A DNA stretch of 64,000 nt, taken from the NCBI GenBank assembly GCA_964465945.1, contig CAYXMM010000005.1, positions 30,703 to 94,702 on the forward strand, written 5' to 3'. The position numbers were made by a program, and so were the translations under genes. Below, one piece after another: positions 1 to 64,000 of this stretch. The number at the start of each line of letters is the position of its first letter. Positions within the stretch are counted from its first letter, which is position 1. This DNA is from an uncultured Hyphomicrobiales bacterium (GTDB taxonomy: Bacteria > Bacteroidota > Ignavibacteria > Kapaibacteriales > UBA2268). The notes beneath the pieces are model-generated. The model had not been told where the DNA came from and searched no databases. It saw only the letters and a program-made list of their open reading frames with translations.

Positions 1-832
1 CAAGAATAATAAATTAGAATATGTAAACCTACAAGACAATGAATTTAAGAGTGAAATAGATTTTACAATTCAATCTGAATATTTAAAATATCTAAATTTA
101 AGTTCCAACGATTTCATTGGAAAAATTCCTAATATTATTGCACCAAATCTATTCAAATTAGATTTAGTTAGAAATATGTTCGATGATTTTTGCGATACGC
201 TTATAGTATATCCTCGAACATTTGTACTGATAACTAATAACCAAATAAACATCAAAATGATTTTTTTGGAGTTATGCGAGAATGCTATTAATCAAGGATT
301 TTCAAATCAGTACATATATCCAGAGCATATTATAGAATACAATAAACATGAAGAATTTGACTCATTATATGGCACTCTTTCAGATATTGATGTATTTCAA
401 AAAATAAATTACAATGACTTAACTCAAAGGATAGATTTTGAAGCAATTTTTAATGAAAATACTAATAAGTTTGAACTAGAAGACTTAGATACGAATATAT
501 TTACATATTCAGTATTAAAGTATGTAGATAATAAGTGGGTAGAAAGTGGACTTTCTATATGGGACTATGTTACAGAAGTTGGTATGTATAAAATCGTAGC
601 AAAGTCAAAATATTGTGACTACGCTTACGAGTATCCTTATATATATATTTCTAAACTTGATGTCGAAGATTATTCAGTTGATTGCTCTAATCTTCAAGTC
701 ATTGATTATTTTGATATGTTAGGGAATAAATTATATAAATCAGAAATATATAATAAGCAGATTATTGTAAGATATAAGTGCTTAGAAACAGGCGAAATAT
801 TTCACAAGTTGGAGATAATAGAATCCAATTAA
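1..832 (+). CDS. Partial (5'-truncated) leucine-rich-repeat-like protein; ORF in the 176-832 frame stays open back to the window start
   Basis: Frame of 176-832 translates without stops from nt 2 (…LEYVNLQDNEFKSEIDFTIQSEYLKYLNLSSNDFIGKIPNIIAPNLFKLDLVRN…), an LxxLxLxxN LRR-like periodicity; no upstream Met, so the gene begins before the window. Confidence 0.45.
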   Translation, partial: KNNKLEYVNLQDNEFKSEIDFTIQSEYLKYLNLSSNDFIGKIPNIIAPNLFKLDLVRNMFDDFCDTLIVYPRTFVLITNNQINIKMIFLELCENAINQGFSNQYIYPEHIIEYNKHEEFDSLYGTLSDIDVFQKINYNDLTQRIDFEAIFNENTNKFELEDLDTNIFTYSVLKYVDNKWVESGLSIWDYVTEVGMYKIVAKSKYCDYAYEYPYIYISKLDVEDYSVDCSNLQVIDYFDMLGNKLYKSEIYNKQIIVRYKCLETGEIFHKLEIIESN

Positions 833-906
833 CCATTTTAAACTTATAATTCTTAATAATAACTTATTAAATTGCACAAAAGAGAACTCATTTCAGTTCT
901 CTTTTT

Positions 907-2352
907 TTATGCTTTACTTTTTTTCCATTTAGAATTATAGTAGAAAAATATCGGTAATCCTAAAGCAACTAAAAATAATCCAAATACAGAATTAATTACT
1001 TCCGTTCTACCACTAAGATAATTATCAATATCATTATAAAGAGTGAAAATTACAAATAAACTTGCGAAAAATACAAAGATAGCAGGAATATAAGGATAGC
1101 CAATAACCTTGTAAGGTCGAGGAACTTCTGGCATTTTTTTCCTTAAAATAAATACTCCATAAGCCCCAGCAGCGTAGAATATCCAAGAAACAAAAATTAA
1201 CATATCAGTTAAAGTATCAAATGTACCAGTAAAAACTAATAGACAACTCCATATTGCTTGCCATATTAATGAGTTAGCAGGTGTTTTCCAACGAGAATGC
1301 GATTTCCCGATATTTTGAAAAAACATACCATTTCTTGACATTGCGTAATAAACTCTTGCTGAAACCATTATCGTTCCGTTTGAGGTCCCAAATGTTGAAA
1401 TCATTACTGCCGCCGAAACAAACGCGGCACCAAGTTGTCCCATAGTTAGCAATGCCACGTCTGCTGCAACAATTGTACTCTTTGCCATAGTTTCAATATC
1501 TAACACATACAGATAAGCAAAGTTAATCAACAAGTAAACACTGATAATTATTAATGTTCCGAATATCAACGATTTAGGGATAGTTTCTTGAGGTTTTTTC
1601 ACTTCACCGGCAATATAAGTAATATTATTCCATCCATCGTAGCTCCAAAAAGCACCAGAAAGAGCTGCAATTATTCCAGCAAAAATCCCTGCTCCTTTGA
1701 ATGAATACACTTCAGCGTTCGTAGTCAAGTGGTCAATAGAACCACCCCATGAGAATGCAAAATAAACAAGAACAAATATTGCTAAAACCTTTGCGATTGT
1801 GAAAATATTTGCAATTCTGCCTCCAAATATAACACCAAAATAATTTGCTGCTGAAAGCAAAATTATTGCCCCGCAAGTTATAAGTTTAATTCCAAAATAC
1901 TTTAAAAGGTAGATTTTACCTATAAATGGAATAAAAAAATATGTTTCATCTATTGTATCTTTTGAAAATAAATCGGGTATAAAAAAAGCATGAAAATACT
2001 GCGAATACTCTGCGAAAACCCATGTTATTGAGGCAATCGAACCCGTTTGAATTATTCCAAAAAGTCCCCACCCATATAAGAATGCAAATAAACGCCCATA
2101 CATCTTCTCAAAAAATACATATTGTCCACCTGTAGCAGTTATCATAGAAGCAATTTCGGCATTTGTTAGTGCTCCAAATAGAGTAAGCAAACCTGCAACA
2201 ACCCAAACACCAATCAATAATTCAGGCGAACCTAACTGGTCTGCCATTACAGCAGGCTTCTTAAATATACCGGACCCTATTACTGCTCCAACTACTATTG
2301 TTAAAGTTGTAAAAAAGGTTAAACTTTGACTTAATTCATTTTCTTCTTTCAT
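907..2352 (-). CDS. APC-family amino acid permease (12-TM transporter)
   Basis: 481 aa, highly hydrophobic with multiple TM helices; N-terminal GAVIGSGIF motif typical of amino-acid/polyamine/organocation permeases. Confidence 0.75.
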   Translation of the reverse strand: MKEENELSQSLTFFTTLTIVVGAVIGSGIFKKPAVMADQLGSPELLIGVWVVAGLLTLFGALTNAEIASMITATGGQYVFFEKMYGRLFAFLYGWGLFGIIQTGSIASITWVFAEYSQYFHAFFIPDLFSKDTIDETYFFIPFIGKIYLLKYFGIKLITCGAIILLSAANYFGVIFGGRIANIFTIAKVLAIFVLVYFAFSWGGSIDHLTTNAEVYSFKGAGIFAGIIAALSGAFWSYDGWNNITYIAGEVKKPQETIPKSLIFGTLIIISVYLLINFAYLYVLDIETMAKSTIVAADVALLTMGQLGAAFVSAAVMISTFGTSNGTIMVSARVYYAMSRNGMFFQNIGKSHSRWKTPANSLIWQAIWSCLLVFTGTFDTLTDMLIFVSWIFYAAGAYGVFILRKKMPEVPRPYKVIGYPYIPAIFVFFASLFVIFTLYNDIDNYLSGRTEVINSVFGLFLVALGLPIFFYYNSKWKKSKA

Positions 2353-2472
2353 AAATTTTATTTAATTCAAATTTAAAATTAAAAAACATTAATTTTAAAA
2401 AAAAATAAGATTTTAAATCGTTTAAAACTATTTCATATTTTTTTATAATTTTGTAAATAATTAAAAAGGAAA

Positions 2473-3138
2473 ATGATTATGTCATCAAGACCAACTGAAA
2501 TTTCAAATGATATTTATAACTATCTACTTGAAAACTTCTCAGCAGAAGATGATTTTTTATTAAATCTAAAAAAAGAAGCAACAAAAGCCGGTATTCCTGA
2601 AATTTGTATATCACCAGAACAAGGTAAGTTCTTACAATTCTTTTTAAGAACAATTAATGCTAAAAAAGTTCTCGAAATTGGCTCGTTAGCTGGGTACTCC
2701 GCTATTGTAATGGCAAGAGCATTGCCTAATGATGCTCATTTAATTGCTGTTGAACTAAACCCAAAAAATGCTGATTTCATTAAAGAACAAGTCAAAAATG
2801 CAGGTTTAGAGCATATAATCGAAGTTGTGAACCAAGATGCTCAAAAATTCGTAGAGACATTTAAGCCAAACTATCAATTAGATTTTGTCTTTATAGATGC
2901 TGACAAAAGAGCATATCATAAGTATTTTGATTATACTGCTCCACTTGTTAGAAAGGGTGGAGTAATTTGTGCCGATAACGCTCTTGCTTTTGGTATGATT
3001 GCTCAAGAGAAACCAGAATCAGAACCAAAGAATGTGAAAGCAATTAAAGATTATAATCAAAAAGTGATTAGTCATAAAGACTTTTTCACTACTCTTGTTA
3101 CTATGGGCGATGGTATGGCAATGTCTGTTAAATTATAA
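2473..3138 (+). CDS. Class I SAM-dependent O-methyltransferase (caffeoyl-CoA OMT-like)
   Basis: 221 aa; VLEIGSLAGYS glycine-rich SAM-binding motif, ~220 aa typical of the O-MT family 3. Confidence 0.7.
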   Translation: MIMSSRPTEISNDIYNYLLENFSAEDDFLLNLKKEATKAGIPEICISPEQGKFLQFFLRTINAKKVLEIGSLAGYSAIVMARALPNDAHLIAVELNPKNADFIKEQVKNAGLEHIIEVVNQDAQKFVETFKPNYQLDFVFIDADKRAYHKYFDYTAPLVRKGGVICADNALAFGMIAQEKPESEPKNVKAIKDYNQKVISHKDFFTTLVTMGDGMAMSVKL

Positions 3139-3150
3139 ACAAAGGTTGAA

Positions 3151-4563
3151 TTGAAAAATATCATTGTTTTATCTTTAATTTTTATTCTTTTTGCATGTAA
3201 ATCTAATCACATTCCAAAGTCTGGATTTGCATTTCAGCAAGACACATTTTCTGCTGATTCAAATGTAAAGAAAATATATATTGTTGATACAAAACCAATT
3301 GACTCAATAAATGTTAATCAAATGATTTATGATATTTTTCGTGTCGACTATTCAAAATACCCAGATTCAATAAAATTATATGCTCGCCCTTATGATTCAT
3401 TAGGTAACTTCGTTACTCAAATGGCATATCCTTACAAAACTTCCAAAATAGAATATTTCTCTTCTCTCGATGAACGTCTCGGCAAAGTTTATAATGTCAA
3501 AGATACAAATATAAAAGAGTTCTTTGTAAGAGAGTATGGTAAAGGAGACTCTATTGCATTTAATATAATGCTAACAATAGATTATAGCGGTTCTATTTCG
3601 CAAATGATTGACCTCGTCAAAGAAGGGACTGAACTTTTTGTTTCTTTAAAATATCCATACGACAAAATTGGAATTAATTCATTCAATGACAAATTTGATA
3701 TTAAAGTCCCTTTAACAGATGATTTAGAGCAAATTATACAAACATTTCGCCTGAGAGCAAATCAGAATATGGGCTTATTTTCTGCTTTCTTTGATGCCGC
3801 TTACAACTCAATAGAATTATTCAAAGATACAGATACACTAACTCCAAGAATACTTGTCCTTTTTTCTGATGGTGATGACAATTATTCCAAAGTTGAGTAT
3901 GGTGAAGTAATAGAAAAAGCCCAGAAATTCGGAGTTAATATTTTCACTATTGCATTTGGCTACTCAATAGATGAAAATCTTGAAAATCTATCAAAATATA
4001 CCGGAGGTAAATCATACAAAGCATACTCAAAAGAAGAACTTCTGGCTGTTTTCCGAGACATTTATAATAGTTTAAGAAACTACTACTTAATTTCTTACCA
4101 TCCACCAAAATACTGGGGCTATCATAAAGTATTTTCAGAGCTAACGTTGCCCGGTCGAGATAGTGCAATGATAGCAGAAGCAGAATACAACACTGGCGAT
4201 ATTACTCCTTGGTCTGATTTAAGCGATATATTCTCACGTCCAATTTTGTTCGAGTTTGACAAAGCTGAAATATTATCACAATCATCTCAAATTCTTGATG
4301 AAATTACAGATGCTATGATGATAATTCCAAACCTTCGCCTCGAAATTCAAGGTCATACCGACAATATGGGGACTCAAGAATATAACCTAAATCTATCAAA
4401 TAATAGAGCAAAAGCAGTCTATGAAGGATTGATAAGCAGAGGTATCGAAGCAAGAAGATTGCGTTGGCGCGGTTTCGGAATGAATAGACCAATAGCACCA
4501 AACGACACAGAAGAAAATAAAGCAAAAAATAGAAGAACAGAATTTGTAATTATTGCGAAGTAA
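3151..4563 (+). CDS. OmpA-family lipoprotein with vWA-like middle domain
   Basis: Signal peptide plus lipobox (LFAC); C-terminus NLRLEIQGHTDNMGTQEYNLNLSNNRAKAV…NRRTEFVII is a classic OmpA C-terminal peptidoglycan-binding domain; middle region shows vWA-like alternating pattern. Confidence 0.7.
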   Translation: MKNIIVLSLIFILFACKSNHIPKSGFAFQQDTFSADSNVKKIYIVDTKPIDSINVNQMIYDIFRVDYSKYPDSIKLYARPYDSLGNFVTQMAYPYKTSKIEYFSSLDERLGKVYNVKDTNIKEFFVREYGKGDSIAFNIMLTIDYSGSISQMIDLVKEGTELFVSLKYPYDKIGINSFNDKFDIKVPLTDDLEQIIQTFRLRANQNMGLFSAFFDAAYNSIELFKDTDTLTPRILVLFSDGDDNYSKVEYGEVIEKAQKFGVNIFTIAFGYSIDENLENLSKYTGGKSYKAYSKEELLAVFRDIYNSLRNYYLISYHPPKYWGYHKVFSELTLPGRDSAMIAEAEYNTGDITPWSDLSDIFSRPILFEFDKAEILSQSSQILDEITDAMMIIPNLRLEIQGHTDNMGTQEYNLNLSNNRAKAVYEGLISRGIEARRLRWRGFGMNRPIAPNDTEENKAKNRRTEFVIIAK

Positions 4564-6100
4564 TCCTCTTATATATTTGAAAATCGCCAAATATTTCAAC
4601 TATTTTAAAATTATATTTTATATAAGCATCTAAATTTTTTCCATCGTCAAGTATTTGATTTTCAACTACTTTATTATCTCTCAAAATAATATATCTAACC
4701 TTGCTTTTCTCAATTTCATTTATTATTACTTTTTGCGTTTTGCTTATAGTTGTAATGCCAGGGTGCAACTCATGGTATTTAGTTGCTGGCAACCTTTTAG
4801 CAAAGTAATAAAATGCTGCTTCATTTATAAAAGTATTGTCATGACCGGTTTCACCTACATAAATCTTTTCCTTTTCTGAAGTATTTGATTTTATATATTT
4901 AACTGATTTTTCTAAGTTTAAATAATATTCATGATTCAAGTATAAGTTATTTATCCCAGTCAACTGACTTTTAACTATATTTGGAAAAATATTTTTTATG
5001 ATTGATACTTTTCTACCAACTATATTTGGTAAAAATACAAAGAAAGCCACAACTAATATCATTTTATGATTTATTAGTTTTTTTAATAAATAGAAATAAG
5101 ATATACTTGCTAAAATTGCTGCGGGCGTACTATGTTCTAACTCTGACCTTACCAGCATTTGATTTGTAAATATTAAAATCCCAATTAGAAGTAATAATTC
5201 TTTATTTTCAATTACTTTAAATTTAATAAATTTTATAATATAAAGTAAAATTGTAAAAAATGGAATGTAGAAAGTCAAGCTATGTAGGGTGCTTTTTATA
5301 AATCGTAGAATACCAAACGATTCAGTTCCTAAATATTCAAATGGTTGCGGAAAAGGAATACTCCTATATTTTGGAAAAACTTCTTTGGGAATTATTATCA
5401 AATCATTATATACTGCACTCCAGCTAACGTTAAATATTAGATAAGTTATAAAAATAATTAATGGTATTAACCCTATAGACTGAAAAAACATTGACTTAAA
5501 ATAATTAGCGACATTTCTATCTTTATAATTAACATATAAAAAATATAAATTCAATAGAAATAGCGCAAGTAAACCCACATCATGCCTAAAAAAAATAGTA
5601 ATTGAAACTAAAAAACCAAGCAAAGTGTAATTCAACTTTTTATTTTTATCTTCACATTTTAAAATATACCAAAGAGTGAGTAAAACTAATAAAACAGATG
5701 TCGTAATCCCTCTATTATAAATTTCCAAGCCACCAAGCCACAATGCACTCATTAACACTGAATAAATATAATATTTGTTTCCAAAAAGCAAAATTGATAT
5801 TCTTGCAACTAAAACTAATATTCCTAATTGCAAAAATGAAAGAATGAATCTTATAAAAATCACTTCTCTACTGATTAATTGTAGAAAAGCATCTAAGTAA
5901 AATTGTCCTGGAGCATACATCGTGAAGAAGTCTCTGTACGGCAAATCTCCATGTAGAATTCTCATTCCGCCAGTTAAAACAATACCCGAATCATAAGGAT
6001 TAAATCCAAATTGTATAGTTGAAATTATATAAAAGTAGCCGACAATTATGACAAAAGTCGGCTGTTTTAATAAAAATATTAATTTCTCCTTACTATCCAT
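4550..6100 (-). CDS. Polytopic membrane glycosyltransferase (GT39/ArnT/PMT-like)
   Basis: 516 aa with >10 TM helices in the N-terminal two thirds and a soluble C-terminal domain; conserved-looking first loop with DxxxY…R residues. Confidence 0.4.
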   Translation of the reverse strand: MDSKEKLIFLLKQPTFVIIVGYFYIISTIQFGFNPYDSGIVLTGGMRILHGDLPYRDFFTMYAPGQFYLDAFLQLISREVIFIRFILSFLQLGILVLVARISILLFGNKYYIYSVLMSALWLGGLEIYNRGITTSVLLVLLTLWYILKCEDKNKKLNYTLLGFLVSITIFFRHDVGLLALFLLNLYFLYVNYKDRNVANYFKSMFFQSIGLIPLIIFITYLIFNVSWSAVYNDLIIIPKEVFPKYRSIPFPQPFEYLGTESFGILRFIKSTLHSLTFYIPFFTILLYIIKFIKFKVIENKELLLLIGILIFTNQMLVRSELEHSTPAAILASISYFYLLKKLINHKMILVVAFFVFLPNIVGRKVSIIKNIFPNIVKSQLTGINNLYLNHEYYLNLEKSVKYIKSNTSEKEKIYVGETGHDNTFINEAAFYYFAKRLPATKYHELHPGITTISKTQKVIINEIEKSKVRYIILRDNKVVENQILDDGKNLDAYIKYNFKIVEIFGDFQIYKRITSQ

Positions 6101-7269
6101 TATTTAGAAAATTTAAAGGCGTTTTCTAAATCTTCAATCAAGTCGGCGATATTTTCTATACCCACAGACAAACGAATTAAATTATCTGTTAATCCAATCT
6201 TCTCTCTTTCTGCTTTTGGTATTGAAGCATGTGTCATAATAGCAGGATGTTCAATCAAGCTTTCAACACCACCAAGACTCTCTGCTAACATAAATAAATG
6301 CACATTCTCTAAGAACTTTCTGGATGCTTCAATTCCACCTTTTATAAAGAAAGTAATCATTCCACCAAACCCAGACATCTGTTCTTTTGCTAAATTATGT
6401 TGCGGATGAGATTCTAACCCTGGATAGGTTACTTTTTCAACTTGTGGGTGCGATTCTAAATATTTTGCTACTTTCATTGCATTTTCATTATGACGATCCA
6501 TTCTCACACCAAGAGTTTTCACCCCACGCAAAACCAACCAACTATCAAAAGGCGATTGACTAGGTCCTATTGAATTTTGCAAATATTTTAAACGACTATA
6601 TATATCGTCATCACTTGTCATTATTGCCCCAGCCACAACATCACTATGTCCGTTTATATATTTACTCATTGAATGATAAGCAATATCTGCTCCTAATGTA
6701 ATTGGATTTTGAAAATAAGGACTCATAAAAGTATTATCCACTACGGACATTGCCCCAACTTCACGAGCAGCCGCTGTTAATTTTCGAATATCGCTAATCT
6801 TCAATAGGGGATTAGTAGGAGATTCTATCCATAATAATTTTGGTTTTAATGCTTTAAGTTTCGCAATAGTTTCATCTGTTTTTGTTGTGTCAGTAAAATG
6901 AAACTCAAAATCATTTTGCACTACATTTGTGAAAAGTCTATAAGTTCCACCATAAACATCATCTCCACATAAAACCTTATCACCTCTATTCAAAAGTTGA
7001 GTTATCAAATGGGTTGCACTCATACCAGTAGCAGTAACAACACAATATTTAGCATTTTCTAAACTCGCTAAACACTCTTCTAATCTAACTCTTGTTGGAT
7101 TATGCGTCCTTGAATACTCATACCCTTTGTGAATTCCAGGTGAAGATTGAACATAAGTTGAAGTTTGAAAAATCGGTGGTGAAATAGCACCAGTTGATGG
7201 GTCTGGCTCATTTCCAACGTGTAACGCTCTTGTGCTAAACCCTTTTTTTAAATAAAAATCCTTTTCCAT
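6100..7269 (-). CDS. PLP-dependent Cys/Met metabolism enzyme (cystathionine gamma-synthase/beta-lyase family)
   Basis: 389 aa; SMSKYINGHSD PLP-lysine motif, size and overall pattern of the MetB/MetC/MegL family. Confidence 0.8.
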   Translation of the reverse strand: MEKDFYLKKGFSTRALHVGNEPDPSTGAISPPIFQTSTYVQSSPGIHKGYEYSRTHNPTRVRLEECLASLENAKYCVVTATGMSATHLITQLLNRGDKVLCGDDVYGGTYRLFTNVVQNDFEFHFTDTTKTDETIAKLKALKPKLLWIESPTNPLLKISDIRKLTAAAREVGAMSVVDNTFMSPYFQNPITLGADIAYHSMSKYINGHSDVVAGAIMTSDDDIYSRLKYLQNSIGPSQSPFDSWLVLRGVKTLGVRMDRHNENAMKVAKYLESHPQVEKVTYPGLESHPQHNLAKEQMSGFGGMITFFIKGGIEASRKFLENVHLFMLAESLGGVESLIEHPAIMTHASIPKAEREKIGLTDNLIRLSVGIENIADLIEDLENAFKFSK

Positions 7270-7321
7270 AAATCTTTCACATTATAAACATTATAAATAA
7301 AGCAAAATTAAGAAAATAAAA

Positions 7322-7855
7322 TTACAATATTAAACTATACAGATTATGGCTTTTCCAACCCTCCTCACTCAAAAATAAATCGCTTATTGTCCCATCATAT
7401 TTGAATCCAAATTTTAAGAACAAGTTCTTTGATGGCTCATTTTCACTTAATATTGTAGCTCTCAAAGAATGAAGAGATAACTCATCTCGAGCAAAAGAAA
7501 TAATAAAATTCATTGCATCGCTACCGATTCCCATTCTTACAAAATCCTTGTCAATTTTAATCCCGACAAATGCAGATGAAATATTACCGTACTTAATATC
7601 ATATAGAGAAACATCGCCAATTATATTTTCACCTTGTTTTTCAAAAATATAAAATCTAAAAAAAACACCCTCATTATTAAGTTTCATTTCTTCGAACAAA
7701 ATATTTTCACAATTATTAAAAGTAAAAAAATCATCTTTTTTAATAGGCATAGAAGTTTTGTGGAAAACTCTATTGTTTTCTATAAACCTTAATAAATCAA
7801 TAGTATAATCACTATTTAAAATTTTATAAGTATAATTATTTGTATCAAAAATCAT
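7322..7855 (-). CDS. GNAT family N-acetyltransferase
   Basis: 177 aa; the VRMGIGSDAMNFIISFA region resembles the acetyl-CoA-binding motif A of GNATs. Confidence 0.6.
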   Translation of the reverse strand: MIFDTNNYTYKILNSDYTIDLLRFIENNRVFHKTSMPIKKDDFFTFNNCENILFEEMKLNNEGVFFRFYIFEKQGENIIGDVSLYDIKYGNISSAFVGIKIDKDFVRMGIGSDAMNFIISFARDELSLHSLRATILSENEPSKNLFLKFGFKYDGTISDLFLSEEGWKSHNLYSLIL

Positions 7856-7933
7856 AATTTTTTAAAAAATAATTTGCATATTAAAAAAAAAATCCTTAAT
7901 TTTGAAGTCTATTTTGTTCTGATAGAATAAAAA

Positions 7934-8005
7934 AATTAAAAATGGTCCCTTCGTCTAGCGGTTAGGACATCGCCCTTTCACGGCGGTAACACGGGTTCGA
8001 GTCCC
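7934..8005 (+). tRNA. tRNA-Glu (anticodon UUC); its 3' end is the prophage attachment site
   Basis: Cloverleaf folded by hand: acceptor ggtccct/agggatc (one G-U pair), D stem gtct/ggac, anticodon stem tcgcc/ggcgg with loop cTTTCAc (U33, anticodon TTC, A37), T arm acggg-ttcgagt-cccgt, discriminator A; no encoded CCA. Confidence 0.85.
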
Positions 8006-8010
8006 GTAGG
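7992..8010. repeat. attL core: 19-bp direct repeat tcccgtagggatcacttaa (tRNA-Glu 3' end)
   Basis: Identical 19-mer at 60220-60238; the left copy overlaps the tRNA T-arm/acceptor 3' half. Confidence 0.8.
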
Positions 8011-8014
8011 GATC

Positions 8015-8046
8015 ACTTAATAAGAAGCGAGTTATTTATTTAACTC
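8015..8046 (+). terminator. Intrinsic terminator supplied by the prophage just after the reconstituted tRNA-Glu end
   Basis: aagcgagtt-atttattt-aactcgctt followed by tttttt; an A-run precedes it on the other strand, so it could also end the leftward tape-measure operon. Confidence 0.5.
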
Positions 8047-8119
8047 GCTTTTTTTATTTATAGTTATAAGATTAATTTATTGTTAATATTATTTTTTAAG
8101 TGTCCGTTTTGGTGTCTTT

Positions 8120-11100
8120 TTACGTTCTTGCCCGTTTTTTACCACTTTTTGATATTCGTTTTATTGATTTGTGAATTGACTCATCACTAATGCTAAAATC
8201 TAAATTATTCACAACATCAATCAATTTGTCGAACTTCTTACTAATATTATTGTTTGACGTTTGAATAGCTTTATTTATTATTGATTCAAATTGAGAACTT
8301 GTAAGAATGTCATTTGGTAAAATAGAATGGTTATTATTACCTAATTGGACGCTATTTAAGTTAGTCGGTGTTGAATTATTTATATATGAATTGTATTTAC
8401 TTAATACAACCGATTCTATTTCTTTATACTCTCTTGTTGGAATTTTATTATCAATATATTCTGATTTAGTTTTAGAATATGTGTTGTAGTTAGTAATATA
8501 GTCATTGAAATTCTCAAATGTAAAACTTTCATTTTTAAAGATAGTCTTAATTTCATTTAAGTTCGACATTGCATTACTTAGTTTCTCAGATATAACTGAA
8601 TTGTTATATAAATGCTGCTTGTTTATACTATATTCTTCAATTATATAACGTTTAATGTCTTCGTTAATAATACCACTATTAATCTCTTTAATATTGATTT
8701 TAGTTTTAGCATAAACTTCATCTATTAAATTAAAGAAGTTCCCATTGACCTTATTAAAGTTATTTAACAATTCATTATATACTTCAACATTTTCTGTAGA
8801 TTTATGTTTGGAGAGCTCATACATACTTTGATTAATAATAATTTCATTTAGTTTTTTAATGTCTTTAGTGCTTGTAAACTCTTTAATTTGATTTACTTCT
8901 TTGATAAATGATTCAACAACATTTTTCATTATTAATCTCATTTGGTCATCTCTTAATATCCATTCAGAATTACTACCTGGTCGTGCTTCGGAAGCATCAC
9001 CGACAATAGCAAGAGTCGGCTTATCAACTCTTCCACCAGTTGAGAATGATAATAATCCAGATAAAACTGGATTTAACAACGCATTTACACCTGCATTCAC
9101 AATTCCAGTAATTGCAGGAATTAACAATAATGTAGCAATTCCACCCATAGCGGCGTTTATTTTTAATTGCCCTAATATTAATGTAGTAACAGCAGAAGTG
9201 GCTAGCTGTTTTAATGCACCAGCAACAACAGAGAATGCTTTACGCCAAGGTTCTTTCATTTCTTCTTCGCTACCCGTAATAGAAGAGAAAATTTCAGTAA
9301 TATTGCCTTGTAAATTTGAAGCTAAAAAGGTTATAACATCTCCTTTTTCTTTGATTTTACCTTCAACTCCTGACATTTTAGCATTTAATTCATCTAATTT
9401 TTTTGTATCTCCTGTTTTTTCTGCGCGTATTTGTTCTAATGCTAATTCTTCTGCTAATTGCTTTCTTTCAAGGTCCAATTTATCCATATCGGCTTTACGC
9501 TGTGAGAATAATTGCTCGCCTTTGCTTGTCTCTTGAATTACTTGTAATTTTTTCTGATGTTCTAGTTCGAGTGCTTCTTTTTTTTCGTTAAATAATCCTT
9601 GCGATATAAGTTCTGCTTCTTTTAATCTTTCTAATTCTTTAGAATTTTCTTCATATTCTTTAGTAATACCATTTGTAGCAATACTCGATGTAGTATTTGT
9701 AATTATTTCACGGAGTTTTAACTCGTTATCAATCCTTTTTTCGACTTCTTCAAGCTCTTTTTCGTGCTTAGCTTTTAATATATTATAATCTTCATCGTAA
9801 ATAGTTGAATATTGAGAATGAATATTCTTTTTAATTTCAAATTGCTTATTTTCAGATTCAATGACTTCAGTCTCTAATTTTTTAAGCTCAGCTTGTTGCT
9901 CGTATGTTATTTTACCACTGATTTTTAATTCATTCAATCCTTCAATTTTGTCTTTTTTGCTTTGAATTTCGCTCGCAATGTTGCTTAAATCATTCTCAAG
10001 TGCATTTGCTAATTCTAATCTCGGTTTTAATCCAATTTCAACTTGATATTCTAAGCTTTTTCTATTTTGCTCTTCAACTTTCTTTTTTATTTCTGATTCT
10101 TCAAGTTTTAAAGTTGAATTTAATTGAACTACCCCAACATTTTCATTTGCAATTTTATTATTAATCTCATCTACTTTAGCTTTAACTTCACTTTGTTCTT
10201 CTTTTTTTACTTTTATGCCTATTTTAATTGTCCCATCTGAATTTTCAATAATTTTATAATTTTCCAAAATACTTTTTTTCTCTGCTTCTAACGACTGCAA
10301 TTGTCTTGTTTTTAGTATTAAATCGTCCTCAGTAGTTTTCTTGCGACCTTCCAAAGCAATATTCATTTCTTGTTGGATTTTAAATTGTTCCAATGAATTT
10401 TTATTAATAACTTCATCTTGTTTAATGGCTTTGGTTGCAATTTGATATGCAGTCTCAGACTTTTCTTTCTTTTCAGCAAATAAATCTTCTTGTGATTTTT
10501 TCGTTTTTTCGAGTGTTTTTAATTGAGAGTTGGCTTCTTTAGTCAGTTTATATTGAGCTTGATATTCTGCTTCTGCTTCTTTAATAACTTTTTTATTACC
10601 ACTTGCTTTCGCTTCTCTACGCTTTCGTTCAAGTCCAGTAAGTTCCTGTAATTGTGAATTAAATTTATCGCCAGCTGCTTTTAAATCCTCACTAAAAGCA
10701 TCACCTAATGATTTAACTGCGGACTCTGTCCCTTGAACTGCTTCCTTAGATTTATTAATAGCACCTACCAATTTCTCAACTTCTTCAATCGGTTTGCCAG
10801 TAGCTGTTGCTATCTTCTTAAAAACTTCTTCGGTAGATAAACCCGCACTTGACCATTTCGCCGCCATTCCAGCAATATCATTCAAATAGCCATCATTTTT
10901 TCCTTTTAATGTATCATATTCTTGTTGTAAATCACTTGTATCAGCTCCCATTTTAACTTTTTCGCTAATTTTAGCTTGGAGCTCACCCATCTTAACTTCA
11001 TTCTCTTTGTATTTCTCACCCTCTTTCTCAATAGATTCTATATATTTTGCCTGATTAGAATCGAGTTTAGCACTATTAAGTTCTTTTTGCTTTTGTGCTG

Positions 11101-13687
11101 ATTCTTGTATTTTATCATCTAATATTTGATAGGTTTTAACTAACTCACCATTTTCACCCTTTACAACCCCTGTAGCTTGAACTGCGTCAGGAGCGATTGA
11201 TTTTATTTTATCACCGATAGCCGAACGTTGAATTTCTGTTTCTGCATTTTTATAAGATGCAACAAGTTCATCTAATGACTCTGCACCTTTTAGTTTCTCA
11301 TTTACTTTTGTTGATTCTGAAATTACATCACCTAGATTTTTATCTCGAATCACTTTGCCAGCATCGTCCATCATTTTAGCAACATCTTCTTCGGTTTTAC
11401 CAGTCCCTTTTAAACTTGCTTGGATTTCAATTTTTTGCTCTTTGGTTAATTGACTAACATCAGTTACTCCACTTATAGCTAAATCATTTATAACTTTACT
11501 AAGTTTTTCATTTGCTTGCTTGGATTTTTCAGTAAGTTCTTTTTCTCTTGTGTTAGTTAAATCTTGCGCTTGTTTTGCTAATGCTTGACGAGTTTCAGGA
11601 GGTATTTCTTCAAACATAGGATTATTCCAAAGTGCAGTATTAAATGCAAGCAAAGCTCTTTTTGCTTCTTCTGGATTAGCTGCGTCTTTGATTGAATTAA
11701 CATAATCTTCAACTACCTTAGTTTGTTTAATATTATTTAGTCCAAGTAGGTCATCTATCTCTTCGAGAACATTTTCTTTCAATGAATCCGCAGAAACTTC
11801 AGTCTCTAATTCAACCCTTTTAATTGTCGCTACCTTTGCTTGTTGGTCTAAATCTGACATGCTTTTTTGTAACTCTTTTATCTTTGTGCTATTTTTTTCT
11901 GATTCTTGATTTAAAGACTTCATATTCTCTTCAAACGATTTAGTCGAACTTATTGCTCCTGGATAAACTTCATTTAATTGAGTTATGGTATCTTTCAATT
12001 TCTTTTGTTCGTTTGCTGTTAAGCTCGATTTTGAACCAAGTTTTTCATATTGGTCGATTAATGCTTGTTTAGACTTGATTGAATTTTGTTCTGCTTCATT
12101 AACTTTCTTTTGACCTGCAATCATCTCTTCATCGGCTTTTGCACTTGCAAGTTTCTCTTCGTTTGTTTCAACGAGATAATCACCTAAAAAGTATAATGCA
12201 GTTCCAACCGCAGCTATTCCTGCTATAACTAAGCCTACTGGACCTAACGCAGCTGCCCACATTGCTGAAAAGCTTATACTTGTAGCACCAGAAGTTGCCG
12301 ATGTAACAATTAACGAAGGTATTAACTTACTAATAATACTTTTTGAAAAATCTGCAACTGCCTTTCCAGAACCTGATGGAATAATCGCTGCGACTCCACC
12401 AAGACCAGCTAATGCAGGACCAATTTGATTTAACGATTGAACTGCTGTAATTGCCCCATTACCAAGAGAACTGAAAGCACTTGAAAATACTGCTTGAACT
12501 TTATTAGTAATAATCTTACTTTGAACTTCAATCCCAGCAGAAGCGACTCCGAAAGCATAATCCGTAGAACCTATTGAACCCGCCACTGCTTCAAAATCTT
12601 CTGCTGCCATTTGTGCGTTTTTACCAGAAAGTAACATTACAGCACCCGCTGCTTCGACCGAAGAGAATACCTGCGTTGCTGATTTACCTGTCATTTTTAA
12701 AGCTTCACCAACTTTTCTCATTGATTCTTGCAAACCTTCCCTTTTAAGAGAATCTAACGATACTCCTGCTTTTTGTAATATTGGAGCTAATGTTGCTCCT
12801 GGTTTTGCAAGTTCAACTAATGCTGACCTTATTTGTGTTGTTGCTTGTGCAGTTGGTGTTCCTTGTTTAGTCATTGTTGCTATTGCTGCTGATACTTGGT
12901 CGAAACTAACACCAAAAGCAGCTGCTGTTGGAATTACGTTAGCAAGTGAAGCGTTTAACTCTGGTATTGTTGTTTTACCAACATTTACTGCTCCAAAAAA
13001 TAAATCAGCAACTTCGGCAGAACGATCTGCTTCTATTCCGTAAGCATTCATTACTGAGGTTAAACCATTGATTGCATCGCCTGTTGAGGTTAAACCAGCA
13101 GTAGCTAATTTAGACGCTGTTTCAACGAATTTCATTCCACCTGCTACATCAGCAACTCCATCTTTTACTTTAATTGTTCCTGCTGAAATTGCATCATAAA
13201 CCCCACCAGCAATATCCGCAGCTGAATCTGGAACTGTTTGAGATAAATCTAACGCAGCGTCTGCAAATTCTTCAAAGTTTTGAACGCCAAGTGTCCCAAT
13301 ATTTTTAACTTGTTTATCTAGGTCCGCAAATGGCTGAGTGAAAGCACCTAAAGCTGAAGAAAAAGTAGTAAGACTTTGAGTGATTTGATTAAATTGAAAT
13401 GCTTTACCTAATAAGCTAGCTTTACCTTCTGCATTTGTTATAGATTTAGTAAAAGTATCAGTATCAGAACTTGTTTTCTTTACTCCATCAGATATTTGTT
13501 CATATTTTTGCCTAACTTTATCTAGTTCTTTAGCCATTGAATCTCCATCAATCAAATCTAAATTATCACCTAATGCGCCAAGTTTAGACTTCATTTCACG
13601 GATAATAACATTTAACACTTCGGCTAATTTCTGAGGGTTTAACTCAGGATTAAACTGCATTCCAATACTAAAATTCAAATCTGCCAT
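8120..13687 (-). CDS. Tail tape measure protein (1855 aa)
   Basis: Very large; N-terminal Ala/Gly-rich hydrophobic segments followed by a long coiled-coil-rich K/E region, typical TMP architecture; Asn-rich 350-aa C-terminal extension. Confidence 0.75.
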   Translation of the reverse strand: MADLNFSIGMQFNPELNPQKLAEVLNVIIREMKSKLGALGDNLDLIDGDSMAKELDKVRQKYEQISDGVKKTSSDTDTFTKSITNAEGKASLLGKAFQFNQITQSLTTFSSALGAFTQPFADLDKQVKNIGTLGVQNFEEFADAALDLSQTVPDSAADIAGGVYDAISAGTIKVKDGVADVAGGMKFVETASKLATAGLTSTGDAINGLTSVMNAYGIEADRSAEVADLFFGAVNVGKTTIPELNASLANVIPTAAAFGVSFDQVSAAIATMTKQGTPTAQATTQIRSALVELAKPGATLAPILQKAGVSLDSLKREGLQESMRKVGEALKMTGKSATQVFSSVEAAGAVMLLSGKNAQMAAEDFEAVAGSIGSTDYAFGVASAGIEVQSKIITNKVQAVFSSAFSSLGNGAITAVQSLNQIGPALAGLGGVAAIIPSGSGKAVADFSKSIISKLIPSLIVTSATSGATSISFSAMWAAALGPVGLVIAGIAAVGTALYFLGDYLVETNEEKLASAKADEEMIAGQKKVNEAEQNSIKSKQALIDQYEKLGSKSSLTANEQKKLKDTITQLNEVYPGAISSTKSFEENMKSLNQESEKNSTKIKELQKSMSDLDQQAKVATIKRVELETEVSADSLKENVLEEIDDLLGLNNIKQTKVVEDYVNSIKDAANPEEAKRALLAFNTALWNNPMFEEIPPETRQALAKQAQDLTNTREKELTEKSKQANEKLSKVINDLAISGVTDVSQLTKEQKIEIQASLKGTGKTEEDVAKMMDDAGKVIRDKNLGDVISESTKVNEKLKGAESLDELVASYKNAETEIQRSAIGDKIKSIAPDAVQATGVVKGENGELVKTYQILDDKIQESAQKQKELNSAKLDSNQAKYIESIEKEGEKYKENEVKMGELQAKISEKVKMGADTSDLQQEYDTLKGKNDGYLNDIAGMAAKWSSAGLSTEEVFKKIATATGKPIEEVEKLVGAINKSKEAVQGTESAVKSLGDAFSEDLKAAGDKFNSQLQELTGLERKRREAKASGNKKVIKEAEAEYQAQYKLTKEANSQLKTLEKTKKSQEDLFAEKKEKSETAYQIATKAIKQDEVINKNSLEQFKIQQEMNIALEGRKKTTEDDLILKTRQLQSLEAEKKSILENYKIIENSDGTIKIGIKVKKEEQSEVKAKVDEINNKIANENVGVVQLNSTLKLEESEIKKKVEEQNRKSLEYQVEIGLKPRLELANALENDLSNIASEIQSKKDKIEGLNELKISGKITYEQQAELKKLETEVIESENKQFEIKKNIHSQYSTIYDEDYNILKAKHEKELEEVEKRIDNELKLREIITNTTSSIATNGITKEYEENSKELERLKEAELISQGLFNEKKEALELEHQKKLQVIQETSKGEQLFSQRKADMDKLDLERKQLAEELALEQIRAEKTGDTKKLDELNAKMSGVEGKIKEKGDVITFLASNLQGNITEIFSSITGSEEEMKEPWRKAFSVVAGALKQLATSAVTTLILGQLKINAAMGGIATLLLIPAITGIVNAGVNALLNPVLSGLLSFSTGGRVDKPTLAIVGDASEARPGSNSEWILRDDQMRLIMKNVVESFIKEVNQIKEFTSTKDIKKLNEIIINQSMYELSKHKSTENVEVYNELLNNFNKVNGNFFNLIDEVYAKTKINIKEINSGIINEDIKRYIIEEYSINKQHLYNNSVISEKLSNAMSNLNEIKTIFKNESFTFENFNDYITNYNTYSKTKSEYIDNKIPTREYKEIESVVLSKYNSYINNSTPTNLNSVQLGNNNHSILPNDILTSSQFESIINKAIQTSNNNISKKFDKLIDVVNNLDFSISDESIHKSIKRISKSGKKRART

Positions 13688-13839
13688 AAGCCATTACTTC
13701 ATTTTATTAATTAAATTATTTATCTTAAACTCAAAACACTCTATGAAATCGTTAATTTCAAGTTCTAATATTGCATTTCTGCTTAACGGGTCATCATCTG
13801 GGACTAAGAACCATATAATTGGATTATTCTTAATATCTC

Positions 13840-14379
13840 TTACTTCGTCTCGGAAATATTTGAGGGTATAGAATTTTTCCCTTTCGTCCGAGTAATATCT
13901 GATTGGTTCATCGCCATCATCTTGAAGACTTGCGACCTTTCTATTTCGCTCAATCCGTTTAATTGCTTCATTAAGTCGCCTAATCCCTTCGTTAATTCGA
14001 TGTTGATAAGACCCGTATGATAAAAAAAATCCTGTCGAATCTCCATAAGCTTGATAAAATTATCTTTACCTGTAATCTCGTCTAAGAAATCAAATGCAGG
14101 TGGTTTTTGCTCTAAATATTTCTCAAAATCTTCGCTGTCTTTCTTAAATACATTCAAAATTGCTGCGAATGCGTATTTTTGGACTTGTCTTTGTGTAATA
14201 GTTACTACTTCATCTGGTCTAACAGGTAAATTTTCCTCCATCGCTAAGTCGAGTTTGAAGTATTTTATTCCTGCATAGATTTGATTTGCAGTTAGTCTAT
14301 CGAAATTGTATTGATATTTTTTGCCGTTACATTCAAAATCGACAATTAAAAATTTTGGTTGTTGAGTTTCTTCACTCAT
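13840..14379 (-). CDS. Hypothetical tail-associated protein (possible tail assembly chaperone position)
   Basis: 179-aa ORF immediately upstream of the tape measure gene. Confidence 0.3.
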   Translation of the reverse strand: MSEETQQPKFLIVDFECNGKKYQYNFDRLTANQIYAGIKYFKLDLAMEENLPVRPDEVVTITQRQVQKYAFAAILNVFKKDSEDFEKYLEQKPPAFDFLDEITGKDNFIKLMEIRQDFFYHTGLINIELTKGLGDLMKQLNGLSEIERSQVFKMMAMNQSDITRTKGKNSIPSNISETK

Positions 14380-14391
14380 TGCTACCCCTTT

Positions 14392-14886
14392 TTATGAAAA
14401 GTTATTGAAAATTATATTTATATCTGTTATTAAGTCAATTGAAGCAATTACATTAACCTTTATTTCAGTTTCTAAGAATTCATCACTTGTTTTTACTGAT
14501 AAGTTTTCTATTGAAATATTTAAAATTGTTGGGCTAGTTGCAACGAAATTTAATGCGTGTGAAAGGTATCCAGATTCTGTATTTCCAAAGCCAATCCCTA
14601 TTGTATCTACAATTAAAGACCTGCAATGTAATAAGAACTTATCGTAATAATTTTGTACTAATTGGACAGGAGTTACTTCTACAATAATCTCATAAGCAAT
14701 AACATTAAAGCCTCCTAAATCATTAGGTTCTCTTATCTCGTTAAACTCAAAATTAGACCCCTTTTTAAGGTTATCAAATTGGTAAAGATGAGTGTCGCTA
14801 CCATCAATAAATTTTATTGCAAGTGATGTAATTGGTGATAATTTCCATTTTGTATAATCATTTAAGAAATAACTGTAAATCGCCAT
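14392..14886 (-). CDS. Hypothetical tail-associated protein
   Basis: 164-aa ORF in the tail gene run, tightly packed. Confidence 0.3.
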   Translation of the reverse strand: MAIYSYFLNDYTKWKLSPITSLAIKFIDGSDTHLYQFDNLKKGSNFEFNEIREPNDLGGFNVIAYEIIVEVTPVQLVQNYYDKFLLHCRSLIVDTIGIGFGNTESGYLSHALNFVATSPTILNISIENLSVKTSDEFLETEIKVNVIASIDLITDINIIFNNFS

Positions 14887-14887
14887 C

Positions 14888-15259
14888 TTAGTCCTTATAT
14901 TTTGATTTTAAGGTAAATTCACATCTCGGAAGTAATTTGGATTTAGTCGGGAAACTTATATCTTCGTCATCGGTCATTTCAACTTCAAAAAAAGTTGTAT
15001 TGTCGAATGATAATTTTTTAAACCCTGAATTAAAAAAACTCTTTAAATAACTCATTTTAGCAGTTTGGTATAATACATTCGCAGATATTATTATATTATA
15101 AACTTTCCTTTTTGATTTAAGGTGAGATACAATAGTGCCATTTAGAGTATTAGCTACTTCTCGGTCTCTTTCGTATACTTCAATACAGGACATTACACTG
15201 AAATTATCAGCAGTTTCAGTCGTCCAGTTATCGTTGCTATATTTAAGGTAAATATTCAT
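14888..15259 (-). CDS. Hypothetical tail-associated protein
   Basis: 123 aa; start codon overlaps the stop of the upstream 823-aa gene (ATGA-type junction). Confidence 0.3.
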   Translation of the reverse strand: MNIYLKYSNDNWTTETADNFSVMSCIEVYERDREVANTLNGTIVSHLKSKRKVYNIIISANVLYQTAKMSYLKSFFNSGFKKLSFDNTTFFEVEMTDDEDISFPTKSKLLPRCEFTLKSKYKD

Positions 15260-17730
15260 TAGTCGTAATAAAAATGTTCGTTATCAAATAGTTGAAGGGT
15301 ATTACTATTAATTAATTTACCAATAACCTTATTTACACAATTAAGAGTGCTTGCCTTTCGTTTTAATCTATTCGCAGATATATTAATAAGTGACCCGTCT
15401 ACTTTTAAATACAATGTGTCGCCAGCAGTAAATGGAATATCACTTAATATATATTTGCCAGGTGCCTTTATTACCTTAATTAAATTATCCCCACCATCTT
15501 CAAGAGCTAATCCGTAATAAGTATCAAGTTTAGAATGGTCTACAATTGTAACTAACTTATTGTCAGTATTTACAGCAAGTGCTGAATATGCTAAACAGGC
15601 CCCTACAATTTCTTTATATTCAACTGAATCATCATATACATAAGTGTCTTCTTCTCCTAAAAACTCATCGTCATTTTTAGGAATAGACGGATTTTGAATT
15701 TCACTGAATAAAGTATTTTGTTTTAACTTTAAGTTTACTTCTGGTTTAGAGAAATCAATTTCAATAGAATTTATTACATAATCAACACTATTTAGTGTTA
15801 TTTTTTTGCCTAATTTTAGTAATTTTAAACTTGGATTTGAGCCATCAGAATTTTCGCTGAAAGCATTCCAATAAGGGATTGATAAATCTACATCTTGTTT
15901 TGAGAATTTTATATATCTATCTTTAGAAACAGAAAGATAATCTTCTAATAAATCAAATCCGCATTCTGTATTATCTATTTTAACAGCCATTCTACGAATT
16001 GGAGTGAAATAAGCATCTGGTTCGTAAGTTTCTTTAGAAGCAATTTTTACATAAAGTCCAGTATGAACTGAACGGGTATCTGCCATCCAACCATCACCTT
16101 TCATTTGATTCATATTCACAGTGATTGGAGGGTTTGTATCATAAGTATATTTATGAGTTATCTTAATATTATGTGGCAATAAATCGCCATTCCTACAAGG
16201 TGGTCGTAAATAAGTTAAACTTAATTGTGGCGGAATTAACATCGTTCCTCTTTCTGGCTTCATCATAGCCAAAGTAGGACTTATGGACAATAGTAAAGAC
16301 TTGCCAGAGCTTTTATCTTCAGTATATTTATTTTTTCTTGGGGACCCAGATGTTATATGACTTGTAACTTTATAATTTGAATTATCAAAAGCTTTTGAAA
16401 CTCCATATTTATCACGTCCATAAATAATTGCCTTGCTACCATCTTTTCCGAAATGCTCTTCACCAACTCCATAGAAACTCTCTGTTTTATATTCGTCTTT
16501 ATTATTGCTTCCTTGTTCTATGCTTAAATCTAATTTATACTTAGATGCATCTTTAAAATATAAAGCACCAAACGAAGCAAGATAGTCGCCATTTATAAAG
16601 TCTATGTAAATGTCTTCATTAACTTTATCAATTCGGAGAGATAATAGGAAATTAAAATTTTCAGCAAAGGAATAAAAAAAATCTGTAACACTCGAGTCAT
16701 CTCCACCAACCCTAAAGCTGTTTGCTTGACTATCATTATACTCACTTGGATTTGATAAGTTTCTAAAATATTTATAATCCACAAACACTGTTTCATTCTC
16801 ATCTTCTGAAACAGCGTCGGGGTCGAGATAATAATTCTTATAATCAGTTCCATCATCTAAATTGTGATAAACTGGGACATCGGGTTTTGAAGCTGGAGGT
16901 CGACTGTTCCCAGTAACTCCGTTTGAATTATTTTGCCTACCATCTACCCATAATTGCTCTCCCCAGTAAGGATCGACAACACTTGATACTCTCCATCTTG
17001 CTGGTGCATATTTACCTGTAAATTTTACTCTATTGAAATGAACGTTATAAGAGCCACCACCAGCGTTTAAGATGACTTCAATTCTATCACCAATTGCTCG
17101 CATTAATTTATTTAAACTAACTAAATCACAAACATAAGTGTTGAGTTCTTCTGTAACTAAACCGACTGTTTTTGAGTAATTTCTCCACGCTTGTCTATCG
17201 GCTACATTTGCAGTCTTCCAGTCGTTTGGAATATCATCTAATACATCTTTAATTTTAATATCATCTAATAGATTTTCAACTTCTGGTGCGGCGCTATATT
17301 TATAAGTTTTTACAATATCTGAAGACGAGGCATATTCGTCTCTATCCCAATTCACTGCTTCGCTTTGAATATCTGGGTCGATAATTCCAGTAAACAAAAC
17401 ATCACTGCCAACTACTGGGTCGTTAGGATTAAATAAAATCGCACAATAAACTTTAGTAGTTATTGCTGAATTGATAAGATTAAGACAATTTTGTTCGTCC
17501 GTATTTTTTACGAAATAATCGGCTGACATTATGCTTAAATCATCTTGAACTAAGCCACCATTATCATCTTTAAAGTCTTTTTTAAGTTTTTCTAATATAA
17601 AAATATCAACTTCAATAGCAGTAGATTCGTCAACTAATGTATTATAATCATCTGACACAACGAACTTAATAGTATTACTACCAAATCCATCTTCATTTGT
17701 ATAAGTATATGTTTGTTGATATTTTGCCAT
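15259..17730 (-). CDS. Large virion structural protein (823 aa; tail sheath-like or other tail protein)
   Basis: Large ORF following the tube-like gene and preceding the tape measure; no recognisable enzymatic motif. Confidence 0.4.
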   Translation of the reverse strand: MAKYQQTYTYTNEDGFGSNTIKFVVSDDYNTLVDESTAIEVDIFILEKLKKDFKDDNGGLVQDDLSIMSADYFVKNTDEQNCLNLINSAITTKVYCAILFNPNDPVVGSDVLFTGIIDPDIQSEAVNWDRDEYASSSDIVKTYKYSAAPEVENLLDDIKIKDVLDDIPNDWKTANVADRQAWRNYSKTVGLVTEELNTYVCDLVSLNKLMRAIGDRIEVILNAGGGSYNVHFNRVKFTGKYAPARWRVSSVVDPYWGEQLWVDGRQNNSNGVTGNSRPPASKPDVPVYHNLDDGTDYKNYYLDPDAVSEDENETVFVDYKYFRNLSNPSEYNDSQANSFRVGGDDSSVTDFFYSFAENFNFLLSLRIDKVNEDIYIDFINGDYLASFGALYFKDASKYKLDLSIEQGSNNKDEYKTESFYGVGEEHFGKDGSKAIIYGRDKYGVSKAFDNSNYKVTSHITSGSPRKNKYTEDKSSGKSLLLSISPTLAMMKPERGTMLIPPQLSLTYLRPPCRNGDLLPHNIKITHKYTYDTNPPITVNMNQMKGDGWMADTRSVHTGLYVKIASKETYEPDAYFTPIRRMAVKIDNTECGFDLLEDYLSVSKDRYIKFSKQDVDLSIPYWNAFSENSDGSNPSLKLLKLGKKITLNSVDYVINSIEIDFSKPEVNLKLKQNTLFSEIQNPSIPKNDDEFLGEEDTYVYDDSVEYKEIVGACLAYSALAVNTDNKLVTIVDHSKLDTYYGLALEDGGDNLIKVIKAPGKYILSDIPFTAGDTLYLKVDGSLINISANRLKRKASTLNCVNKVIGKLINSNTLQLFDNEHFYYD

Positions 17731-17785
17731 TTATTAGATAATTCTTAAAATGTGGAACTAAAACCGATATTATACTCACATCCTA

Positions 17786-17821
17786 AAAACGTGGTATAAA
17801 AGGGGTGTTTTATCCACGTTC
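17786..17821 (-). terminator. Imperfect inverted repeat (putative attenuator/terminator) between the tube-like gene and the 823-aa gene
   Basis: aaaacgtggtataaaa-ggggtg-ttttatccacgtt; on the coding (minus) strand the stem is followed by TTT. Confidence 0.3.
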
Positions 17822-17853
17822 TCAGAATGCAAGGCAATAATTAATAACTATTA

Positions 17854-18510
17854 TTAGGTAGTTACAATTTTAGCAAAATTACCTGTTAATAATTTTGTTA
17901 AGTCTCCTGCTACAATAGCAGTGATGTCAACAGCATCGCCTATTACTGGTGTAATATTTGAGGTAGTTACAGCAGTGTTATACTCTGCAAAAGTCAGAGT
18001 CACCCCTGAATCTACTGTGATTGGCTTGCCAACAAATTCATTTTCAATCTTCATCATTCCATTTTCAGAAGTGAATTCAATATCGCCAGACAATACTGCA
18101 ACTAAGTGGTATTCATAAACGATTGTTTCAGTAATATCTTCAAGAAATACAATAACAGCACTTACTCTACCGATTAAATCTTCAATTGCTTGTTGTTGTG
18201 CTGGGCTTATATATGCCTTAAATTTAATTTTTGGTTGACTTGTGCCACCTGATAACACTTCTGTGTTTGTTAATGCATCGAATATTTTTGCATTTTTAGC
18301 GTAACGAAGTGTAATATCACCGCCAATTTCATTAGAGTGATATTCAACCGAAGCTTCGTCTTTACCAGGGAATGTTACGCCCGATACGACTACATTAACT
18401 AAGTCGATTACAGTTCCGAACCCAGTTACTGGGGCAACTTTATTGTTTGCATCTGTTGTTGTGAAAGGGGCAATTCTCATAAACCCTTTAAATCCTTTTC
18501 CTAATGCCAT
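17854..18510 (-). CDS. Putative major tail (tube) protein
   Basis: 218 aa, Thr/Val/Gly-rich beta-type composition, positioned before the large tail protein. Confidence 0.35.
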   Translation of the reverse strand: MALGKGFKGFMRIAPFTTTDANNKVAPVTGFGTVIDLVNVVVSGVTFPGKDEASVEYHSNEIGGDITLRYAKNAKIFDALTNTEVLSGGTSQPKIKFKAYISPAQQQAIEDLIGRVSAVIVFLEDITETIVYEYHLVAVLSGDIEFTSENGMMKIENEFVGKPITVDSGVTLTFAEYNTAVTTSNITPVIGDAVDITAIVAGDLTKLLTGNFAKIVTT

Positions 18511-18534
18511 TTTACTTCTCCTTTTTAATAAAAA

Positions 18535-18972
18535 TTATATTTTACATTTTACGCCATATAATAGGGCTTCCCATTTTGAGTTTCTGGTGAACCCATCTTG
18601 TATTTCTATTACAATTTCTTCTGTGGTATTATCCGCCCACCAGTCATAAGTAACTGGCGACATCGCCCAACTTGTTTCTGCATAATCAGTTCCTCTAACA
18701 TTCTTTAATTGTACTGTATTGTTAGTATTATCTCTTCTGAATATTGCACTACCAGTAAATGATACGACTTCACGATTTGTAGTATTCATTCCAACAAGTA
18801 ACATATTAAACATAAGAACTGAATCAGCTTCCATATTTATATTATTACCGTCTGGCAATTTTATTTTTACAAAACCACCACCGACAATAGTCGCAGATAG
18901 ATTCTGTAAGAACATTTTCTCATTTGCTCTTGTGTTCCCGTCGGCTCTATATAACAAACCTTCAAAATTCAT
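18535..18972 (-). CDS. Hypothetical virion protein
   Basis: 145-aa ORF in the structural run. Confidence 0.3.
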   Translation of the reverse strand: MNFEGLLYRADGNTRANEKMFLQNLSATIVGGGFVKIKLPDGNNINMEADSVLMFNMLLVGMNTTNREVVSFTGSAIFRRDNTNNTVQLKNVRGTDYAETSWAMSPVTYDWWADNTTEEIVIEIQDGFTRNSKWEALLYGVKCKI

Positions 18973-19328
18973 TAGCTAATGATAGCATCTATTGACAAAT
19001 CTATTGAAGTAACGCTATTTAGAGTAACTTCAACATTAAATCCTGCTACAATAATTCCGCTCATATCAATCGTCAGAGCATCATTAACATTACTTGCAGT
19101 ATTAATAACCGCAGTATGTTCGAGAGTTTTTACATTCTCTAATGTAGAATATACCTTAATTGTAGCATCAGCAGTTCCTACAACATTCTGCCATTGGACC
19201 TGCAAAGCCCAGTTATTAATAGGGTTTCTATCTTGGAACTCGTCAAGATTATCAAAGAACTCTTTATTTCCATTCACCCATTTTGAAGAGAAATCATCTG
19301 TTAATGTTGAATTAGCAAGTATAATCAT
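18972..19328 (-). CDS. Hypothetical virion protein
   Basis: 118-aa ORF, start overlaps stop of the upstream gene. Confidence 0.3.
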   Translation of the reverse strand: MIILANSTLTDDFSSKWVNGNKEFFDNLDEFQDRNPINNWALQVQWQNVVGTADATIKVYSTLENVKTLEHTAVINTASNVNDALTIDMSGIIVAGFNVEVTLNSVTSIDLSIDAIIS

Positions 19329-19345
19329 TTTAACCTCTTATTTAG

Positions 19346-19418
19346 TGGCAGGGGCACGACTCGAACGTGCGACCTCTGGCTTATGAAACCAGCGAGCTAC
19401 CAACTGCTCTACCCCGCT
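19346..19418 (-). tRNA. Phage-encoded tRNA-Met (anticodon CAU) inside the tail gene run
   Basis: Reverse complement gives AGCGGGG-TA-GAGC-AGTTGGTA-GCTC-G-CTGGT-TTCATAA-GCCAG-AGGTC-GCACG-TTCGAGT-CGTGC-CCCTGCC-A: canonical D, anticodon (U33-CAT-A37) and T arms; 1-72 pair is an A-C mismatch; no encoded CCA. Confidence 0.65.
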
Positions 19419-19821
19419 GTAATTTTTCATAAACTCCTTGCGGAGTGTAATACTTAAAATCTGCATCTATAACATACATACAAGCATTAACGCAATTAAA
19501 TCTATTGTATGACTTAATACCAGCCCACCCTAAGAAGATTGAAAGCCAGTCGTATCGATGCCTATGGTTAATCAAGTCAAATGCACGGTCTAAATACTCA
19601 TCTCTTTCTCTGTCTATTTCGCTGTCTATATTCAAAAAGTCCCAACGTTCAGGTTTATATTCAATTTTCTTGAATCTAACACCACCATCGCGTGGGCTTG
19701 AACTTAAACTAGACCCACTATCAAATATTAACTCAATATGACTATATTTTGAATTAGTTAATTTAGCAATTAACCAATCTTTCCAGTTTCCAAATTCATA
19801 TTTATAAAATGCTAATTTCAT
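19381..19821 (-). CDS. Hypothetical protein; 3' end reads into the tRNA-Met gene, so the true stop may lie upstream
   Basis: 146-aa ORF; last ~12 codons overlap the tRNA. Confidence 0.3.
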   Translation of the reverse strand: MKLAFYKYEFGNWKDWLIAKLTNSKYSHIELIFDSGSSLSSSPRDGGVRFKKIEYKPERWDFLNIDSEIDRERDEYLDRAFDLINHRHRYDWLSIFLGWAGIKSYNRFNCVNACMYVIDADFKYYTPQGVYEKLQRGRAVGSSLVS

Positions 19822-20354
19822 TCTTCTTCTGTTGGGTATTCTAAGTTGATTAAATTTAATGCTTCAATCGTTTCTGCTTTTTCAATCTCATTCATTATGT
19901 CAGAATACCATTCTTTTCTCGGTGCTAAATACCCACTAAATTCAGCGCCAAAAGCCCATAACTGATTTTTAGTAAATTGTCTTTGTGTCTTTGTTCTGTC
20001 CGAAATTTTAAATATATCACCACCTTCAAACTCATATCTGTTTTTTTGCAATAAAATGTTATTCATCGTATTTTCATCGTAATTAAACACAAATCCATTA
20101 TACGCGCATCCGTCTTTAATCAATAAATAGAAATTATTTTTTACTGTTTCTGTAGCAATTCCTTTTAAATACTCCAAAGTAGGAGGTGTGATAGTGCCTT
20201 CAAGCACATAATCTTCATTAAAATGACCTGCACTAATCATTTCATTTGCACGTTGAATTTGTTCTTCATTTAATATTACAAATCTATCCGTCTCTGAACC
20301 GATTTGATTGGGATTCATATTTATAAATTGCTTGCTTATTTTATCATATATCAT
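19818..20354 (-). CDS. Hypothetical virion protein
   Basis: 178-aa ORF. Confidence 0.3.
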   Translation of the reverse strand: MIYDKISKQFINMNPNQIGSETDRFVILNEEQIQRANEMISAGHFNEDYVLEGTITPPTLEYLKGIATETVKNNFYLLIKDGCAYNGFVFNYDENTMNNILLQKNRYEFEGGDIFKISDRTKTQRQFTKNQLWAFGAEFSGYLAPRKEWYSDIMNEIEKAETIEALNLINLEYPTEEE

Positions 20355-20369
20355 TTTATTATTCCTTTT

Positions 20370-21047
20370 TTACGATGCTAATCGCCCTTTTCCAATATTT
20401 AATACTTTTATTTGTGCTAAACTTAAATTTTTGTCATAAATTTTAAAATTATTTAATTTAGCTGTCATACCAGAGGTACTCGCGAATGAAGTGTTGCCTA
20501 TCCGCAATGAATTAAGCCCCGTGGTAGGTGTTACTTTTGCATTTTTATCACTACCTGAGCTTAAAGCCGAAAGGGTACTATTTTTATACATTTCCACCGA
20601 TACTTGAGTCGCATCAAAATCTTTTGTTGTAGCAACTATAAACATCCAAGTTCCCGTGGTGGCTGTATTATTATATACTCCGCCTGTGCCTGAAGCGCTT
20701 ATCAAATTTGCTGAATTTGTACTTGTGATATAATGCTGAAATCCTATTGTCGCTCCGCTATTGTAAGCAGATACAATATTATTAGCGCTTGCATTAAGTG
20801 ACGATATATTTATAAAAAATGAAATTGTCGAAGCACTATTACGATAGATAGCTACTTGTTCCGCTACAGCTGAACTAAATGAAATATAGTCATTTCTACT
20901 ATCAAAGTCAGCCGCCATATTACTACGCCCAAATTCATCAGCTGTAAAAGTCACTCCTGAGTTTGTCCCAGAGTTTTGTCCAGTTCCGCTATCAGTTATA
21001 TTCCCATTCAGTTTTAAGTTCAAATATGGTCTTTTTGTTATAAACAT
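20370..21047 (-). CDS. Ser/Thr/Asn-rich fibre or receptor-binding-like protein (possible lectin/LamG-like fold)
   Basis: 225 aa, low-complexity S/T/N/G-rich beta-type composition typical of tail fibre tips. Confidence 0.3.
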   Translation of the reverse strand: MFITKRPYLNLKLNGNITDSGTGQNSGTNSGVTFTADEFGRSNMAADFDSRNDYISFSSAVAEQVAIYRNSASTISFFINISSLNASANNIVSAYNSGATIGFQHYITSTNSANLISASGTGGVYNNTATTGTWMFIVATTKDFDATQVSVEMYKNSTLSALSSGSDKNAKVTPTTGLNSLRIGNTSFASTSGMTAKLNNFKIYDKNLSLAQIKVLNIGKGRLAS

Positions 21048-21556
21048 TATACTACCTGCTGAATTCCAAATAAAATATTAATGACACCTGCACTATTTTT
21101 TGTTAGAAACGCAGGAGCACTCTCGCCGGTAGCCAGTGGCAAACTTGAGCCAACATTACTCCACCAACCAGTTGGAATGCTCCCAGTTACAACCCCCGAT
21201 GGACTTTTTGTATTTTTACAATCCACCTTATAAGTATATCCAGCCGTCATCTTAGTTGTGTCAATTATTGAGAAACTAAAATCTGCATCGCAGTTTAATT
21301 CAAGCCAATGACCTAAACTTAAATCGACTGAACCAGCCGACTCGCTTGAAGCCGTCTTAGTTTGTATTGTTTCTGCACCTGTGCTTATAGTCTTAGGTTC
21401 AAGGGCGTTTCCAGCAGAATTAACTCCAACTACTTTATTCGCATTTCCTGTTAATGCAAACCCGTCAGTTAAATCTGAGAAAGCAATATCGCCACCTAAT
21501 TCGGCTGGCTTATCTGTAATATCATCCCAACTAACTTTTTTTATTCTATCTCTCAT
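21047..21556 (-). CDS. Hypothetical fibre/baseplate-associated protein
   Basis: 169 aa, G/S/T-rich, ATGA overlap with neighbour. Confidence 0.3.
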   Translation of the reverse strand: MRDRIKKVSWDDITDKPAELGGDIAFSDLTDGFALTGNANKVVGVNSAGNALEPKTISTGAETIQTKTASSESAGSVDLSLGHWLELNCDADFSFSIIDTTKMTAGYTYKVDCKNTKSPSGVVTGSIPTGWWSNVGSSLPLATGESAPAFLTKNSAGVINILFGIQQVV

Positions 21557-21855
21557 TTCTTTATCTTTAATTTAGCAGATGGTTCAAATACGCTAATCAA
21601 GTATGTGTTTTTTGCTCTATCGAAATGAACCCATATCTTAGTTCCATCGTTTAAAGTAGTGTCTATATCTTGATATTCTTGTAATTCAAAGTATATTTCC
21701 TTTTCTTTGATTGTTACTTCAATACTATCTTGTGTGAATACTACTTCTTTCACAATATCGTAAGTATCCGTTACCATTGCTGGCGTTACGAACCCACATG
21801 AAGTAGGTAATAACATCACCATTAATACAAATGCTGTGATTAATATATTTCTCAT
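21553..21855 (-). CDS. Small lipoprotein (possible o-spanin-like or superinfection-exclusion lipoprotein)
   Basis: 100 aa; signal peptide ending in lipobox LPTSCG. Confidence 0.4.
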   Translation of the reverse strand: MRNILITAFVLMVMLLPTSCGFVTPAMVTDTYDIVKEVVFTQDSIEVTIKEKEIYFELQEYQDIDTTLNDGTKIWVHFDRAKNTYLISVFEPSAKLKIKK

Positions 21856-22271
21856 TTTACTGCTCCATTTATATTATCATAAACTGCTCCTGCAATTTCA
21901 GAAGCAAGGATTTGAACTTCTAATTTTGATAATGACTTAATTTCATTTTCAATTCCAGGTGCTAATTTTCTGAGTTTAAATAATTGGTTAATTATTGAGG
22001 TAAAACTTCCAATATCTTTAATGTTAATCTTTCCGTCGGCTACAATCTCAACAATTTCTTTGATGATTGTTTGAATTGGGAAGTCTAATGCGTCAAGAGT
22101 GCTACTTAAATTTACTGACCTTATTGTTTTCTGGATTGATTTAAGATTTTCCTTCGCTTTTAAAGTCATATCCGAAACGTTGTTATTGTTAGATAATTCG
22201 GTTTTAATCAAATTATCGAAAGAAAATATCAGATTTTCAAAATCTTTTGTATTTAATACTACACTATTCAT
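21852..22271 (-). CDS. Hypothetical protein
   Basis: 139-aa ORF. Confidence 0.3.
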   Translation of the reverse strand: MNSVVLNTKDFENLIFSFDNLIKTELSNNNNVSDMTLKAKENLKSIQKTIRSVNLSSTLDALDFPIQTIIKEIVEIVADGKINIKDIGSFTSIINQLFKLRKLAPGIENEIKSLSKLEVQILASEIAGAVYDNINGAVK

Positions 22272-22764
22272 TTACTACCTCGTAATTATAAAATCCATTT
22301 ACTTCTGTTACTGTTGCTCCCCACAGCACTATTTCTTTGAGCGTTACATTCCTAAGCATAATTCTGTCATTAACATTGCCACCAACTAAAATCCCACGTT
22401 TTTTGAGCGTATCCCATTCTGCAAATGTATCAACGTGATGACCGCCTCGCCTTGACTTTACTAAATAATCACCTGGCTTTGGTGTGTATTTATCTAACAT
22501 TATTTGTTTTGCCGTCCATATTCTACCTTCTACTGCAAAATCTCTTGCCCTTGCTGACTTTACTTCTGGTTCGACAAATCCTTTCAGATTAAAGTATGAT
22601 TTTTCAGAAGCACACCATGGCACAGCAGATAGATTAAACACCTCATTCCAGTCATCAATGAACTCGCCACGATTACTTGTAAGTGGTTGCTCCTTTGTCC
22701 CCACGTAATTCAACTCTAACAGGAGGTGCAATGGTGTCTGCTGTTGCTGGTGGTTGAACATCAT
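22264..22764 (-). CDS. CHAP-domain peptidoglycan hydrolase (endolysin or virion lysin); start uncertain, ORF is open up to 22953
   Basis: AVPWCASEKSY (Cys) … GDYLVKSRRGGHHVDTF (His) spacing typical of CHAP amidase/peptidase; upstream part of the ORF overlaps the preceding gene by 280 nt, so Met64 (22764) or a later start is likelier. Confidence 0.5.
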   Translation of the reverse strand: MMFNHQQQQTPLHLLLELNYVGTKEQPLTSNRGEFIDDWNEVFNLSAVPWCASEKSYFNLKGFVEPEVKSARARDFAVEGRIWTAKQIMLDKYTPKPGDYLVKSRRGGHHVDTFAEWDTLKKRGILVGGNVNDRIMLRNVTLKEIVLWGATVTEVNGFYNYEVVNE

Positions 22765-23230
22765 AGACTGGTTGTTGGACTGTGGATTTAACTCTATCTT
22801 CTTCGATAGATAAATTTGATTGTCCTCCAATCCATCTGTCCCCAAACTCCAATGAACTAACAAATAACCAAATAAGCCCAACAAAAAATACCGATAATGC
22901 AATGGAATTTTCTGCCAATTTCTTAATAGTATTTCCCTCAAAATAAATCTCATCTAACCACTCATAAGCTAATAATGAAAAATTAACAATGAAAAGTCCA
23001 AGCGTAAACCCAAATAAATATGTTATGTATTGAAAAGTTAAATAAGATAAAGCACCTAACATCACAAATGAATAAAACAAGATGTTCCTTCTTCTCTTTT
23101 CAAATTGCGAACTTGTAAATTCAGCCCCAGAGTTTGCTTGTTTTTGTTTAATTCTATCAACAAGGGCATCAATTTCCTTCAAAGTTTCTGGGTCTTTGAC
23201 TTCTTTTAAAATATCTATTGAATTACTCAT
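22673..23230 (-). CDS. Three-TM membrane protein (holin-like candidate)
   Basis: 185 aa; three predicted TM helices then a charged, Pro-rich tail; immediately upstream of the CHAP lysin. Confidence 0.35.
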   Translation of the reverse strand: MSNSIDILKEVKDPETLKEIDALVDRIKQKQANSGAEFTSSQFEKRRRNILFYSFVMLGALSYLTFQYITYLFGFTLGLFIVNFSLLAYEWLDEIYFEGNTIKKLAENSIALSVFFVGLIWLFVSSLEFGDRWIGGQSNLSIEEDRVKSTVQQPVYDVQPPATADTIAPPVRVELRGDKGATTYK

Positions 23231-23730
23231 TTCATTGCTCTCTTATTTGTTTTTTTATTTAATTCATTCCATAATGCTTTAAATTCTTTTGAGTTAAGCT
23301 CTTTATTATGGTCTAATAATACTTTAATAGTATTCACTATACTTTTCTCTTGCTCTTTTAAAATCGGTTGAAAGCTTTTAATTGCTTTAATCAATTCCTC
23401 TTTAAGATTTTCTTTATTTTCATAAAATAACTTTTGAATTGATGCAATTTCATTCTGGAATCGCTTATCTAATTCCTCACGTTTCCGCTTTTCTTCTTCA
23501 AGAATTAAAGCGTGGGCTTTAATTTTCTCGGCATTTGACTTAATATGATCGTTCTGCTCGGTGTCGGTAATCTCTCTTTTAGTCTTCCATTCTTCAAGTT
23601 CATCTTTCTCATCATCAATGCTCTTGCGTACTTGAGAGACAACTCCCCAGCCAGTAAATATCAATGTCAAAACTGATACAATCACTGTGATTATTACTAC
23701 TAATGTGCTATTCTCTGATATTGCTTCCAT
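23227..23730 (-). CDS. N-terminal TM plus coiled-coil protein (i-spanin-like topology)
   Basis: 167 aa; single N-terminal TM (VVIITVIVSVLTLIFTGWGVV) followed by a charged heptad-rich region. Confidence 0.35.
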   Translation of the reverse strand: MEAISENSTLVVIITVIVSVLTLIFTGWGVVSQVRKSIDDEKDELEEWKTKREITDTEQNDHIKSNAEKIKAHALILEEEKRKREELDKRFQNEIASIQKLFYENKENLKEELIKAIKSFQPILKEQEKSIVNTIKVLLDHNKELNSKEFKALWNELNKKTNKRAMK

Positions 23731-23738
23731 TTTTACCT

Positions 23739-24170
23739 TTATTTTGGATATACTGTGGCTTTGCCAATTATTAGCACTGCCTCGTATAAGCCCGTTTTAT
23801 TATCTTTTACTGGTCTAACACCATCTTCAAATAATGTATAACCCTGTTGATGTAGAACATCTGTGATATTATCTATCAAAACTTCTATGTCAAGAGGATT
23901 ACTATCATCTTCTTTTAATACTTTTGAAAAAATGAAGATTGACAATGCTTCAAATACTTTATAAGTATGTGCCGAAGCTTCATCGTATTTCTTCCCGGAA
24001 TAAGTTACATAAATACTTGCGTCTGTATTCTTCGCCTTCATGTAAATATCTTCTTTTTGTTCTTCTGTTTCAGGATATAAAGTAGAATATATCTTGATTT
24101 TGTCATTAACTAATGGTGAAGATTTAAGAATATTTACAATTGCGTTCTTTAACTCTTTTGTCCGACTCAT
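23739..24170 (-). CDS. Hypothetical head-tail joining protein
   Basis: 143 aa, position after the connector-like gene. Confidence 0.3.
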   Translation of the reverse strand: MSRTKELKNAIVNILKSSPLVNDKIKIYSTLYPETEEQKEDIYMKAKNTDASIYVTYSGKKYDEASAHTYKVFEALSIFIFSKVLKEDDSNPLDIEVLIDNITDVLHQQGYTLFEDGVRPVKDNKTGLYEAVLIIGKATVYPK

Positions 24171-24601
24171 TACATAAACCCTTGAAAGAACTCTTCAGTG
24201 TATTTCCTTTGCCGACCTGTTGCAACTACCATTGTGCCTGATATTTCACTCTCTTTTAACTCAACACCCACAAGATTTTGGTATCCAGTGGCAATATTGT
24301 CTAACATTTGTAATGCTTGCTTATACCGATAAGTCAGAGATTCTAATTCATCGTCAGTATATTTAGTACTATAAATGAAGTAAATTGAAATATCAAGCAC
24401 CAGGCGTTTTAATTCATCTGGAACTGGCGTGATTGGAATTGCGTATTTATTGCTTAACTTACTATCAACAAAAGCGCTCGCATCCGTTAAATGTAAATTT
24501 AGCTTAGCATCATCAATCACTCCTGAACCGTTATCTAATATATTTGTAATAACTGCTTCATCGGTTCTTGATAAGATATAGTTCTTATCAATATATGCCA
24601 T
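24170..24601 (-). CDS. Head-tail connector (gp6-like) protein
   Basis: 143 aa; N-terminal MAYIDKNYILSRTDEAVITNILD… pattern and position after capsid resemble the gp6-like connector family. Confidence 0.4.
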   Translation of the reverse strand: MAYIDKNYILSRTDEAVITNILDNGSGVIDDAKLNLHLTDASAFVDSKLSNKYAIPITPVPDELKRLVLDISIYFIYSTKYTDDELESLTYRYKQALQMLDNIATGYQNLVGVELKESEISGTMVVATGRQRKYTEEFFQGFM

Positions 24602-24948
24602 TATGGAACTGCGATTACAATTACATCATTTGCATTAGTAGCGGCAGTTAAAGCTCTGCCGTTCTTTTTGCCAGTAGTTAAAGTAATTGCACGACCTGAG
24701 CCATCTGATTCGACATCAGCACCGACTGCCACAGCTGCACCAGCAAGAACTTTTACAGTTCCAACTCTGACTACTGAATAATTATCACCTTGATTCCAAT
24801 CATAGTTTGATACATATCCAGATTCACCAGCAGTAGCAACCGCTCCAGTCTCTTTAATAAACTTTTGCTTTGGTAGTGCTGTTTGTGCTGGTGCATAAGC
24901 AGTATCTTCAAATATTGGGGTTGTTAGATTTTCTCTTACAATAGACAT
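24601..24948 (-). CDS. Hypothetical head protein (decoration/Ig-like?)
   Basis: 115 aa, Ala/Gly/Val-rich. Confidence 0.3.
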   Translation of the reverse strand: MSIVRENLTTPIFEDTAYAPAQTALPKQKFIKETGAVATAGESGYVSNYDWNQGDNYSVVRVGTVKVLAGAAVAVGADVESDGSGRAITLTTGKKNGRALTAATNANDVIVIAVP

Positions 24949-24950
24949 TT

Positions 24951-25181
24951 TTATTCTCCTTCAGTTTTTTTAGGTTGAATATCCTCAGAGTTTGAATCAT
25001 CAACAACGACTTCTTCAATTTTCTCTGAGATATTTTCTTTATCAATTATTTTTAAGACTTTTTTGCGTCTTTCATACTCGAGCGGTGCTATCTCAAGAAT
25101 AGCACCCTCTTTGTAGTATTTGTCGTTTATCCAAGCATCAGAGCCGACCACTTGAACTTTAATTAAAGTGTTCTTAGCCAT
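24951..25181 (-). CDS. Small hypothetical protein
   Basis: 76 aa between capsid and head protein genes. Confidence 0.25.
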   Translation of the reverse strand: MAKNTLIKVQVVGSDAWINDKYYKEGAILEIAPLEYERRKKVLKIIDKENISEKIEEVVVDDSNSEDIQPKKTEGE

Positions 25182-25189
25182 TGTCTGCC

Positions 25190-26137
25190 TTATGCGTTAG
25201 TGTCGTTAATAATATACCCAGCGTTACTCATCAATATTGCTACGGCTGAATAAGTTCTACCGTCAATGATTTTAACATCTTGTGCGTTATCTTTCCAATA
25301 AGTTCTAATCGAAGGTAATCCTTTGTAATTAAATGAATACCCGAAAGATGGAGTGTATAAATCGCCTTTGCCTTGTGCGTTTCTTGGGGAATAACATAAT
25401 ATTGCGTTATCTTCCCAGATATTATTGAAAGCATCACCAGTTGCTGTTTGAATATAACTTCCAGAGCCGACATAAATTTCGATTCGTAAAAGTTCTTTTA
25501 ATTGCTCTACTGTTGGAATACCTGGTTTATTAACTCCAAAAACCGCATCTTTAATCTCTTTATGGTTTTTCAATGAGTTAAAAGCAGAATGCCCTATTAT
25601 CATTACATTAGGGTATTTTCCAATTTTATTTCTTATTGCTTCTTTTGCGGTATCTATTTGTGCAATAGGATGTGAGTCCACATCAGTCCATTGGTCATTT
25701 CCTGTTAAAGTAACTTTGTTGCCTGATGGATAACTTGCTAAACTCTGCAACATATCGGCAATTCTAACTTCATCGCCTAAGTCGATTGCGTCTTTTACAA
25801 CTTTTGTCCCATAAATCTCTAAATCAAGATTTTGACCAGTAGAAGCCGCAATCTCTCTAATATCAAGAGGGTAACCTAAGCCGTGTTCATGTAGGTTAAT
25901 GTCAACTTTACCATAAGAAGTTGGGTCTAACAATTTTTGTTGACCTCTTAACGCTCTTTCTGTATTATAAACTCTAAAATGGTCTTTGCCATAAGAAGGA
26001 ATCATAATTGCTAAATCTGATACATTTACTTGTGGCAGAGCAAATCTACCAACAAAAGCATCATTTGAATATCCAAGTGCGATATTAGTTAAGGAAGTTC
26101 TTTGACCTAACATAAGGTCTGCTATTCTCTTATCCAT
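25190..26137 (-). CDS. Major capsid protein (HK97-fold candidate)
   Basis: 315 aa directly downstream of the prohead protease/scaffold gene. Confidence 0.55.
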   Translation of the reverse strand: MDKRIADLMLGQRTSLTNIALGYSNDAFVGRFALPQVNVSDLAIMIPSYGKDHFRVYNTERALRGQQKLLDPTSYGKVDINLHEHGLGYPLDIREIAASTGQNLDLEIYGTKVVKDAIDLGDEVRIADMLQSLASYPSGNKVTLTGNDQWTDVDSHPIAQIDTAKEAIRNKIGKYPNVMIIGHSAFNSLKNHKEIKDAVFGVNKPGIPTVEQLKELLRIEIYVGSGSYIQTATGDAFNNIWEDNAILCYSPRNAQGKGDLYTPSFGYSFNYKGLPSIRTYWKDNAQDVKIIDGRTYSAVAILMSNAGYIINDTNA

Positions 26138-27314
26138 TGAGACCTCCTCTTAGGGTATTAAATGCAGTTTCAAAATCTACATTATTTTTCACCATAAATT
26201 CTTTGACCATTGCAGTTACAACTGCATCGTTATCAGGATTTTCAAAATCTTGAATAGTTGTAATGTTTGGTGTTTCGGTTGTTCGGTTATAGCTGTTTGC
26301 AAGCAATGGATTTGTAGGCAATGAATTTAATATCTCAACTTTTTTGTTAAAAGCTTCGACATTGTTGATTTTTTTGTCAAGTAAATCTTGAACTTCATAA
26401 TCTTTCATTGCGGGCAGTATTTTACCTGAGTTGATAAACCCACTAACTAAGTTGCTGACTTCAATTGTGGCAATTTGCCCTTTTAATTCTTTGATTTCTT
26501 TTGATAAAGTAGAATTTTGAGTCGTTACCTCAGAATTTACTTTCTCTAATTCAGAAACCTTCGTAGAATAGTCGTTTTTAATTGTGCCGATTTCAACATC
26601 CTTTTGATTGAGAGCAGATTTCAGGTCTGCAACTTGGTCTATCTTCTCATTCAAAAGCTTGCTTAATTCAGCACCAGAATCTTTATCAATTGGCATTGAT
26701 TCTTCTCCTTGATGATTAATTAATGTTTTTTCTCTATTTGAAAGGGCAACATATTTGTAGGATTCTATTTTATCCATATAGTTAGTTGCTTTGAGTTCTT
26801 CTTCTTCTTCTTTGTCTGGCTCGTAGATAGCATCTACAAGTTTGTATTTGAGGGCTTCTTTCGATGTCATCAATCTATCTTCATTCATTATAGATTTTAA
26901 ACCATCGTTATCAAGATTGGTCTTTCTTTTATACACATCAATGATTTGATTTGTGATGTCGTCCAATACTTTACCTTGCTTTTTAAACTCTTCAGCATCA
27001 CCGATTGCTATTGAGTAGGGATTATGAATTAGATATGAAGCAGTTTTTGCAATTAGAGTTTTATGACCTGCGAACGCAATTAATGAAGCAATACTCGCAG
27101 CAAGACCAATGATTTTAATTGTGATTTCATTTGTCTTTGACTTTTCTAATAGTAAATTATAAACCGAATAGCCAGTAAATACACTCCCACCAGGTGAATT
27201 TATAAACACAGTAATCGGTTCGCCCTGTTCGATTTTGCTTAACTGTTCTGAAAGGATTTTGTCGTTAAATCCCCATTCAAAGATTGGTTCTAATATGTAA
27301 ATGCTTTTACTCAT
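26130..27314 (-). CDS. ClpP/S14-like prohead protease fused to a coiled-coil scaffold domain
   Basis: N-terminus INSPGGSVFTGYSVYNLL resembles the ClpP-type peptidase core; C-terminal half is a K/E-rich coiled coil. Confidence 0.7.
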   Translation of the reverse strand: MSKSIYILEPIFEWGFNDKILSEQLSKIEQGEPITVFINSPGGSVFTGYSVYNLLLEKSKTNEITIKIIGLAASIASLIAFAGHKTLIAKTASYLIHNPYSIAIGDAEEFKKQGKVLDDITNQIIDVYKRKTNLDNDGLKSIMNEDRLMTSKEALKYKLVDAIYEPDKEEEEELKATNYMDKIESYKYVALSNREKTLINHQGEESMPIDKDSGAELSKLLNEKIDQVADLKSALNQKDVEIGTIKNDYSTKVSELEKVNSEVTTQNSTLSKEIKELKGQIATIEVSNLVSGFINSGKILPAMKDYEVQDLLDKKINNVEAFNKKVEILNSLPTNPLLANSYNRTTETPNITTIQDFENPDNDAVVTAMVKEFMVKNNVDFETAFNTLRGGLNG

Positions 27315-27346
27315 TTGGCTTGCTCTCTTTTACAAATGCAAGTTTA

Positions 27347-27430
27347 GGGGTATAAAAGGGAAAATTTAAGGGAAGATTTCAAGTAAGATTTCGGGGAAAT
27401 GTTCGGGGAAGATTTCGTTGAAAATTTCCA
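27347..27430. promoter_or_regulatory. Array of ~6 tandem 12-bp direct repeats (consensus GGGGAAGATTTC) in the divergent late-capsid / packaging promoter region
   Basis: gggaaaatttaa gggaagatttc aagtaagatttc ggggaaatgttc ggggaagatttc gttgaaaatttcc read directly from 27358-27429. Confidence 0.5.
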
Positions 27431-27477
27431 AAAATATTCACTTGTTTTGCAACATCAATTTATAAATAGCAGGAATT

Positions 27478-28905
27478 ATGCAAGAAGAAGTAATTAGTTT
27501 AAGAAATAAGATTAAATCTATACCAGATGCTTTGTTAACTGAAATTGGGCTTAATCAAGAGCAACGCTCAAATTTTATTAATTATAAAATCTTTCCGATT
27601 GGACTGATTAAAAAAGCCCCTTGGAATTATAAAAATAATGATGATAAAATTTCTGAGAAATTGCGAAATAATATTAAACGAATTGGTCAAGTCGAAAACG
27701 TCCAAGTGCGAGAACTTGAAGATGGTTATTATGAAATGGTGAATGGTAATCACCGATTAGATGATATGATTGCCTTAGGCAAGGAGTTTATAGTGGCTTA
27801 CGACCACGGCGATATTTCTGAAACTGAAGCTAAACGAATTGCTATTGAGACTAATGAAACAAGATTTGAATCTGACGAAATGAAACTGTCTATTTTACTT
27901 AATGAACTTAAACTTGATTTCAATATAGATGACTTAAAAATTACATTACCTTATTCAGATTTTGAACTTAGAAATATTTCTAATTTTAGTTTGTCAAATA
28001 AAAACTTAGATATTAATTCAGTTGAAGAAGATGATTATTCAGAGGAATTAACTGAAAAACCAAAAACAAAAATTGGTGATTTATTTGAGTTAAACGGGCA
28101 TAGATTATTATGTGGCGATTCAACAAGTGATGATGATGTTGCAAGATTAATGAACGGTAAACTTGCCTCATTAACTCATACTGACCCACCTTATAATGTG
28201 AATTATGCTGAATTAAATCACAACGGGCGACCTCATCAAGGTAAGGATTGGGGTGAATCGTATTGCTCGGCTTGGCAGGACAGTATGAGCGATGATGATT
28301 ATGTACAATTCTTGATTACTTTTATAGGACTTGCTAAAAAATATTCAATCGAATATGCTAATTATTACATTTGGCACGCTACTAAATACTTCCCAGAATT
28401 ATTACATGCTCTGAAAGTTAATGAAATTTCGTTCGACCCAGTTCCGATTATCTGGAAGAAACAAGTCGCACCTTTAACTTTTGCACGTTACGCTCGAATT
28501 TATGAGCCGTGTGTATATGCGGGTAAGGATTCAACTGTTGCTTCTACTATTAATGGACGTTGGTTCGGTCCAGCAAATGAAAATAATGTCTGGGAGATAA
28601 GCAGAGACGGAAATAGGACTTATATTCATCCGACTCAAAAGCCAGTAGCTCTAGCTGCGAGGGCAATTAGAAATTCAAGTTTAATCGGTGAGATTGTGCT
28701 TGATTTATTTTTAGGCAGTGGAACTACCTTAATTGCATCAGACACTTTAGACAGGGTTTGTTTTGGAATGGAAATGGAGCCGAAGTTCTGTGATGGAATT
28801 GTGAAAAGGTTTATTAAATATTGCGAAGATAATAATAAAGAATGTCAAGTTAAACTCAATGGCGAGATTATAACAAAGGAATATTTCGAGGTTGAAAATG
28901 AATAA
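27478..28905 (+). CDS. ParB-like nuclease domain fused to a DNA N6-adenine/N4-cytosine methyltransferase (DPPY class)
   Basis: N-terminal EMVNGNHRLDDMIALG (ParB/Srx GxxR motif); central LTHTDPPYNV catalytic motif IV; FLGSGTT SAM motif near the C-terminus (permuted beta-class MTase). Confidence 0.75.
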   Translation: MQEEVISLRNKIKSIPDALLTEIGLNQEQRSNFINYKIFPIGLIKKAPWNYKNNDDKISEKLRNNIKRIGQVENVQVRELEDGYYEMVNGNHRLDDMIALGKEFIVAYDHGDISETEAKRIAIETNETRFESDEMKLSILLNELKLDFNIDDLKITLPYSDFELRNISNFSLSNKNLDINSVEEDDYSEELTEKPKTKIGDLFELNGHRLLCGDSTSDDDVARLMNGKLASLTHTDPPYNVNYAELNHNGRPHQGKDWGESYCSAWQDSMSDDDYVQFLITFIGLAKKYSIEYANYYIWHATKYFPELLHALKVNEISFDPVPIIWKKQVAPLTFARYARIYEPCVYAGKDSTVASTINGRWFGPANENNVWEISRDGNRTYIHPTQKPVALAARAIRNSSLIGEIVLDLFLGSGTTLIASDTLDRVCFGMEMEPKFCDGIVKRFIKYCEDNNKECQVKLNGEIITKEYFEVENE

Positions 28906-29440
28906 TGAAGATAAAGAATTGAACCCCTCTTGGTATCGGAGAGAAGATGAATCAGACCTTGCTTATGAACTATTTGAGACTTATCGGCTTTTACCTCCGT
29001 CGGATAGAACTTATGTAAATGTGGCAAGGAGACGCACGGACAAAGGTAATGATTATTCTACGATAATTCGGAAGCATGCTAAGCTATATAATTGGAATGA
29101 TAGGGTTCGAGATTGGGATAATCACCTTACCTTTTTAAAGGATAAGCAGATTACTGATTTGCTTGCAGAAGCTAAAATAGAACACCAAGAATTAGCAAGA
29201 GCAGTTAGAGTTTCATTATCAACTCCGTTGAAGTCGTTCGCAAAAAAAATTAACAACGGAGAGAATTTTGATTCAATGTCAATGAAAGAATTGTATAAAT
29301 TATTATTACAATTACCTGATAGATTGAAACGATTACAAGAGATAGAATTTACAGCACTCGGACATGCTACTGAAATTAAAAAACAAGATGTTACTTCAAA
29401 TGGGAATACAATCACTGTTAATTTAATTGATGACCTATGA
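28892..29440 (+). CDS. Terminase small subunit (putative)
   Basis: 182 aa immediately upstream of, and overlapping, the large terminase gene. Confidence 0.45.
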   Translation: MKMNNEDKELNPSWYRREDESDLAYELFETYRLLPPSDRTYVNVARRRTDKGNDYSTIIRKHAKLYNWNDRVRDWDNHLTFLKDKQITDLLAEAKIEHQELARAVRVSLSTPLKSFAKKINNGENFDSMSMKELYKLLLQLPDRLKRLQEIEFTALGHATEIKKQDVTSNGNTITVNLIDDL

Positions 29441-30759
29441 ACCCTAACGTAATAGACACTGTTAATATTCCCAAATCTGGATTTAACGATATTTATCTTC
29501 CACTTTTTGAGGATAATAACAGGACTTTTGTGTTATATGGTGGCAGGGGTTCGGCAAAGTCTGCATTTGCGGCGCAGTATATTATCACAGATTTGATGCA
29601 GAGACCTTATACTAAATGGATATGTATGAGGAAAATCTTCGCAGACATCAAAGACTCTCAATTCGCTACACTTAAATGGGTAATTAGTCATTGGAAATTG
29701 GAAGACTTATTTTATGTAACTCATTCGCCGATGGAGATTACTTGTGTCAAGAATGGCAATAAGATTATATTTAGAGGTTTAGACAAACCATATAAAACTA
29801 AATCAATACTTAATCCCACTTGTGTGTGGTTTGAAGAAGGGAATGAAATCGGATTTGATGAATATACTAAAACCACAACCTCGTTAAGAGGTCCTTCTGG
29901 CTCAAAGTTACGTGAAATAATCACGTTTAATCCAGAGCAAGAGGACGATTGGATTAATGAGTATTTCTTTCCACCGAAAGAGACTTATGAGAAAACTAAT
30001 GAGCCGTATAATTACATTAAAAGCATCAGAGATAATGCTACAATCTTGCATACTACATATAAAGATAACAAGTGGATAAAGGATGATGAGATTAATAAAC
30101 TTGAATCGTTAAAAGATATTGATGATAATTATTATAAGGTTTATACATTAGGTCATTGGGGTGGTGCATTAAAGGGACTGGTCTATACTAATTGGGATAC
30201 TTATGAAACAGAACCGAACGGGCAAGTAGTTTATGGGCTTGACTTTGGTTATAATGATCCTATGGCTTTGGTTAAAGTTACTCGGAAAGAGAATGATTTA
30301 TATGTCCGTGAAATGTTTTATAAGTCTGGCTGGACTACAAGTGAGTTTATTGAGGAGTTACCTAAATTAATTCACGATAAGTATACCGAGATTTATGCTG
30401 ACCACGAGCCAGATAGGATTGAAGAGATTTATAATAAGAATTACAATATTTATCCTGCGGATAAAGGTGCTAATTCAATTAAAAGCGGTATTGATTTTAT
30501 AAAGAGTTTCAAAATACATATTCATAAAGATTCGCATAATTTGATGAGAGAGTTAAAAAGGTATATTTATAAACAAGATAAAAATGGCAGGTCTCTTGAA
30601 TTGCCCGTCGACTTTGAAAATCACTCATTAGATGCTATGCGATATGCAATTAATACTCACGGACGTAAATATTGGCAAAATTCTGCAATAGTTTTGCCTT
30701 CGCTAACGAAAGATAGAAATAAAAGATTTAATAATAACTTTAAACAAGTAGGTTTTTAA
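29437..30759 (+). CDS. Terminase large subunit (PBSX/Terminase_6-like)
   Basis: 440 aa; Walker A VLYGGRGSAKS, C-terminal nuclease-like acidic residues, length typical of TerL. Confidence 0.8.
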   Translation: MNPNVIDTVNIPKSGFNDIYLPLFEDNNRTFVLYGGRGSAKSAFAAQYIITDLMQRPYTKWICMRKIFADIKDSQFATLKWVISHWKLEDLFYVTHSPMEITCVKNGNKIIFRGLDKPYKTKSILNPTCVWFEEGNEIGFDEYTKTTTSLRGPSGSKLREIITFNPEQEDDWINEYFFPPKETYEKTNEPYNYIKSIRDNATILHTTYKDNKWIKDDEINKLESLKDIDDNYYKVYTLGHWGGALKGLVYTNWDTYETEPNGQVVYGLDFGYNDPMALVKVTRKENDLYVREMFYKSGWTTSEFIEELPKLIHDKYTEIYADHEPDRIEEIYNKNYNIYPADKGANSIKSGIDFIKSFKIHIHKDSHNLMRELKRYIYKQDKNGRSLELPVDFENHSLDAMRYAINTHGRKYWQNSAIVLPSLTKDRNKRFNNNFKQVGF

Positions 30760-30760
30760 A

Positions 30761-33001
30761 ATGGAGAATCAAGATAAATTAATATTACCAAGAATTAAAC
30801 AACTCGGCAAGGAATATAAAATTAATTCAAATTCAGTTTCATACTGGAATAGTTTAATTGATAATCCAGACGCTCTTTTAAAACGAATTGGCAAGGATAT
30901 TCAAGTTTATGATGATATGCTTAACGATTCACATCTTTATGCTGTGGTTCAGTCTCGAAAGAGTGGGGTTTTATCGAAAGAATGGGAACTCGACCAGTAT
31001 GATAGTGAGCAGAGTATATATGATTTTGTTGAAGTTGTACTTAATAATTTAGATATTCATGATTGTATTAGAAGTATTTTAGATGCTCCACTATTTGGAT
31101 TTCAACCTATTGAGATTATTTGGGAAGTGATTGACGGGAAGTTAATTCCTGTGAAACTTAATAAACGTCCGAGACAATATTTTAAATTTGATATTGATAA
31201 TAATTTGGTTTTTATTGATGATAATGGCTCAACTGAAATTACTCCAAATGATAAATTTTTAATTCCTCGCTACGAAGCCAGCCGTGATAATCCTTACGGA
31301 ACTCCTTTGCTATCTAAATGTTACTGGTCGATTGTTCTAAAGAATGATGCCCGTAAGTCTTGGTCAGTGTTTATTGAGAAATTTGGTATGCCGTGGGTGA
31401 AAACACTTTATAAATCGCAGAGGTATCAATCTCAAAAAGATGTCGACGATTTACTTGATAGAATTTATAGTTATTCCGCAGATTCTATGTTCGCTTTGCC
31501 TGATGATGTTGAGTTGGATTTAATAAATGGGACTCAAACCTCTTCATCTGAAATTTACAATGCTTTTATTAATAAATGTATGGAAGATGTGAGTGAGGTA
31601 ATCTTAGGGCATACTTCGGCTACTACTTCGACGCCTGGTAAATTAGGGAATGAGAATATGGCTCAAAGTGTGGTAGATAGGATTATAGAGTCAGATATGA
31701 TTTTGGTTGAATCTACTTTTAATACTTTAATTAAAAAAATAGTGGATTTGAACTTTAATACTAATCAATATCCTTATTTTAGATTGGTCGAAGAGCAAGA
31801 TATAAACAAAGATAGAGCCGAGAGAGATGCTATTTTGTATTCAATGGGATTGCGATTCACAGAAGATTACTATGTGCGTGAGTTTAATTATTATAAAGGT
31901 GATTTCACTTTAAGTAATAGCGATAATTTAGGAGATTTAAGCCCAAAAAAGCTTATGAATCCGAGTAATTTTATTAATATATTGAACTCGGACGATAAGG
32001 ATAAGATTGGCGAGAAAGAGCAAGAAGTTACAGACAAATTCATAGAGCATTTATTAGACCCAGATAAGAATGAGACTTTATTTACGGATTTAATCAAGCC
32101 AATTATTGATTATGCTGGCAAAAATAAACTTGATGATTTGAAAAAAAACTATTATAAAGCTTATAGCAAGATAGATGCAAGTGATTTTATTGAAATAATC
32201 GAACGAGCAATTCTCATTATTCAAATTTACGGCTTAAACTCGGTCGATGAAGAAGAAGAAGAGCAAAAAGACAGGTTTAATTACTTCAACAAAGATGATA
32301 TTTCTTTGCAAGATTTAATTTTTGCTTTGGATAAAGAGCCAGAAGAAATTGTTGCTTATTTTAGGTCAAAAGGAGTGAAAATTTCTGATGACTGGCAGGA
32401 TACTTTTAAAATTATCAAACAACACGCATTCACTGTTGCTGGTGTTGTTAAAATGGACTTATTGGTTGACTTTAAGGAGATGATTGAGAAAGCAATCAAA
32501 GAGGGATTAAGTCAAGAGGAGTTTAAGAAGCAGTTAAAGGAGAGATTTAAAGAGAAAGGTTGGCTGAAAGACAAAGATAATAATAAACTCATCGAACCTT
32601 GGAGATTAGATACAATTTACAGAACTAATCTTCAAGACGCTTTTATGCAGGGGCGATGGAACGGACACACTTTAAATATTAAGAATGCACCTTATGTGAT
32701 GTGTAGTTCGGTGATGGATAACTCAACGACATCGGATTGCCGTGCTTTAGACGGGCAAGTCTTCAGAATTGATGACGATTATTTTGCAAAGAATCTGCGA
32801 CCGCCAGGGCATTATAATTGCAGACGGATTACGATTTCTTTGAGTGAAAATTTAGTAAAAAAACGTGGGTATAAGGTAAATAAAGGTATTGATTTTAAAA
32901 ATCATCGTAATCAGAAAGGATTTGATAACAAAGGTAATCCTTGGTTACCTAATAAATCTGATTACCCAAGTGAATTATGGAAAGAATTTGAGAAAAAATA
33001 A
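30761..33001 (+). CDS. Portal protein fused to a Mu F-like minor head/morphogenesis domain
   Basis: 746 aa following TerL; C-terminal …DCRALDGQVF…PPGHYNCRRIT matches the Mu F-like domain signature. Confidence 0.7.
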   Translation: MENQDKLILPRIKQLGKEYKINSNSVSYWNSLIDNPDALLKRIGKDIQVYDDMLNDSHLYAVVQSRKSGVLSKEWELDQYDSEQSIYDFVEVVLNNLDIHDCIRSILDAPLFGFQPIEIIWEVIDGKLIPVKLNKRPRQYFKFDIDNNLVFIDDNGSTEITPNDKFLIPRYEASRDNPYGTPLLSKCYWSIVLKNDARKSWSVFIEKFGMPWVKTLYKSQRYQSQKDVDDLLDRIYSYSADSMFALPDDVELDLINGTQTSSSEIYNAFINKCMEDVSEVILGHTSATTSTPGKLGNENMAQSVVDRIIESDMILVESTFNTLIKKIVDLNFNTNQYPYFRLVEEQDINKDRAERDAILYSMGLRFTEDYYVREFNYYKGDFTLSNSDNLGDLSPKKLMNPSNFINILNSDDKDKIGEKEQEVTDKFIEHLLDPDKNETLFTDLIKPIIDYAGKNKLDDLKKNYYKAYSKIDASDFIEIIERAILIIQIYGLNSVDEEEEEQKDRFNYFNKDDISLQDLIFALDKEPEEIVAYFRSKGVKISDDWQDTFKIIKQHAFTVAGVVKMDLLVDFKEMIEKAIKEGLSQEEFKKQLKERFKEKGWLKDKDNNKLIEPWRLDTIYRTNLQDAFMQGRWNGHTLNIKNAPYVMCSSVMDNSTTSDCRALDGQVFRIDDDYFAKNLRPPGHYNCRRITISLSENLVKKRGYKVNKGIDFKNHRNQKGFDNKGNPWLPNKSDYPSELWKEFEKK

Positions 33002-33438
33002 TGATTGAATTTAATATTAACTCCGATGACCTGAATAATCAATTTGGTAAAATTCAAGGTGAAGTAAATAAAAAGATTGACCTCAAGAAAATATATAGAG
33101 GTGTCGGCGAGGTATTGCAGACGGCTGTTAACTTCCAATTTGAAGAAGAAGGGGCTTATTTAGGTAGGAAATGGGAGCCACTCGCAGCATCAACAATCGA
33201 AAGACGTAAGAAGTTAGGTAAATGGCCAGGTAGCATTATGCAGGTTACTGGGCGATTGAAGTCATCGTTTACTTATTCAATCGTTGGCAATTCGGTGATT
33301 ATAGGCACGAACGTATCTTATGCAAAAAAATTGCACTTTGGAATTGGACGAATGCCAGCTCGCCCTTTATTTACTTCACTGCTAAACGAAGAGACAAAGG
33401 ACGAGATTAAGCATGCTATTTTAAAGGGACTGGTGTAA
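33001..33438 (+). CDS. Virion morphogenesis protein (Mu G / Phage_tail_S-like)
   Basis: 145 aa; WEPLAASTIERRKKLG…IMQVTGRLKSSF matches the W.PL…R…G…tGrL.S signature of Mu gpG-like proteins. Confidence 0.55.
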   Translation: MIEFNINSDDLNNQFGKIQGEVNKKIDLKKIYRGVGEVLQTAVNFQFEEEGAYLGRKWEPLAASTIERRKKLGKWPGSIMQVTGRLKSSFTYSIVGNSVIIGTNVSYAKKLHFGIGRMPARPLFTSLLNEETKDEIKHAILKGLV

Positions 33439-33449
33439 TCTAATATTAT

Positions 33450-33947
33450 TTATACTTTATAAATTAAATTTCCTATTTTTTTAATTTTGTCTCTGATTTG
33501 ATTAAGTAGTTGTAGATTAACATTGTTTAAAGTTTCTTTTTTATTAGGGTTTAAATTTGGTTTTTCATACATGACAGAAATACACCTTTTCAATTCAAAG
33601 CATGAATCTTGAAGTATTTTTAATTTATCTTGGATATCTCCCTTTTGTATATCATAAAATATTGTATAATTTTGCATTGTTTCAATATTCTTTATAATAT
33701 TAATAAATACCTCTTCATATTTACTTAAATCAATGTTAATATAATTATTATTATATATTTGGTTTAGTTCAATTGCCGAATTTGACAGATAATTATAATA
33801 TTTTATTAATGTTTTAAAGTAATAATCATGCTCTCTTATTTTTTTGTTAATTCTAAGATAAATGTAAATTACTGCAATAAAATTTAATAATGATAAAAAA
33901 GAATTAAGTAAATCCCCGTATGTTATATCAGTCAAACAATTCATCAA
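33450..33947 (-). CDS. Small N-terminally membrane-anchored protein; third gene of the GHKL/STAS-like operon
   Basis: 165 aa; N-terminal TM (LLNSFLSLLNFIAVIYIYL), remainder soluble; ATGA start/stop overlap with the upstream gene. Confidence 0.4.
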   Translation of the reverse strand: MMNCLTDITYGDLLNSFLSLLNFIAVIYIYLRINKKIREHDYYFKTLIKYYNYLSNSAIELNQIYNNNYINIDLSKYEEVFINIIKNIETMQNYTIFYDIQKGDIQDKLKILQDSCFELKRCISVMYEKPNLNPNKKETLNNVNLQLLNQIRDKIKKIGNLIYKV

Positions 33948-34321
33948 TTGAGATATTCTCTATTAGCATTTGTAATATATTCATCTATTATTTCCCGAAT
34001 ATTTGAATTTTCCGTTGAAGTAATTATTAAAGTTTTTAAGACTCTGTCGCTTTTATATTTTCTAGACAATTCGCCAAATGATCCATCGTAAAAACTTGAA
34101 GGTCTAGTTAATAAATCGTCTACATTAACTACGAGTTTTACATTATTTTTTTCTGCTTCTAAAAATTTAGGTTCTAATATCGAATTTAAAAACCTTTCAC
34201 CTGAATTCTTCTCACCATTATTTTCTTCATTTAAATACCTCTTCCCAGGTACTTTTGAGAAGTCTGTTGCAATATTTATCATTAGATTATCCATTAAATT
34301 CCCAATAATAATACGTTCCAT
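33944..34321 (-). CDS. STAS-like (DUF4325-type) small protein
   Basis: 125 aa; VNVDDLLTRPSSFYDGSFGEL matches the …vDF.gV…sSF.DE.fg.L signature I recall for STAS-like DUF4325 proteins that partner with GHKL ATPases; overlaps upstream gene by 35 nt. Confidence 0.45.
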   Translation of the reverse strand: MERIIIGNLMDNLMINIATDFSKVPGKRYLNEENNGEKNSGERFLNSILEPKFLEAEKNNVKLVVNVDDLLTRPSSFYDGSFGELSRKYKSDRVLKTLIITSTENSNIREIIDEYITNANREYLN

Positions 34322-35279
34322 TAAAAGGAATGTTTTTTTCTATATACTCATCCTTTTGTGGTTCAGCCAAAATATTATTGGCAAAAATACGCAAATTTTG
34401 AATATTACCATCATTTAATATTTTATTGATAGTTGGTAATCCTCTACCTCTATGTTGTTCTTTTGTTCTTGACAAATTTGCCTCGTTTTTTAATATCATT
34501 TTTAGTTTTTCAGAAGCATTATAACTAATTAAACCTATATATTTTTTTTTATCTTCAATTGTGTTCATAATCCCTTTCCCGTGATCCATAAATACAAATT
34601 GAAATGCTTTTAAGTTGTTGTTGTAAAAAACACTAAGCCACCATTTTTCAGAGGAATTTTGCTCACCAGCATGTTCTGCCGTGTTATCCATTATTTCCGT
34701 AAGAACAGTCATACAATCAACGATTGTATCTTTGTTTATACTAGGAAATTTTGAATTTATAAATTTATAAATTTGTTCTATCAACTCTATGCTTCTATTT
34801 TCATATGCTAAAATTTGAAACATTTCACCAATACTATCATGCACATCAATGCCGGCTCCCTCTTTTGATGTATATTGATGGAAACCTGAATCTGAAATAA
34901 AAGTATCTACATCGTTACTTAAAGGTGATATAAATGAAATAAAATGTCTCTTTTGAGGGTATTTGTAAAACACTGAAACTAAATACATTAAAGTAGATGT
35001 ATCAGTTATACTAACATTTTCAAAACTCAATGCAACATACTTGTTATTGTTTATCAATTTTATTGCTGTATTTATTATTTTTTCAATTTCTTTATAATTT
35101 TGTAATAATTCTAAATTCTCTGGAAACTTTATTTCTTTCTTTTTTAGACTTGTTATAGGTGTTCCAATATTTTCTTGTTGTAATTGCCTTTTATTACTTT
35201 TCTTTTTCCTGTTTTTACGTTTATTTTCTTTTATTCTATTAAATTTCTTCCTTTCATTTGTAGTATGTAATTTTTTCAT
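34287..35279 (-). CDS. GHKL-superfamily ATPase (anti-sigma-factor-kinase/histidine-kinase-like) with a highly basic N-terminal tail
   Basis: 330 aa; MTVLTEIMDNTAEHAG (N-box E…N..H), FMDHGKGI (G1 box D.G.G), HRGRGLPTI (G2 box); N-terminal 40 aa are ~50% K/R. Confidence 0.5.
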   Translation of the reverse strand: MKKLHTTNERKKFNRIKENKRKNRKKKSNKRQLQQENIGTPITSLKKKEIKFPENLELLQNYKEIEKIINTAIKLINNNKYVALSFENVSITDTSTLMYLVSVFYKYPQKRHFISFISPLSNDVDTFISDSGFHQYTSKEGAGIDVHDSIGEMFQILAYENRSIELIEQIYKFINSKFPSINKDTIVDCMTVLTEIMDNTAEHAGEQNSSEKWWLSVFYNNNLKAFQFVFMDHGKGIMNTIEDKKKYIGLISYNASEKLKMILKNEANLSRTKEQHRGRGLPTINKILNDGNIQNLRIFANNILAEPQKDEYIEKNIPFNGTYYYWEFNG

Positions 35280-35441
35280 ATTCGTAAATTAGTTACTTCA
35301 CTTTAACATATTTTGTCGTATTCCAACATTCAAATTTAAGCCATTAATTCCAAACACGCAAGGGCTTTATGATTTTTTTTTGACTTCCTTACAAAATATT
35401 ATTTAATGTGATTAGGGATATTTTTATCTCCCTTTTCACAA

Positions 35442-35777
35442 TCACCACTCCCCAGATGCTATTATCGGATATTGCTTTGCTAAATGTGAAACATAAATCC
35501 AACAATCCAAATCGCCCTTGTAAGATATTACTTTGACTTTTACTCGCTGGTAAAAAGACGGAACACCTTCTAATTTATCTAATAAAGCCAGCGTTTTATC
35601 ATCGACTTCATAAACTTCACCTTTGATTTGTCCCTGCCCTTTGATTGCGAATGGAAATTGCGGTCCAGCGTGTAAATCAAACCCTTGTGCTACACCAAAG
35701 ATTGGTTTTAATGGGGAGAGCAACCTGTGATTTGGTTGCCCTTGCTTTAATGTTCCATAAACAAATACTAAATGCAT
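35442..35777 (-). CDS. AIG2/GGCT-fold gamma-glutamyl(amine) cyclotransferase-like protein
   Basis: 111 aa; VFVYGTLKQG motif and downstream GEVYEV…LDKLEG…YQRVKVKV with catalytic Glu, typical AIG2/GGACT. Confidence 0.75.
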   Translation of the reverse strand: MHLVFVYGTLKQGQPNHRLLSPLKPIFGVAQGFDLHAGPQFPFAIKGQGQIKGEVYEVDDKTLALLDKLEGVPSFYQRVKVKVISYKGDLDCWIYVSHLAKQYPIIASGEW

Positions 35778-36211
35778 TTTGTTACCTCTAATTTATTATA
35801 ATATTGTTTTGATAAAAACTCTTTACCTTTCAGCAAATGGTTTAAATATTTTTTACTAGGCTTTAGTCTAAAATCCACAAAGTAATTATTGGCTATGTAA
35901 ACGAAAGCCCATTTATAACCATACTTTGTTTTAACTAACATTTCAATTCGGTTATAATGAAAAGGGCAACCCTCAAATCTATCTAACTTTTTTATTTCGT
36001 TTTTACTTGCTAATTCATAAAGAACCCCTTCGACTTTTTCACCAATCTTATAATGAATATTAGCAAAGCCCTCACCCAATCGAAATGCTTTTTTTGAAAA
36101 TCTAAGTGTAGAATTTTCGATTGTTCCTTTCTCATAGCCAGTAAATTTCACTTGCCTTTCTATCATTCTTTCGACGTTCATATTTGAACCATAAGCGAAG
36201 TAGTAAAACAT
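35768..36211 (-). CDS. GGCT-fold gamma-glutamyl cyclotransferase-like protein (second paralogue)
   Basis: 147 aa; YFAYGSNMNVERM motif and VEGVLYEL…LDRFEG…YNRIEMLV. Confidence 0.75.
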   Translation of the reverse strand: MFYYFAYGSNMNVERMIERQVKFTGYEKGTIENSTLRFSKKAFRLGEGFANIHYKIGEKVEGVLYELASKNEIKKLDRFEGCPFHYNRIEMLVKTKYGYKWAFVYIANNYFVDFRLKPSKKYLNHLLKGKEFLSKQYYNKLEVTKCI

Positions 36212-36441
36212 TAAAGTTCCTCAACAAATTTATACTTGATTAAATCCTCTAAGAAATCTTCGCAGCAGTTAGACCTAATAATAACTGAATTATCTACATA
36301 ACATCTTTTTGCTGTTTCGGACATAAATAAATTAATATTATCTCTAAATCCGAATATTGAAAGTTGATTAAGTTGATTAACAAAATCAACTGGGTTCTGG
36401 GATTTAATTACTCCACCACCTAATAATTTATATTTTTTCAT
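36211..36441 (-). CDS. Small hypothetical protein (candidate substrate/partner of the amidoligase cassette)
   Basis: 76 aa; start overlaps stop of the downstream GGCT gene; Cys-rich middle (RSNCCEDF). Confidence 0.3.
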   Translation of the reverse strand: MKKYKLLGGGVIKSQNPVDFVNQLNQLSIFGFRDNINLFMSETAKRCYVDNSVIIRSNCCEDFLEDLIKYKFVEEL

Positions 36442-36515
36442 TTTATTACCCTTTATTTATTATTTTAAATTTTTCATTATCTAAATATTCACAGTTAATG
36501 CAGTCTGATGAGTTT

Positions 36516-36605
36516 TTACATTCTCATTGCTTCTTCTTTTGTGTATCTTTTTGCTTTCCAACTATTATTATTTTTGTCTACCCAATACCCTTTTTCTAAT
36601 TTCAT
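36516..36605 (-). CDS. Unannotated 29-aa basic peptide ORF (MKLEKGYWVDKNNNSWKAKRYTKEEAMRM) with a strong Shine-Dalgarno sequence
   Basis: AAGGAG 6 nt upstream of the ATG; sits between the amidoligase gene and the 76-aa ORF. Confidence 0.25.
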   Translation of the reverse strand: MKLEKGYWVDKNNNSWKAKRYTKEEAMRM

Positions 36606-36636
36606 TTTAAACTCCTTTTGAGAAAAGAGAGGTTGG

Positions 36637-37566
36637 CTAAGCTGCCAACTCTCTTGTTCTGTTTTGAAAATAATTTATTAAATCGTTGTTTAAAAATCTT
36701 CTTAAGTTTACATCATCAGCATTTTCGATTTCTGTTCGTTTGGAAATCTCAATCAATCTTGCTAAAAATTTTATCCAGTTTGAAATTTTCTCAAAACTTA
36801 CTGAAGCCCCATGTTGTCTAAATTCTACTGAATTTTGTCTCCAAAATGATTGAGTATTTAATTTATAATATCTACTTTGATTTGTTATTAAACTTTCAAT
36901 CTCTCTTAAACTTATTGCATTGTCAATTTTTATTTTATAATTAGCTACTTTCATTGTGTGGCAGTAGCTGTTAGAATTTCCTCTTCTTGATTGTGGCATA
37001 AATCCATCAATCCAAGTTTCTAAGTTTGCATAATTTTTATATAAATTTTTCCAAGTTTCCAATTCAAAGTTCGAAGCATCAAAGTGAATATGAACTCCAC
37101 AAGATTTGTTTGTTTTTGCTTCTAAGCCCCTTGTGATTAAAAGTACTGTTTTAAGTTGTCTTAATCCATCTTCGCCTTGTAATTTTGGTGAAACAATTTC
37201 AAAAGAATTAGCACCTTGAAGTGAAGCGTCCCTTACAATTTTCCAATGGTCTCTTGTTTGGTGATTGTAGCCTTCGGCGTTTGTGTTAATTCCTGCGTTT
37301 CTTAGTTCAGTTTCTAATTCTTGCATTTTAATTCCAAAAGCTTCAATCTCAACTCCAAAAGTATGGTTGAATTGGAAGTTTGTTAATGAAGTGCTTATTC
37401 TTGTGTTAAGTTGTGCCTCAGCCCATTTTTTATGAACGTTGAAAGCAAATCCGTAATTTGTTCCAAGTAATTCAGCAACTTGATTTCTTGTCAATCCCAA
37501 ATCAAAAAGCAATCTCATTTTTGCTGTTTTGTTTAGCGTGCTGTTTATTATTTGTTCTTGTGTCAT
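36637..37566 (-). CDS. Putative amidoligase (Amidoligase_2 / glutamine-synthetase-like COOH-NH2 ligase family)
   Basis: 309 aa; N-terminal FGVEIEAFG motif and overall size fit the Amidoligase_2 family, which Pfam describes as occurring next to AIG2-type cyclotransferases. Confidence 0.55.
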   Translation of the reverse strand: MTQEQIINSTLNKTAKMRLLFDLGLTRNQVAELLGTNYGFAFNVHKKWAEAQLNTRISTSLTNFQFNHTFGVEIEAFGIKMQELETELRNAGINTNAEGYNHQTRDHWKIVRDASLQGANSFEIVSPKLQGEDGLRQLKTVLLITRGLEAKTNKSCGVHIHFDASNFELETWKNLYKNYANLETWIDGFMPQSRRGNSNSYCHTMKVANYKIKIDNAISLREIESLITNQSRYYKLNTQSFWRQNSVEFRQHGASVSFEKISNWIKFLARLIEISKRTEIENADDVNLRRFLNNDLINYFQNRTRELAA

Positions 37567-37760
37567 TTTATAACTCCTTGTTTATTAAGTATTTAATTAA
37601 TTGTTTTAATTTAAAAGCAACTTAACACTTAATCTCTTGCAAGTCAAGTCATAACTTGTTTATTTTCAAGTAATTATAAAATAAAGTTATCCACTACGGA
37701 ATTTTCAATAATTTTGACAAAGAACGACAATAATTTTTCTTTTGGGTTTGATTTTACCTC

Positions 37761-37994
37761 GTGATTTTATTAACTAAAAATTTATTATTTTTGCAAATGA
37801 CATTAACCGAATTAATTTATTCAGATTTAGAGAAAAGGCGACTCTTTTACCTTAATTCAAACGAAGAAGAACTAAGGCAATTATATAGTGAAATCAATAG
37901 CTTTGAAGATGTAAGAGAAGCAAAGTTAATTAAAAAAGAACTTGGATTATTAATTAATTTACTTTATAAGCCGATTAAGATTAAATCAACTTAA
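37761..37994 (+). CDS. Small hypothetical protein
   Basis: 77-aa ORF, the only plus-strand ORF between two minus-strand blocks. Confidence 0.2.
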   Translation: MILLTKNLLFLQMTLTELIYSDLEKRRLFYLNSNEEELRQLYSEINSFEDVREAKLIKKELGLLINLLYKPIKIKST

Positions 37995-38261
37995 TTTTTT
38001 TATTAAAGTTTTATAATTAATTCCTAATTCTTTTGCTATCTTTTGCTTACTAACATTTTTATACTTATCCTGCTTGATTACTCGTTCTACGACTCTGTCG
38101 AAATAAAGCAACGACGGAATATAAATTTGAACTCCGCTATAAAGCTCAATAAGTTTTTTCATTGCATCAATCCCAATAATGTGGGCAATCTCTTGGAGCT
38201 GTTCTTTTGCTCTCAAATCCTCAAATGCTATATTTTCTATTATTTCTTTTTTTATACTCAT
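37986..38261 (-). CDS. Small helix-turn-helix DNA-binding protein
   Basis: 91 aa; C-terminal KQKIAKELGINYKTLIKKL is an HTH. Confidence 0.35.
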   Translation of the reverse strand: MSIKKEIIENIAFEDLRAKEQLQEIAHIIGIDAMKKLIELYSGVQIYIPSLLYFDRVVERVIKQDKYKNVSKQKIAKELGINYKTLIKKLS

Positions 38262-38384
38262 TTTTCCTCCATATTTACGCTGTATTGAATTTTAATTTTA
38301 ATTTTGGTATCTTTATACACTCTCTGTCGCTTCGTTTAACCTACCCTCAATTCTGCAACAAATCGGGCATAATAAGCAAGTCCA

Positions 38385-38777
38385 TTAATCCGATTTTTGT
38401 TCTACATAATTTAAAACTTCCTCCCAAGAGTCGGTTACCAAGATTGAATTTCCGAATTTTGCTGCGAGTGAAATAAAATCTTTCTGGGCTTCACGGAGTT
38501 TTCCAGTTTTGGATTTAACCTCTACCATCAGGATTTTATTATTTTTAATTGCTATTAAATCTGGGAAGCCAGCTGTTGCTCCGTTATTCATAATCTGATA
38601 AAATCTAACAAGACGTTTGCCGATAGCACGGACTCCTGAGTTAATTCTAACAACAAGATATTTTTTTAATTTAAGAACTTCGATGATTTTACTTTGAATT
38701 TCACTTTCAGATTCATCAACAAAGATTCTTTTTTGCAAATTAGAATTTCGGTTCATTGTCTCCCTCAAATTCATCAT
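38385..38777 (-). CDS. VRR-NUC (PD-(D/E)xK) nuclease
   Basis: 130 aa; GFPDLIAI…MVEVKSKTGKL…Q matches the D…E.K restriction-endonuclease-like core of VRR-NUC. Confidence 0.55.
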   Translation of the reverse strand: MMNLRETMNRNSNLQKRIFVDESESEIQSKIIEVLKLKKYLVVRINSGVRAIGKRLVRFYQIMNNGATAGFPDLIAIKNNKILMVEVKSKTGKLREAQKDFISLAAKFGNSILVTDSWEEVLNYVEQKSD

Positions 38778-40251
38778 TATTATTTTTTGGTTCGGTATAG
38801 TTGTGATAGTTTACGTTTTTATGTTTTACTTTACTTGGATGTTCTAATGCAGCTGCGGTAGTAACAGCTTGATACTTTTGAAATTTAGCACAAGGAGCAT
38901 TATATTCAAGCCGAGTATTACCTGTTCTTCCGTCTCGATTTTTTGCAATAGTGATGCTTGCAACTCCGATAGTGCTTAATCCATCGGGAAATTCTAAAAT
39001 TCCATCTTTCTCTGGTCGTTCGATAAATATTATTATTTTAGCGTCTTGTTCTAAATCGCCTGTATTACGAATGTCGGACATCATGATCTGTTTATCATTT
39101 TTTGCTCTTGAGTCTTTATTTCGGTTAAGTTGATTGAGAGAAATAATACACACTTGAAGTTCTTTTGCAAGGTCTCTCAAAGTGTTAGAGAAGTAATTAT
39201 ATTTTTCAGTTTCAGAATTAAATTTCTTTGCGGTCCTTAAATTCTGGAAATAATCAATTACGACGTATCGAACTTTATCTTGATTGTGTCTAATTCTCAC
39301 TGACTGAACTAATTTACTAATATCTGAATATTCGTGGTCAATAAACATTTTACTTTTAGCGTGTAGGTCTAAAAAATCCTGAATTTTTATCTTATCTTGT
39401 GCGTTAAGAGTTCCTTTTTTGATTGATTCAATGGGAATTAAAGTCTTTTGTGAAGTAATTCTATTAAGCAGTTCATCTCTTGACATTTCGATTGTAACAA
39501 AAAGTAATGGAATTTTAAATGTATAGACCATATTAGAAGCGATAGTAATTCCTAAGGAAGTCTTCCCAATTCCTGGTCTTGCACCGATCACGACAAAATC
39601 GCCTGGCATAAATCCGTTTATGATAGAATCAATAGCTTCAAGTCCAGTAGGAGTATATTTTACTTCACCAGATTGAATTTTTTGAAGATATTGTTCGTAA
39701 GAAGTTTTATCATCAACTGGGTCATTAGAAGCTTTTAAATCGACAATATTTTTAACGACATCGGAGTGTTTATTAATCACATCGAGGATGTTTTCGGTGT
39801 CGTCATACGCCTTTGCCAATGCTTCGCCAGACGCTTTGATTAACTTTCTTTTATAATCTCTTTCGAGCAAAATTATAGCGTGCTGTTCTACGTTTGCAGA
39901 ACTAGGAGTTCGTCTATCAATTTCAAGAAGATATTTAGCACCTCCGACATCTTCCAGTTTGCCGAGCCGTTTAAGTTCTTCTACCAGAATAAGTATATCA
40001 ATTTTGACATGATTTTCAAACAAATTCACAAGAGCATTAAAAATTACTTTATGCTTTTCGTGATAAAATACAGAACTATCGCCGAGTAAATTAAGCACCT
40101 TAGGTATAACTTTTTCGCTCATAATCATACCACCAAGCACAGCAATTTCAGATTCTGTTGAATGTGGTTGGACCTGTGAACCGATATTAATCACGTTCTT
40201 AAAATCAGGTTGTCGTTGATTATACCAATTATTATTCTGACTATTTTTCAT
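38740..40251 (-). CDS. Replicative DNA helicase DnaB
   Basis: 503 aa; DnaB N-terminal domain (SEIAVLGGMIMS), Walker A GARPGIGKTS, RecA-like C-terminal domain. Confidence 0.85.
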   Translation of the reverse strand: MKNSQNNNWYNQRQPDFKNVINIGSQVQPHSTESEIAVLGGMIMSEKVIPKVLNLLGDSSVFYHEKHKVIFNALVNLFENHVKIDILILVEELKRLGKLEDVGGAKYLLEIDRRTPSSANVEQHAIILLERDYKRKLIKASGEALAKAYDDTENILDVINKHSDVVKNIVDLKASNDPVDDKTSYEQYLQKIQSGEVKYTPTGLEAIDSIINGFMPGDFVVIGARPGIGKTSLGITIASNMVYTFKIPLLFVTIEMSRDELLNRITSQKTLIPIESIKKGTLNAQDKIKIQDFLDLHAKSKMFIDHEYSDISKLVQSVRIRHNQDKVRYVVIDYFQNLRTAKKFNSETEKYNYFSNTLRDLAKELQVCIISLNQLNRNKDSRAKNDKQIMMSDIRNTGDLEQDAKIIIFIERPEKDGILEFPDGLSTIGVASITIAKNRDGRTGNTRLEYNAPCAKFQKYQAVTTAAALEHPSKVKHKNVNYHNYTEPKNNNDEFEGDNEPKF

Positions 40252-41336
40252 ATAACTCCTTCTTCAATCTCATCATAAAGTCGTCGAAGTTCCTTAGGCA
40301 AACCTTCTAAATACTTCTGCTGTTCAATCCGTTCGGTCTCAATACCAGGATATTCAAAAGGGTTTACGGTGTCTTGCTCGTCGTCGTCGGGGACTTCTGG
40401 GACTTCTTCCCATTTTCTATCACGAAGCCAGTTCTTGAACGATTTAACATAAATCATTTGGTCTTTGCCAGTTTTTAAAAAGTCGTATTCACGTTTCCTA
40501 TTCTGTGCTATAACAGCATAGTGCATTTCTGGTAAAAGTTCTTTCCAATTCTTGAAGTTATCTTTCAGAAAATTTAATTCAGTTTCAGGAGACCTACACT
40601 TTCCTTTTGGATAAATTCCGATGACATGTTTTTTAAAAAATAAGTCTGGATTTTTTTGACAATGCAAGTTAATTACAGTTAATTCTAGTTTATTATAGTT
40701 AATTGTTTTTTGAAAATCGGACTTATTTGCGTTTTTTACATACTCTTCCTCAATTAGTTCGTCTTGGGTCTGTTCTAAAACATACTTGTCTTCGTTTAGC
40801 CCGTCTTCGGTCTGTTCTTTTTCTGTTGACCCTAAATTTATATTAAAATCCTCTTTCTTTTCCAAATTTAAAACTTCTATTATTGTCCCTTTTTTGTCTA
40901 AAATATTTAAGATTTGATTTTTTCTTATAATACATTCAAACAAAACATTCTTTTTAACAAGTAAATAATCTTGAAAAACATCAACTTCTTTTTTATATTT
41001 TGCAGCAATAAAATAGTTCTTTTGGATTCTCTTTGAAGTTAAAATTCCATATTTGTCAAAAATATTTTTGTCGAAAATATTATTGTTAAGTGCAAAATCT
41101 AAAACGTCATTAAAAAATGATAAGTCTAAGTATAAATTACGTACAAACAGCTTCGTAATTCTATCATTCCAGTCAATATAATAGCCATTTGAACCATATA
41201 TTTTAGAATATAATTCAATAATAACTGCTTTACCTAAAAGACCATGTTCAGCTAACAAATACTCAATTTTCTCATCATTATTCATATCAATATCAATTGA
41301 AAAATATCCAATTGATGCTTTATCGCTTCTTGCCAT
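40248..41336 (-). CDS. Phage replication initiation/helicase-loader-like protein (DnaD/replisome-organiser-like, tentative)
   Basis: 362 aa immediately upstream of, and translationally coupled to, dnaB. Confidence 0.3.
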   Translation of the reverse strand: MARSDKASIGYFSIDIDMNNDEKIEYLLAEHGLLGKAVIIELYSKIYGSNGYYIDWNDRITKLFVRNLYLDLSFFNDVLDFALNNNIFDKNIFDKYGILTSKRIQKNYFIAAKYKKEVDVFQDYLLVKKNVLFECIIRKNQILNILDKKGTIIEVLNLEKKEDFNINLGSTEKEQTEDGLNEDKYVLEQTQDELIEEEYVKNANKSDFQKTINYNKLELTVINLHCQKNPDLFFKKHVIGIYPKGKCRSPETELNFLKDNFKNWKELLPEMHYAVIAQNRKREYDFLKTGKDQMIYVKSFKNWLRDRKWEEVPEVPDDDEQDTVNPFEYPGIETERIEQQKYLEGLPKELRRLYDEIEEGVI

Positions 41337-42170
41337 TTAATTACCCTCCTCATCAATCCATTTATTAATTTGATTAGTCCAGTTTTCTATCAAATCAATA
41401 AAATGGTAATAATTATTAGAATTATATAAGTTTGGGATTAATTCCTCTTCAATATCATCTATAATATTTTTTTCTGAATACCCATGAATTTTTAATGCTT
41501 TAACATAATAATCTAATTTGATTATAGAATCTATATCATTCCAGTCTTTAAATGTTTTGCGACCTATACCTCGTAATTTCACTAATTTCTGCTTAATTGG
41601 AGGCATTTTTTTTACATTTATAATTTTTCTTAAATTTGTGAGGAAGTCTTCTACTGTTTTTTGAGTAGGACAACCTTCGTTATCGAACCGAATATATCGA
41701 TCAAATGTAATATCAATACATTCAATTATTAATTTAACGTCAGTGTTTTTTAAGATTTCACTAATTATTTTTCTTCCGTTTTCATTGAACACCCAATGAT
41801 GATTCATCTTATGTTTATAATAATCACATATATTATCAATCATGTATTCATTGTTTGATTCAAGACTTTTTTTCCATTCAAACATCAATCGTATTTGTTC
41901 TCTTCTTTCACTATCATTTTCAATTTGTTTTCGTTCAATAGTGATGGTAGTATTATCACTTAATAATTTATCTTTTTTACCAAGATTGCAATCTCTACAC
42001 GAAGTAACGAGGTTAATCAAGCTATTATCTCCACCTTTACTTACAGGTGTAATATGATCTAAATGAAGTATTACATCTGGAGCTTTCTGCCCACAATATT
42101 GGCAAGTGAACTTATCTCTTTTAAAAACTTCAAATCTTGTTTTTACACTAATTATTTTTCTTTTTCCCAT
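41337..42170 (-). CDS. HNH endonuclease
   Basis: 277 aa; CQYCGQK…HLDHITPVSKGGDNSLINLVTSCRDCNLGK contains the Cys pairs and H…N…H of HNH. Confidence 0.65.
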   Translation of the reverse strand: MGKRKIISVKTRFEVFKRDKFTCQYCGQKAPDVILHLDHITPVSKGGDNSLINLVTSCRDCNLGKKDKLLSDNTTITIERKQIENDSERREQIRLMFEWKKSLESNNEYMIDNICDYYKHKMNHHWVFNENGRKIISEILKNTDVKLIIECIDITFDRYIRFDNEGCPTQKTVEDFLTNLRKIINVKKMPPIKQKLVKLRGIGRKTFKDWNDIDSIIKLDYYVKALKIHGYSEKNIIDDIEEELIPNLYNSNNYYHFIDLIENWTNQINKWIDEEGN

Positions 42171-42308
42171 TTTTTGTCTCCTTTATTTATAATAAGTTTA
42201 TTATTTTTTAAGTCTAATCCTTTCTTTACTGGTCTAGCCATTTTTAACCTTTAATTTACAGTCTCTATATAAAAAATACACTCTTAGCAAGGTTTTATAT
42301 TTGCTATT

Positions 42309-42839
42309 TTAGAAATTAACATCCATTAATCGCTTTACTTCATTTAAGTATAAATCAGAAGCAATAGATTGAGGCAAGGGCTTATGATTTTTACTATGCT
42401 TGATATTTTTAAATTCCCATTCTAACACATTATCGTCTGCCATAATCACTTCCTCTGGTAGTGGATAAATCCCACCAAACTTATACATTATCATTTTCAA
42501 TAATTTACTTTCATAACTTTTATACTCTGGTAATCTATTCTTTAATGGACGTGGTAAATCAAGCATATACGCTTCGCTTGCATCGTGAAGTAATCCAGTT
42601 AACTTTAATTCATCTGGCAATAAATCGGCTACCCTTAAACAATGCTCTGCCACTGAGTAAAAACTCTGCGTATGACCTGCAAATCTACACTGATTGCCTA
42701 ACGATATTGCAATGTCCAACAACTCAATTCTATTAATATCTGGATTAATTGGGTCTAAAAATTGATTAGTAAATGTTTCTAATTCATACATAAAATACTT
42801 CCTTTTAATTTGAAATTTATTAATTGCAACCTGCAACAA
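42309..42839 (-). CDS. HD-domain metal-dependent phosphohydrolase
   Basis: 176 aa; H…EHCLRV … LLHDASEAYMLD gives the H…HD…D metal ligands. Confidence 0.5.
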   Translation of the reverse strand: MLQVAINKFQIKRKYFMYELETFTNQFLDPINPDINRIELLDIAISLGNQCRFAGHTQSFYSVAEHCLRVADLLPDELKLTGLLHDASEAYMLDLPRPLKNRLPEYKSYESKLLKMIMYKFGGIYPLPEEVIMADDNVLEWEFKNIKHSKNHKPLPQSIASDLYLNEVKRLMDVNF

Positions 42840-44300
42840 TTAAAGTTGAGGTTCAAGTTCTTTTTTCTTTTCTAAATAATTTTTTACCAAGTGAAACGAA
42901 GCACCTGGTTTATGTCCGACTGATTCACAAAACACTTCTGCGACTTCTTTTAATTTCACTTCATATTCTTCTTGATTTAATCCCGTAACTTTCTCTGCCG
43001 ATTTATACCAAGCCCACTTAGGATTATATGATTTTGATTTAGCAAAATTGACTAAAACATTCACATCACGGCGAAGTTTTACTCTCTTCCTGGCTTTAAT
43101 TTCAAAGGGTTTTAATTCGACTAATTCAATATTCAACATGTCAATATTTAATGGCAACTGCTTCGGTTTATATTCTTTTTGAGTTTCTTTATCACGATAT
43201 ACAAATCTTTGTTCAGTTTCATTTTTTACTCCTTTGAGCGACCAATTCCGTTTATATTCAACAGGACTATGTTCAGTTACAAGTCCAGCGTGGTCTAAAA
43301 CTAAAGCATGCGATTTACCATTTGCTGGTCTTAAAGCTCTGCCAACCATCTGCATATATTTAATTAATGATTTACTTGGTCGGGCAAGTTGAACTGCTTC
43401 AATAGCAGGTAAGTCAAAACCCTCATCAAACACGCCTACATTATATAATACTTGAATTTCACCTTTTTGGAATAATTTAATTGCATTATCTCTTTGGTCA
43501 GAAGGTGTAGTTCCGTCGACATGAATTGCAGGGATACCAAATTGATTATAACAATCAACTATATCCTTTGAATGCTCAACATTTGCTGCGAAGCCGATAG
43601 TTTTTAGTCCATTTGCAACTTTAATGTAATTTTTAACAAGAGAAATAGGAGGCACTCTTGCTATATACTTTTCTTGTAAATCTTTTTTGTTATAATCGCC
43701 AGCAGAGATTTTAATATCAGATAAATCAACAGGGGCTACATAATATTTAGGAGGAGTTAAAAAGCCCTGTTCGATTAATTCGTTAATTGAAATCCCAATA
43801 ATTAACTCGTCATAAATATCATCTAATCCATTCCCAGATGAACGGCAAGGAGTAGCGGTTACTCCTAATACTTTCATGTTCGGATTTTTATCACGTAAAG
43901 ATTTTATGATTGTGCCGTAAGAATTACCTTTTTGAGTGTGATGAGCTTCATCAATAATAATTAAGTCGAACTTACCAACTTCATCTAATCTATTAATTAA
44001 GGTTTGAACGGAGGCAACTTGAACGTTTCTATCATAGTTTTTTTCAACCTTAGATTTAATTATTCCTGAGTTAATTCCGTAACCTTTATATAATTTATCT
44101 GCTGCTTGATTTATAAGTTCACCACGATGAGCAAGCACCAGAGTCCTACGGTCATTCTCAAAGCCGTCTTTAATAATCGAAGAGAATAAGATAGTCTTGC
44201 CCGCACCTGTAGGTAATTGCAAAAGGACATTATTAACTCCATTTCGATAGAGTTCATAAATACGCTTTTTAGATTCAATTTGATAAGGTCTTAAATTCAT
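42840..44300 (-). CDS. Superfamily-2 DNA helicase (DEAH box; ResIII/SNF2-like)
   Basis: 486 aa; Walker A LQLPTGAGKT, motif II IIIDEAHH, C-terminal helicase domain motifs. Confidence 0.75.
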   Translation of the reverse strand: MNLRPYQIESKKRIYELYRNGVNNVLLQLPTGAGKTILFSSIIKDGFENDRRTLVLAHRGELINQAADKLYKGYGINSGIIKSKVEKNYDRNVQVASVQTLINRLDEVGKFDLIIIDEAHHTQKGNSYGTIIKSLRDKNPNMKVLGVTATPCRSSGNGLDDIYDELIIGISINELIEQGFLTPPKYYVAPVDLSDIKISAGDYNKKDLQEKYIARVPPISLVKNYIKVANGLKTIGFAANVEHSKDIVDCYNQFGIPAIHVDGTTPSDQRDNAIKLFQKGEIQVLYNVGVFDEGFDLPAIEAVQLARPSKSLIKYMQMVGRALRPANGKSHALVLDHAGLVTEHSPVEYKRNWSLKGVKNETEQRFVYRDKETQKEYKPKQLPLNIDMLNIELVELKPFEIKARKRVKLRRDVNVLVNFAKSKSYNPKWAWYKSAEKVTGLNQEEYEVKLKEVAEVFCESVGHKPGASFHLVKNYLEKKKELEPQL

Positions 44301-44361
44301 TATTTATTAATTTGATGTTGTTTTAAATTCGCTTTTATATTTTACTTTTTCTTTGATGTTC

Positions 44362-44853
44362 TTATGATTCGAATAAAATGCTTCCAAAATAAAAAGATGA
44401 TGCCTTTATTAAATCATAATCATCTTGAATTTTTGTTGTTTCAAAACGTTCAACAATATCTTCAACTTCATTTTCTATCGGAATATCACTTAACATATAG
44501 GTTGCTATTGTTTTGTTTAAAATTCGTTGTTGTTCGCTCGGGATAAAATCATAAAAAAAATAATCATTATATTTGCTTGCAATTTCTAAGTTTATTAATT
44601 GAATTTTGTTATTAACAAATTCAATCAATACTTTAATTAAATTACCATTTTTAATTATAACAGTATCAAAATCACGTTCAAACATAATCACCGGCGGAAA
44701 TGGTGAGCCGATTAATAACGTTTCAACTATTTTAGATTTTTCAGCGTCTGTTAAATAAGTGCTATCTACTCCAAAAAATTTTAATTGATTTTGTCTTGCA
44801 ACATAAACTCCTAATGAATACATTTTAATTTTATGTTCGTATTTATAAATCAT
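44362..44853 (-). CDS. Hypothetical protein
   Basis: 163-aa ORF. Confidence 0.3.
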   Translation of the reverse strand: MIYKYEHKIKMYSLGVYVARQNQLKFFGVDSTYLTDAEKSKIVETLLIGSPFPPVIMFERDFDTVIIKNGNLIKVLIEFVNNKIQLINLEIASKYNDYFFYDFIPSEQQRILNKTIATYMLSDIPIENEVEDIVERFETTKIQDDYDLIKASSFYFGSILFES

Positions 44854-45457
44854 TTTTCACCTCTTTATCTGTCCGAAATTTTATTTGTTCTTTTTCTTCT
44901 TCCAAAAGTTTAATTATCTTTTCCGTTAAGATATAAAATGTATCACGAGCTTTCCCAAATTGAATAATATTACAACTGAGTTCACTATCAAGTTTAGTGA
45001 ATATTCCAGTTAGATTATTTATAGATGATTTTACTGCTTCTAATTCAATTAGATATGTTTCAAATTCCCTATTCCTGCTTATATCTTGTAAAGATATTTC
45101 AACTAATTCCTTTCCATTTTCTCTTTTAAATTCATATAGATACTCTGATACAATTTTATTAAACTCTTCTTCACTTATTTTAAAAGATACATAATTATCT
45201 CCCAAAAGTGAACTGATGAAATTATCACTCCAATTCGCGAAATGTATTTTATATGTTTTCATATTAATTTCAGGTTCAACACCTAAATCATATTGTCTTT
45301 TATTAACATCTACAATGATTACTTGATGTTCGTTGTCGATGACTTTCTTTACACCTATATATCTATAATATTCATTATTATTTGAAATGCACGAATAATA
45401 AAAATTATCTGTATTAACAAGAACATAAAATCCATTAATATCTCTGATTTTTTCCAT
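44843..45457 (-). CDS. Hypothetical protein
   Basis: 204-aa ORF. Confidence 0.3.
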   Translation of the reverse strand: MEKIRDINGFYVLVNTDNFYYSCISNNNEYYRYIGVKKVIDNEHQVIIVDVNKRQYDLGVEPEINMKTYKIHFANWSDNFISSLLGDNYVSFKISEEEFNKIVSEYLYEFKRENGKELVEISLQDISRNREFETYLIELEAVKSSINNLTGIFTKLDSELSCNIIQFGKARDTFYILTEKIIKLLEEEKEQIKFRTDKEVKNDL

Positions 45458-45610
45458 TTTTCACCTCTTTTTTTAAAACATTTGCAAACTGCATTTTTAT
45501 TATTTCAACTTTCATTCCCTAAGCCGTTTATTTATCCGACTTATGAATACCTTAATCTAAAAAGATTTCAACTTTATTAATTTAAGATTTAACATATTAA
45601 CTCCTTTAAT

Positions 45611-45964
45611 TTAATTGAACTCATTTAAAAACTCCTTTGCTTTATTCAATCTTTCCATAAAAGTCTCTTTGCTAATTTCTTTGATGTTCTTATGATTTGA
45701 ATAAAAATCTTCCAAGACCCAAAGGTGGCGCCTCACGCGATTGCTACGTTTTCCCATTTTTATAGAGTAAGAATTAGTATCATCTAAATCTATTTCAACT
45801 ATGTTAAAATCTTCATTCTCATCTGTCCAGATACCTAAGTATTTATTAGTCGGTGAGTTATACTCGGTTATCGTTGAATGAATAAAGCAATTCGATGTAT
45901 CAATTTTTTTAACAAATTCTTCTTTATTTGTAATTGTTTTTTTGAAAGTAATTTCTTCTATCAT
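45611..45964 (-). CDS. Hypothetical protein
   Basis: 117-aa ORF. Confidence 0.3.
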   Translation of the reverse strand: MIEEITFKKTITNKEEFVKKIDTSNCFIHSTITEYNSPTNKYLGIWTDENEDFNIVEIDLDDTNSYSIKMGKRSNRVRRHLWVLEDFYSNHKNIKEISKETFMERLNKAKEFLNEFN

Positions 45965-46302
45965 TTTAATTCCTTTAATTTAATACGTAATTCAGGTCTA
46001 TCTTTGATAAATGCACAATAATTATAAATCCATATATCTTTAATTAACTTACTCCATAGTTCAGGTCTATCTTTGATAAATGCACAATAATAGAAAATCC
46101 ATTTATTATTATTTCCTATATATTTTAATAACTCTTTCGTATCAATGTATTTAATTAAATCTTTGGAATTTAACCATCCCAAATTATCTAACAATACTTC
46201 TGAAAATTCTTTGTCTGTTTTAGAATTTACAAGCTTTGTAAATTCACTTATACATGGGTTATTTTCTTTGCATTTTTGGATTATTAATTCTTTATTTAAC
46301 AT
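45961..46302 (-). CDS. Hypothetical protein with an internal duplication (YCAFIKDRPEL twice)
   Basis: 113 aa; the 31-bp direct repeat at 45993-46023 and 46061-46091 encodes the duplicated peptide. Confidence 0.3.
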   Translation of the reverse strand: MLNKELIIQKCKENNPCISEFTKLVNSKTDKEFSEVLLDNLGWLNSKDLIKYIDTKELLKYIGNNNKWIFYYCAFIKDRPELWSKLIKDIWIYNYCAFIKDRPELRIKLKELK

Positions 46303-46510
46303 TTTTTTCTCTCCACTTATCCAAGTCTTTTTGCCACGTTCTCAACTCGGACTTTAATGGCTCTATATCTGTTTCTAATTGTAAATTTTCCTTAAAAAAA
46401 TCCAAAGTTTTAATAATCTTGGGTAATAACTCCGTTTCGGTTAATACAAACTGCGAGTTAACATCTAGATTGTCAATTTCTCTTTGATAATCAATTTTTT
46501 CAACTTTCAT
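46292..46510 (-). CDS. Small hypothetical protein
   Basis: 72-aa ORF, overlapping starts/stops with neighbours. Confidence 0.25.
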   Translation of the reverse strand: MKVEKIDYQREIDNLDVNSQFVLTETELLPKIIKTLDFFKENLQLETDIEPLKSELRTWQKDLDKWREKNVK

Positions 46511-46947
46511 TTTAACTCCTTTAATTTTTTTGTCATTTCACGTAATTTTTTGTCATATTTAACATTATACCTTTCAGGTGTAGTGTTTATAGTAGTCCGA
46601 TTACGATTGAATAACCTTGCTATATCTTGCTGTTTATGAATACTACTTGTTAGTAAGTCATTTATAATTACTGCTCGTAAATAACATAATTCTAACTTTC
46701 TACTTTTTCCGATTACATCGGACATTTTATAATTGTAAAATTCAACGAATTTTTCGTATTGAGTTAAAAGGTGCGGTTTAACTATACCTTCATTTAAAAG
46801 GTTCAACCTCTCTTTTATAGCAGCTTCAGCGCGTTCCACCTTTAACTTTAAAATGGTAATATCTGCTTCTTTCTTTGCAATTTCAGATTTAAAATCTTTC
46901 ACTTTCTTTTTTAGCTTATTTAAAATCAAATCGTTATATTCTTTCAT
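46507..46947 (-). CDS. Coiled-coil plus DnaA-C-terminal-domain-like helix-turn-helix protein
   Basis: 146 aa; KSRKLELCYLRAVIINDLLTSSIHKQQDIARLFNRNRTTINTTPERY mirrors the DnaA domain IV pattern (R..a.yL.r.lt..S…iG..f.r.HtTV). Confidence 0.4.
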   Translation of the reverse strand: MKEYNDLILNKLKKKVKDFKSEIAKKEADITILKLKVERAEAAIKERLNLLNEGIVKPHLLTQYEKFVEFYNYKMSDVIGKSRKLELCYLRAVIINDLLTSSIHKQQDIARLFNRNRTTINTTPERYNVKYDKKLREMTKKLKELK

Positions 46948-47639
46948 AAGTATGCCTTTATATATTGATTGATTGGTGTAAGTCGCTCGTCTTTTAAATC
47001 CAAAAGAAACTCAATAGCATCCTCACCTTTAATTAATTTATCAGATTTTTCTTTATTTTTTTGCACGTATTTTTTTTGAATTTCTCTTATTTTTTCTCTA
47101 TTTTTTTCGCGATATTCTTTTTGATATTTTTGATATTTTTCTTTATTTTTTTGCACGTATTTTTTTTGAATTTCTTTGTATTTTTCTTTGTTTTTTTCAA
47201 TAGATTTTTTTTGACTTTCTCTGTATTTTTCTTTGTTTTTCCAATAATAAACTCGCCTTGCTCTTTTTCTTCTTTCTTTGACATCATTGAGTTCTTCATT
47301 TGCTAATTTCTCATTATTTTCAAATAAATCAAAAATTGCTTTTTCAGAAAAGCCCTTTGAAAGCATAGTATCTACTAATTCTTTTTTAAGTGCCTCCATC
47401 AAATTAAATATATGCTCCCAATTTTCAATTTCATTTGAAATTTCAAATTCTTTTAAAAAATAAACTTCAAAAAAGTCATTTCTAATACAAATTGCATCTT
47501 TTCTTATCCGATTGTCAAACATAAACCATTCTAAGTTACATATCTGCTCGGACATCTTCAAGTAATCCTTTCCGTAATATTCATTTTTGTATGCTAAACT
47601 TTGAATTTTAGCGCTCAATTCCATTTCTTTTTTATACAT
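46944..47639 (-). CDS. Lys/Glu-rich protein with tandem KNKEKY(K/Q)EIQKKYVQKNKEK repeats
   Basis: 231 aa; nucleotide tandem repeats at about 47047-47100 and 47137-47190. Confidence 0.3.
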   Translation of the reverse strand: MYKKEMELSAKIQSLAYKNEYYGKDYLKMSEQICNLEWFMFDNRIRKDAICIRNDFFEVYFLKEFEISNEIENWEHIFNLMEALKKELVDTMLSKGFSEKAIFDLFENNEKLANEELNDVKERRKRARRVYYWKNKEKYRESQKKSIEKNKEKYKEIQKKYVQKNKEKYQKYQKEYREKNREKIREIQKKYVQKNKEKSDKLIKGEDAIEFLLDLKDERLTPINQYIKAYL

Positions 47640-47686
47640 TTTTAACTCCTTTTTTTTAACTATAAAGGATTACTTTATAGTGAAAT

Positions 47687-47887
47687 TTAATTCCAGATTT
47701 TTAATTGAATTTCAAAATCTGCAACTGCTTTTTCTGCATACATTCTTTTCAAAGCGGCTTCCAACATATTCAACCTATTTAAGCAATTAATATAGTTTTG
47801 ACTTGGATATCTGTATAACCTTAATTCTTTGATTATCTTTCGCCTACCCTCTTCATAAACTAATATTTTATTGCTTAAATTTGTCAT
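47687..47887 (-). CDS. Small hypothetical protein
   Basis: 66-aa ORF. Confidence 0.2.
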   Translation of the reverse strand: MTNLSNKILVYEEGRRKIIKELRLYRYPSQNYINCLNRLNMLEAALKRMYAEKAVADFEIQLKIWN

Positions 47888-48007
47888 AATGGATTATATT
47901 CACCGCAATTAATACAGCATTTAACTCTTAGATTTCTGCTAATCTTTTTATATCTATGTAACCCAATAGAACAAAGGAATTTTTTAATTGTTCGTCTCAT
48001 AATAGCC

Positions 48008-48220
48008 CTACAACTTAACTCCTTTTTTACTCAAAGAATTTATAATCTCCGTCGCAATTTCGACATTGCTTAAACCTCGTCCATTGAAGTAAAGTAGGCT
48101 ATTTTTAACTCTTCTTAAAATCACAATCATTTCGTAATTATCAAATTCTACTGCTTCTTTTTCTAAATAATCCAACATTGCCAATGGTAATACTAAGTCG
48201 TTATTTGTTTCATATTTCAT
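48008..48220 (-). CDS. Small hypothetical protein
   Basis: 70-aa ORF. Confidence 0.2.
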   Translation of the reverse strand: MKYETNNDLVLPLAMLDYLEKEAVEFDNYEMIVILRRVKNSLLYFNGRGLSNVEIATEIINSLSKKGVKL

Positions 48221-48227
48221 AATAGCC

Positions 48228-48965
48228 CTACATTGCTTTTAATACTACTAGTTCAGTTGATATTTTGGTTAATTCAAATTGGTAATGAATCTTTGTCCTG
48301 TCCAAAATTCTAAATCTATTCAATAAATTAACTAATTGTTTAGGTCTATCTTTATCAAGAAATCCATTAGGTATTAACAGAATTGCAATACTACCTTCTT
48401 GTAATTGTTCTGATAACCATGTTAAAAATTGCAACATATATGGCATTTCGTAAGGTGGATTTGCAAATACTAATGTATTATTCTTTAATCGAACTTGATT
48501 GAATAGTTTTGTCTCAAAAGTTGCACCTTTGTTGCAATACTCAAATATTTCTTTAAATAATTCATACCCATCATATCCGATTAATTTCGGTAAAATCTCA
48601 GGTATTGAAGCCGTCATACAACCAAAGCCACAGCACACATCAACGTAATTTTCAATTCTATTTAATAAACCTCTGCCGTCTAAATATTTATATATATCAT
48701 AAACTTCATTAGATATTTTTTGAGGTGTAAAATATTGACTATTAGAGACACCTACTCTTTTTTGGTAAGCAATAAAGCATTCATATATGCACCAAGTATT
48801 CATTTCATTTGTGTATTGCTGGCTATCCTTATAAGGCAATTCGTTATGTTGCTTAAAATACTCAAAGCACTCAAACGGGTCTTTTGGATAACCCTCTAAG
48901 TTAGGAGCTAAATTAAAATAACTCCTATTTATACTATACAACTTTTTAACTTTTTCAAATTTCAT
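48228..48965 (-). CDS. DNA N6-adenine methyltransferase (NPPY)
   Basis: 245 aa; motif I VDVCCGFGCM and motif IV VFANPPYE. Confidence 0.6.
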   Translation of the reverse strand: MKFEKVKKLYSINRSYFNLAPNLEGYPKDPFECFEYFKQHNELPYKDSQQYTNEMNTWCIYECFIAYQKRVGVSNSQYFTPQKISNEVYDIYKYLDGRGLLNRIENYVDVCCGFGCMTASIPEILPKLIGYDGYELFKEIFEYCNKGATFETKLFNQVRLKNNTLVFANPPYEMPYMLQFLTWLSEQLQEGSIAILLIPNGFLDKDRPKQLVNLLNRFRILDRTKIHYQFELTKISTELVVLKAM

Positions 48966-49236
48966 AATCTGACCCCTCTAATCTTGCAATTTCTTGCTCA
49001 GAATACATAAAAAACTTTCCCCATTTTTGACATTCTTTCAAAAGTCCTTTCCGTCTTCGATTATTTAATGTCCCTATCGACACACCTAATCTACTCGCAG
49101 CATCTTCGACTTTTAGATATTTAGTATTATTTCTATGATTAACTAGTTCATATCCTTGTTTAACTCCAAGGGCTGTCGCATCCGCTATTAATTGCTTAAT
49201 TTCGTCTTTTGATAAAACTACTATATCACCAAGCAT
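48955..49236 (-). CDS. Helix-turn-helix DNA-binding protein (excisionase/MerR-like)
   Basis: 93 aa; EDAASRLGVSIGTLNNRRRKG is an HTH. Confidence 0.4.
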   Translation of the reverse strand: MLGDIVVLSKDEIKQLIADATALGVKQGYELVNHRNNTKYLKVEDAASRLGVSIGTLNNRRRKGLLKECQKWGKFFMYSEQEIARLEGSDYEI

Positions 49237-49952
49237 ATTACACCTATATTTCTATATTTTTCTGTAAATTCTTTTAAAATTCTATCTTTTTCAAGTTCGT
49301 ATATTTCTTCTAAATTTGGAGATTTTAAGAAAATTTTAATTTGATTATCTATAACATCTAAATTTAGATCAATCTCAATTTTCTGTTTGTTCTCGTCATT
49401 CTTAAAAACTGGTATATCTAACATGATTGTATCAGGATAATCTATTTTATTTGTCACTTCAATAGATTGTTTATAATTTGCTTTATTATCTTTAATATTA
49501 TTAGTTATTGATTTAACTTGCTCTACACTTATATTTTTTGTTTTAGTGTACAAATCCAACCATTCCCCAACAATGAAACGTCTATTGAATTTAATTAATT
49601 CACAAAATCTTTGCTGGTTGTATGCTTCGTTTGAATTAATTTTAAACTTATTTAATTCGTTAGAAAAGAGAAGACTTGAAGTCATGGCGTCTGAATATTC
49701 ATCTCTGTAATTAGTCGCAATGTTAATTTCACCAGTTGAATAATCCACAACAGCAACAATTTTAGATTTATCAATGACTCCATATTCGAGTTGTGTTTTG
49801 ATTAATTCAAATAAACTCTCAAAAGTAATTCCTGCTTGTACCAGTTTTACTGGGTAACTTATTTTTTCCGCTTCACCATTTCTAATAACGACCTCATTTT
49901 TATCGTTTTTTAATTCAATATTAATATTATTTGGAATATTATCCATTTTCAA
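49221..49952 (-). CDS. Hypothetical protein
   Basis: 243-aa ORF. Confidence 0.3.
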   Translation of the reverse strand: MKMDNIPNNINIELKNDKNEVVIRNGEAEKISYPVKLVQAGITFESLFELIKTQLEYGVIDKSKIVAVVDYSTGEINIATNYRDEYSDAMTSSLLFSNELNKFKINSNEAYNQQRFCELIKFNRRFIVGEWLDLYTKTKNISVEQVKSITNNIKDNKANYKQSIEVTNKIDYPDTIMLDIPVFKNDENKQKIEIDLNLDVIDNQIKIFLKSPNLEEIYELEKDRILKEFTEKYRNIGVICLVI

Positions 49953-50349
49953 CCTCTCTTAAATATAAATGACTTGTTAAATTAGTTTGATTTTCGTTAG
50001 GCAATAGCCGTCTGGACTTATGAATTTCACCTGTAGTAATATCTACATAATTCATAACTTGAGCGTCCAAATCTGGCATTAAATAGCACGATTTCTCAAC
50101 GACTTCACTAAGATTTTTAATTTTATTTAATACTTCTGAAATAAATTCTTTTTGCTTCTTTATTTTAGATTTCCATTCGCCAGCAATGGTTTTAAAATCA
50201 TCTTCATCACGGCTTAAATTTAGCATTTTGTTTGAAAGTTCATCTTTTAATGCTAATACTTCATTTTCAGTGAATGGCACTATGACTAAGATTTTCTCAG
50301 TCATATTATCACTTAATGCTCTTGCTTGATTTACATCTACTTTATTCAT
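49939..50349 (-). CDS. Hypothetical protein
   Basis: 136-aa ORF. Confidence 0.3.
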   Translation of the reverse strand: MNKVDVNQARALSDNMTEKILVIVPFTENEVLALKDELSNKMLNLSRDEDDFKTIAGEWKSKIKKQKEFISEVLNKIKNLSEVVEKSCYLMPDLDAQVMNYVDITTGEIHKSRRLLPNENQTNLTSHLYLREVENG

Positions 50350-50743
50350 TATTTTTTCTCCAAATTTTTACTTCTTGTTCCCAAATTGTTAATTCGTCTA
50401 ACAATAGTTTGTTGTCTGTTCTTAATTTTAATTTAACTTTTAAAATTTCCAAATATTCAATAAGTTCCGATAATAATTCATTTTCAGTTATCAAACACTG
50501 CCAAATTGGATCCAAACAATCTATTTCGTTTTGATAGTTTCTTGGAGGTTTACATAAAGGTTTTTTAACTTCAACATTAAATACTACTTTATTTGGCTCA
50601 TTTGTAAATTTAGTAACACCTGATCCTTTCGTAGGTGATGGAGTAACTTTTCTACTTACTGGAGAGTATCCACCACCATTAAGAGGAACAGGGATTGGTT
50701 GTAAAATAAATTCTAATATTTTTTTTAATGTCGACTTTATCAT
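50342..50743 (-). CDS. Hypothetical protein
   Basis: 133-aa ORF. Confidence 0.3.
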   Translation of the reverse strand: MIKSTLKKILEFILQPIPVPLNGGGYSPVSRKVTPSPTKGSGVTKFTNEPNKVVFNVEVKKPLCKPPRNYQNEIDCLDPIWQCLITENELLSELIEYLEILKVKLKLRTDNKLLLDELTIWEQEVKIWRKNNE

Positions 50744-50752
50744 TATATTACC

Positions 50753-51643
50753 TCAATTTTCAATTAAATTTATAAGTGATTGGATTACATCATTAATTTG
50801 ACTTTTTACATCACTTATTATAAACGAGAAGTTATAGTTTACATCTGGATATTCAATGTTTTTCAACACTTCAACGAGTTGATAAAGTTTATCTACATCA
50901 GAGAGATTTTTCTTATTCTCTTCTTCTTTTTGAATTTTAAGCAATCTTTCTTTCTCTTCAAGTTCTTTCTGCCTTTTATCTTGCTCTAATTTTCTTATTT
51001 TATCCCTTTCTACTGCCAACTCTTTTTCTTTTGCTTCGGACTCTATTTTTAACCTTAGATTTTCTGCTTTAATCCTCTCACGTTCAAGTGCTTCTTCTCT
51101 TTCTTTTGCAATTCGTTCTTCTTCAAGTCTTTTATTTTCCGCAATTTTATGTTCGTATTGTAATTTTGCACCGTCGAATAATTTAATAAAATCATCTTCT
51201 GGCATTGTCCCTAAATTCAATCCAAACGGTACAAATTCAGAGTATGGATTTATCATTACATTTCTCTCAATTCTGAGTTTATCCTCTCTTTCTTTTTGCA
51301 TTAATTCAGCATAACTTGCTTTATAAGTTAAATCTGCTTCTATTGGCTCAATTAATTCTTTCAACGACCTTGCAATTTTATCAATTAATTGACCTTCTTT
51401 TAACGAGCTATCTTTGAGTTCTTTCCGTTTTTTCTCAATATCAACTCTTATATTTTTAATAATTTTACGAGCAGTATCTGCCTCTTTCATTGCAACTTTA
51501 TCGTCTTCACTTTTGACAATAATTGCGTCTGCCTTTTCTTTCCATTCATTCGCTTTCCTTGCATAATCATCGAACGAAAGGAATAAAGCATTTTGTTTAA
51601 CATCGGATAAACCAGATGTTTTAATTATTTCACTTAAATTCAT
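50753..51643 (-). CDS. Coiled-coil hypothetical protein
   Basis: 296 aa, strongly E/K/R-rich heptad region. Confidence 0.3.
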   Translation of the reverse strand: MNLSEIIKTSGLSDVKQNALFLSFDDYARKANEWKEKADAIIVKSEDDKVAMKEADTARKIIKNIRVDIEKKRKELKDSSLKEGQLIDKIARSLKELIEPIEADLTYKASYAELMQKEREDKLRIERNVMINPYSEFVPFGLNLGTMPEDDFIKLFDGAKLQYEHKIAENKRLEEERIAKEREEALERERIKAENLRLKIESEAKEKELAVERDKIRKLEQDKRQKELEEKERLLKIQKEEENKKNLSDVDKLYQLVEVLKNIEYPDVNYNFSFIISDVKSQINDVIQSLINLIEN

Positions 51644-51811
51644 TTTCTTGCACCTTGTTTTAATTTAGTATTAATCACACTCATTTTATAATATTCAGTG
51701 TTTGATTTATGCGGTTTACCATTTCTCATTTTAATTGCTAAATCATCGTTCGGATTTAGTTTAGTAATTTTAGTTATTTCAGTTAAATTCATTTTATCTT
51801 TCCTTTTTTAT

Positions 51812-52168
51812 TTAATTATTTCTTTTTAGATAGTCATAAAGTTCTTGCACTTTCATAGAGCTTCTTGCATACAATAGTATAGTTTTGTTTTTGTTTCGTT
51901 GTCTTACTTCATATTGTGTTTCAATTCTATTTCTAACTTGAGATTGTGTAATTTTATCTATTTCACTCATTTCTGCACAAGTAACAATAGTTTCGCCGTG
52001 CATACCTAACACTATATTAGTTAGTGCGTTCTTTATTTCAGTTTCAAGCTCTTTTAAAGTTATAACCTTTTTACTAAGTTCAGGATAATCCGTTTCGATT
52101 TCCTGTATTAATTCTTTGTTTATTTTATTTTTCATTTTTTTTCTTTTTATTTCATTAGAATATCCCAA
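51812..52168 (-). CDS. Hypothetical protein
   Basis: 118-aa ORF. Confidence 0.3.
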   Translation of the reverse strand: MGYSNEIKRKKMKNKINKELIQEIETDYPELSKKVITLKELETEIKNALTNIVLGMHGETIVTCAEMSEIDKITQSQVRNRIETQYEVRQRNKNKTILLYARSSMKVQELYDYLKRNN

Positions 52169-52221
52169 ATAATCTAAATAAAAAATAACACTATAAAAAT
52201 CAATGAGTTGTTATTTCATTT

Positions 52222-52293
52222 AAAAATCCCCTCGCCGACTATGACAAATATTTAGGAGTATTAAAAACATAGTCATTGAGGGGGATTCTGGGG
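52222..52293 (-). terminator. Long imperfect stem-loop followed by a U-run, downstream of the exonuclease gene
   Basis: aatcccctc…atgac / gtcat…gagggggatt arms; on the minus strand the stem is followed by TTTTT. Confidence 0.35.
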
Positions 52294-53274
52294 TTATTTA
52301 ATTAACAACACTCTTACTTGTGTCTGTTTTTCATACTTCACATACTCGTCTGGATTGTCTTCTTTGAATGCTTTTGAATCAAAAGAATTTCTATTTTGGA
52401 CCTTGTAAGTCGCTAAAATTAATTCGTCTTTAGTTTTAATTCCTTCTTTATCGTAGATAGCCATTTTTATTTTATCTTCCAAAAATGACTTGTTTTTATC
52501 AAGCTCTTTAATCCTGTCCTTAATTTCAGTCAATTGAGTATATGCTTCTAATAAATCATCATCTGCAACTGTAAAATCACCTACAACTTTATAATCTATA
52601 AATTTATTTAATTCCTCTGGGTTAGTTGGCGGTGGCATTACTCCTTTTGAAAGGTAGTGATCAACAAAATTATTTACCTTTTGCAGTGCAATTTCAATTA
52701 ATTTCTCGTTATACTCAATCGGATACCATTCAATATGACCACCGAATTTGAATTGGACTGTTGCAAAATATGCCTTTCTAAATCCAGTTACATACATATA
52801 CCATTGAACTTGCATATAATAATGTGGATTAGTCTTAATAAACTCTTCTTTGGATTTAAAAAAATTATTAGTAACTAATTTACACTCAACGATTGCTGGT
52901 GAGCCGTCATAGTCGATTGTGAAGTAATCCAAAGAGCCGTGCGCCACTCCACGCTTTAAGATTGTAACTTTTTCACCTTGAAAATCTACATCAACAAATC
53001 GAACTTCATCATCTTCAATCATAGCTCTTAATTCTTTAGTGCTTTCGGCTGGTGAGAATACAGGCAAAGAGGTTGCTTGTGAAAATAATTTAGCAATAGC
53101 GGGCTCAAATGCTTTACCTAATCTCATTGCATCATTTTCTTCAACTTTATATCCGTTAACTTTTTCATTATAAACATCAAATTGAGTTTTATAAGGATTA
53201 ACTCCGCAGATAGCAGCTACATCTGTTCCTCCGATTGATTTTTTACGCTCAGAGATAAAGGTTGCGGTACTCAT
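52294..53274 (-). CDS. YqaJ-type viral recombinase exonuclease (lambda-Exo fold)
   Basis: 326 aa; N-terminal SIGGTDVAAICGVNPYKTQFDVY matches the YqaJ signature. Confidence 0.65.
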   Translation of the reverse strand: MSTATFISERKKSIGGTDVAAICGVNPYKTQFDVYNEKVNGYKVEENDAMRLGKAFEPAIAKLFSQATSLPVFSPAESTKELRAMIEDDEVRFVDVDFQGEKVTILKRGVAHGSLDYFTIDYDGSPAIVECKLVTNNFFKSKEEFIKTNPHYYMQVQWYMYVTGFRKAYFATVQFKFGGHIEWYPIEYNEKLIEIALQKVNNFVDHYLSKGVMPPPTNPEELNKFIDYKVVGDFTVADDDLLEAYTQLTEIKDRIKELDKNKSFLEDKIKMAIYDKEGIKTKDELILATYKVQNRNSFDSKAFKEDNPDEYVKYEKQTQVRVLLIK

Positions 53275-54203
53275 ACTTTAGCATCCTCATTTATCATATT
53301 TAAAATGTTATTATTGTCAGCTGCTTGGATTTCACCTGTTTCAATATCTACATTATAGTCGTCTTCATATTCAGTGTCTCTTTGATACTCTTCAATAGTA
53401 AATTCTTTGACTGGCTCTGTAAGTTCTCTTCTTATTACTTGCGATTCAGGTAGTAATAGTCTTTGTTTATCTTCAGTCGATAAAGGTAGATAAGTAGCTA
53501 AAGCTCTAACCGCTTTCCCTTTTGCCATTTCAGCATAATGCGTATCCCAGATTCCAGATGGTGTTTCACCACTTTTTTGAGTTTTAGATAATTTCCGTCT
53601 TTTCTCAATCTGATTTTTAGTTAGAACAGCAAAAGTAAAAGAACCGTCTTTAAATCTTGCCACAGCATAAGAGTATTTTAAACTTTTATGGTCGTCATTT
53701 AAAAAAGCAGGTTTGTGTTTAAGGGAACGATTTAAACCGTATTCTATCTCAAATTCATCACCTTCATAAACAACTTCAGCATAAATATCAGCGATACTAT
53801 TAGACCTTCTTGCCAATTCTAAATAACCTTTATAGCCAATTTGGAATTGAACTTCTTTTTGACCTTTTATAAAATATGGCACATAATAACAATGCCCTAA
53901 TGCTGGTGCTGGCTCTAATCCAAGAATAGCCGTTTGTTGCAATGCTCCAAATATCGATTGCAAAGAACATTCTTTAAGCTCTGGGTTTTTTTCAAATATA
54001 GTCGCAACCATCGTAACGAATCTATCTGAACTCATTGTATCCGTAAATGACTTTTTCAAAGTGTTAGTCATTCCTGAAACTACTTCTGAGATTTGAGTTG
54101 ATTTAAACCCTTTTAATGAGTTTTGCTTACTTGCGATTCCCATAGCAGACATCTTTTTTTGTTCCATTTGTATAGCACTATTTGTTTTTGCTAATTCAGA
54201 CAT
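53271..54203 (-). CDS. RecT-family single-strand annealing protein
   Basis: 310 aa; …HCYYVPYFIKGQKEVQFQIGYKGYLELARRS… and W..HY.EMAKGKAVRAL segments resemble RecT; translationally coupled to the YqaJ exonuclease. Confidence 0.55.
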   Translation of the reverse strand: MSELAKTNSAIQMEQKKMSAMGIASKQNSLKGFKSTQISEVVSGMTNTLKKSFTDTMSSDRFVTMVATIFEKNPELKECSLQSIFGALQQTAILGLEPAPALGHCYYVPYFIKGQKEVQFQIGYKGYLELARRSNSIADIYAEVVYEGDEFEIEYGLNRSLKHKPAFLNDDHKSLKYSYAVARFKDGSFTFAVLTKNQIEKRRKLSKTQKSGETPSGIWDTHYAEMAKGKAVRALATYLPLSTEDKQRLLLPESQVIRRELTEPVKEFTIEEYQRDTEYEDDYNVDIETGEIQAADNNNILNMINEDAKV

Positions 54204-54457
54204 TGTTCTACTCCTTTTGTATATTTTTTAATTATTTTTGTATTAATTTTTTTTAATTCGGTCGAAACATCTTCAATATTACCTTCTCTTATTTGATGTT
54301 TCAAAAAGTATAATTCCTTTTTGCAATCTCTAATCACTTCTTTAATATTAATATTATGATTATCTTTGTATAATATACAATCAAGAATATTCAATGTTTG
54401 AAGTGAAGAAATAATCCCGTATTCTTCTAAGTCGTTTTTTAACATTTTATACCTCAC
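54191..54457 (-). CDS. Small hypothetical protein
   Basis: 88-aa ORF. Confidence 0.25.
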   Translation of the reverse strand: MRYKMLKNDLEEYGIISSLQTLNILDCILYKDNHNINIKEVIRDCKKELYFLKHQIREGNIEDVSTELKKINTKIIKKYTKGVEQCLN

Positions 54458-54729
54458 AAAAAGAATTCAACTAAAAGGACAAATAATAGAGCAGTGCCAC
54501 ATATAGCGTTCATAGCAATCAAGAATTTATCTCTTTTTTTACTGGCTTTCGTTTCGTTTAATATTGTTTTCATATTAATATCTATCTCATTTAGTTTATT
54601 GTTAATATCGTAACACCCAGATAGGTGAAGCAAGTAAAGTTCAACTAATGTGAATTTACTGTAATCAGCAGGAACTTCTTTAATAATTCGTTCCATTTCG
54701 TTGTCGTAGTTTGCATTAATTGTTTCCAT
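54454..54729 (-). CDS. Small hypothetical protein with C-terminal TM
   Basis: 91-aa ORF; C-terminal ICGTALLFVLLVEFFL. Confidence 0.25.
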   Translation of the reverse strand: METINANYDNEMERIIKEVPADYSKFTLVELYLLHLSGCYDINNKLNEIDINMKTILNETKASKKRDKFLIAMNAICGTALLFVLLVEFFL

Positions 54730-54985
54730 TTTCTAACTCCTTCATAATATCACCTATTTTGTCAATTTCTTCGTTAAATCGTGAGTAAATTAGGTGATTA
54801 ACCTCTTGCGTAAGGTCAATAGCGAGCTGTTGGCAGTCAATTCTATTCAGTTGAGCGATAAGCCCAGCATTTAAAGTTCCGACAGAACCGATTTTAATTT
54901 TATCAACTATACCTTGCAAGCCCAATAGTTTAGAACTCAACTGGGATAGTTGTGTAAAATTATTTTGTGTGTTTGATTTGCTCAT
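54716..54985 (-). CDS. Small hypothetical protein
   Basis: 89-aa ORF. Confidence 0.25.
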   Translation of the reverse strand: MSKSNTQNNFTQLSQLSSKLLGLQGIVDKIKIGSVGTLNAGLIAQLNRIDCQQLAIDLTQEVNHLIYSRFNEEIDKIGDIMKELENGNN

Positions 54986-55025
54986 TACAAATCTCCTTTA
55001 TAATTTTGTAAAAAATAATATGTTT

Positions 55026-55067
55026 CTGGTGGCTTCTATTTTAGAATGATGAGCCACCAGTTTTTTT
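55026..55067 (+). terminator. Stem-loop (ctggtggct … agccaccag) followed by TTTTTTT between cro-like gene and downstream early genes
   Basis: 9-bp perfect stem, 17-nt loop, 7 T on the plus strand; on the minus strand the stem is preceded by the A-run and followed by a distal U-rich stretch. Confidence 0.4.
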
Positions 55068-55284
55068 ATGCAAATTCTTTAAGACTATCTAAAATTTGAT
55101 TAGCTCTATCCGCAAGTTCTTTCTCTTTTAATAATTTTTCTTTTTCAACCTTTACTACCATTCTGATAACATTCAAATCATTATTGTTTACTTTATGATT
55201 TAAGACTTGTCTTGTTATACCAAGTCTTTTCGCTGCTTCAGTCCTGGTACCTCTCGAAAATTTTCTTTTTTTTACATCAGCCAT
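55066..55284 (-). CDS. Cro-like small HTH regulator
   Basis: 72 aa; AAKRLGITRQVLNHKVNN HTH; transcribed divergently from the CI-like gene. Confidence 0.5.
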   Translation of the reverse strand: MADVKKRKFSRGTRTEAAKRLGITRQVLNHKVNNNDLNVIRMVVKVEKEKLLKEKELADRANQILDSLKEFA

Positions 55285-55337
55285 TTGATTTAATCCTAAT
55301 TATTCCTTAAATTGCAATTGTTTTTATTTTCTTTATA

Positions 55338-55467
55338 TTTTCGTTTCGTTTTCGTTTCGTTTTACAAAGTTTTATTATTGTAGAACTATTCCGATAATAC
55401 AAGAAGGTAAATATAAATATATTTTCGTTTCGTTTTCGTTTCTAAAACAAAATTAGGAAACGTTTCC
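55338..55467. promoter_or_regulatory. Operator/promoter region of the CI-Cro switch with repeated GAAACG/CGTTTC half-sites
   Basis: ttttcgtttcgttttcgtttcgtttt (55338-55363), ttttcgtttcgttttcgtttc (55422-55442) and perfect palindrome GGAAACGTTTCC (55456-55467). Confidence 0.5.
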
Positions 55468-55515
55468 GAAACTTCCAAATTATATTTTTAATTTTCTTAA
55501 ATTATTTTTGGTATA

Positions 55516-56256
55516 TTGTATAAACCTTCTATTAACAATAGGTTGAAAGTGAAAAAAAATTTCATACAAGAGCAATTAAGAGAAAATCTTAGATACATTT
55601 TTAAAAAAACTTCTGCGTCAATGAACAAAATGCATGAAAATAAAGTTGTTTCTAAAGGGTATATGTCGAAATATTTAAAAGATGAGAATATGTTTTTAAG
55701 TAGTGATAAAATTGAGAGCATATCTAATTATTTAGGTATTCAAATAAATGACTTAATTAATAAAGATTTATCGAAATCTGCCGACCCACTTAATATAAGT
55801 AATAATACAATTCCTATAGAATTAAAAAAACAAAAACCAGAAATCCAATTCATCGAACAAAAAAACGGGCAAGTAACAGAAATTCCATTATATGAAAGCA
55901 CCGTATCGGCTGGAATTCCGAAAGAGATATTTGATTATCCACCAATGAAGATAGCAGTAGCACCAATTAAACAAGGTGCGTTTGCAGTGAAAGTTAGTGG
56001 TGATTCGATGATAGATTTTAAAATTGATGATGGTGACACATTGGTGGTATTCCCTACGACTGAATTAAAATTCAATCAATTAGTAGTAGCAAAATGTGGA
56101 GATGCTTACACTGTTAAAAAATTAGAAAAGAGAGATGATGATTATTTGTTAGTGCCTGGCAATAAAAAGTATGAGCCAGTAATAATAGATGATACAGACA
56201 AGTTTGAAATAATCGGCTATGTGCTTTATATTATGAAAAAGCCGTTTTTAAGTTAA
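55516..56256 (+). CDS. CI-like repressor: N-terminal XRE HTH plus C-terminal S24 (LexA-like) autopeptidase
   Basis: 246 aa; VKVSGDSMID (Ser nucleophile) and VVAKCGDAYTVKKL (Lys) of S24; N-terminal HTH. Confidence 0.7.
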   Translation: MYKPSINNRLKVKKNFIQEQLRENLRYIFKKTSASMNKMHENKVVSKGYMSKYLKDENMFLSSDKIESISNYLGIQINDLINKDLSKSADPLNISNNTIPIELKKQKPEIQFIEQKNGQVTEIPLYESTVSAGIPKEIFDYPPMKIAVAPIKQGAFAVKVSGDSMIDFKIDDGDTLVVFPTTELKFNQLVVAKCGDAYTVKKLEKRDDDYLLVPGNKKYEPVIIDDTDKFEIIGYVLYIMKKPFLS

Positions 56257-56312
56257 TTGTTGTAAATTGCATTTTTAGAAAGAAAATTAGTTTTATTATA
56301 TAAAGGTGTTTT

Positions 56313-56615
56313 ATGAAAAAATTAATAGTATTAGTCTGTTTGTCATTCATTTTTGCTTTGTCTCAGGAAAAAGAAATAAATTATAATTCAGGAACATTTA
56401 CAAAAATGTCAAACGAATCGATAAATGATTCTTTAAATGTAGAGAAAGATTCTTTAGAAATTAAAACAGCGAAGAAAAAGATAAAACAAAAGGCAGAAGA
56501 TGAATATTATACTGGACAATGTCAAGGATTACCAAAAAAGGTAAACAATGTAAAAGAAATGCTTCAGGTGGAACTCGGTACTGCTATCAACACGGAGGAA
56601 AATAATGAGGAATAA
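56313..56615 (+). CDS. Small secreted protein (signal peptide)
   Basis: 100 aa; MKKLIVLVCLSFIFALSQE signal peptide. Confidence 0.35.
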   Translation: MKKLIVLVCLSFIFALSQEKEINYNSGTFTKMSNESINDSLNVEKDSLEIKTAKKKIKQKAEDEYYTGQCQGLPKKVNNVKEMLQVELGTAINTEENNEE

Positions 56616-57153
56616 CATTATTACAATATTAACTATAATATTTATAGTTTCCCTAAATAATATATTGTTTTCACAGGAAATACCTATTTCATGCTCTAAA
56701 TCATTGGTCAAGGTTGAAGATGGAGGAGATATATACTTTAGGACTTTCAAAGATTTAAAAATAGAAAGCATCTACAAAAAGAAAAAACATAATATTAATT
56801 TTAGTATTGTTCAATTCGAACAAGCAATGAGTTTATTCTTTAAATTTGAAAAAAATATTTGTTTTGATGTTGGAAGCCGTTTAGTAATTACTCTTCGTGA
56901 TAGTAGTGAAATTACTGTGATATCAAGAATGAAAGAAAAAAATTGTGAAGGACAATTATATTATACTTTGTCACATGTTAGTGATGTTGAATCTATCAAA
57001 AAAATTAACGAAAAAAGTATTGAGTCTTTAAAAATTTATAATAAAAAGGATAAAATAACATTAGATATTAGCGAATATGAACTTGCAAATATATCACAGA
57101 ATATATATTGTTTAGCAAAAATATTTAACCAAACTTTCTGGAATCAAGATTGA
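56605..57153 (+). CDS. Secreted protein (signal peptide); candidate partner or inhibitor of the adjacent nuclease
   Basis: 182 aa; N-terminal ILTIIFIVSLNNILFSQE signal peptide; overlaps upstream gene by 11 nt. Confidence 0.35.
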   Translation: MRNNIITILTIIFIVSLNNILFSQEIPISCSKSLVKVEDGGDIYFRTFKDLKIESIYKKKKHNINFSIVQFEQAMSLFFKFEKNICFDVGSRLVITLRDSSEITVISRMKEKNCEGQLYYTLSHVSDVESIKKINEKSIESLKIYNKKDKITLDISEYELANISQNIYCLAKIFNQTFWNQD

Positions 57154-57243
57154 AAAGGTGTAAGATGAATTTAGTAATAAACAATATTAGAGATTTTATT
57201 CAAACTCCACAGAATATATTTAATCATTAAATTTTGTAATAAT

Positions 57244-58029
57244 ATGCGAAAAACATTAATAATATTGTTAATTTCTTTAACATTTATTTCCTGCTCTGAA
57301 AGCAACACAACAGAGCCAGAAGATAAACAAACTACTTATTCCTATTTAGAACTTCCAGACACAACACTCGGTCAAATAGTCCACCATCATAATTATACTT
57401 TATCTTATGCTGAGGAATACGAACAAGCATATTGGGTGGCTTATGAATTAGTATCAACAGAACTTGTTAAGAATTACGAACGAACAGACGATTTTATTAT
57501 AGACCCTGCCGTAATAACTGGCAGTGCAGAAGCAAGCGACTACAAAGGAAGCGGTTACGATAGGGGTCATTTAATGCCAGCAGCAGTATGCACTTGGGAT
57601 TCTACTGCAATGGCTGAAAGTTTCTTTTACTCAAATGTATCCCCTCAAAATGCTTCGTTTAATCGTGGTGTTTGGTCTCGACTCGAAGATTTAGAAAGAG
57701 AACTTGTTACTAAATATGATACAGTTTGGGTGGTAGTAACTCCGATATTTAATAATGTAACAAAATATATAGGTGCAAACGGGGTAGCAGTTCCAAGCGA
57801 TTACGGACGTGCCTTTTTAGTCAATGATAACGGAGTTTATAAAGGAATTGCATTTATACTTAGTAACGAAGCCAAGTCGTCCGACTACGATATAATCGAA
57901 AATGCTTCATATACAATAGACGCATTAGAAAAAAGAATTGGTATTGATTTATTCTTTCAACTTGACAATCAAATTGAAGATATTTTAGAAAGTAAAATCA
58001 GTAAAGAGATGTTTGAGGGGATTAAGTGA
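57244..58029 (+). CDS. Secreted lipoprotein DNA/RNA non-specific endonuclease (Endonuclease_NS, DRGH motif)
   Basis: 261 aa; lipobox LTFISC; SGYDRGHLMPAA active-site motif of Serratia/NucA-type nucleases. Confidence 0.75.
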   Translation: MRKTLIILLISLTFISCSESNTTEPEDKQTTYSYLELPDTTLGQIVHHHNYTLSYAEEYEQAYWVAYELVSTELVKNYERTDDFIIDPAVITGSAEASDYKGSGYDRGHLMPAAVCTWDSTAMAESFFYSNVSPQNASFNRGVWSRLEDLERELVTKYDTVWVVVTPIFNNVTKYIGANGVAVPSDYGRAFLVNDNGVYKGIAFILSNEAKSSDYDIIENASYTIDALEKRIGIDLFFQLDNQIEDILESKISKEMFEGIK

Positions 58030-58219
58030 ATAACAAATATATGAATCTTTAAAAAATTATGGTGAAACACCCGATACTAATAAACAAAGATTAAAAAATT
58101 ATTTATTTTTCCAAATATTTTAGAATATTTATTGAAATTATTCTATTCTTAATTCCATATAAAAATTACAATTTTCATTATACAAATACTGACGGAGTAA
58201 TTGAATATTATAAAAGTAT

Positions 58220-58294
58220 CGTCCTTTATTCACTCCGCACTTAAACGAATAGGTAAAGGACGAGATTAGGCACGCTATTTTAAAGGGACTGGGT
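58220..58294 (+). pseudogene. Degraded 3' fragment of a MuG-like virion morphogenesis gene (homologous to 33361-33435)
   Basis: ~75 bp aligning with the end of ORF 33001-33438 (38-bp core 35/38 identical); translates RPLFTPHLNE* versus RPLFTSLLNEETKDEIKHAILKGLV*. Confidence 0.4.
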
Positions 58295-58911
58295 GAGAGA
58301 GATTTATATCTTCCTTTTTATTCAAAGAAGTGTTTAAATATTTCATATCTTTGAATGATTGCGGATAATATTATATTTATTATAATGCTTAAAGATAAAA
58401 TTAAAGTAGCAAATTTGATTTTATTAAAAACTACCTTTTTCCGTTCTTCCCAATGTATATAATTTTTATTTATTAGAAAAAGTATAATACTAATAAAAAT
58501 TATTAATATAACTGATATTGTAAAAAAGCCACTAATAGTATTATTACCTTTAGTTTGTGTGATAAATGCAGTGAGAATAGCAATTAATGCTGTGAAAACT
58601 GTTACAATTTCTATTGTCTTATTCTCAAATTTATTTATTTTTGCATCAAGGTTTTCTTTAATATTATTCTTTTCTTTTTCTAAATAATATTTACTTTTAA
58701 ACTCATTTATTTTCCTTTTATATCCTTTTGATTTTAATTTTTCAATTTCAAAACTTACTGGAATAAAAATCTTAATTACGTGTGTAAATCCAAGAATGGT
58801 TTATATTTTTGAAGAAATGTAAATTATTTAAATATTTTTAAAAAAAACTTTAAACGTGCTTGTAAGTCGTTTATAATATAGAAAAAAATTTTATTTTTTT
58901 AAGAAAAAAAA

Positions 58912-60084
58912 TTATTCCAAAGCACTCCTTACAGCATTTACTGCTTCACTTTGAGTAATTTTAACATATTCATCGAATGAACGTCTATTACGATGACCTG
59001 TTATTTTCATAATTTGTTCTGGAAGTAATCCTTTACGGAGTAATCTTGTTATAAAAGTTCGACGTGCTGTGTGGCTGGATATTAATTCATACTTTGGTTT
59101 AATTGTATCAACTCTTTTGCCACCTCTCCAAGAAGTTACGAGTGTAGGAGCATCTATTCCAGCAAGTTTACAGACTTCTTTAATATATTGATTGTATTTA
59201 ACATCAGAAATTACTGGCAATACATTCTGATATTTATCAAATATCGTTAAAATTGATGAAGAAATAGGTATTCTAATTATTTCTGCAGTTTTTATTGTTA
59301 TTGTATGTAGCTCTTTACGTTTAATATTGATATTTTCAGGTTTTAAATTTAGTAAGTCAGATATTCGTAGTCCAGTATAACATTGAATTAAAAATAAATC
59401 TTTTACTTTTTGTAGTCGATGGTTTAATTCAACGTTTTTAATCTCCGTAATTTCGTCTTCATCTAAAGCAATTAATGTAGAATAATAATTATTTAACTCA
59501 ACTTTAAAAGAGTTTAAATAGTTAATATTATAGTTAGGATTTTGTCTCGAATATTCTCTTATTATTGTTTTAAATCTCTTCATTATTCTAACGATGTAAG
59601 AATTACTATACTCATTTCGCATTAGATATTCTTTAAAATCAATTAATACGTTAAGATTTATATTGTTGAAATCAAGATTAGGATTAAATTTATATATTAA
59701 ATTGCTAAAAACCGAATATGTAACTTGTGTCTTCTCATTTGCATATTTTGACTTATACTTGTTAATAAAATCAATAACTTTCGAATTAGAACTCTTCTTG
59801 GAGTTATAATTGCAAATAATATCTTCAATAGATGTAATATTAAAATTATTATAATTATTTATTATTAAATACTCTTGAATTAGTTCTGACAAATTCTTTA
59901 TTTTTGTATTTAAGAGAAAAGAATTCTTATCTATTGATTTTACAATTTGTTTTTTTGCGTCCCAATTTTTAGATTTAACAGAAATATTTGTCGTTATTCT
60001 GTATCTATGATTTAGATGTCGTAAGTCAAGATAAATTCTACTTGTTTCTTTTGTCCTATCTTTTAAATATAATCTGAATTTCAT
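58912..60084 (-). CDS. Tyrosine site-specific integrase
   Basis: 390 aa; C-terminal catalytic domain with …R… HTARRTF … GHRNRRSFDEYVKI (R-H-R-Y pattern); adjacent to attR. Confidence 0.85.
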   Translation of the reverse strand: MKFRLYLKDRTKETSRIYLDLRHLNHRYRITTNISVKSKNWDAKKQIVKSIDKNSFLLNTKIKNLSELIQEYLIINNYNNFNITSIEDIICNYNSKKSSNSKVIDFINKYKSKYANEKTQVTYSVFSNLIYKFNPNLDFNNINLNVLIDFKEYLMRNEYSNSYIVRIMKRFKTIIREYSRQNPNYNINYLNSFKVELNNYYSTLIALDEDEITEIKNVELNHRLQKVKDLFLIQCYTGLRISDLLNLKPENINIKRKELHTITIKTAEIIRIPISSSILTIFDKYQNVLPVISDVKYNQYIKEVCKLAGIDAPTLVTSWRGGKRVDTIKPKYELISSHTARRTFITRLLRKGLLPEQIMKITGHRNRRSFDEYVKITQSEAVNAVRSALE

Positions 60085-60219
60085 AAGTGCCTTTTTTAGT
60101 GTCTTTATAAAGCAAAATTATGTATTATTCAAATTACATACAAATATAAAATAAAGATATAATTATGTTATATTGCTAATAAATGCGTTTTAAATATAAT
60201 TCAAATATAAATATTGTAA

Positions 60220-60238
60220 TCCCGTAGGGATCACTTAA
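60220..60238. repeat. attR core: second copy of tcccgtagggatcacttaa
   Basis: Identical to 7992-8010. Confidence 0.8.
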
Positions 60239-60241
60239 ATC

Positions 60242-60273
60242 AAGCCACAAATAATATATTGTGGCTTTTTTTA
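60242..60273 (+). terminator. Intrinsic terminator immediately after attR (probably the original tRNA-Glu terminator displaced by integration)
   Basis: aagccacaa-ataatatat-ttgtggctt followed by TTTTTTT. Confidence 0.5.
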
Positions 60274-60956
60274 TTTCCACACTGACAAAATCACGGACAA
60301 AATTAGCATAATGTGTTGATTTTTGCAAATTCAATTAACTTTAATAAGATAACCTAAACGCAGATTTAAACCCTATTTTCTATTGAGGGAAGTGTCCGTT
60401 AGGGCGATGGGTGATTTTTTACTCGTCATATTGAGCACAACAAAGACCTTCAATCAAAAAAATTCCCCTCTACCAGGGGGGGGTCGGCTTGCCGACGGGG
60501 TGTTTTGTATTAAAAATACTTCGTAGAAGTATAATATTAATAGAAAAATAAATACAAAAGTTAAACTGCTCCGTAGTAGTAGTATAAAAAAAAATCATCT
60601 TCGGAAGGTTCCAAACACTTCCAAAGGTTTAGAATGACAACGTTTAAAATGAAAAAATTTCTTGCAGACGAAAACGACAATATTTTTACGCATATCTTGT
60701 AATTATTAAATATATAAAATAATTACACGAGTTCAAAAAAAATCCAAAATTGCCAGAATCTGCAAGAATCATACAATAACACATCAAAACTCAGATTTTA
60801 TAAATAAAATAAAAGTAGTTGAATTGAATAGAGTATCAACAAACAATAATTTTGTAAAAATAAAAGTTCTTTGAAATATAAAGTAAGCACAAAAAAAAAG
60901 TCCACCTAAACAACATTAAGTGAACTTTTAAAAATAGGATATATTAAAACTAAAAA

Positions 60957-62348
60957 TTAACTGACTAGTTGTCCAAAAAGAGTTCCTGAAGTTGAACGAT
61001 CAATTTTAACTTTAACAATATCGCCAACTTTAATCAAGTCATTATGAGGGAAAATTGCCACTTTGTTAGTGTCTGTTCTACCTTGCCATTCGTTAGACTT
61101 CTTCTTACTTTCGCCTTCAACTAAAACTTCGTGAACTCTACCAATTTCAGTTAAATTAATTTCACCGGAAATCATTTGCTGCTGGTCGATTATTTCTTGT
61201 AATCTGCGGGTTTTAACTTCTTCTGGAACGTCATCTTCAAATTTTTCAGCAAGCGTATTTTCTCTTACAGAATACTTAAACATATAAGCACCATCATAGC
61301 GAACTTCTCTCATTAAAGATAAAGTTTCTTGATGGTCTTCTTCTGTTTCAGTGCAGAATCCAGAGATAATATCAGTTGAAAGTGCAATATCAGGAATCGC
61401 AGAACGAATTGCTTCGATTCTTTTTAAATATTCTTCACGATTGTAATCTCTTCGCATTTTTTTAAGAACAGCCGAAGAGCCAGATTGAACAGGTAAATGA
61501 ATATAATTACATATATTTGCATAAGTTGCGTGTGCTTCAATTAAGCCATCACTCATATCGTGAGGGTGAGATGTAGTATATCGGATTCTCATATTCGGAA
61601 CAGCTTTTGCGCATTCAGTAAGTAATTTAGGGAAATCTTGAGATGCATCTTTGTCAAAGTATGAATTAACATTTTGACCTAAAAGTGTTACTTCTTTAAT
61701 TCCACTATCATAAAGTTTTTTAACTTCATCTACAACCGATTTTAAGGTTCTTGAGCGTTCACGCCCTCTTGTGTATGGAACAACACAAAAAGCACAGAAA
61801 TTATTACATCCGCGCATAATTGAAATCCAAGCAGAAATGCCTTGAGTTCTTAGTGGAGTTATATCTTCATAAGTCTCAACTTTACTAAGTTTTACGGCTA
61901 TTCCTTGTTCTCCATCAAAAGCGTTAGAAACAAGAGCTGGTATGCTTCTATATTCATCAGGACCAACAACTAAGCTAACAAGATCGCGTTCGCCAATTAG
62001 TTTGCCTTTCATTCGTTCAGCCATACAGCCAAGAATACCGACAACTAATTTATTATGTTTTCTTCTTTTTAAGCCCCTAAGTTGCGATAATCTATTGAAA
62101 ATTTTCTTTTCTGCATTATCGCGAACTGAGCAAGTATTCAATAAAATTACATTTGATTCATTAATATTTTCAGTTAAGAAATAGCCCGCATCTGACATTA
62201 TTGAAGCAACAATTTCAGAATCAGCCACATTCATTTGGCAACCATAAGTTTCAATATATACTCCAAGTGCATTTGGGTTCTTAGTAGTGCTAGTGTTTGA
62301 TTTTTTAGGGGCAGTAATATCAATATACATTATATCAATTTCTTTCAA
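60957..62348 (-). CDS. miaB: tRNA-i6A37 methylthiotransferase MiaB (radical SAM MTTase)
   Basis: 463 aa; N-terminal MTTase domain, CNNFCAFC radical-SAM cysteine motif, C-terminal TRAM domain. Confidence 0.85.
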   Translation of the reverse strand: MKEIDIMYIDITAPKKSNTSTTKNPNALGVYIETYGCQMNVADSEIVASIMSDAGYFLTENINESNVILLNTCSVRDNAEKKIFNRLSQLRGLKRRKHNKLVVGILGCMAERMKGKLIGERDLVSLVVGPDEYRSIPALVSNAFDGEQGIAVKLSKVETYEDITPLRTQGISAWISIMRGCNNFCAFCVVPYTRGRERSRTLKSVVDEVKKLYDSGIKEVTLLGQNVNSYFDKDASQDFPKLLTECAKAVPNMRIRYTTSHPHDMSDGLIEAHATYANICNYIHLPVQSGSSAVLKKMRRDYNREEYLKRIEAIRSAIPDIALSTDIISGFCTETEEDHQETLSLMREVRYDGAYMFKYSVRENTLAEKFEDDVPEEVKTRRLQEIIDQQQMISGEINLTEIGRVHEVLVEGESKKKSNEWQGRTDTNKVAIFPHNDLIKVGDIVKVKIDRSTSGTLFGQLVS

Positions 62349-62475
62349 AAAGTAAAAAAAGTAATAACAAAATTAAATAATTTTATTAAATTATCAATAT
62401 TCTAAATTCAATTCCAATTTTATTTCTTAATTTATCGAAATTTATTTTGTAAAATTTTAAATAATAGGATAATTT

Positions 62476-64000
62476 ATGAGAATATCAATCTACTTAGGAC
62501 TTTTCTTAATTTCTATTACATCACTTTTTTCTCAAAGCAAAGACACTCCTTCATTTTTAAGGTATTATGAGTATTCAACAAGTATGATGCAAGCTCCTGA
62601 TGCTGCATTCAAATTTGGACTTTATGGCTATTCTAACCCTGCAATTACAAGTTATCTCCACGATGCTGATATGCAATTAACTTATGCTTCTAATGCATCT
62701 AATGATTTAGATAAAATTGGGGTTTTCACTGGCTCGCAAAATTCAGGATTTGGCTTAATTTATGGCAAATATCAAGATTTAGCAAGTAAGAAATATGAAG
62801 TTTATGATTATCGATATTCATTTGCTTTTGGTGGCAAAAATCTATCTTTTGGATTAGGTTATGGTTTTGTTGGAGGCGATAAATCCAAAGCAGGTAGAAG
62901 TAATTCTTGGCAATGGTCATTTTTATATCGACCAAATGGAAATATCTCATTATCCGGAGGTCAAACTCGTTCAATTGATAAGAATGACTATGAGACTAAT
63001 GCTCAAGTTGCAATAAGACCCATCGCATCTTATCCACTTGCTCTTTTTGCTGATGCTTCATTATATAGATCAAATAGTCAAGATTTAGGCGATATTTTTG
63101 ATGATGAAAATGGATTAAATAATGCTTTAAGATATAGTTATGGTATTTCTTGGGAATTTATTCGTGGTATAAGAGCAAATTATAGAATGTTTAGCAAGCC
63201 ATTTGTAAATGGAGTTGAGATAGATGGTGACTACTATTCATTTGGACTTGACTTAAGTATGGGTACTTATGGGTTGTCAGCGATGATGGGAAGTAATTCG
63301 GATAATAAATTGTTTCAATCGTTTACTTATAGAACAGGTGCAAAAGATAGATCTTTGGTAGATGATTTAGGCATTGTCTTTTTTCAATATTATGTGAGTT
63401 ATAATTTATCTGGTACAATAAAATATCAACGTAGCCCTTTCTTTGACAATTCAAGTACATTACTTAATATTTTGCAAGATTTTGAAAATATTAAAAATAG
63501 TAAATCAATTAGAGGAATTGTTATTAATGCGACTGGCTTTTCTGCTAACCCTTCTATTTCTTGGGAAATTCGAGAAAAATTAAAGGAACTAAAAAAAGCT
63601 GGTAAAAGGGTTATAATTTTTATTGAAAGAACTGGCTTAGAAGGGTATCATTTTGCTTCTGTTGCAGACGAAATTGTAATGGACGAAATGGGCACTGTTT
63701 CTCCTTCTGGTTATGTCCTTGGCGGTAGTTATTATAAAAATATGCTTGAGAAGTTAAAAATTGGCTACGAAGAACTTCGCTTGTTCAAATATAAATCTGC
63801 AGCTGAACGATTTGCTCGCGAAGATATGTCCGAAGGGCAAAGAGAGCAACTTCAAGCACTAATAGATAGTTGGTATAAAACAACAACAGAGGAGATTGTT
63901 GCTGGAAGACCACAAATTGAAATTGCAGATGTAGATAAATTAGTAAATGACAAACTTTTCTATTTTACGAGTGAATTAAAAGAGAAAAAATTTATTGATG
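62476..64000 (+). CDS. Partial (3'-truncated) signal-peptide-bearing protein with C-terminal SppA/S49-like peptidase region
   Basis: Frame 1 open from ATG 62476 to the window end (checked codon by codon); MRISIYLGLFLISITSLFSQ signal peptide; …IRGIVINATGF…AGKRVIIFIERTGLEGYHFASVADEIVMDEMGTV resembles the SppA ClpP/crotonase-fold core. Confidence 0.5.
   Translation, partial: MRISIYLGLFLISITSLFSQSKDTPSFLRYYEYSTSMMQAPDAAFKFGLYGYSNPAITSYLHDADMQLTYASNASNDLDKIGVFTGSQNSGFGLIYGKYQDLASKKYEVYDYRYSFAFGGKNLSFGLGYGFVGGDKSKAGRSNSWQWSFLYRPNGNISLSGGQTRSIDKNDYETNAQVAIRPIASYPLALFADASLYRSNSQDLGDIFDDENGLNNALRYSYGISWEFIRGIRANYRMFSKPFVNGVEIDGDYYSFGLDLSMGTYGLSAMMGSNSDNKLFQSFTYRTGAKDRSLVDDLGIVFFQYYVSYNLSGTIKYQRSPFFDNSSTLLNILQDFENIKNSKSIRGIVINATGFSANPSISWEIREKLKELKKAGKRVIIFIERTGLEGYHFASVADEIVMDEMGTVSPSGYVLGGSYYKNMLEKLKIGYEELRLFKYKSAAERFAREDMSEGQREQLQALIDSWYKTTTEEIVAGRPQIEIADVDKLVNDKLFYFTSELKEKKFID

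Follow-up and report, generated by a model that had tools for sequence, protein, structure and literature searches.

A prophage amidoligase and its small conserved partner protein form the core of a candidate modification cassette with optional cyclotransferase-fold enzymes

The conserved core of the amidoligase subfamily described here is a minimal two-gene unit, consisting of an Amidoligase_2 ligase of 309 residues and a previously unnamed 76-residue partner, hereafter orf76, whereas the two cyclotransferase-fold proteins encoded beside them are optional and a 29-residue open reading frame (ORF) between them is debris. Phages often carry Amidoligase_2 genes, whose function has been a matter of genomic prediction alone since 2009; reducing the cassette to a ligase and one partner makes the problem easier to test. 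Our preferred reading, held with somewhat less than even confidence, is that the cassette encodes an ATP-dependent γ-glutamyl-type ligase and an adaptor for it, accompanied by two optional enzymes that would undo such bonds. Should the product prove to be a modified protein or envelope component, phage-host interactions would gain a new enzymatic layer; a metabolite as product would mean a new auxiliary metabolic function.

The cassette occupies part of the window (the whole stretch of 64,000 nucleotides that was analyzed) and belongs to a temperate, integrated phage. The left edge of the prophage is marked by a tRNA-Glu (7944-8016) and the right edge by an integrase gene (58912-60084), with host genes beyond both. 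The initial annotation had listed five minus-strand ORFs in an accessory region of a prophage; all five are present at the same positions (Table 1), and the flanks confirm the prophage carriage. A functional tie to the GHKL/STAS genes finds no support, as that slot has different cargo in sister phages. In relatives, the variable cargo region also contains HicAB and SocA_Panacea genes. A Shine-Dalgarno sequence (AAGGAG) sits 8 nt 5' of the amidoligase ATG, the stop of orf76 overlaps the start of the 147-aa gene by 1 nt, and the 147-aa and 111-aa genes overlap by 10 nt. The stem of the terminator-like hairpin, judged by eye, reaches agagagttggc/gccaacctctct, followed by TTTTCT, and the hairpin is kept in two sister contigs (L027 and L031). 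A 20-kb Megablast query found no match among cultured phages, an NCBIfam search gave no matches, and an Rfam scan of positions 33000-38500 for a ligand-revealing riboswitch found none.

Table 1. Features of the amidoligase cassette, in order of transcription, with positions in the window.
Feature	Position	Strand	Basis or remark
309-aa amidoligase	36637-37566	minus	ORF with Pfam and PHROG matches
Terminator-like hairpin	36632-36650	minus	Consensus scan and sequence; immediately 3' of the amidoligase stop
29-aa ORF	36516-36605	minus	N-terminal remnant of an 85-aa phrog_15341 gene
76-aa partner, orf76	36211-36441	minus	Unnamed family; small acidic protein
147-aa GGCT-like cyclotransferase-fold protein	35768-36211	minus	PF06094, PF13772, phrog_2520
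111-aa GGACT-like cyclotransferase-fold protein	35442-35777	minus	PF06094

Profile searches placed the 309-aa protein firmly in the Amidoligase_2 family, as had been proposed, with a match to PF12224 at E 6.4e-41 and 141.3 bits (cut-off 22) over profile positions 3-244 of 245, in addition to a match to phrog_2443 at E 1.4e-45. The AlphaFold2 model (pLDDT 91) has two parts: a four-helix, helix-turn-helix-like domain at residues 1-55, and the catalytic glutamine-synthetase-like carboxylate-amine ligase domain at residues 68-271. Structural similarity search of the PDB using Foldseek returned the YbdK-type ligases 1tt4 and 1r8g together with glutamine synthetases as best matches, with a probability of ~1.0 and TM-scores of just ~0.4, and the protein is accordingly modeled as a glutamine-synthetase/YbdK-like fold. 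Nine residues are invariant over 42 homologues (E73, E75, E123, H159, H161, R194, E248, R250 and H252), and we infer that they correspond to the metal- and nucleotide-binding catalytic residues of glutamine synthetase. The N-terminal domain also has invariant residues (K13, K16, R27, G39 and N43); its match to HTH_23 is weak and non-significant (E 0.13). Searches against PDB sequences gave no significant match for either the whole protein (phmmer) or the N-terminal domain. The nearest relatives of the ligase are found in Kapaibacterium/Ignavibacteria, Bacteroidota and Opitutales sequences and in Porphyromonas phages, Porphyromonas gingivalis prophages having both the ligase and orf76, and the subfamily occurs in at least 455 IMG/VR contigs. 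The earlier statement that no member of PF12224 has been characterized biochemically agrees with the searchable literature, where none turned up and where a 2023 paper describes the amidoligase functions as ones that "remain to be explored".

Comparison across loci revealed that orf76 is the near-constant companion of this ligase, being linked to it in 102 of 109 loci. Among the 79 independently fetched viral loci, which are those independent of the profile, it directly follows the amidoligase in 75, and look-ups anchored on the partner found an amidoligase directly upstream in all three informative cases. Relative to the amidoligase stop, orf76 starts between about -150 and +72 nt, and the two genes often overlap. 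By contrast, a gene of the GGCT fold lies within 5 kb downstream of the amidoligase in only 16 of the 109 loci and is missing from ~85%. The linkage of amidoligase and cyclotransferase does extend beyond the window: four Opitutales loci (L006, L007, L009 and L010, three of them near-identical) have the same four-gene order with a ligase just 45-46% identical to that of the window, the order recurs in L115, and other lineages show the co-occurrence as well. The cyclotransferases are nevertheless an accessory, minority component, and the initial description of the window as holding the full set has to give way to a core of amidoligase and orf76.

The partner itself is a compact folded domain with a β-β-α-α-α-β topology (model pLDDT 94), and it belongs to an acidic family (median pI 5.0) of 1339 representative clusters, for which Pfam, PHROG and NCBIfam have no model and PDB sequences no significant match. 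Among 148 members, no column holds a conserved Lys, Cys, Glu or Asp (the best acidic position, D66, reaches 62%), there is no conserved Ser, and both termini are variable; among polar residues, only R46 is well conserved (82%). With no Lys, Cys or terminus conserved, orf76 looks like an adaptor rather than a tag or an acceptor. It is under purifying selection, with a dN/dS of 0.10, and its divergence is attributed to allele replacement by recombination because dS is saturated at 1.78, compared to 0.13-0.25 in the flanks. Positive selection was considered and dropped on the same values. Co-variation of ligase surface substitutions with the orf76 allele was ruled out by one sister contig (L028), which combines window-type ligase residues with the allele type of L027. 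A 72-aa ORF of a Bacillus phage was also considered as a family member and found unsupported after its removal from the profile. In one locus of Clostridia (L017), orf76 is fused to the C-terminus of a GGCT-fold cyclotransferase, a fusion that links the partner functionally to the cyclotransferase.

Both cyclotransferase-fold proteins fall in the GGCT/AIG2 family to which they had been assigned, and PHROG matches are consistent with the Pfam calls on the cassette proteins. The 147-aa protein matches PF06094 (E 1.4e-12, 48.6 bits, cut-off 22.8), PF13772 (E 1.8e-9) and phrog_2520, whereas the 111-aa protein matches PF06094 GGACT (E 1.2e-26, 94.1 bits, cut-off 22.8). The best solved relative of the former is human GGCT (C7orf24; PDB 2pn7; E 7.6e-5), in which the segment "EQEG" aligns with LDRFEG, and those of the latter are GGACT/A2LD1 structures, human GGACT aligning best (PDB 2kl2, 1vkb and 3jub; E 2.8e-13), in which "DFED" aligns with LDKLEG. 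These two segments contain the catalytic Glu of the human enzymes. Compared to these enzymes, the window proteins are shorter and the identities are low, yet both retain the catalytic Glu and the YG motif. Indeed, Y7 and G8 of this motif and E80 are invariant in both groups, the catalytic Glu thus being present as expected, and D77, Y86 and Y105 are likewise invariant in the alignment of the 147-aa protein. The two had been called paralogues; they share the GGCT fold, but are not close, with 24% identity over 90 residues, and they represent two subfamilies, GGCT-like and GGACT/A2LD1-like, of predicted different specificity.

The 29-aa ORF, put forward earlier as a candidate substrate, is a truncated pseudogene remnant outside the conserved cassette. 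It matches only positions 1-28 of the phrog_15341 profile (E 9e-7), whereas two sister contigs (L027 and L028) carry an intact 85-aa homologue with Cys-rich repeats (E 5e-18). Alignment against the L027 DNA showed an internal deletion of ~100 bp and a TCA-to-TAA change. In the other loci, the gap between amidoligase and partner is at most 72 nt and contains no phrog_15341-type gene.

The preferred reading can be drawn as follows. The core would be an ATP-dependent carboxylate-amine ligase of the glutamine-synthetase fold acting with the small, acidic and non-catalytic orf76, which is most likely an adaptor or regulatory subunit in complex with the ligase and may, together with the helix-turn-helix-like N-terminus, select or gate the target. 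Glutamine synthetase, GshA/YbdK, PuuA and PafA are all ligases of this fold that activate the γ-carboxylate of glutamate. By analogy with them, the ligase would convert this carboxylate to an acyl phosphate and then couple it to an amine of host or phage, for which a Lys side chain, a cell-wall precursor and a small amine are candidates. The GGCT-like and GGACT-like enzymes, predicted to be translationally coupled to the orf76 gene, would be an add-on in this phage lineage; both may cleave γ-glutamyl amides by cyclization to 5-oxoproline, and would thereby reverse or limit the modification, or clear by-products. Most loci lack the cyclotransferases, so the core function does not depend on such an eraser step. 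With glutamate and an amine in free form as substrates, a ligase and a cyclotransferase would amount to a futile cycle, which counts against the proposal.

Phage amidoligases with cyclotransferase neighbors are not new. The Pfam entry for PF12224 presumably covers neighborhoods with AIG2-type cyclotransferases or glutamine-amidotransferase-like peptidases, and Iyer, Abhiman, Burroughs and Aravind reportedly predicted such Amidoligase_2 neighborhoods from genomics in 2009 (Mol Biosyst 5:1636). The association is on record in both of these sources and in PHROGs. The window cassette shares with these neighborhoods the ligase family, the association with a GGCT fold in phages and prophages, the lack of biochemistry, and the matches to PHROGs 2443 and 2520; it differs in the extra helix-turn-helix-like N-terminal domain of its ligase subfamily and in having orf76 as the near-constant partner. 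LUZ24-like and phiEco32-type phages are described as carrying a "peptidoglycan modification module" composed of GGCT, ATP-grasp, aminohydrolase/GATase, amidoligase and COOH-NH2 ligase genes, likewise phage-borne, with an amidoligase-type ligase beside a GGCT-fold enzyme and a function that is predicted only. In contrast, none of the ten genes scanned around the window cassette has an ATP-grasp or glutamine-amidotransferase-like Pfam domain, and the host range differs. In one related locus (L023), a gene for an N-terminal-Cys hydrolase-like protein does follow the ligase.

Among enzymes of known function, glutamine synthetase, YbdK/GshA (which we take to be of the γ-glutamyl-cysteine ligase type) and PuuA are related by fold, with acidic, His and Arg residues conserved; however, the window ligase has no phmmer similarity to them and is smaller, even with its extra N-terminal domain. 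Pupylation offers a likeness in kind: PafA, a ligase of the glutamine-synthetase fold, forms a γ-glutamyl-Lys isopeptide and is paired with the small protein Pup and a removing activity, Dop. Yet Pup has no ordered structure and ends in a conserved Gln/Glu, whereas orf76 is folded, has variable termini and has no conserved acceptor or donor; moreover, Dop is a paralogue of its ligase, whereas the window remover would be of the GGCT fold. In butirosin biosynthesis, the ATP-dependent ligase BtrJ adds a γ-glutamyl group that the GGCT-fold enzyme BtrG later removes as 5-oxoproline, and this pair may be regarded as the best mechanistic precedent for a ligase coupled to a cyclotransferase. BtrJ is an ATP-grasp ligase that acts on a carrier-protein-bound intermediate, whereas no carrier protein, orf76 having no conserved Ser, and no biosynthetic cluster accompany the window cassette.

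Several accounts of what the cassette does were weighed. In the first, γ-glutamylation is reversible, with the amidoligase as writer, orf76 as adaptor and the cyclotransferases as erasers. The mark would be placed by phages, in lysogeny or in the course of infection, on one particular macromolecule of host or phage, either an envelope precursor or a protein at Lys. We consider this rather unlikely in so specific a form; if true, phage-host conflict would involve a new and widespread type of post-translational modification whose specificity factor is the orf76 family.

Alternatively, the pair might resemble a toxin-antitoxin or abortive-infection system, in which a toxic amidoligase is restrained by orf76 as inhibitor or immunity protein until infection or stress releases it, the cyclotransferases detoxifying the products. 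The adjacency and overlap of an enzyme gene and a small acidic protein gene in most loci, the HicAB and SocA_Panacea genes in the variable cargo region of relatives, a helix-turn-helix-like domain that could autoregulate, and the existence of small protein inhibitors of glutamine-synthetase-fold enzymes, such as cyanobacterial IF7 and IF17, would all fit. However, no component among seven proteins matched a defense system in PADLOC-DB 2.0 (E≤0.01), and the region 5' of the ligase has no outstanding operator-like repeat, just weak AT-rich matches; sister phages are ~99% identical there, which makes their comparison uninformative. The order of genes is also awkward, as orf76 lies downstream of the enzyme, with the hairpin and an inserted gene between them in this lineage, an arrangement risky for an antitoxin. 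One locus that retains orf76 beside a truncated ligase (L018) weighs neither for nor against. We regard this account as unlikely.

Also improbable is the modification of cell-wall precursors, in which the ligase, working in the cytoplasm, would add a residue to the peptidoglycan stem peptide or to some other envelope precursor, or alter one already there, changing receptors or lysis sensitivity and, for instance, excluding superinfecting phages. The stem peptide does contain a γ-D-glutamyl linkage, and loci of gut Bacteroidales phages have an endolysin-like gene, together with small membrane proteins, ~1 kb upstream, although phage cargo genes usually sit near lysis or head genes anyway. It is the interpretation usually credited to Iyer et al. 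2009 in citing papers, but the ATP-grasp and glutamine-amidotransferase-like genes of the modules described in those papers are absent here. Pfam detected no cell-wall-binding domain, and no signal peptide was seen in the cassette; furthermore, this account would give no role to a helix-turn-helix-like domain or to a soluble acidic partner.

A role in small-molecule metabolism appears quite unlikely. The ligase would γ-glutamylate a free polyamine or amino acid, and the cyclotransferases would return 5-oxoproline and the amine, resulting in amine sequestration or in a cycle that consumes glutamate and ATP. PuuA and GlnA3, both of the glutamine-synthetase fold, γ-glutamylate polyamines, an activity for which one report was found in the literature, and free γ-glutamyl compounds are the substrates of GGCT and GGACT. 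Nonetheless, a metabolic ligase would not usually come with a helix-turn-helix-like domain and a conserved partner devoid of catalytic function, the linked genes include no transporter and no further metabolic gene, and the cyclotransferases are missing from most loci.

The idea advanced in the initial annotation, that the amidoligase adds Glu or peptide tags to the 29-aa and 76-aa products and the cyclotransferases strip them, now seems very unlikely. The tight linkage of the 76-aa gene to the ligase and the precedent of Pup and PafA speak for it, but one of the two supposed substrates is a pseudogene remnant, and the other is a widespread folded domain rather than a disordered tag or simple peptide. 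Across the 148 family members, no Pup-like conserved reactive terminus or acceptor emerged, R46 alone being well conserved among polar residues, and the fusion of orf76 to a cyclotransferase suits an adaptor better than a consumable substrate.

Least credible of all is a nucleic-acid modification, in which the helix-turn-helix-like domain, with its invariant Lys, Arg and Asn, would take the ligase to DNA or RNA for amidation of a carboxylated base or linkage of an amino acid to a modified base: some viral contigs do combine amidoligase-domain and thymidine-hypermodification genes, but the domain assignment is not significant, the phage is temperate, and the prophage shows no 5-hmdU kinase, dUMP hydroxymethylase, aGPT-Pplase or TET/JBP-type gene, an N6/N4 methylase being the sole DNA-modification gene noted.

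All five minus-strand ORFs that the initial annotation had grouped as an amidoligase cassette are present, with exactly the coordinates it reported, and their family matches hold. The observation is confirmed in part, and its interpretation is likewise supported in part; the 29-aa ORF proposed as a peptide substrate turned out otherwise.

Coordinates of the cassette, its prophage setting and related features on other contigs
Feature	Contig	Position	Strand	Remark
tRNA-Glu (TTC)	window	7944-8016	+	prophage left border; probable integration site
tRNA-Met (CAT)	window	19345-19418	-	within tail-gene region
Variable cargo slot	window	33450-35279	-	between cyclotransferases and gpG-like/portal genes
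STAS-like/DUF4325	window	33944-34321	-	in variable slot
GHKL-like ATPase	window	34287-35279	-	weak HATPase_c matches, phrog_3364
Cassette	window	35442-37566	-	five ORFs
76-aa partner gene	window	36211-36441	-	
Terminator-like hairpin	window	36632-36650	-	
HNH endonuclease	window	41337-42170	-	277 aa
Integrase	window	58912-60084		prophage right bound
Partner gene	L027	8001-8231		
phrog_15341 gene	L027	7739-7996		intact
phrog_15341 gene	L028	7465-7722		intact
phrog_15341 gene	L031	2286-2465		in-frame TGA
GGCT-partner fusion	L017	6261-6905		214 aa
HicA/HicB	L001	7312-7946		
HicA/HicB	L113	3808-4450		

The 309-aa ligase matches nearly the entire Amidoligase_2 model of Pfam (E 6.4e-41, 141 bits, cut-off 22), in addition to phrog_2443 'amidoligase enzyme'. 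In its AF2 model (pLDDT 91), a disordered linker connects four helices that form an N-terminal domain (residues 3-54) with the catalytic domain. The predicted catalytic domain is closest to the solved structures of YbdK-type carboxylate-amine ligases (1tt4, 1r8g) and glutamine synthetases; no solved relative was detectable by sequence. Nine acidic, His or Arg residues, typical of active sites of the glutamine-synthetase (GS) fold, are invariant across 42 homologues. The N-terminal domain, which is kept in the subfamily with invariant K13, K16, R27, G39 and N43, looks like a helix-turn-helix, its sole Pfam match being an insignificant one to HTH_23 (E 0.13). The nearest relatives are found among Kapaibacterium/Ignavibacteria sequences (52-56% identity), Opitutales and Bacteroidota sequences, and Porphyromonas gingivalis phages, and the subfamily is encoded on at least 455 IMG/VR contigs. 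Upstream of the ligase, neither an Rfam element nor a convincing operator was found.

When the proteins of the window were compared by tblastn with 26 related loci, the 76-aa protein, rather than the cyclotransferases, proved to be the most consistent neighbor of the ligase. It has no match in Pfam, PHROGs, PADLOC or NCBIfam. Using profiles built in the present analysis, we found a partner-family start about -150 to +72 nt from the ligase stop in 102 of 109 ligase-encoding loci. The same holds for 75 of the 79 IMG/VR loci that had no part in profile building, and three of the four exceptions break off no more than 31 nt from the ligase stop. Conversely, look-ups anchored on diverse partner proteins reached three contigs with upstream sequence, and in each of them the ligase immediately precedes the partner. 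What defines the subfamily to which the window cassette belongs is the 76-aa partner together with the N-terminal domain resembling a helix-turn-helix.

An exhaustive profile search at E<=1e-3 revealed 1339 representative clusters of the partner family; among the best 150 matches, nearly all are stand-alone proteins of 75-90 aa. Its members are acidic, with a median pI of 5.0, and conserve a hydrophobic core, G9, [FY]39-M40, R46, G52, F63 and L67. The window partner shares 70% amino-acid identity with its counterpart in the sister phage contig L027, with flanking genes being 95-97% identical. The dS is 1.78, compared to 0.13-0.25 for the flanking genes; the gene is a recombination mosaic, exchanged for a divergent allele between the window and L027. 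The dN/dS is 0.10, and the protein is therefore under purifying selection. Moreover, the Clostridia contig L017 encodes a fusion of a GGCT-fold domain and a C-terminal partner domain, detected at E 2.5e-8 by a profile that left the fusion sequence out; it directly follows a ligase without the helix-turn-helix-like domain. No conserved Lys, Cys, acidic acceptor or terminus was found in the partner family. Given this lack of reactive conserved residues, the fold and the fusion to a cyclotransferase, the partner is more likely an adaptor or a regulatory subunit than a substrate.

The 147-aa and 111-aa proteins (GGCT147 and GGCT111) both match PF06094 (GGACT/AIG2-like) and phrog_2520, and the catalytic Glu and the YG motif are invariant in both, in line with their initial assignment. 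They share 24% identity, and each is nearer to its own counterpart in the Opitutales loci of the same gene order than to the other; GGCT147 aligns best with human GGCT, and GGCT111 with GGACT/A2LD1. The genes of the partner, GGCT147 and GGCT111 overlap head-to-tail. The ligase is set apart from these three genes by a decayed gene and a G+C-rich terminator-like hairpin, which immediately follows the ligase stop, precedes a T-rich tract and is kept in the sister phages. This hairpin could lower the read-through that reaches the partner and the two cyclotransferases. GGCT-fold genes occur at just 16 of the 109 loci, and are therefore an accessory of the ligase-partner core. At L023, a divergent locus, a gene resembling N-terminal-Cys hydrolases stands in place of the cyclotransferase, which agrees with an alternative neighborhood mentioned in the Pfam family description.

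Characterized GS-fold ligases (glutamine synthetase, GshA/YbdK, PuuA and PafA) activate the γ-carboxylate of glutamate, and GGCT-fold enzymes cleave γ-glutamyl amides to 5-oxoproline; butirosin BtrJ/BtrG provide a precedent for the formation and removal of such an amide. Beyond the folds, catalytic residues, linkage, fusion and selection demonstrated here, we propose that the cassette would make and then remove a γ-glutamyl amide, because these two chemistries are paired in it. The target could be Lys on a protein, a precursor of the cell wall or a small amine, and is least likely to be a nucleic acid; the cell-wall precursor is what Iyer et al. (2009) are usually cited for. The ligase-partner relationship may instead be toxin-antitoxin-like.

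The 29-aa ORF is not plausible as a substrate. Its product matches phrog_15341 at the first 28 of 276 positions only. In the sister phage contigs, most flanking proteins share 95-100% identity with those of the window. Two of these contigs, L027 and L028, encode at the same site an intact 85-aa phrog_15341 member (5e-18) with the same first 28 residues, consisting of a conserved N-terminus (MKLEKGYWVDKNNNSWKAKRF...) and Cys-rich pentapeptide-like repeats (IDCVDCVNCYNSIGSVDCKNSNSLIDCWN...). Three-way DNA alignment showed that the window copy has lost ~100 bp from its repeats and carries TAA where the intact gene reads TCA. The copy in sister contig L031 is truncated in another way and also has a deletion in the repeat region; its first 38 codons are followed by an in-frame TGA, which may be a nonsense mutation or a case of recoding, and behind which the C-terminal frame is still open. 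At the other amidoligase loci nothing is encoded between ligase and partner, the gap being 195 nt in the window compared to at most 72 nt elsewhere. As a truncated copy with no equivalent at other loci, the 29-aa ORF is phrog_15341 debris and does not belong to the conserved components.

The association of amidoligases and cyclotransferases in phages is already established as a genomic prediction, and papers from 2023-2025 still describe its function as unexplored; our search found no biochemical or structural study. The LUZ24/phiEco32-type module differs in having ATP-grasp/amidotransferase-like genes, both missing from the window cassette. The present analysis adds a clearer inventory of parts rather than a further class of system. 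The locus, which is real, coherent and open to experiment, is one among hundreds of similar phage loci, and the literature already contains the general idea.

The cassette resides in an integrated prophage, outside the bounds of which lie host metabolic genes, and is adjoined by Mu-type portal and gpG-like head genes. The prophage also carries a tRNA-Met gene. The variable slot holds the GHKL-like ATPase, the STAS-like DUF4325 protein and a 165-aa ORF in the window, compared to a 148-aa ORF and a DUF2628-like protein, or SocA_Panacea and a 133-aa ORF, in sister phages. Because of this exchange of cargo, we treated the GHKL/STAS genes as separate from the cassette. GHKL and STAS homologues are also found ~4 kb from the ligase at the Pontibacter locus L016. 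A HicA/HicB toxin-antitoxin pair lies shortly downstream of ligase-partner in Porphyromonas phages (L001) and a related metagenomic contig (L113), which fits a cargo hotspot at this site. The HNH endonuclease gene, flanked by the Lin1244_N replication gene and the helicase, has an identical copy in sister contig L029 but none at the corresponding site of L027 or L028, and looks like a mobile homing-type insertion.

Follow-up and report, generated by a model that had tools for sequence, protein, structure and literature searches.

The window, by which we mean the whole 64,000-nt stretch of DNA analysed, contains a host-integrated tailed prophage of ~52 kb whose integration site is a tRNA-Glu gene. 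Integrase, terminase, portal, and protease genes are recognised beside the attachment sites, and the GC content of the prophage is 30.9%, with the host flanks at 30-32%. The closest relatives of the host MiaB (66-73%) are from environmental Chlorobiota, Ignavibacteria, and Kapaibacterium MAGs. The host lies outside the classical Bacteroidia. An Rfam scan of positions 55000-61000 returned nothing. A cassette of three reading frames follows the cI-type repressor gene on the same strand, and the features of the region are as follows.

7944-8016: tRNA-Glu, found by ARAGORN
8002-8020, + strand: attL core TCCCGTAGGGATCACTTAA, overlapping the tRNA-Glu 3′ end; exact 19-nt repeat with 60220-60238
55066-55284, − strand: cro/cII-like small HTH protein, divergent from cI, assigned mainly from its position opposite cI
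55334-55467, strand not applicable: operator-like repeats in the cro-cI intergenic region
55549-56256, + strand: cI-type repressor (HTH and S24 autopeptidase), from Peptidase_S24 and PHROG 4
56313-56615, + strand: ORF1, frameshifted allele of a predicted 97-aa secreted DUF5763-type zinc-ribbon protein, from the intact allele in the relative L006
56528-56605, + strand: out-of-frame DUF5763 remnant ITKKGKQCKRNASGGTRYCYQHGGK, ending in a stop codon, from a custom HMM
56605-57153, + strand: ORF2, predicted secreted 182-aa four-cysteine protein, from alignment and signal-peptide heuristics
57244-58029, + strand: predicted lipoprotein Endonuclease_NS nuclease, 261 aa, from Pfam, PHROG, and PDB matches and a lipobox
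58347-58826, − strand: open frame of ~160 codons with three predicted TM segments, without an ATG/GTG/TTG start
58912-60084, − strand: tyrosine integrase (Arm-DNA-bind_5, SAM_5, and Phage_integrase)
60220-60238, + strand: attR core, copy of the tRNA-Glu 3′ end (19-nt repeat)

The longest ORF for cI begins at TTG 55516, and the gene call of the identical contig L005 uses GTG 55549; the product matches Peptidase_S24 (9.2e-23) and PHROG 4 'transcriptional repressor' (1.9e-30), together with a weak, sub-threshold match to HTH_26 (19.1 bits; cut-off 22). The divergent 55066-55284 product has sub-threshold HTH matches alone (HTH_8, 21.6 bits against a cut-off of 22; HTH_3; Phage_CP76). Between the two genes are identical copies of a 25-nt direct repeat (55334-55358 and 55418-55442) and the palindrome GGAAACGTTTCC at 55456-55467, and a Bacteroidota-type −7 box, TATTTTTG, lies upstream of cI at 55503-55510; we infer that these are operators or a promoter. 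The end of cI at 56256 is separated from ORF1 by 56 nt, both being on the + strand, and a crude consensus scan predicted no terminator-like sites on the + strand of 56257-58900. Promoter-like sites in a similarly crude consensus scan numbered 39 against 41 expected, which is the background frequency. A crude scan for Bacteroidota-type −7 boxes gave none directly upstream of ORF1 or the nuclease gene, and the sole other such box ahead of the nuclease lies inside ORF2, ~400 nt upstream.

All three cassette frames are where the sequence-only reading had placed them, and its description of them as prophage cargo directly downstream of cI and co-oriented with it holds, with no terminator-like site predicted between. 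That reading also called the cassette a moron, which in the strict sense of Hendrix has its own promoter and terminator, a deviating composition, and presence or absence at the same junction. Strict moron status is unsupported because we find no separate promoter, terminator, or compositional anomaly, the GC3 of the nuclease gene (0.248) being like that of neighbouring genes (cI, 0.237; YqaJ, 0.248). The overall GC content of the nuclease gene is raised (35%), but horizontal acquisition on the grounds of composition was rejected because this excess is absent from third codon positions.

The product of the last cassette gene is the DRGH nuclease that had been proposed. It matches Pfam Endonuclease_NS (PF01223) at 146.5 bits (cut-off 23; E=1.2e-42) over positions 17-219 of the 223 in the profile, PHROG 14168 'nuclease' at 2.8e-34, and, among PDB sequences, EXOG, the Serratia nuclease, EndoG, and Anabaena NucA at 5e-21 to 2e-18; it contains the motif SGYDRGHLMPAA, with DRGH at residues 106-109 (nt 57559-57570). 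The catalytic set of R80, D106-R107-G108-H109, N140 (57661-57663), and E148 (57685-57687) is intact, and R80, R107, H109, N140, and E148 align with Serratia R57, R87, H89, N119, and E127 and are invariant in an alignment of 19 clade sequences. The Serratia sequence used has 245 aa, the length of 1g8t, and its numbered residues read R, R, H, N, and E. Loss of the catalytic His or Asn, named at the outset as grounds for giving up the assignment, is not what we see, since every catalytic residue is kept, H109 and N140 included.

The lipoprotein prediction is likewise borne out, as the N-terminus MRKTLIILLISLTFISC obeys a PROSITE-type lipobox rule (basic N-terminus, hydrophobic core, [LIVMFWSTAG]2-[LIVMFYSTAGCQ]-[AGS]-C, and a Cys between residues 15 and 35), with Cys17 at 57292-57294; this Cys is kept in 16 of the 19 clade members. 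Lipoprotein export signals of Bacteroidota include K-(D/E)2, SDDDD, and SDDFE (PMC5080379), and we looked for a polar or basic residue ahead of two or more acidic ones within positions +2 to +6 from the Cys. The window nuclease reads CSESNTTEPED from Cys17, with one acidic residue at +2 to +6, a weak export signal; its homologues read CSDDN, CNEEN, CEEGN, CEDSP, and CSEDK. The nuclease is predicted to be an envelope-anchored, Mg2+-dependent, sugar-non-specific beta-beta-alpha-metal enzyme. By itself it is ordinary. Outside phages, its nearest homologues are chromosomal genes of housekeeping type. On viral contigs of IMG/VR, our heuristic gives a signal-peptide-like N-terminus for 51 of 80 Endonuclease_NS ORFs.

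Signal peptides of the two small ORFs, also part of the sequence-only reading, are predicted in both cases by heuristic rules (basic N-terminus, hydropathy, and cleavage site). Each starts with a basic N-terminus, continues with a hydrophobic core of 12 residues that averages 3.0-3.2 in hydropathy, and then has a small-X-small site with Gln directly after it (ALS↓QE in ORF1 and LFS↓QE in ORF2); both fall outside the lipobox rule. As a pair of small exported proteins, however, they fare differently, with ORF2 intact and ORF1 a frameshifted allele. The reading frame of ORF1 is correct through the signal peptide and linker and lost in the C-terminal part; relative to the otherwise identical 97-aa allele of L006, one A is absent at 56528/56529, and because of this the C-terminal Cys motif is out of frame, persisting as a remnant whose stop codon overlaps the ORF2 start (TAATG). 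A sequencing error was considered and rejected because the same deletion is present in L005, an independent assembly seen in four samples; L001 has a different 1-nt deletion.

We made a custom HMM from 27 DUF5763 repeats that are fused to nucleases. Among all six-frame peptides of the window it matches the remnant alone (E=4e-7), and it matches the intact ORF1 alleles of L006 and L007 at E of about 1e-8 (8e-9). Against Pfam DUF5763 (PF19067), intact ORF1 scores 13.1 bits, below the gathering score of 26.3, which the fused copies of P0019, P0050, and P0029 pass and that of P0021 (17.2 bits) does not. The intact ORF1 motif, C-x-G-x-T-K-x-G-x-x-C-x10-C-[YFH]-x-H, is in register with the nuclease-fused copies, and ORF1 as translated in the window is without it. 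Among the 120 best homologues of the nuclease, at least 22 have one or two DUF5763 copies at the C-terminus. ORF1 is a stand-alone copy, with predicted secretion and supplied in trans, of the DUF5763 zinc-ribbon module that many chromosomal homologues of the nuclease have as a C-terminal fusion; its role is probably that of an accessory that binds nucleic acid or the nuclease. The idea that it could be an inhibitor or chaperone gives way to a broken zinc-ribbon allele and, because it is frameshifted in the window, ORF1 would be dispensable. A full-text literature search on DUF5763 found no paper.

ORF2 has few relatives. An exhaustive phmmer search gave six remote relatives only, a word-indexed protein search gave identical copies only, GTDB representative genomes gave none, and there was no match in Pfam and a single chance-level match (E=0.51) among PDB sequences. 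Of its four cysteines, C30, C86, and C114 are the same in every aligned sequence, and the remaining one is kept wherever its region is present. An AF2 model from the single sequence was unusable (pLDDT 37), and an alignment of seven sequences raised the pLDDT to 86.8; with this model, Foldseek returned nothing from the PDB at E≤0.001, and the BFVD match was an unnamed 149-aa viral protein (E=9e-6; TM 0.44-0.52). The suggestion of a NuiA-like inhibitor is not sustained, as no similarity of ORF2 to NuiA was found, and PADLOC gave no defence-family match for any cassette protein. ORF2 is best described as a predicted disulfide-type secreted protein, one of a tiny, new family of secreted proteins that accompany cI in these phages and are encoded after it.

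Searches of IMG/VR with the nuclease or cI as a single-protein query gave no close relatives; in that database only an alignment-based scan succeeded. The cassettes of L005 and L006 are identical to that of the window, the intact ORF1 of L006 excepted, and L001 is a mosaic relative, with cI at 67%, ORF2 at 100%, and the nuclease at 97%. In L007 the order is the cI 3′ end, an ORF2-like gene (39%), an intact ORF1-like gene, and a lipoprotein nuclease gene; in L174, cI overlaps an ORF2-like gene by 14 nt; and L008 has an internal deletion that leaves the last ~60 nuclease codons and retains the ORF2-like gene. Every relative with this cI C-terminus has an ORF2-type gene. With two independent ORF1 frameshifts and the L008 nuclease deletion, the cassette decays readily, and any benefit that it confers would therefore be conditional. 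A comparable layout occurs on the unrelated Bacteroidota phage contig L091, where an S24 repressor is followed by exported proteins, a lipoprotein nuclease with two fused DUF5763 copies, and an integrase, and in L133 the nuclease frame is directly preceded by an S24 match in the same orientation; only these two were found with home-made S24 and integrase HMMs, which are too narrow for a frequency estimate.

The closest parallel in arrangement is in Campylobacter jejuni, whose CJIE4 NucA (CJE1441) and CJIE2 nuclease (CJE0566) are also prophage-encoded DRGH Endonuclease_NS proteins with signal peptides. In CJIE4 the nuclease gene is co-oriented with and immediately downstream of an S24 phage repressor, as in the window prophage (in CJIE4-3, the repressor and nucA overlap by 4 nt), and the divergent early genes include YopX, which is also present in the window's relatives. 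CJIE4 NucA and the window nuclease are about 37% identical over 99 residues (38% of the query). The two differ in that NucA has an N-terminus without a lipobox, in that CJIE4 has no ORF1- or ORF2-like partners but a small hypothetical PLDc_N protein after nucA, and in host phylum. Lysogens contain detectable CJIE4 NucA, which blocks natural transformation (PMC3995785; reviewed in PMC12378983). Like the transformation-blocking exported DNases borne by other MGEs (CJIE1 Dns, CJIE2/4 NucA, and IdeA/SxnA), the window nuclease is encoded on an integrated element and has predicted export. Streptococcus pyogenes Spd1 and Sda1 are likewise prophage-borne secreted beta-beta-alpha-metal nucleases and lysogenic-conversion factors (PMC3258162). 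They have a monoderm pathogen host, are freely secreted, and serve in NET evasion, unlike the lipid-anchored window nuclease. Within the prophage their genes occupy the lysis/attachment-site end, and phage induction also induces them. The cassette is a variant on the exported DNases that prophages of Campylobacter and Streptococcus are known to encode, and no major concept is changed by it.

The window nuclease shares its catalytic domain and every active-site residue with the Serratia marcescens nuclease, Anabaena NucA, EndoG, and EXOG, which are chromosomal or mitochondrial whereas the nuclease here is prophage-encoded; among them only Anabaena NucA has the NuiA inhibitor, for which we found no counterpart in the window cassette. 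Closer in sequence (44-50% identical in the catalytic domain) are Bacteroidota chromosomal Endonuclease_NS proteins with C-terminal DUF5763 or ComEA-like HhH repeats, which also have an N-terminal export signal and whose DUF5763 motif is that of intact ORF1. There DUF5763 is fused in cis in one or two copies; in the window phage it is separate, in trans, and frameshifted. In phage lambda, rexAB is placed with the repressor and expressed in the lysogen. Other lysogeny-module genes, of the Ltp/Sie type, are repressor-adjacent accessory genes for expression in the lysogen, with the Ltp and Sie proteins of streptococcal and lactococcal phages occupying the cI-int slot (PMC3952083), although neither they nor rexAB have any sequence or fold relationship to the cassette and their biochemical activities are different.

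The explanation we favour overall, and regard as fairly probable, is that this is a cI-linked exported cassette expressed in the lysogen, whose nuclease destroys DNA and blocks its uptake. The cassette would be co-transcribed with cI in the lysogen, and the nuclease, as its N-terminus suggests, would leave the cytoplasm through Sec, receive its lipid at Cys17, and stay attached to the envelope, possibly at the cell surface. There it would degrade extracellular or periplasmic DNA and RNA, consistent with its intact catalytic residues, so that incoming or ambient DNA would be destroyed and DNA uptake blocked, as with the repressor-linked NucA of Campylobacter CJIE4; recombinational curing of the prophage would therefore be blocked too. 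Nucleotide scavenging would be an added, non-exclusive benefit.

Scavenging could instead be the selected benefit of the same biochemistry, with environmental DNA and RNA yielding nucleotides and phosphate for the lysogen. This is possible, in that the chromosomal homologues of the nuclease are of housekeeping type, the L003 homologue directly follows two TonB-dependent receptor genes, and the GC3 is consistent with an origin in the host gene pool, but the cassette has no transporter or phosphatase partner, and it is transformation blocking that has precedent for placement in a phage immunity operon. The genes might also be unrelated to one another, with ORF2 (perhaps ORF1) being superinfection-exclusion-type genes in the cI-int slot and the nuclease separate cargo. 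ORF2-family genes lie directly after cI in L007 and L174, the L008 ORF2-like gene has survived the nuclease deletion, the ORF2 relative P0125 is on an inovirus-like contig without a nuclease, and exported Sie lipoproteins are established in lysogeny modules (PMC3952083). We nonetheless find this doubtful, given that no PADLOC or PHROG exclusion protein resembles the cassette proteins, that the ORF1 motif is specifically a nuclease-appended module, and that the three genes stay together in L007 in spite of their shuffled order. ORF2-nuclease linkage could also come from shared ancestry of related phages, not shared function.

That linkage is tight in three diverged lineages, and ORF2 outlasts the nuclease in L008 as an orphan immunity gene might, which would accord with a periplasmic ORF2 that silences the nuclease until it reaches its destination. 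Such an inhibitor or immunity role is improbable, however: no NuiA or other immunity family matches below E=0.1, NuiA is absent among the fold-search matches listed, and ORF2, with its predicted signal peptide, would not share the cytoplasmic location of NuiA. Moreover, there is no genomic DNA in the periplasm to protect, the nuclease signal is an ordinary Sec/lipoprotein one with no toxin-delivery domain, and Serratia-type secreted nucleases are not known to need an inhibitor. The virulence cargo of prophages classically includes secreted beta-beta-alpha-metal DNases (PMC3258162), and a virulence or NET-related role was among those raised by the sequence-only reading, for which Sda1 and Spd1 would be the models; a DNase acting at lysis to release virions from viscous DNA can be considered alongside it. 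Both are very improbable, the virulence role because the host, as judged from MiaB, is related to environmental Ignavibacteria/Kapaibacteria/Chlorobiota MAGs, and the lysis-time role given that the nuclease gene is oriented with cI and opposite the early lytic genes; the lipid anchor argues against a freely diffusing enzyme.

A repressor-linked exported nuclease, experimentally characterised only in Campylobacter, is a layout that extends to prophages of the Bacteroidota/Ignavibacteria/Chlorobiota group, and its recurrence suggests a repeated temperate-phage strategy, of relevance to how mobile elements and natural transformation come into conflict. The cassette also offers a first contextual clue to DUF5763, which appears to be exported and to accompany Endonuclease_NS nucleases in cis or in trans. 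A more ambitious view, which we consider unlikely, is that the cassette is one DNA-capture-and-destroy module directed against curing or competitors, in which DUF5763 binds nucleic acid and ORF2 is a new Whirly-like fold. If so, DUF5763 would be an unrecognised exported zinc ribbon that acts as a fused part of surface nucleases or separately alongside them, the ORF2 fold would be disulfide-stabilised and nucleic-acid-binding, and FCB-group prophages would keep the module in their immunity operon against transformation-mediated curing or competing DNA.

The segment after the nuclease gene is replaced in L001 by ~7 kb of other cargo, and in the window the 58347-58826 frame occupies this variable slot between nuclease and integrase. 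It has a weak Pfam match to 8xMP (1.4e-4, below cut-off) and no match in a phage tblastn search, and may be a truncated gene or one with an unusual start codon.

All three open reading frames that the sequence-only reading had placed after the cI-type repressor are present on the plus strand (ORF1, 56313-56615; ORF2, 56605-57153; nuclease gene, 57244-58029). The last encodes a 261-residue protein matching Pfam Endonuclease_NS at 146.5 bits (cut-off, 23) and PHROG 14168 ('nuclease'), with PDB sequence matches to EXOG, Serratia nuclease, EndoG, and Anabaena NucA (5e-21 to 2e-18). Residues R80, R107, H109, N140, and E148 align with Serratia R57, R87, H89, N119, and E127, so that no catalytic residue of the proposed DRGH nuclease is missing, and all five positions are invariant among 19 aligned clade members, suggesting an active enzyme. 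The N-terminus (MRKTLIILLISLTFISC) conforms to the lipobox rule and the lipobox Cys is retained in nearly all close homologues, which supports the predicted lipid-anchored export. We regard the identity and export of the nuclease as close to certain. An acidic export signal has been described for Bacteroidota lipoproteins (PMC5080379), and SESNTTEPED, following the lipobox Cys, bears a weak likeness to it, with homologues fitting better; exposure on the cell surface is possible.

ORF1, proposed to be a small exported protein, has the signal peptide but is not an intact gene in the window. Four otherwise identical copies occur in public assemblies. The intact allele (97 aa, in stretch L006) consists of a signal peptide, a Lys/Glu-rich linker, and a C-terminal motif, QCQGITKKGKQCKRNASGGTRYCYQH, and its end overlaps the ORF2 start through TAATG; in the window and its identical counterpart L005, a single A is missing at 56528/56529, shifting the motif out of frame, and the mosaic relative L001 lacks one G just past the signal peptide. 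In L007, a diverged phage fragment, the ORF1-like protein (98 aa) has the identical motif behind a different signal peptide and linker. The motif resembles DUF5763, with a Pfam score (13 bits) below threshold (26). An HMM built from 27 DUF5763 copies at the C-termini of nuclease homologues matches intact ORF1 alleles at ~1e-8, and its sole match in the six-frame translation of the window is the out-of-frame remnant, 56528-56593. Of the 120 best nuclease homologues, at least 22 end in one or two fused copies of the same motif; ORF1 is therefore a trans-encoded form of a module that normally extends exported nucleases. Another subset of homologues carries ComEA-like helix-hairpin-helix repeats in its place, and the module is plausibly a nucleic-acid-binding tail. 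An unrelated, apparently GC-rich organism also encodes a separate protein made of a signal peptide and DUF5763 (P0131), and a full-text literature search found no paper mentioning DUF5763.

The heptamer A_AAA_AAG is a classic -1 slippery sequence, and it lies in phase in the frameshifted ORF1, within the run CCA AAA AAG (56534-56540). A -1 slip there would regain the DUF5763 frame (...CQGLPKKGKQC... versus ...CQGITKKGKQC...), making leaky rescue conceivable.

ORF2 (182 aa) has a signal-peptide-like N-terminus with predicted cleavage after LFS, in keeping with its description as an exported protein. A word-indexed search returned identical copies only; exhaustive phmmer against 1.8 billion representatives returned six relatives (21-39% identity), most with clearly hydrophobic, signal-peptide-like N-termini. 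Cysteines C30, C86, and C114 are invariant, and a fourth is kept wherever its region is present; these shared features mark a real, rare extracytoplasmic family. An AlphaFold model from the relatives' alignment is confident (pLDDT, 86.8; pTM, 0.77) and largely beta strand, with a long helix at the C-terminus, and Foldseek found no match to it in the PDB. The suggestion of a NuiA-like inhibitor finds no backing, as ORF2 matches neither NuiA nor any immunity family, nor does it match PADLOC; its candidate roles are accessory DNA binding, Sie-type function, and inhibition.

A Gln follows the predicted signal-peptidase I sites of ORF1, ORF2, and their homologues (ALS/QE, LFS/QE, ANS/QE, MLS/QE; N-terminal signal regions at 56313-56380 in ORF1, at 56605-56685 in ORF2, and in the L007 homologues). 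This is the Bacteroidetes 'Q-rule' (PMC5837995), which the sites match although the host is nearer Ignavibacteria and Kapaibacteria.

Upstream of the cassette is a putative lysogeny switch:

55066-55284, minus strand, cro/cII-like small protein (weak, sub-threshold HTH matches), facing the cI-type repressor
55334-55358 and 55418-55442, cro-cI intergenic region, two identical 25-nt direct repeats, TATATTTTCGTTTCGTTTTCGTTTC
55456-55467, cro-cI intergenic region, 12-nt palindrome, GGAAACGTTTCC
55516-56256, plus strand, cI-type repressor, longest ORF

The cI product matches Peptidase_S24 (9e-23), an HTH domain (weakly), and PHROG 4 ('transcriptional repressor'; 2e-30), and its gene starts at GTG 55549 in the gene call of an identical contig. 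The repeats and palindrome are candidate operators, with a Bacteroidota-type -7 box, TATTTTTG, at 55503.

The cassette was described as a moron next to cI and co-oriented with it. Location and orientation hold; scans found no promoter or terminator of its own, and its composition is not distinct. The gaps are 56 nt (cI-ORF1) and 90 nt (ORF2-nuclease), and ORF1 overlaps ORF2. Between cI and the integrase, the plus strand has no predicted terminator-like structure, and no Bacteroidota-type -7 box directly precedes ORF1 or the nuclease gene, the nearest being inside ORF2; promoter-scan matches are at background level. GC3 equals that of neighboring genes, giving no hint from composition that the genes were imported recently. 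The arrangement, like the overlap of cI with an ORF2-type gene in L174, resembles an operon with cI of the lambda cI-rexAB kind more than it does a self-contained moron, and co-expression with cI is somewhat favored on indirect grounds.

In related elements, L005 is 100% identical to the window, and L001 is a mosaic (integrase, 99.5%; nuclease, 97.5%; ORF2, 100%; cI, 67%; RecT, 68%) whose homology stops at the nuclease stop codon. Between nuclease and integrase, L001 carries ~7 kb of cargo (10780-18000) not in the window, encoding PAPS_reduct/DUF3440, a SpoU-like methylase, a SNF2-family helicase, and DUF7448, which may be a DNA-modification or defense island in the same slot. L007 keeps all three genes with ORF1 and ORF2 swapped relative to the window (cI 3' end, ORF2-like [39%], intact ORF1-like, lipoprotein nuclease). 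A related cI overlaps an ORF2-like gene by 14 nt in L174, and in L008 an internal deletion has reduced the nuclease to its last ~60 codons (1854-2039), right after the ORF2-like gene. The genes thus make up an accessory block of this phage group that is conserved yet prone to decay. Outside phages, the closest nucleases (53-67% identity) are encoded on chromosomes (L002, L003), and another (L173; 65%) adjoins an integrase.

The cassette belongs to a tailed prophage of ~52 kb within the AT-rich window (~30% GC):

7944-8016, tRNA-Glu
8002-8020, attL, 19-nt direct repeat TCCCGTAGGGATCACTTAA at the 3' end of tRNA-Glu
26130-27314, head protease (PHROG match)
29437-30759, large terminase (PHROG match)
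30761-33001, portal (PHROG match)
52294-54203, RecT and YqaJ homologues
58912-60084, minus strand, tyrosine integrase, adjoining the right repeat copy
60220-60238, attR, second copy of TCCCGTAGGGATCACTTAA

PHROG matches also identify a DnaB-type helicase and a replication initiator. Just beyond attR, host MiaB is 66-73% identical to versions from Chlorobiota, Ignavibacteria, and Kapaibacterium MAGs, which makes the host an environmental diderm from the FCB group. In this host the nuclease is unlikely to serve virulence or act on NETs. The biological benefit may be a block to DNA uptake or prophage curing, nucleotide scavenging, or both.

This kind of cargo is already known. Campylobacter phage CJIE4-3 carries nucA directly downstream of a gene annotated 'phage repressor protein', the two overlapping by 4 nt; nucA encodes a signal-peptide Endonuclease_NS with SGYDRGH. 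The CJIE4 nuclease was detected in lysogens by proteomics (PMC3995785), and genetic work before that had found natural transformation to be abolished by the CJIE2/CJIE4 nucleases (PMC3995785; reviewed in PMC12378983). Prophage DNases of Streptococcus pyogenes are a second precedent (PMC3258162). At least 126 IMG/VR stretches encode relatives of the window's nuclease, with signal-peptide-like N-termini in 51 of 80 such ORFs by a heuristic, and an unrelated Bacteroidota phage contig (L091) has an S24 repressor, exported proteins, a lipoprotein nuclease to which two DUF5763 copies are fused, and an integrase in that order. The original observation is correct and useful, and its core is ordinary; the window cassette differs from the known kind in lipid anchoring, two conserved exported partners, and a DUF5763 module in trans. 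The context in which DUF5763 occurs, the frameshift in ORF1, and the new family that includes ORF2 are side-findings of some, if modest, interest.

Elsewhere in the prophage are a tRNA-Met (CAT) gene (19345-19418, minus strand) amid structural and tail genes, and PHROG matches to a ParB-domain DNA methyltransferase and an amidoligase-like protein (27478-28905 and 36637-37566). The host intergenic segment between attR and miaB (60383-60530) is GC-rich and rich in hairpins, with two terminator-like stems; Rfam gave nothing for it at E<=0.1. A minus-strand frame (58347-58826; ~160 codons) within a 21% GC stretch of the variable nuclease-integrase slot has three predicted transmembrane segments, a weak, sub-threshold match to Pfam 8xMP, no phage tblastn match, and no ATG, GTG, or TTG start. 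By a rough estimate it would be stop-free by chance at ~1e-7; it may represent a gene that has lost its 5' end or one with an unusual start.
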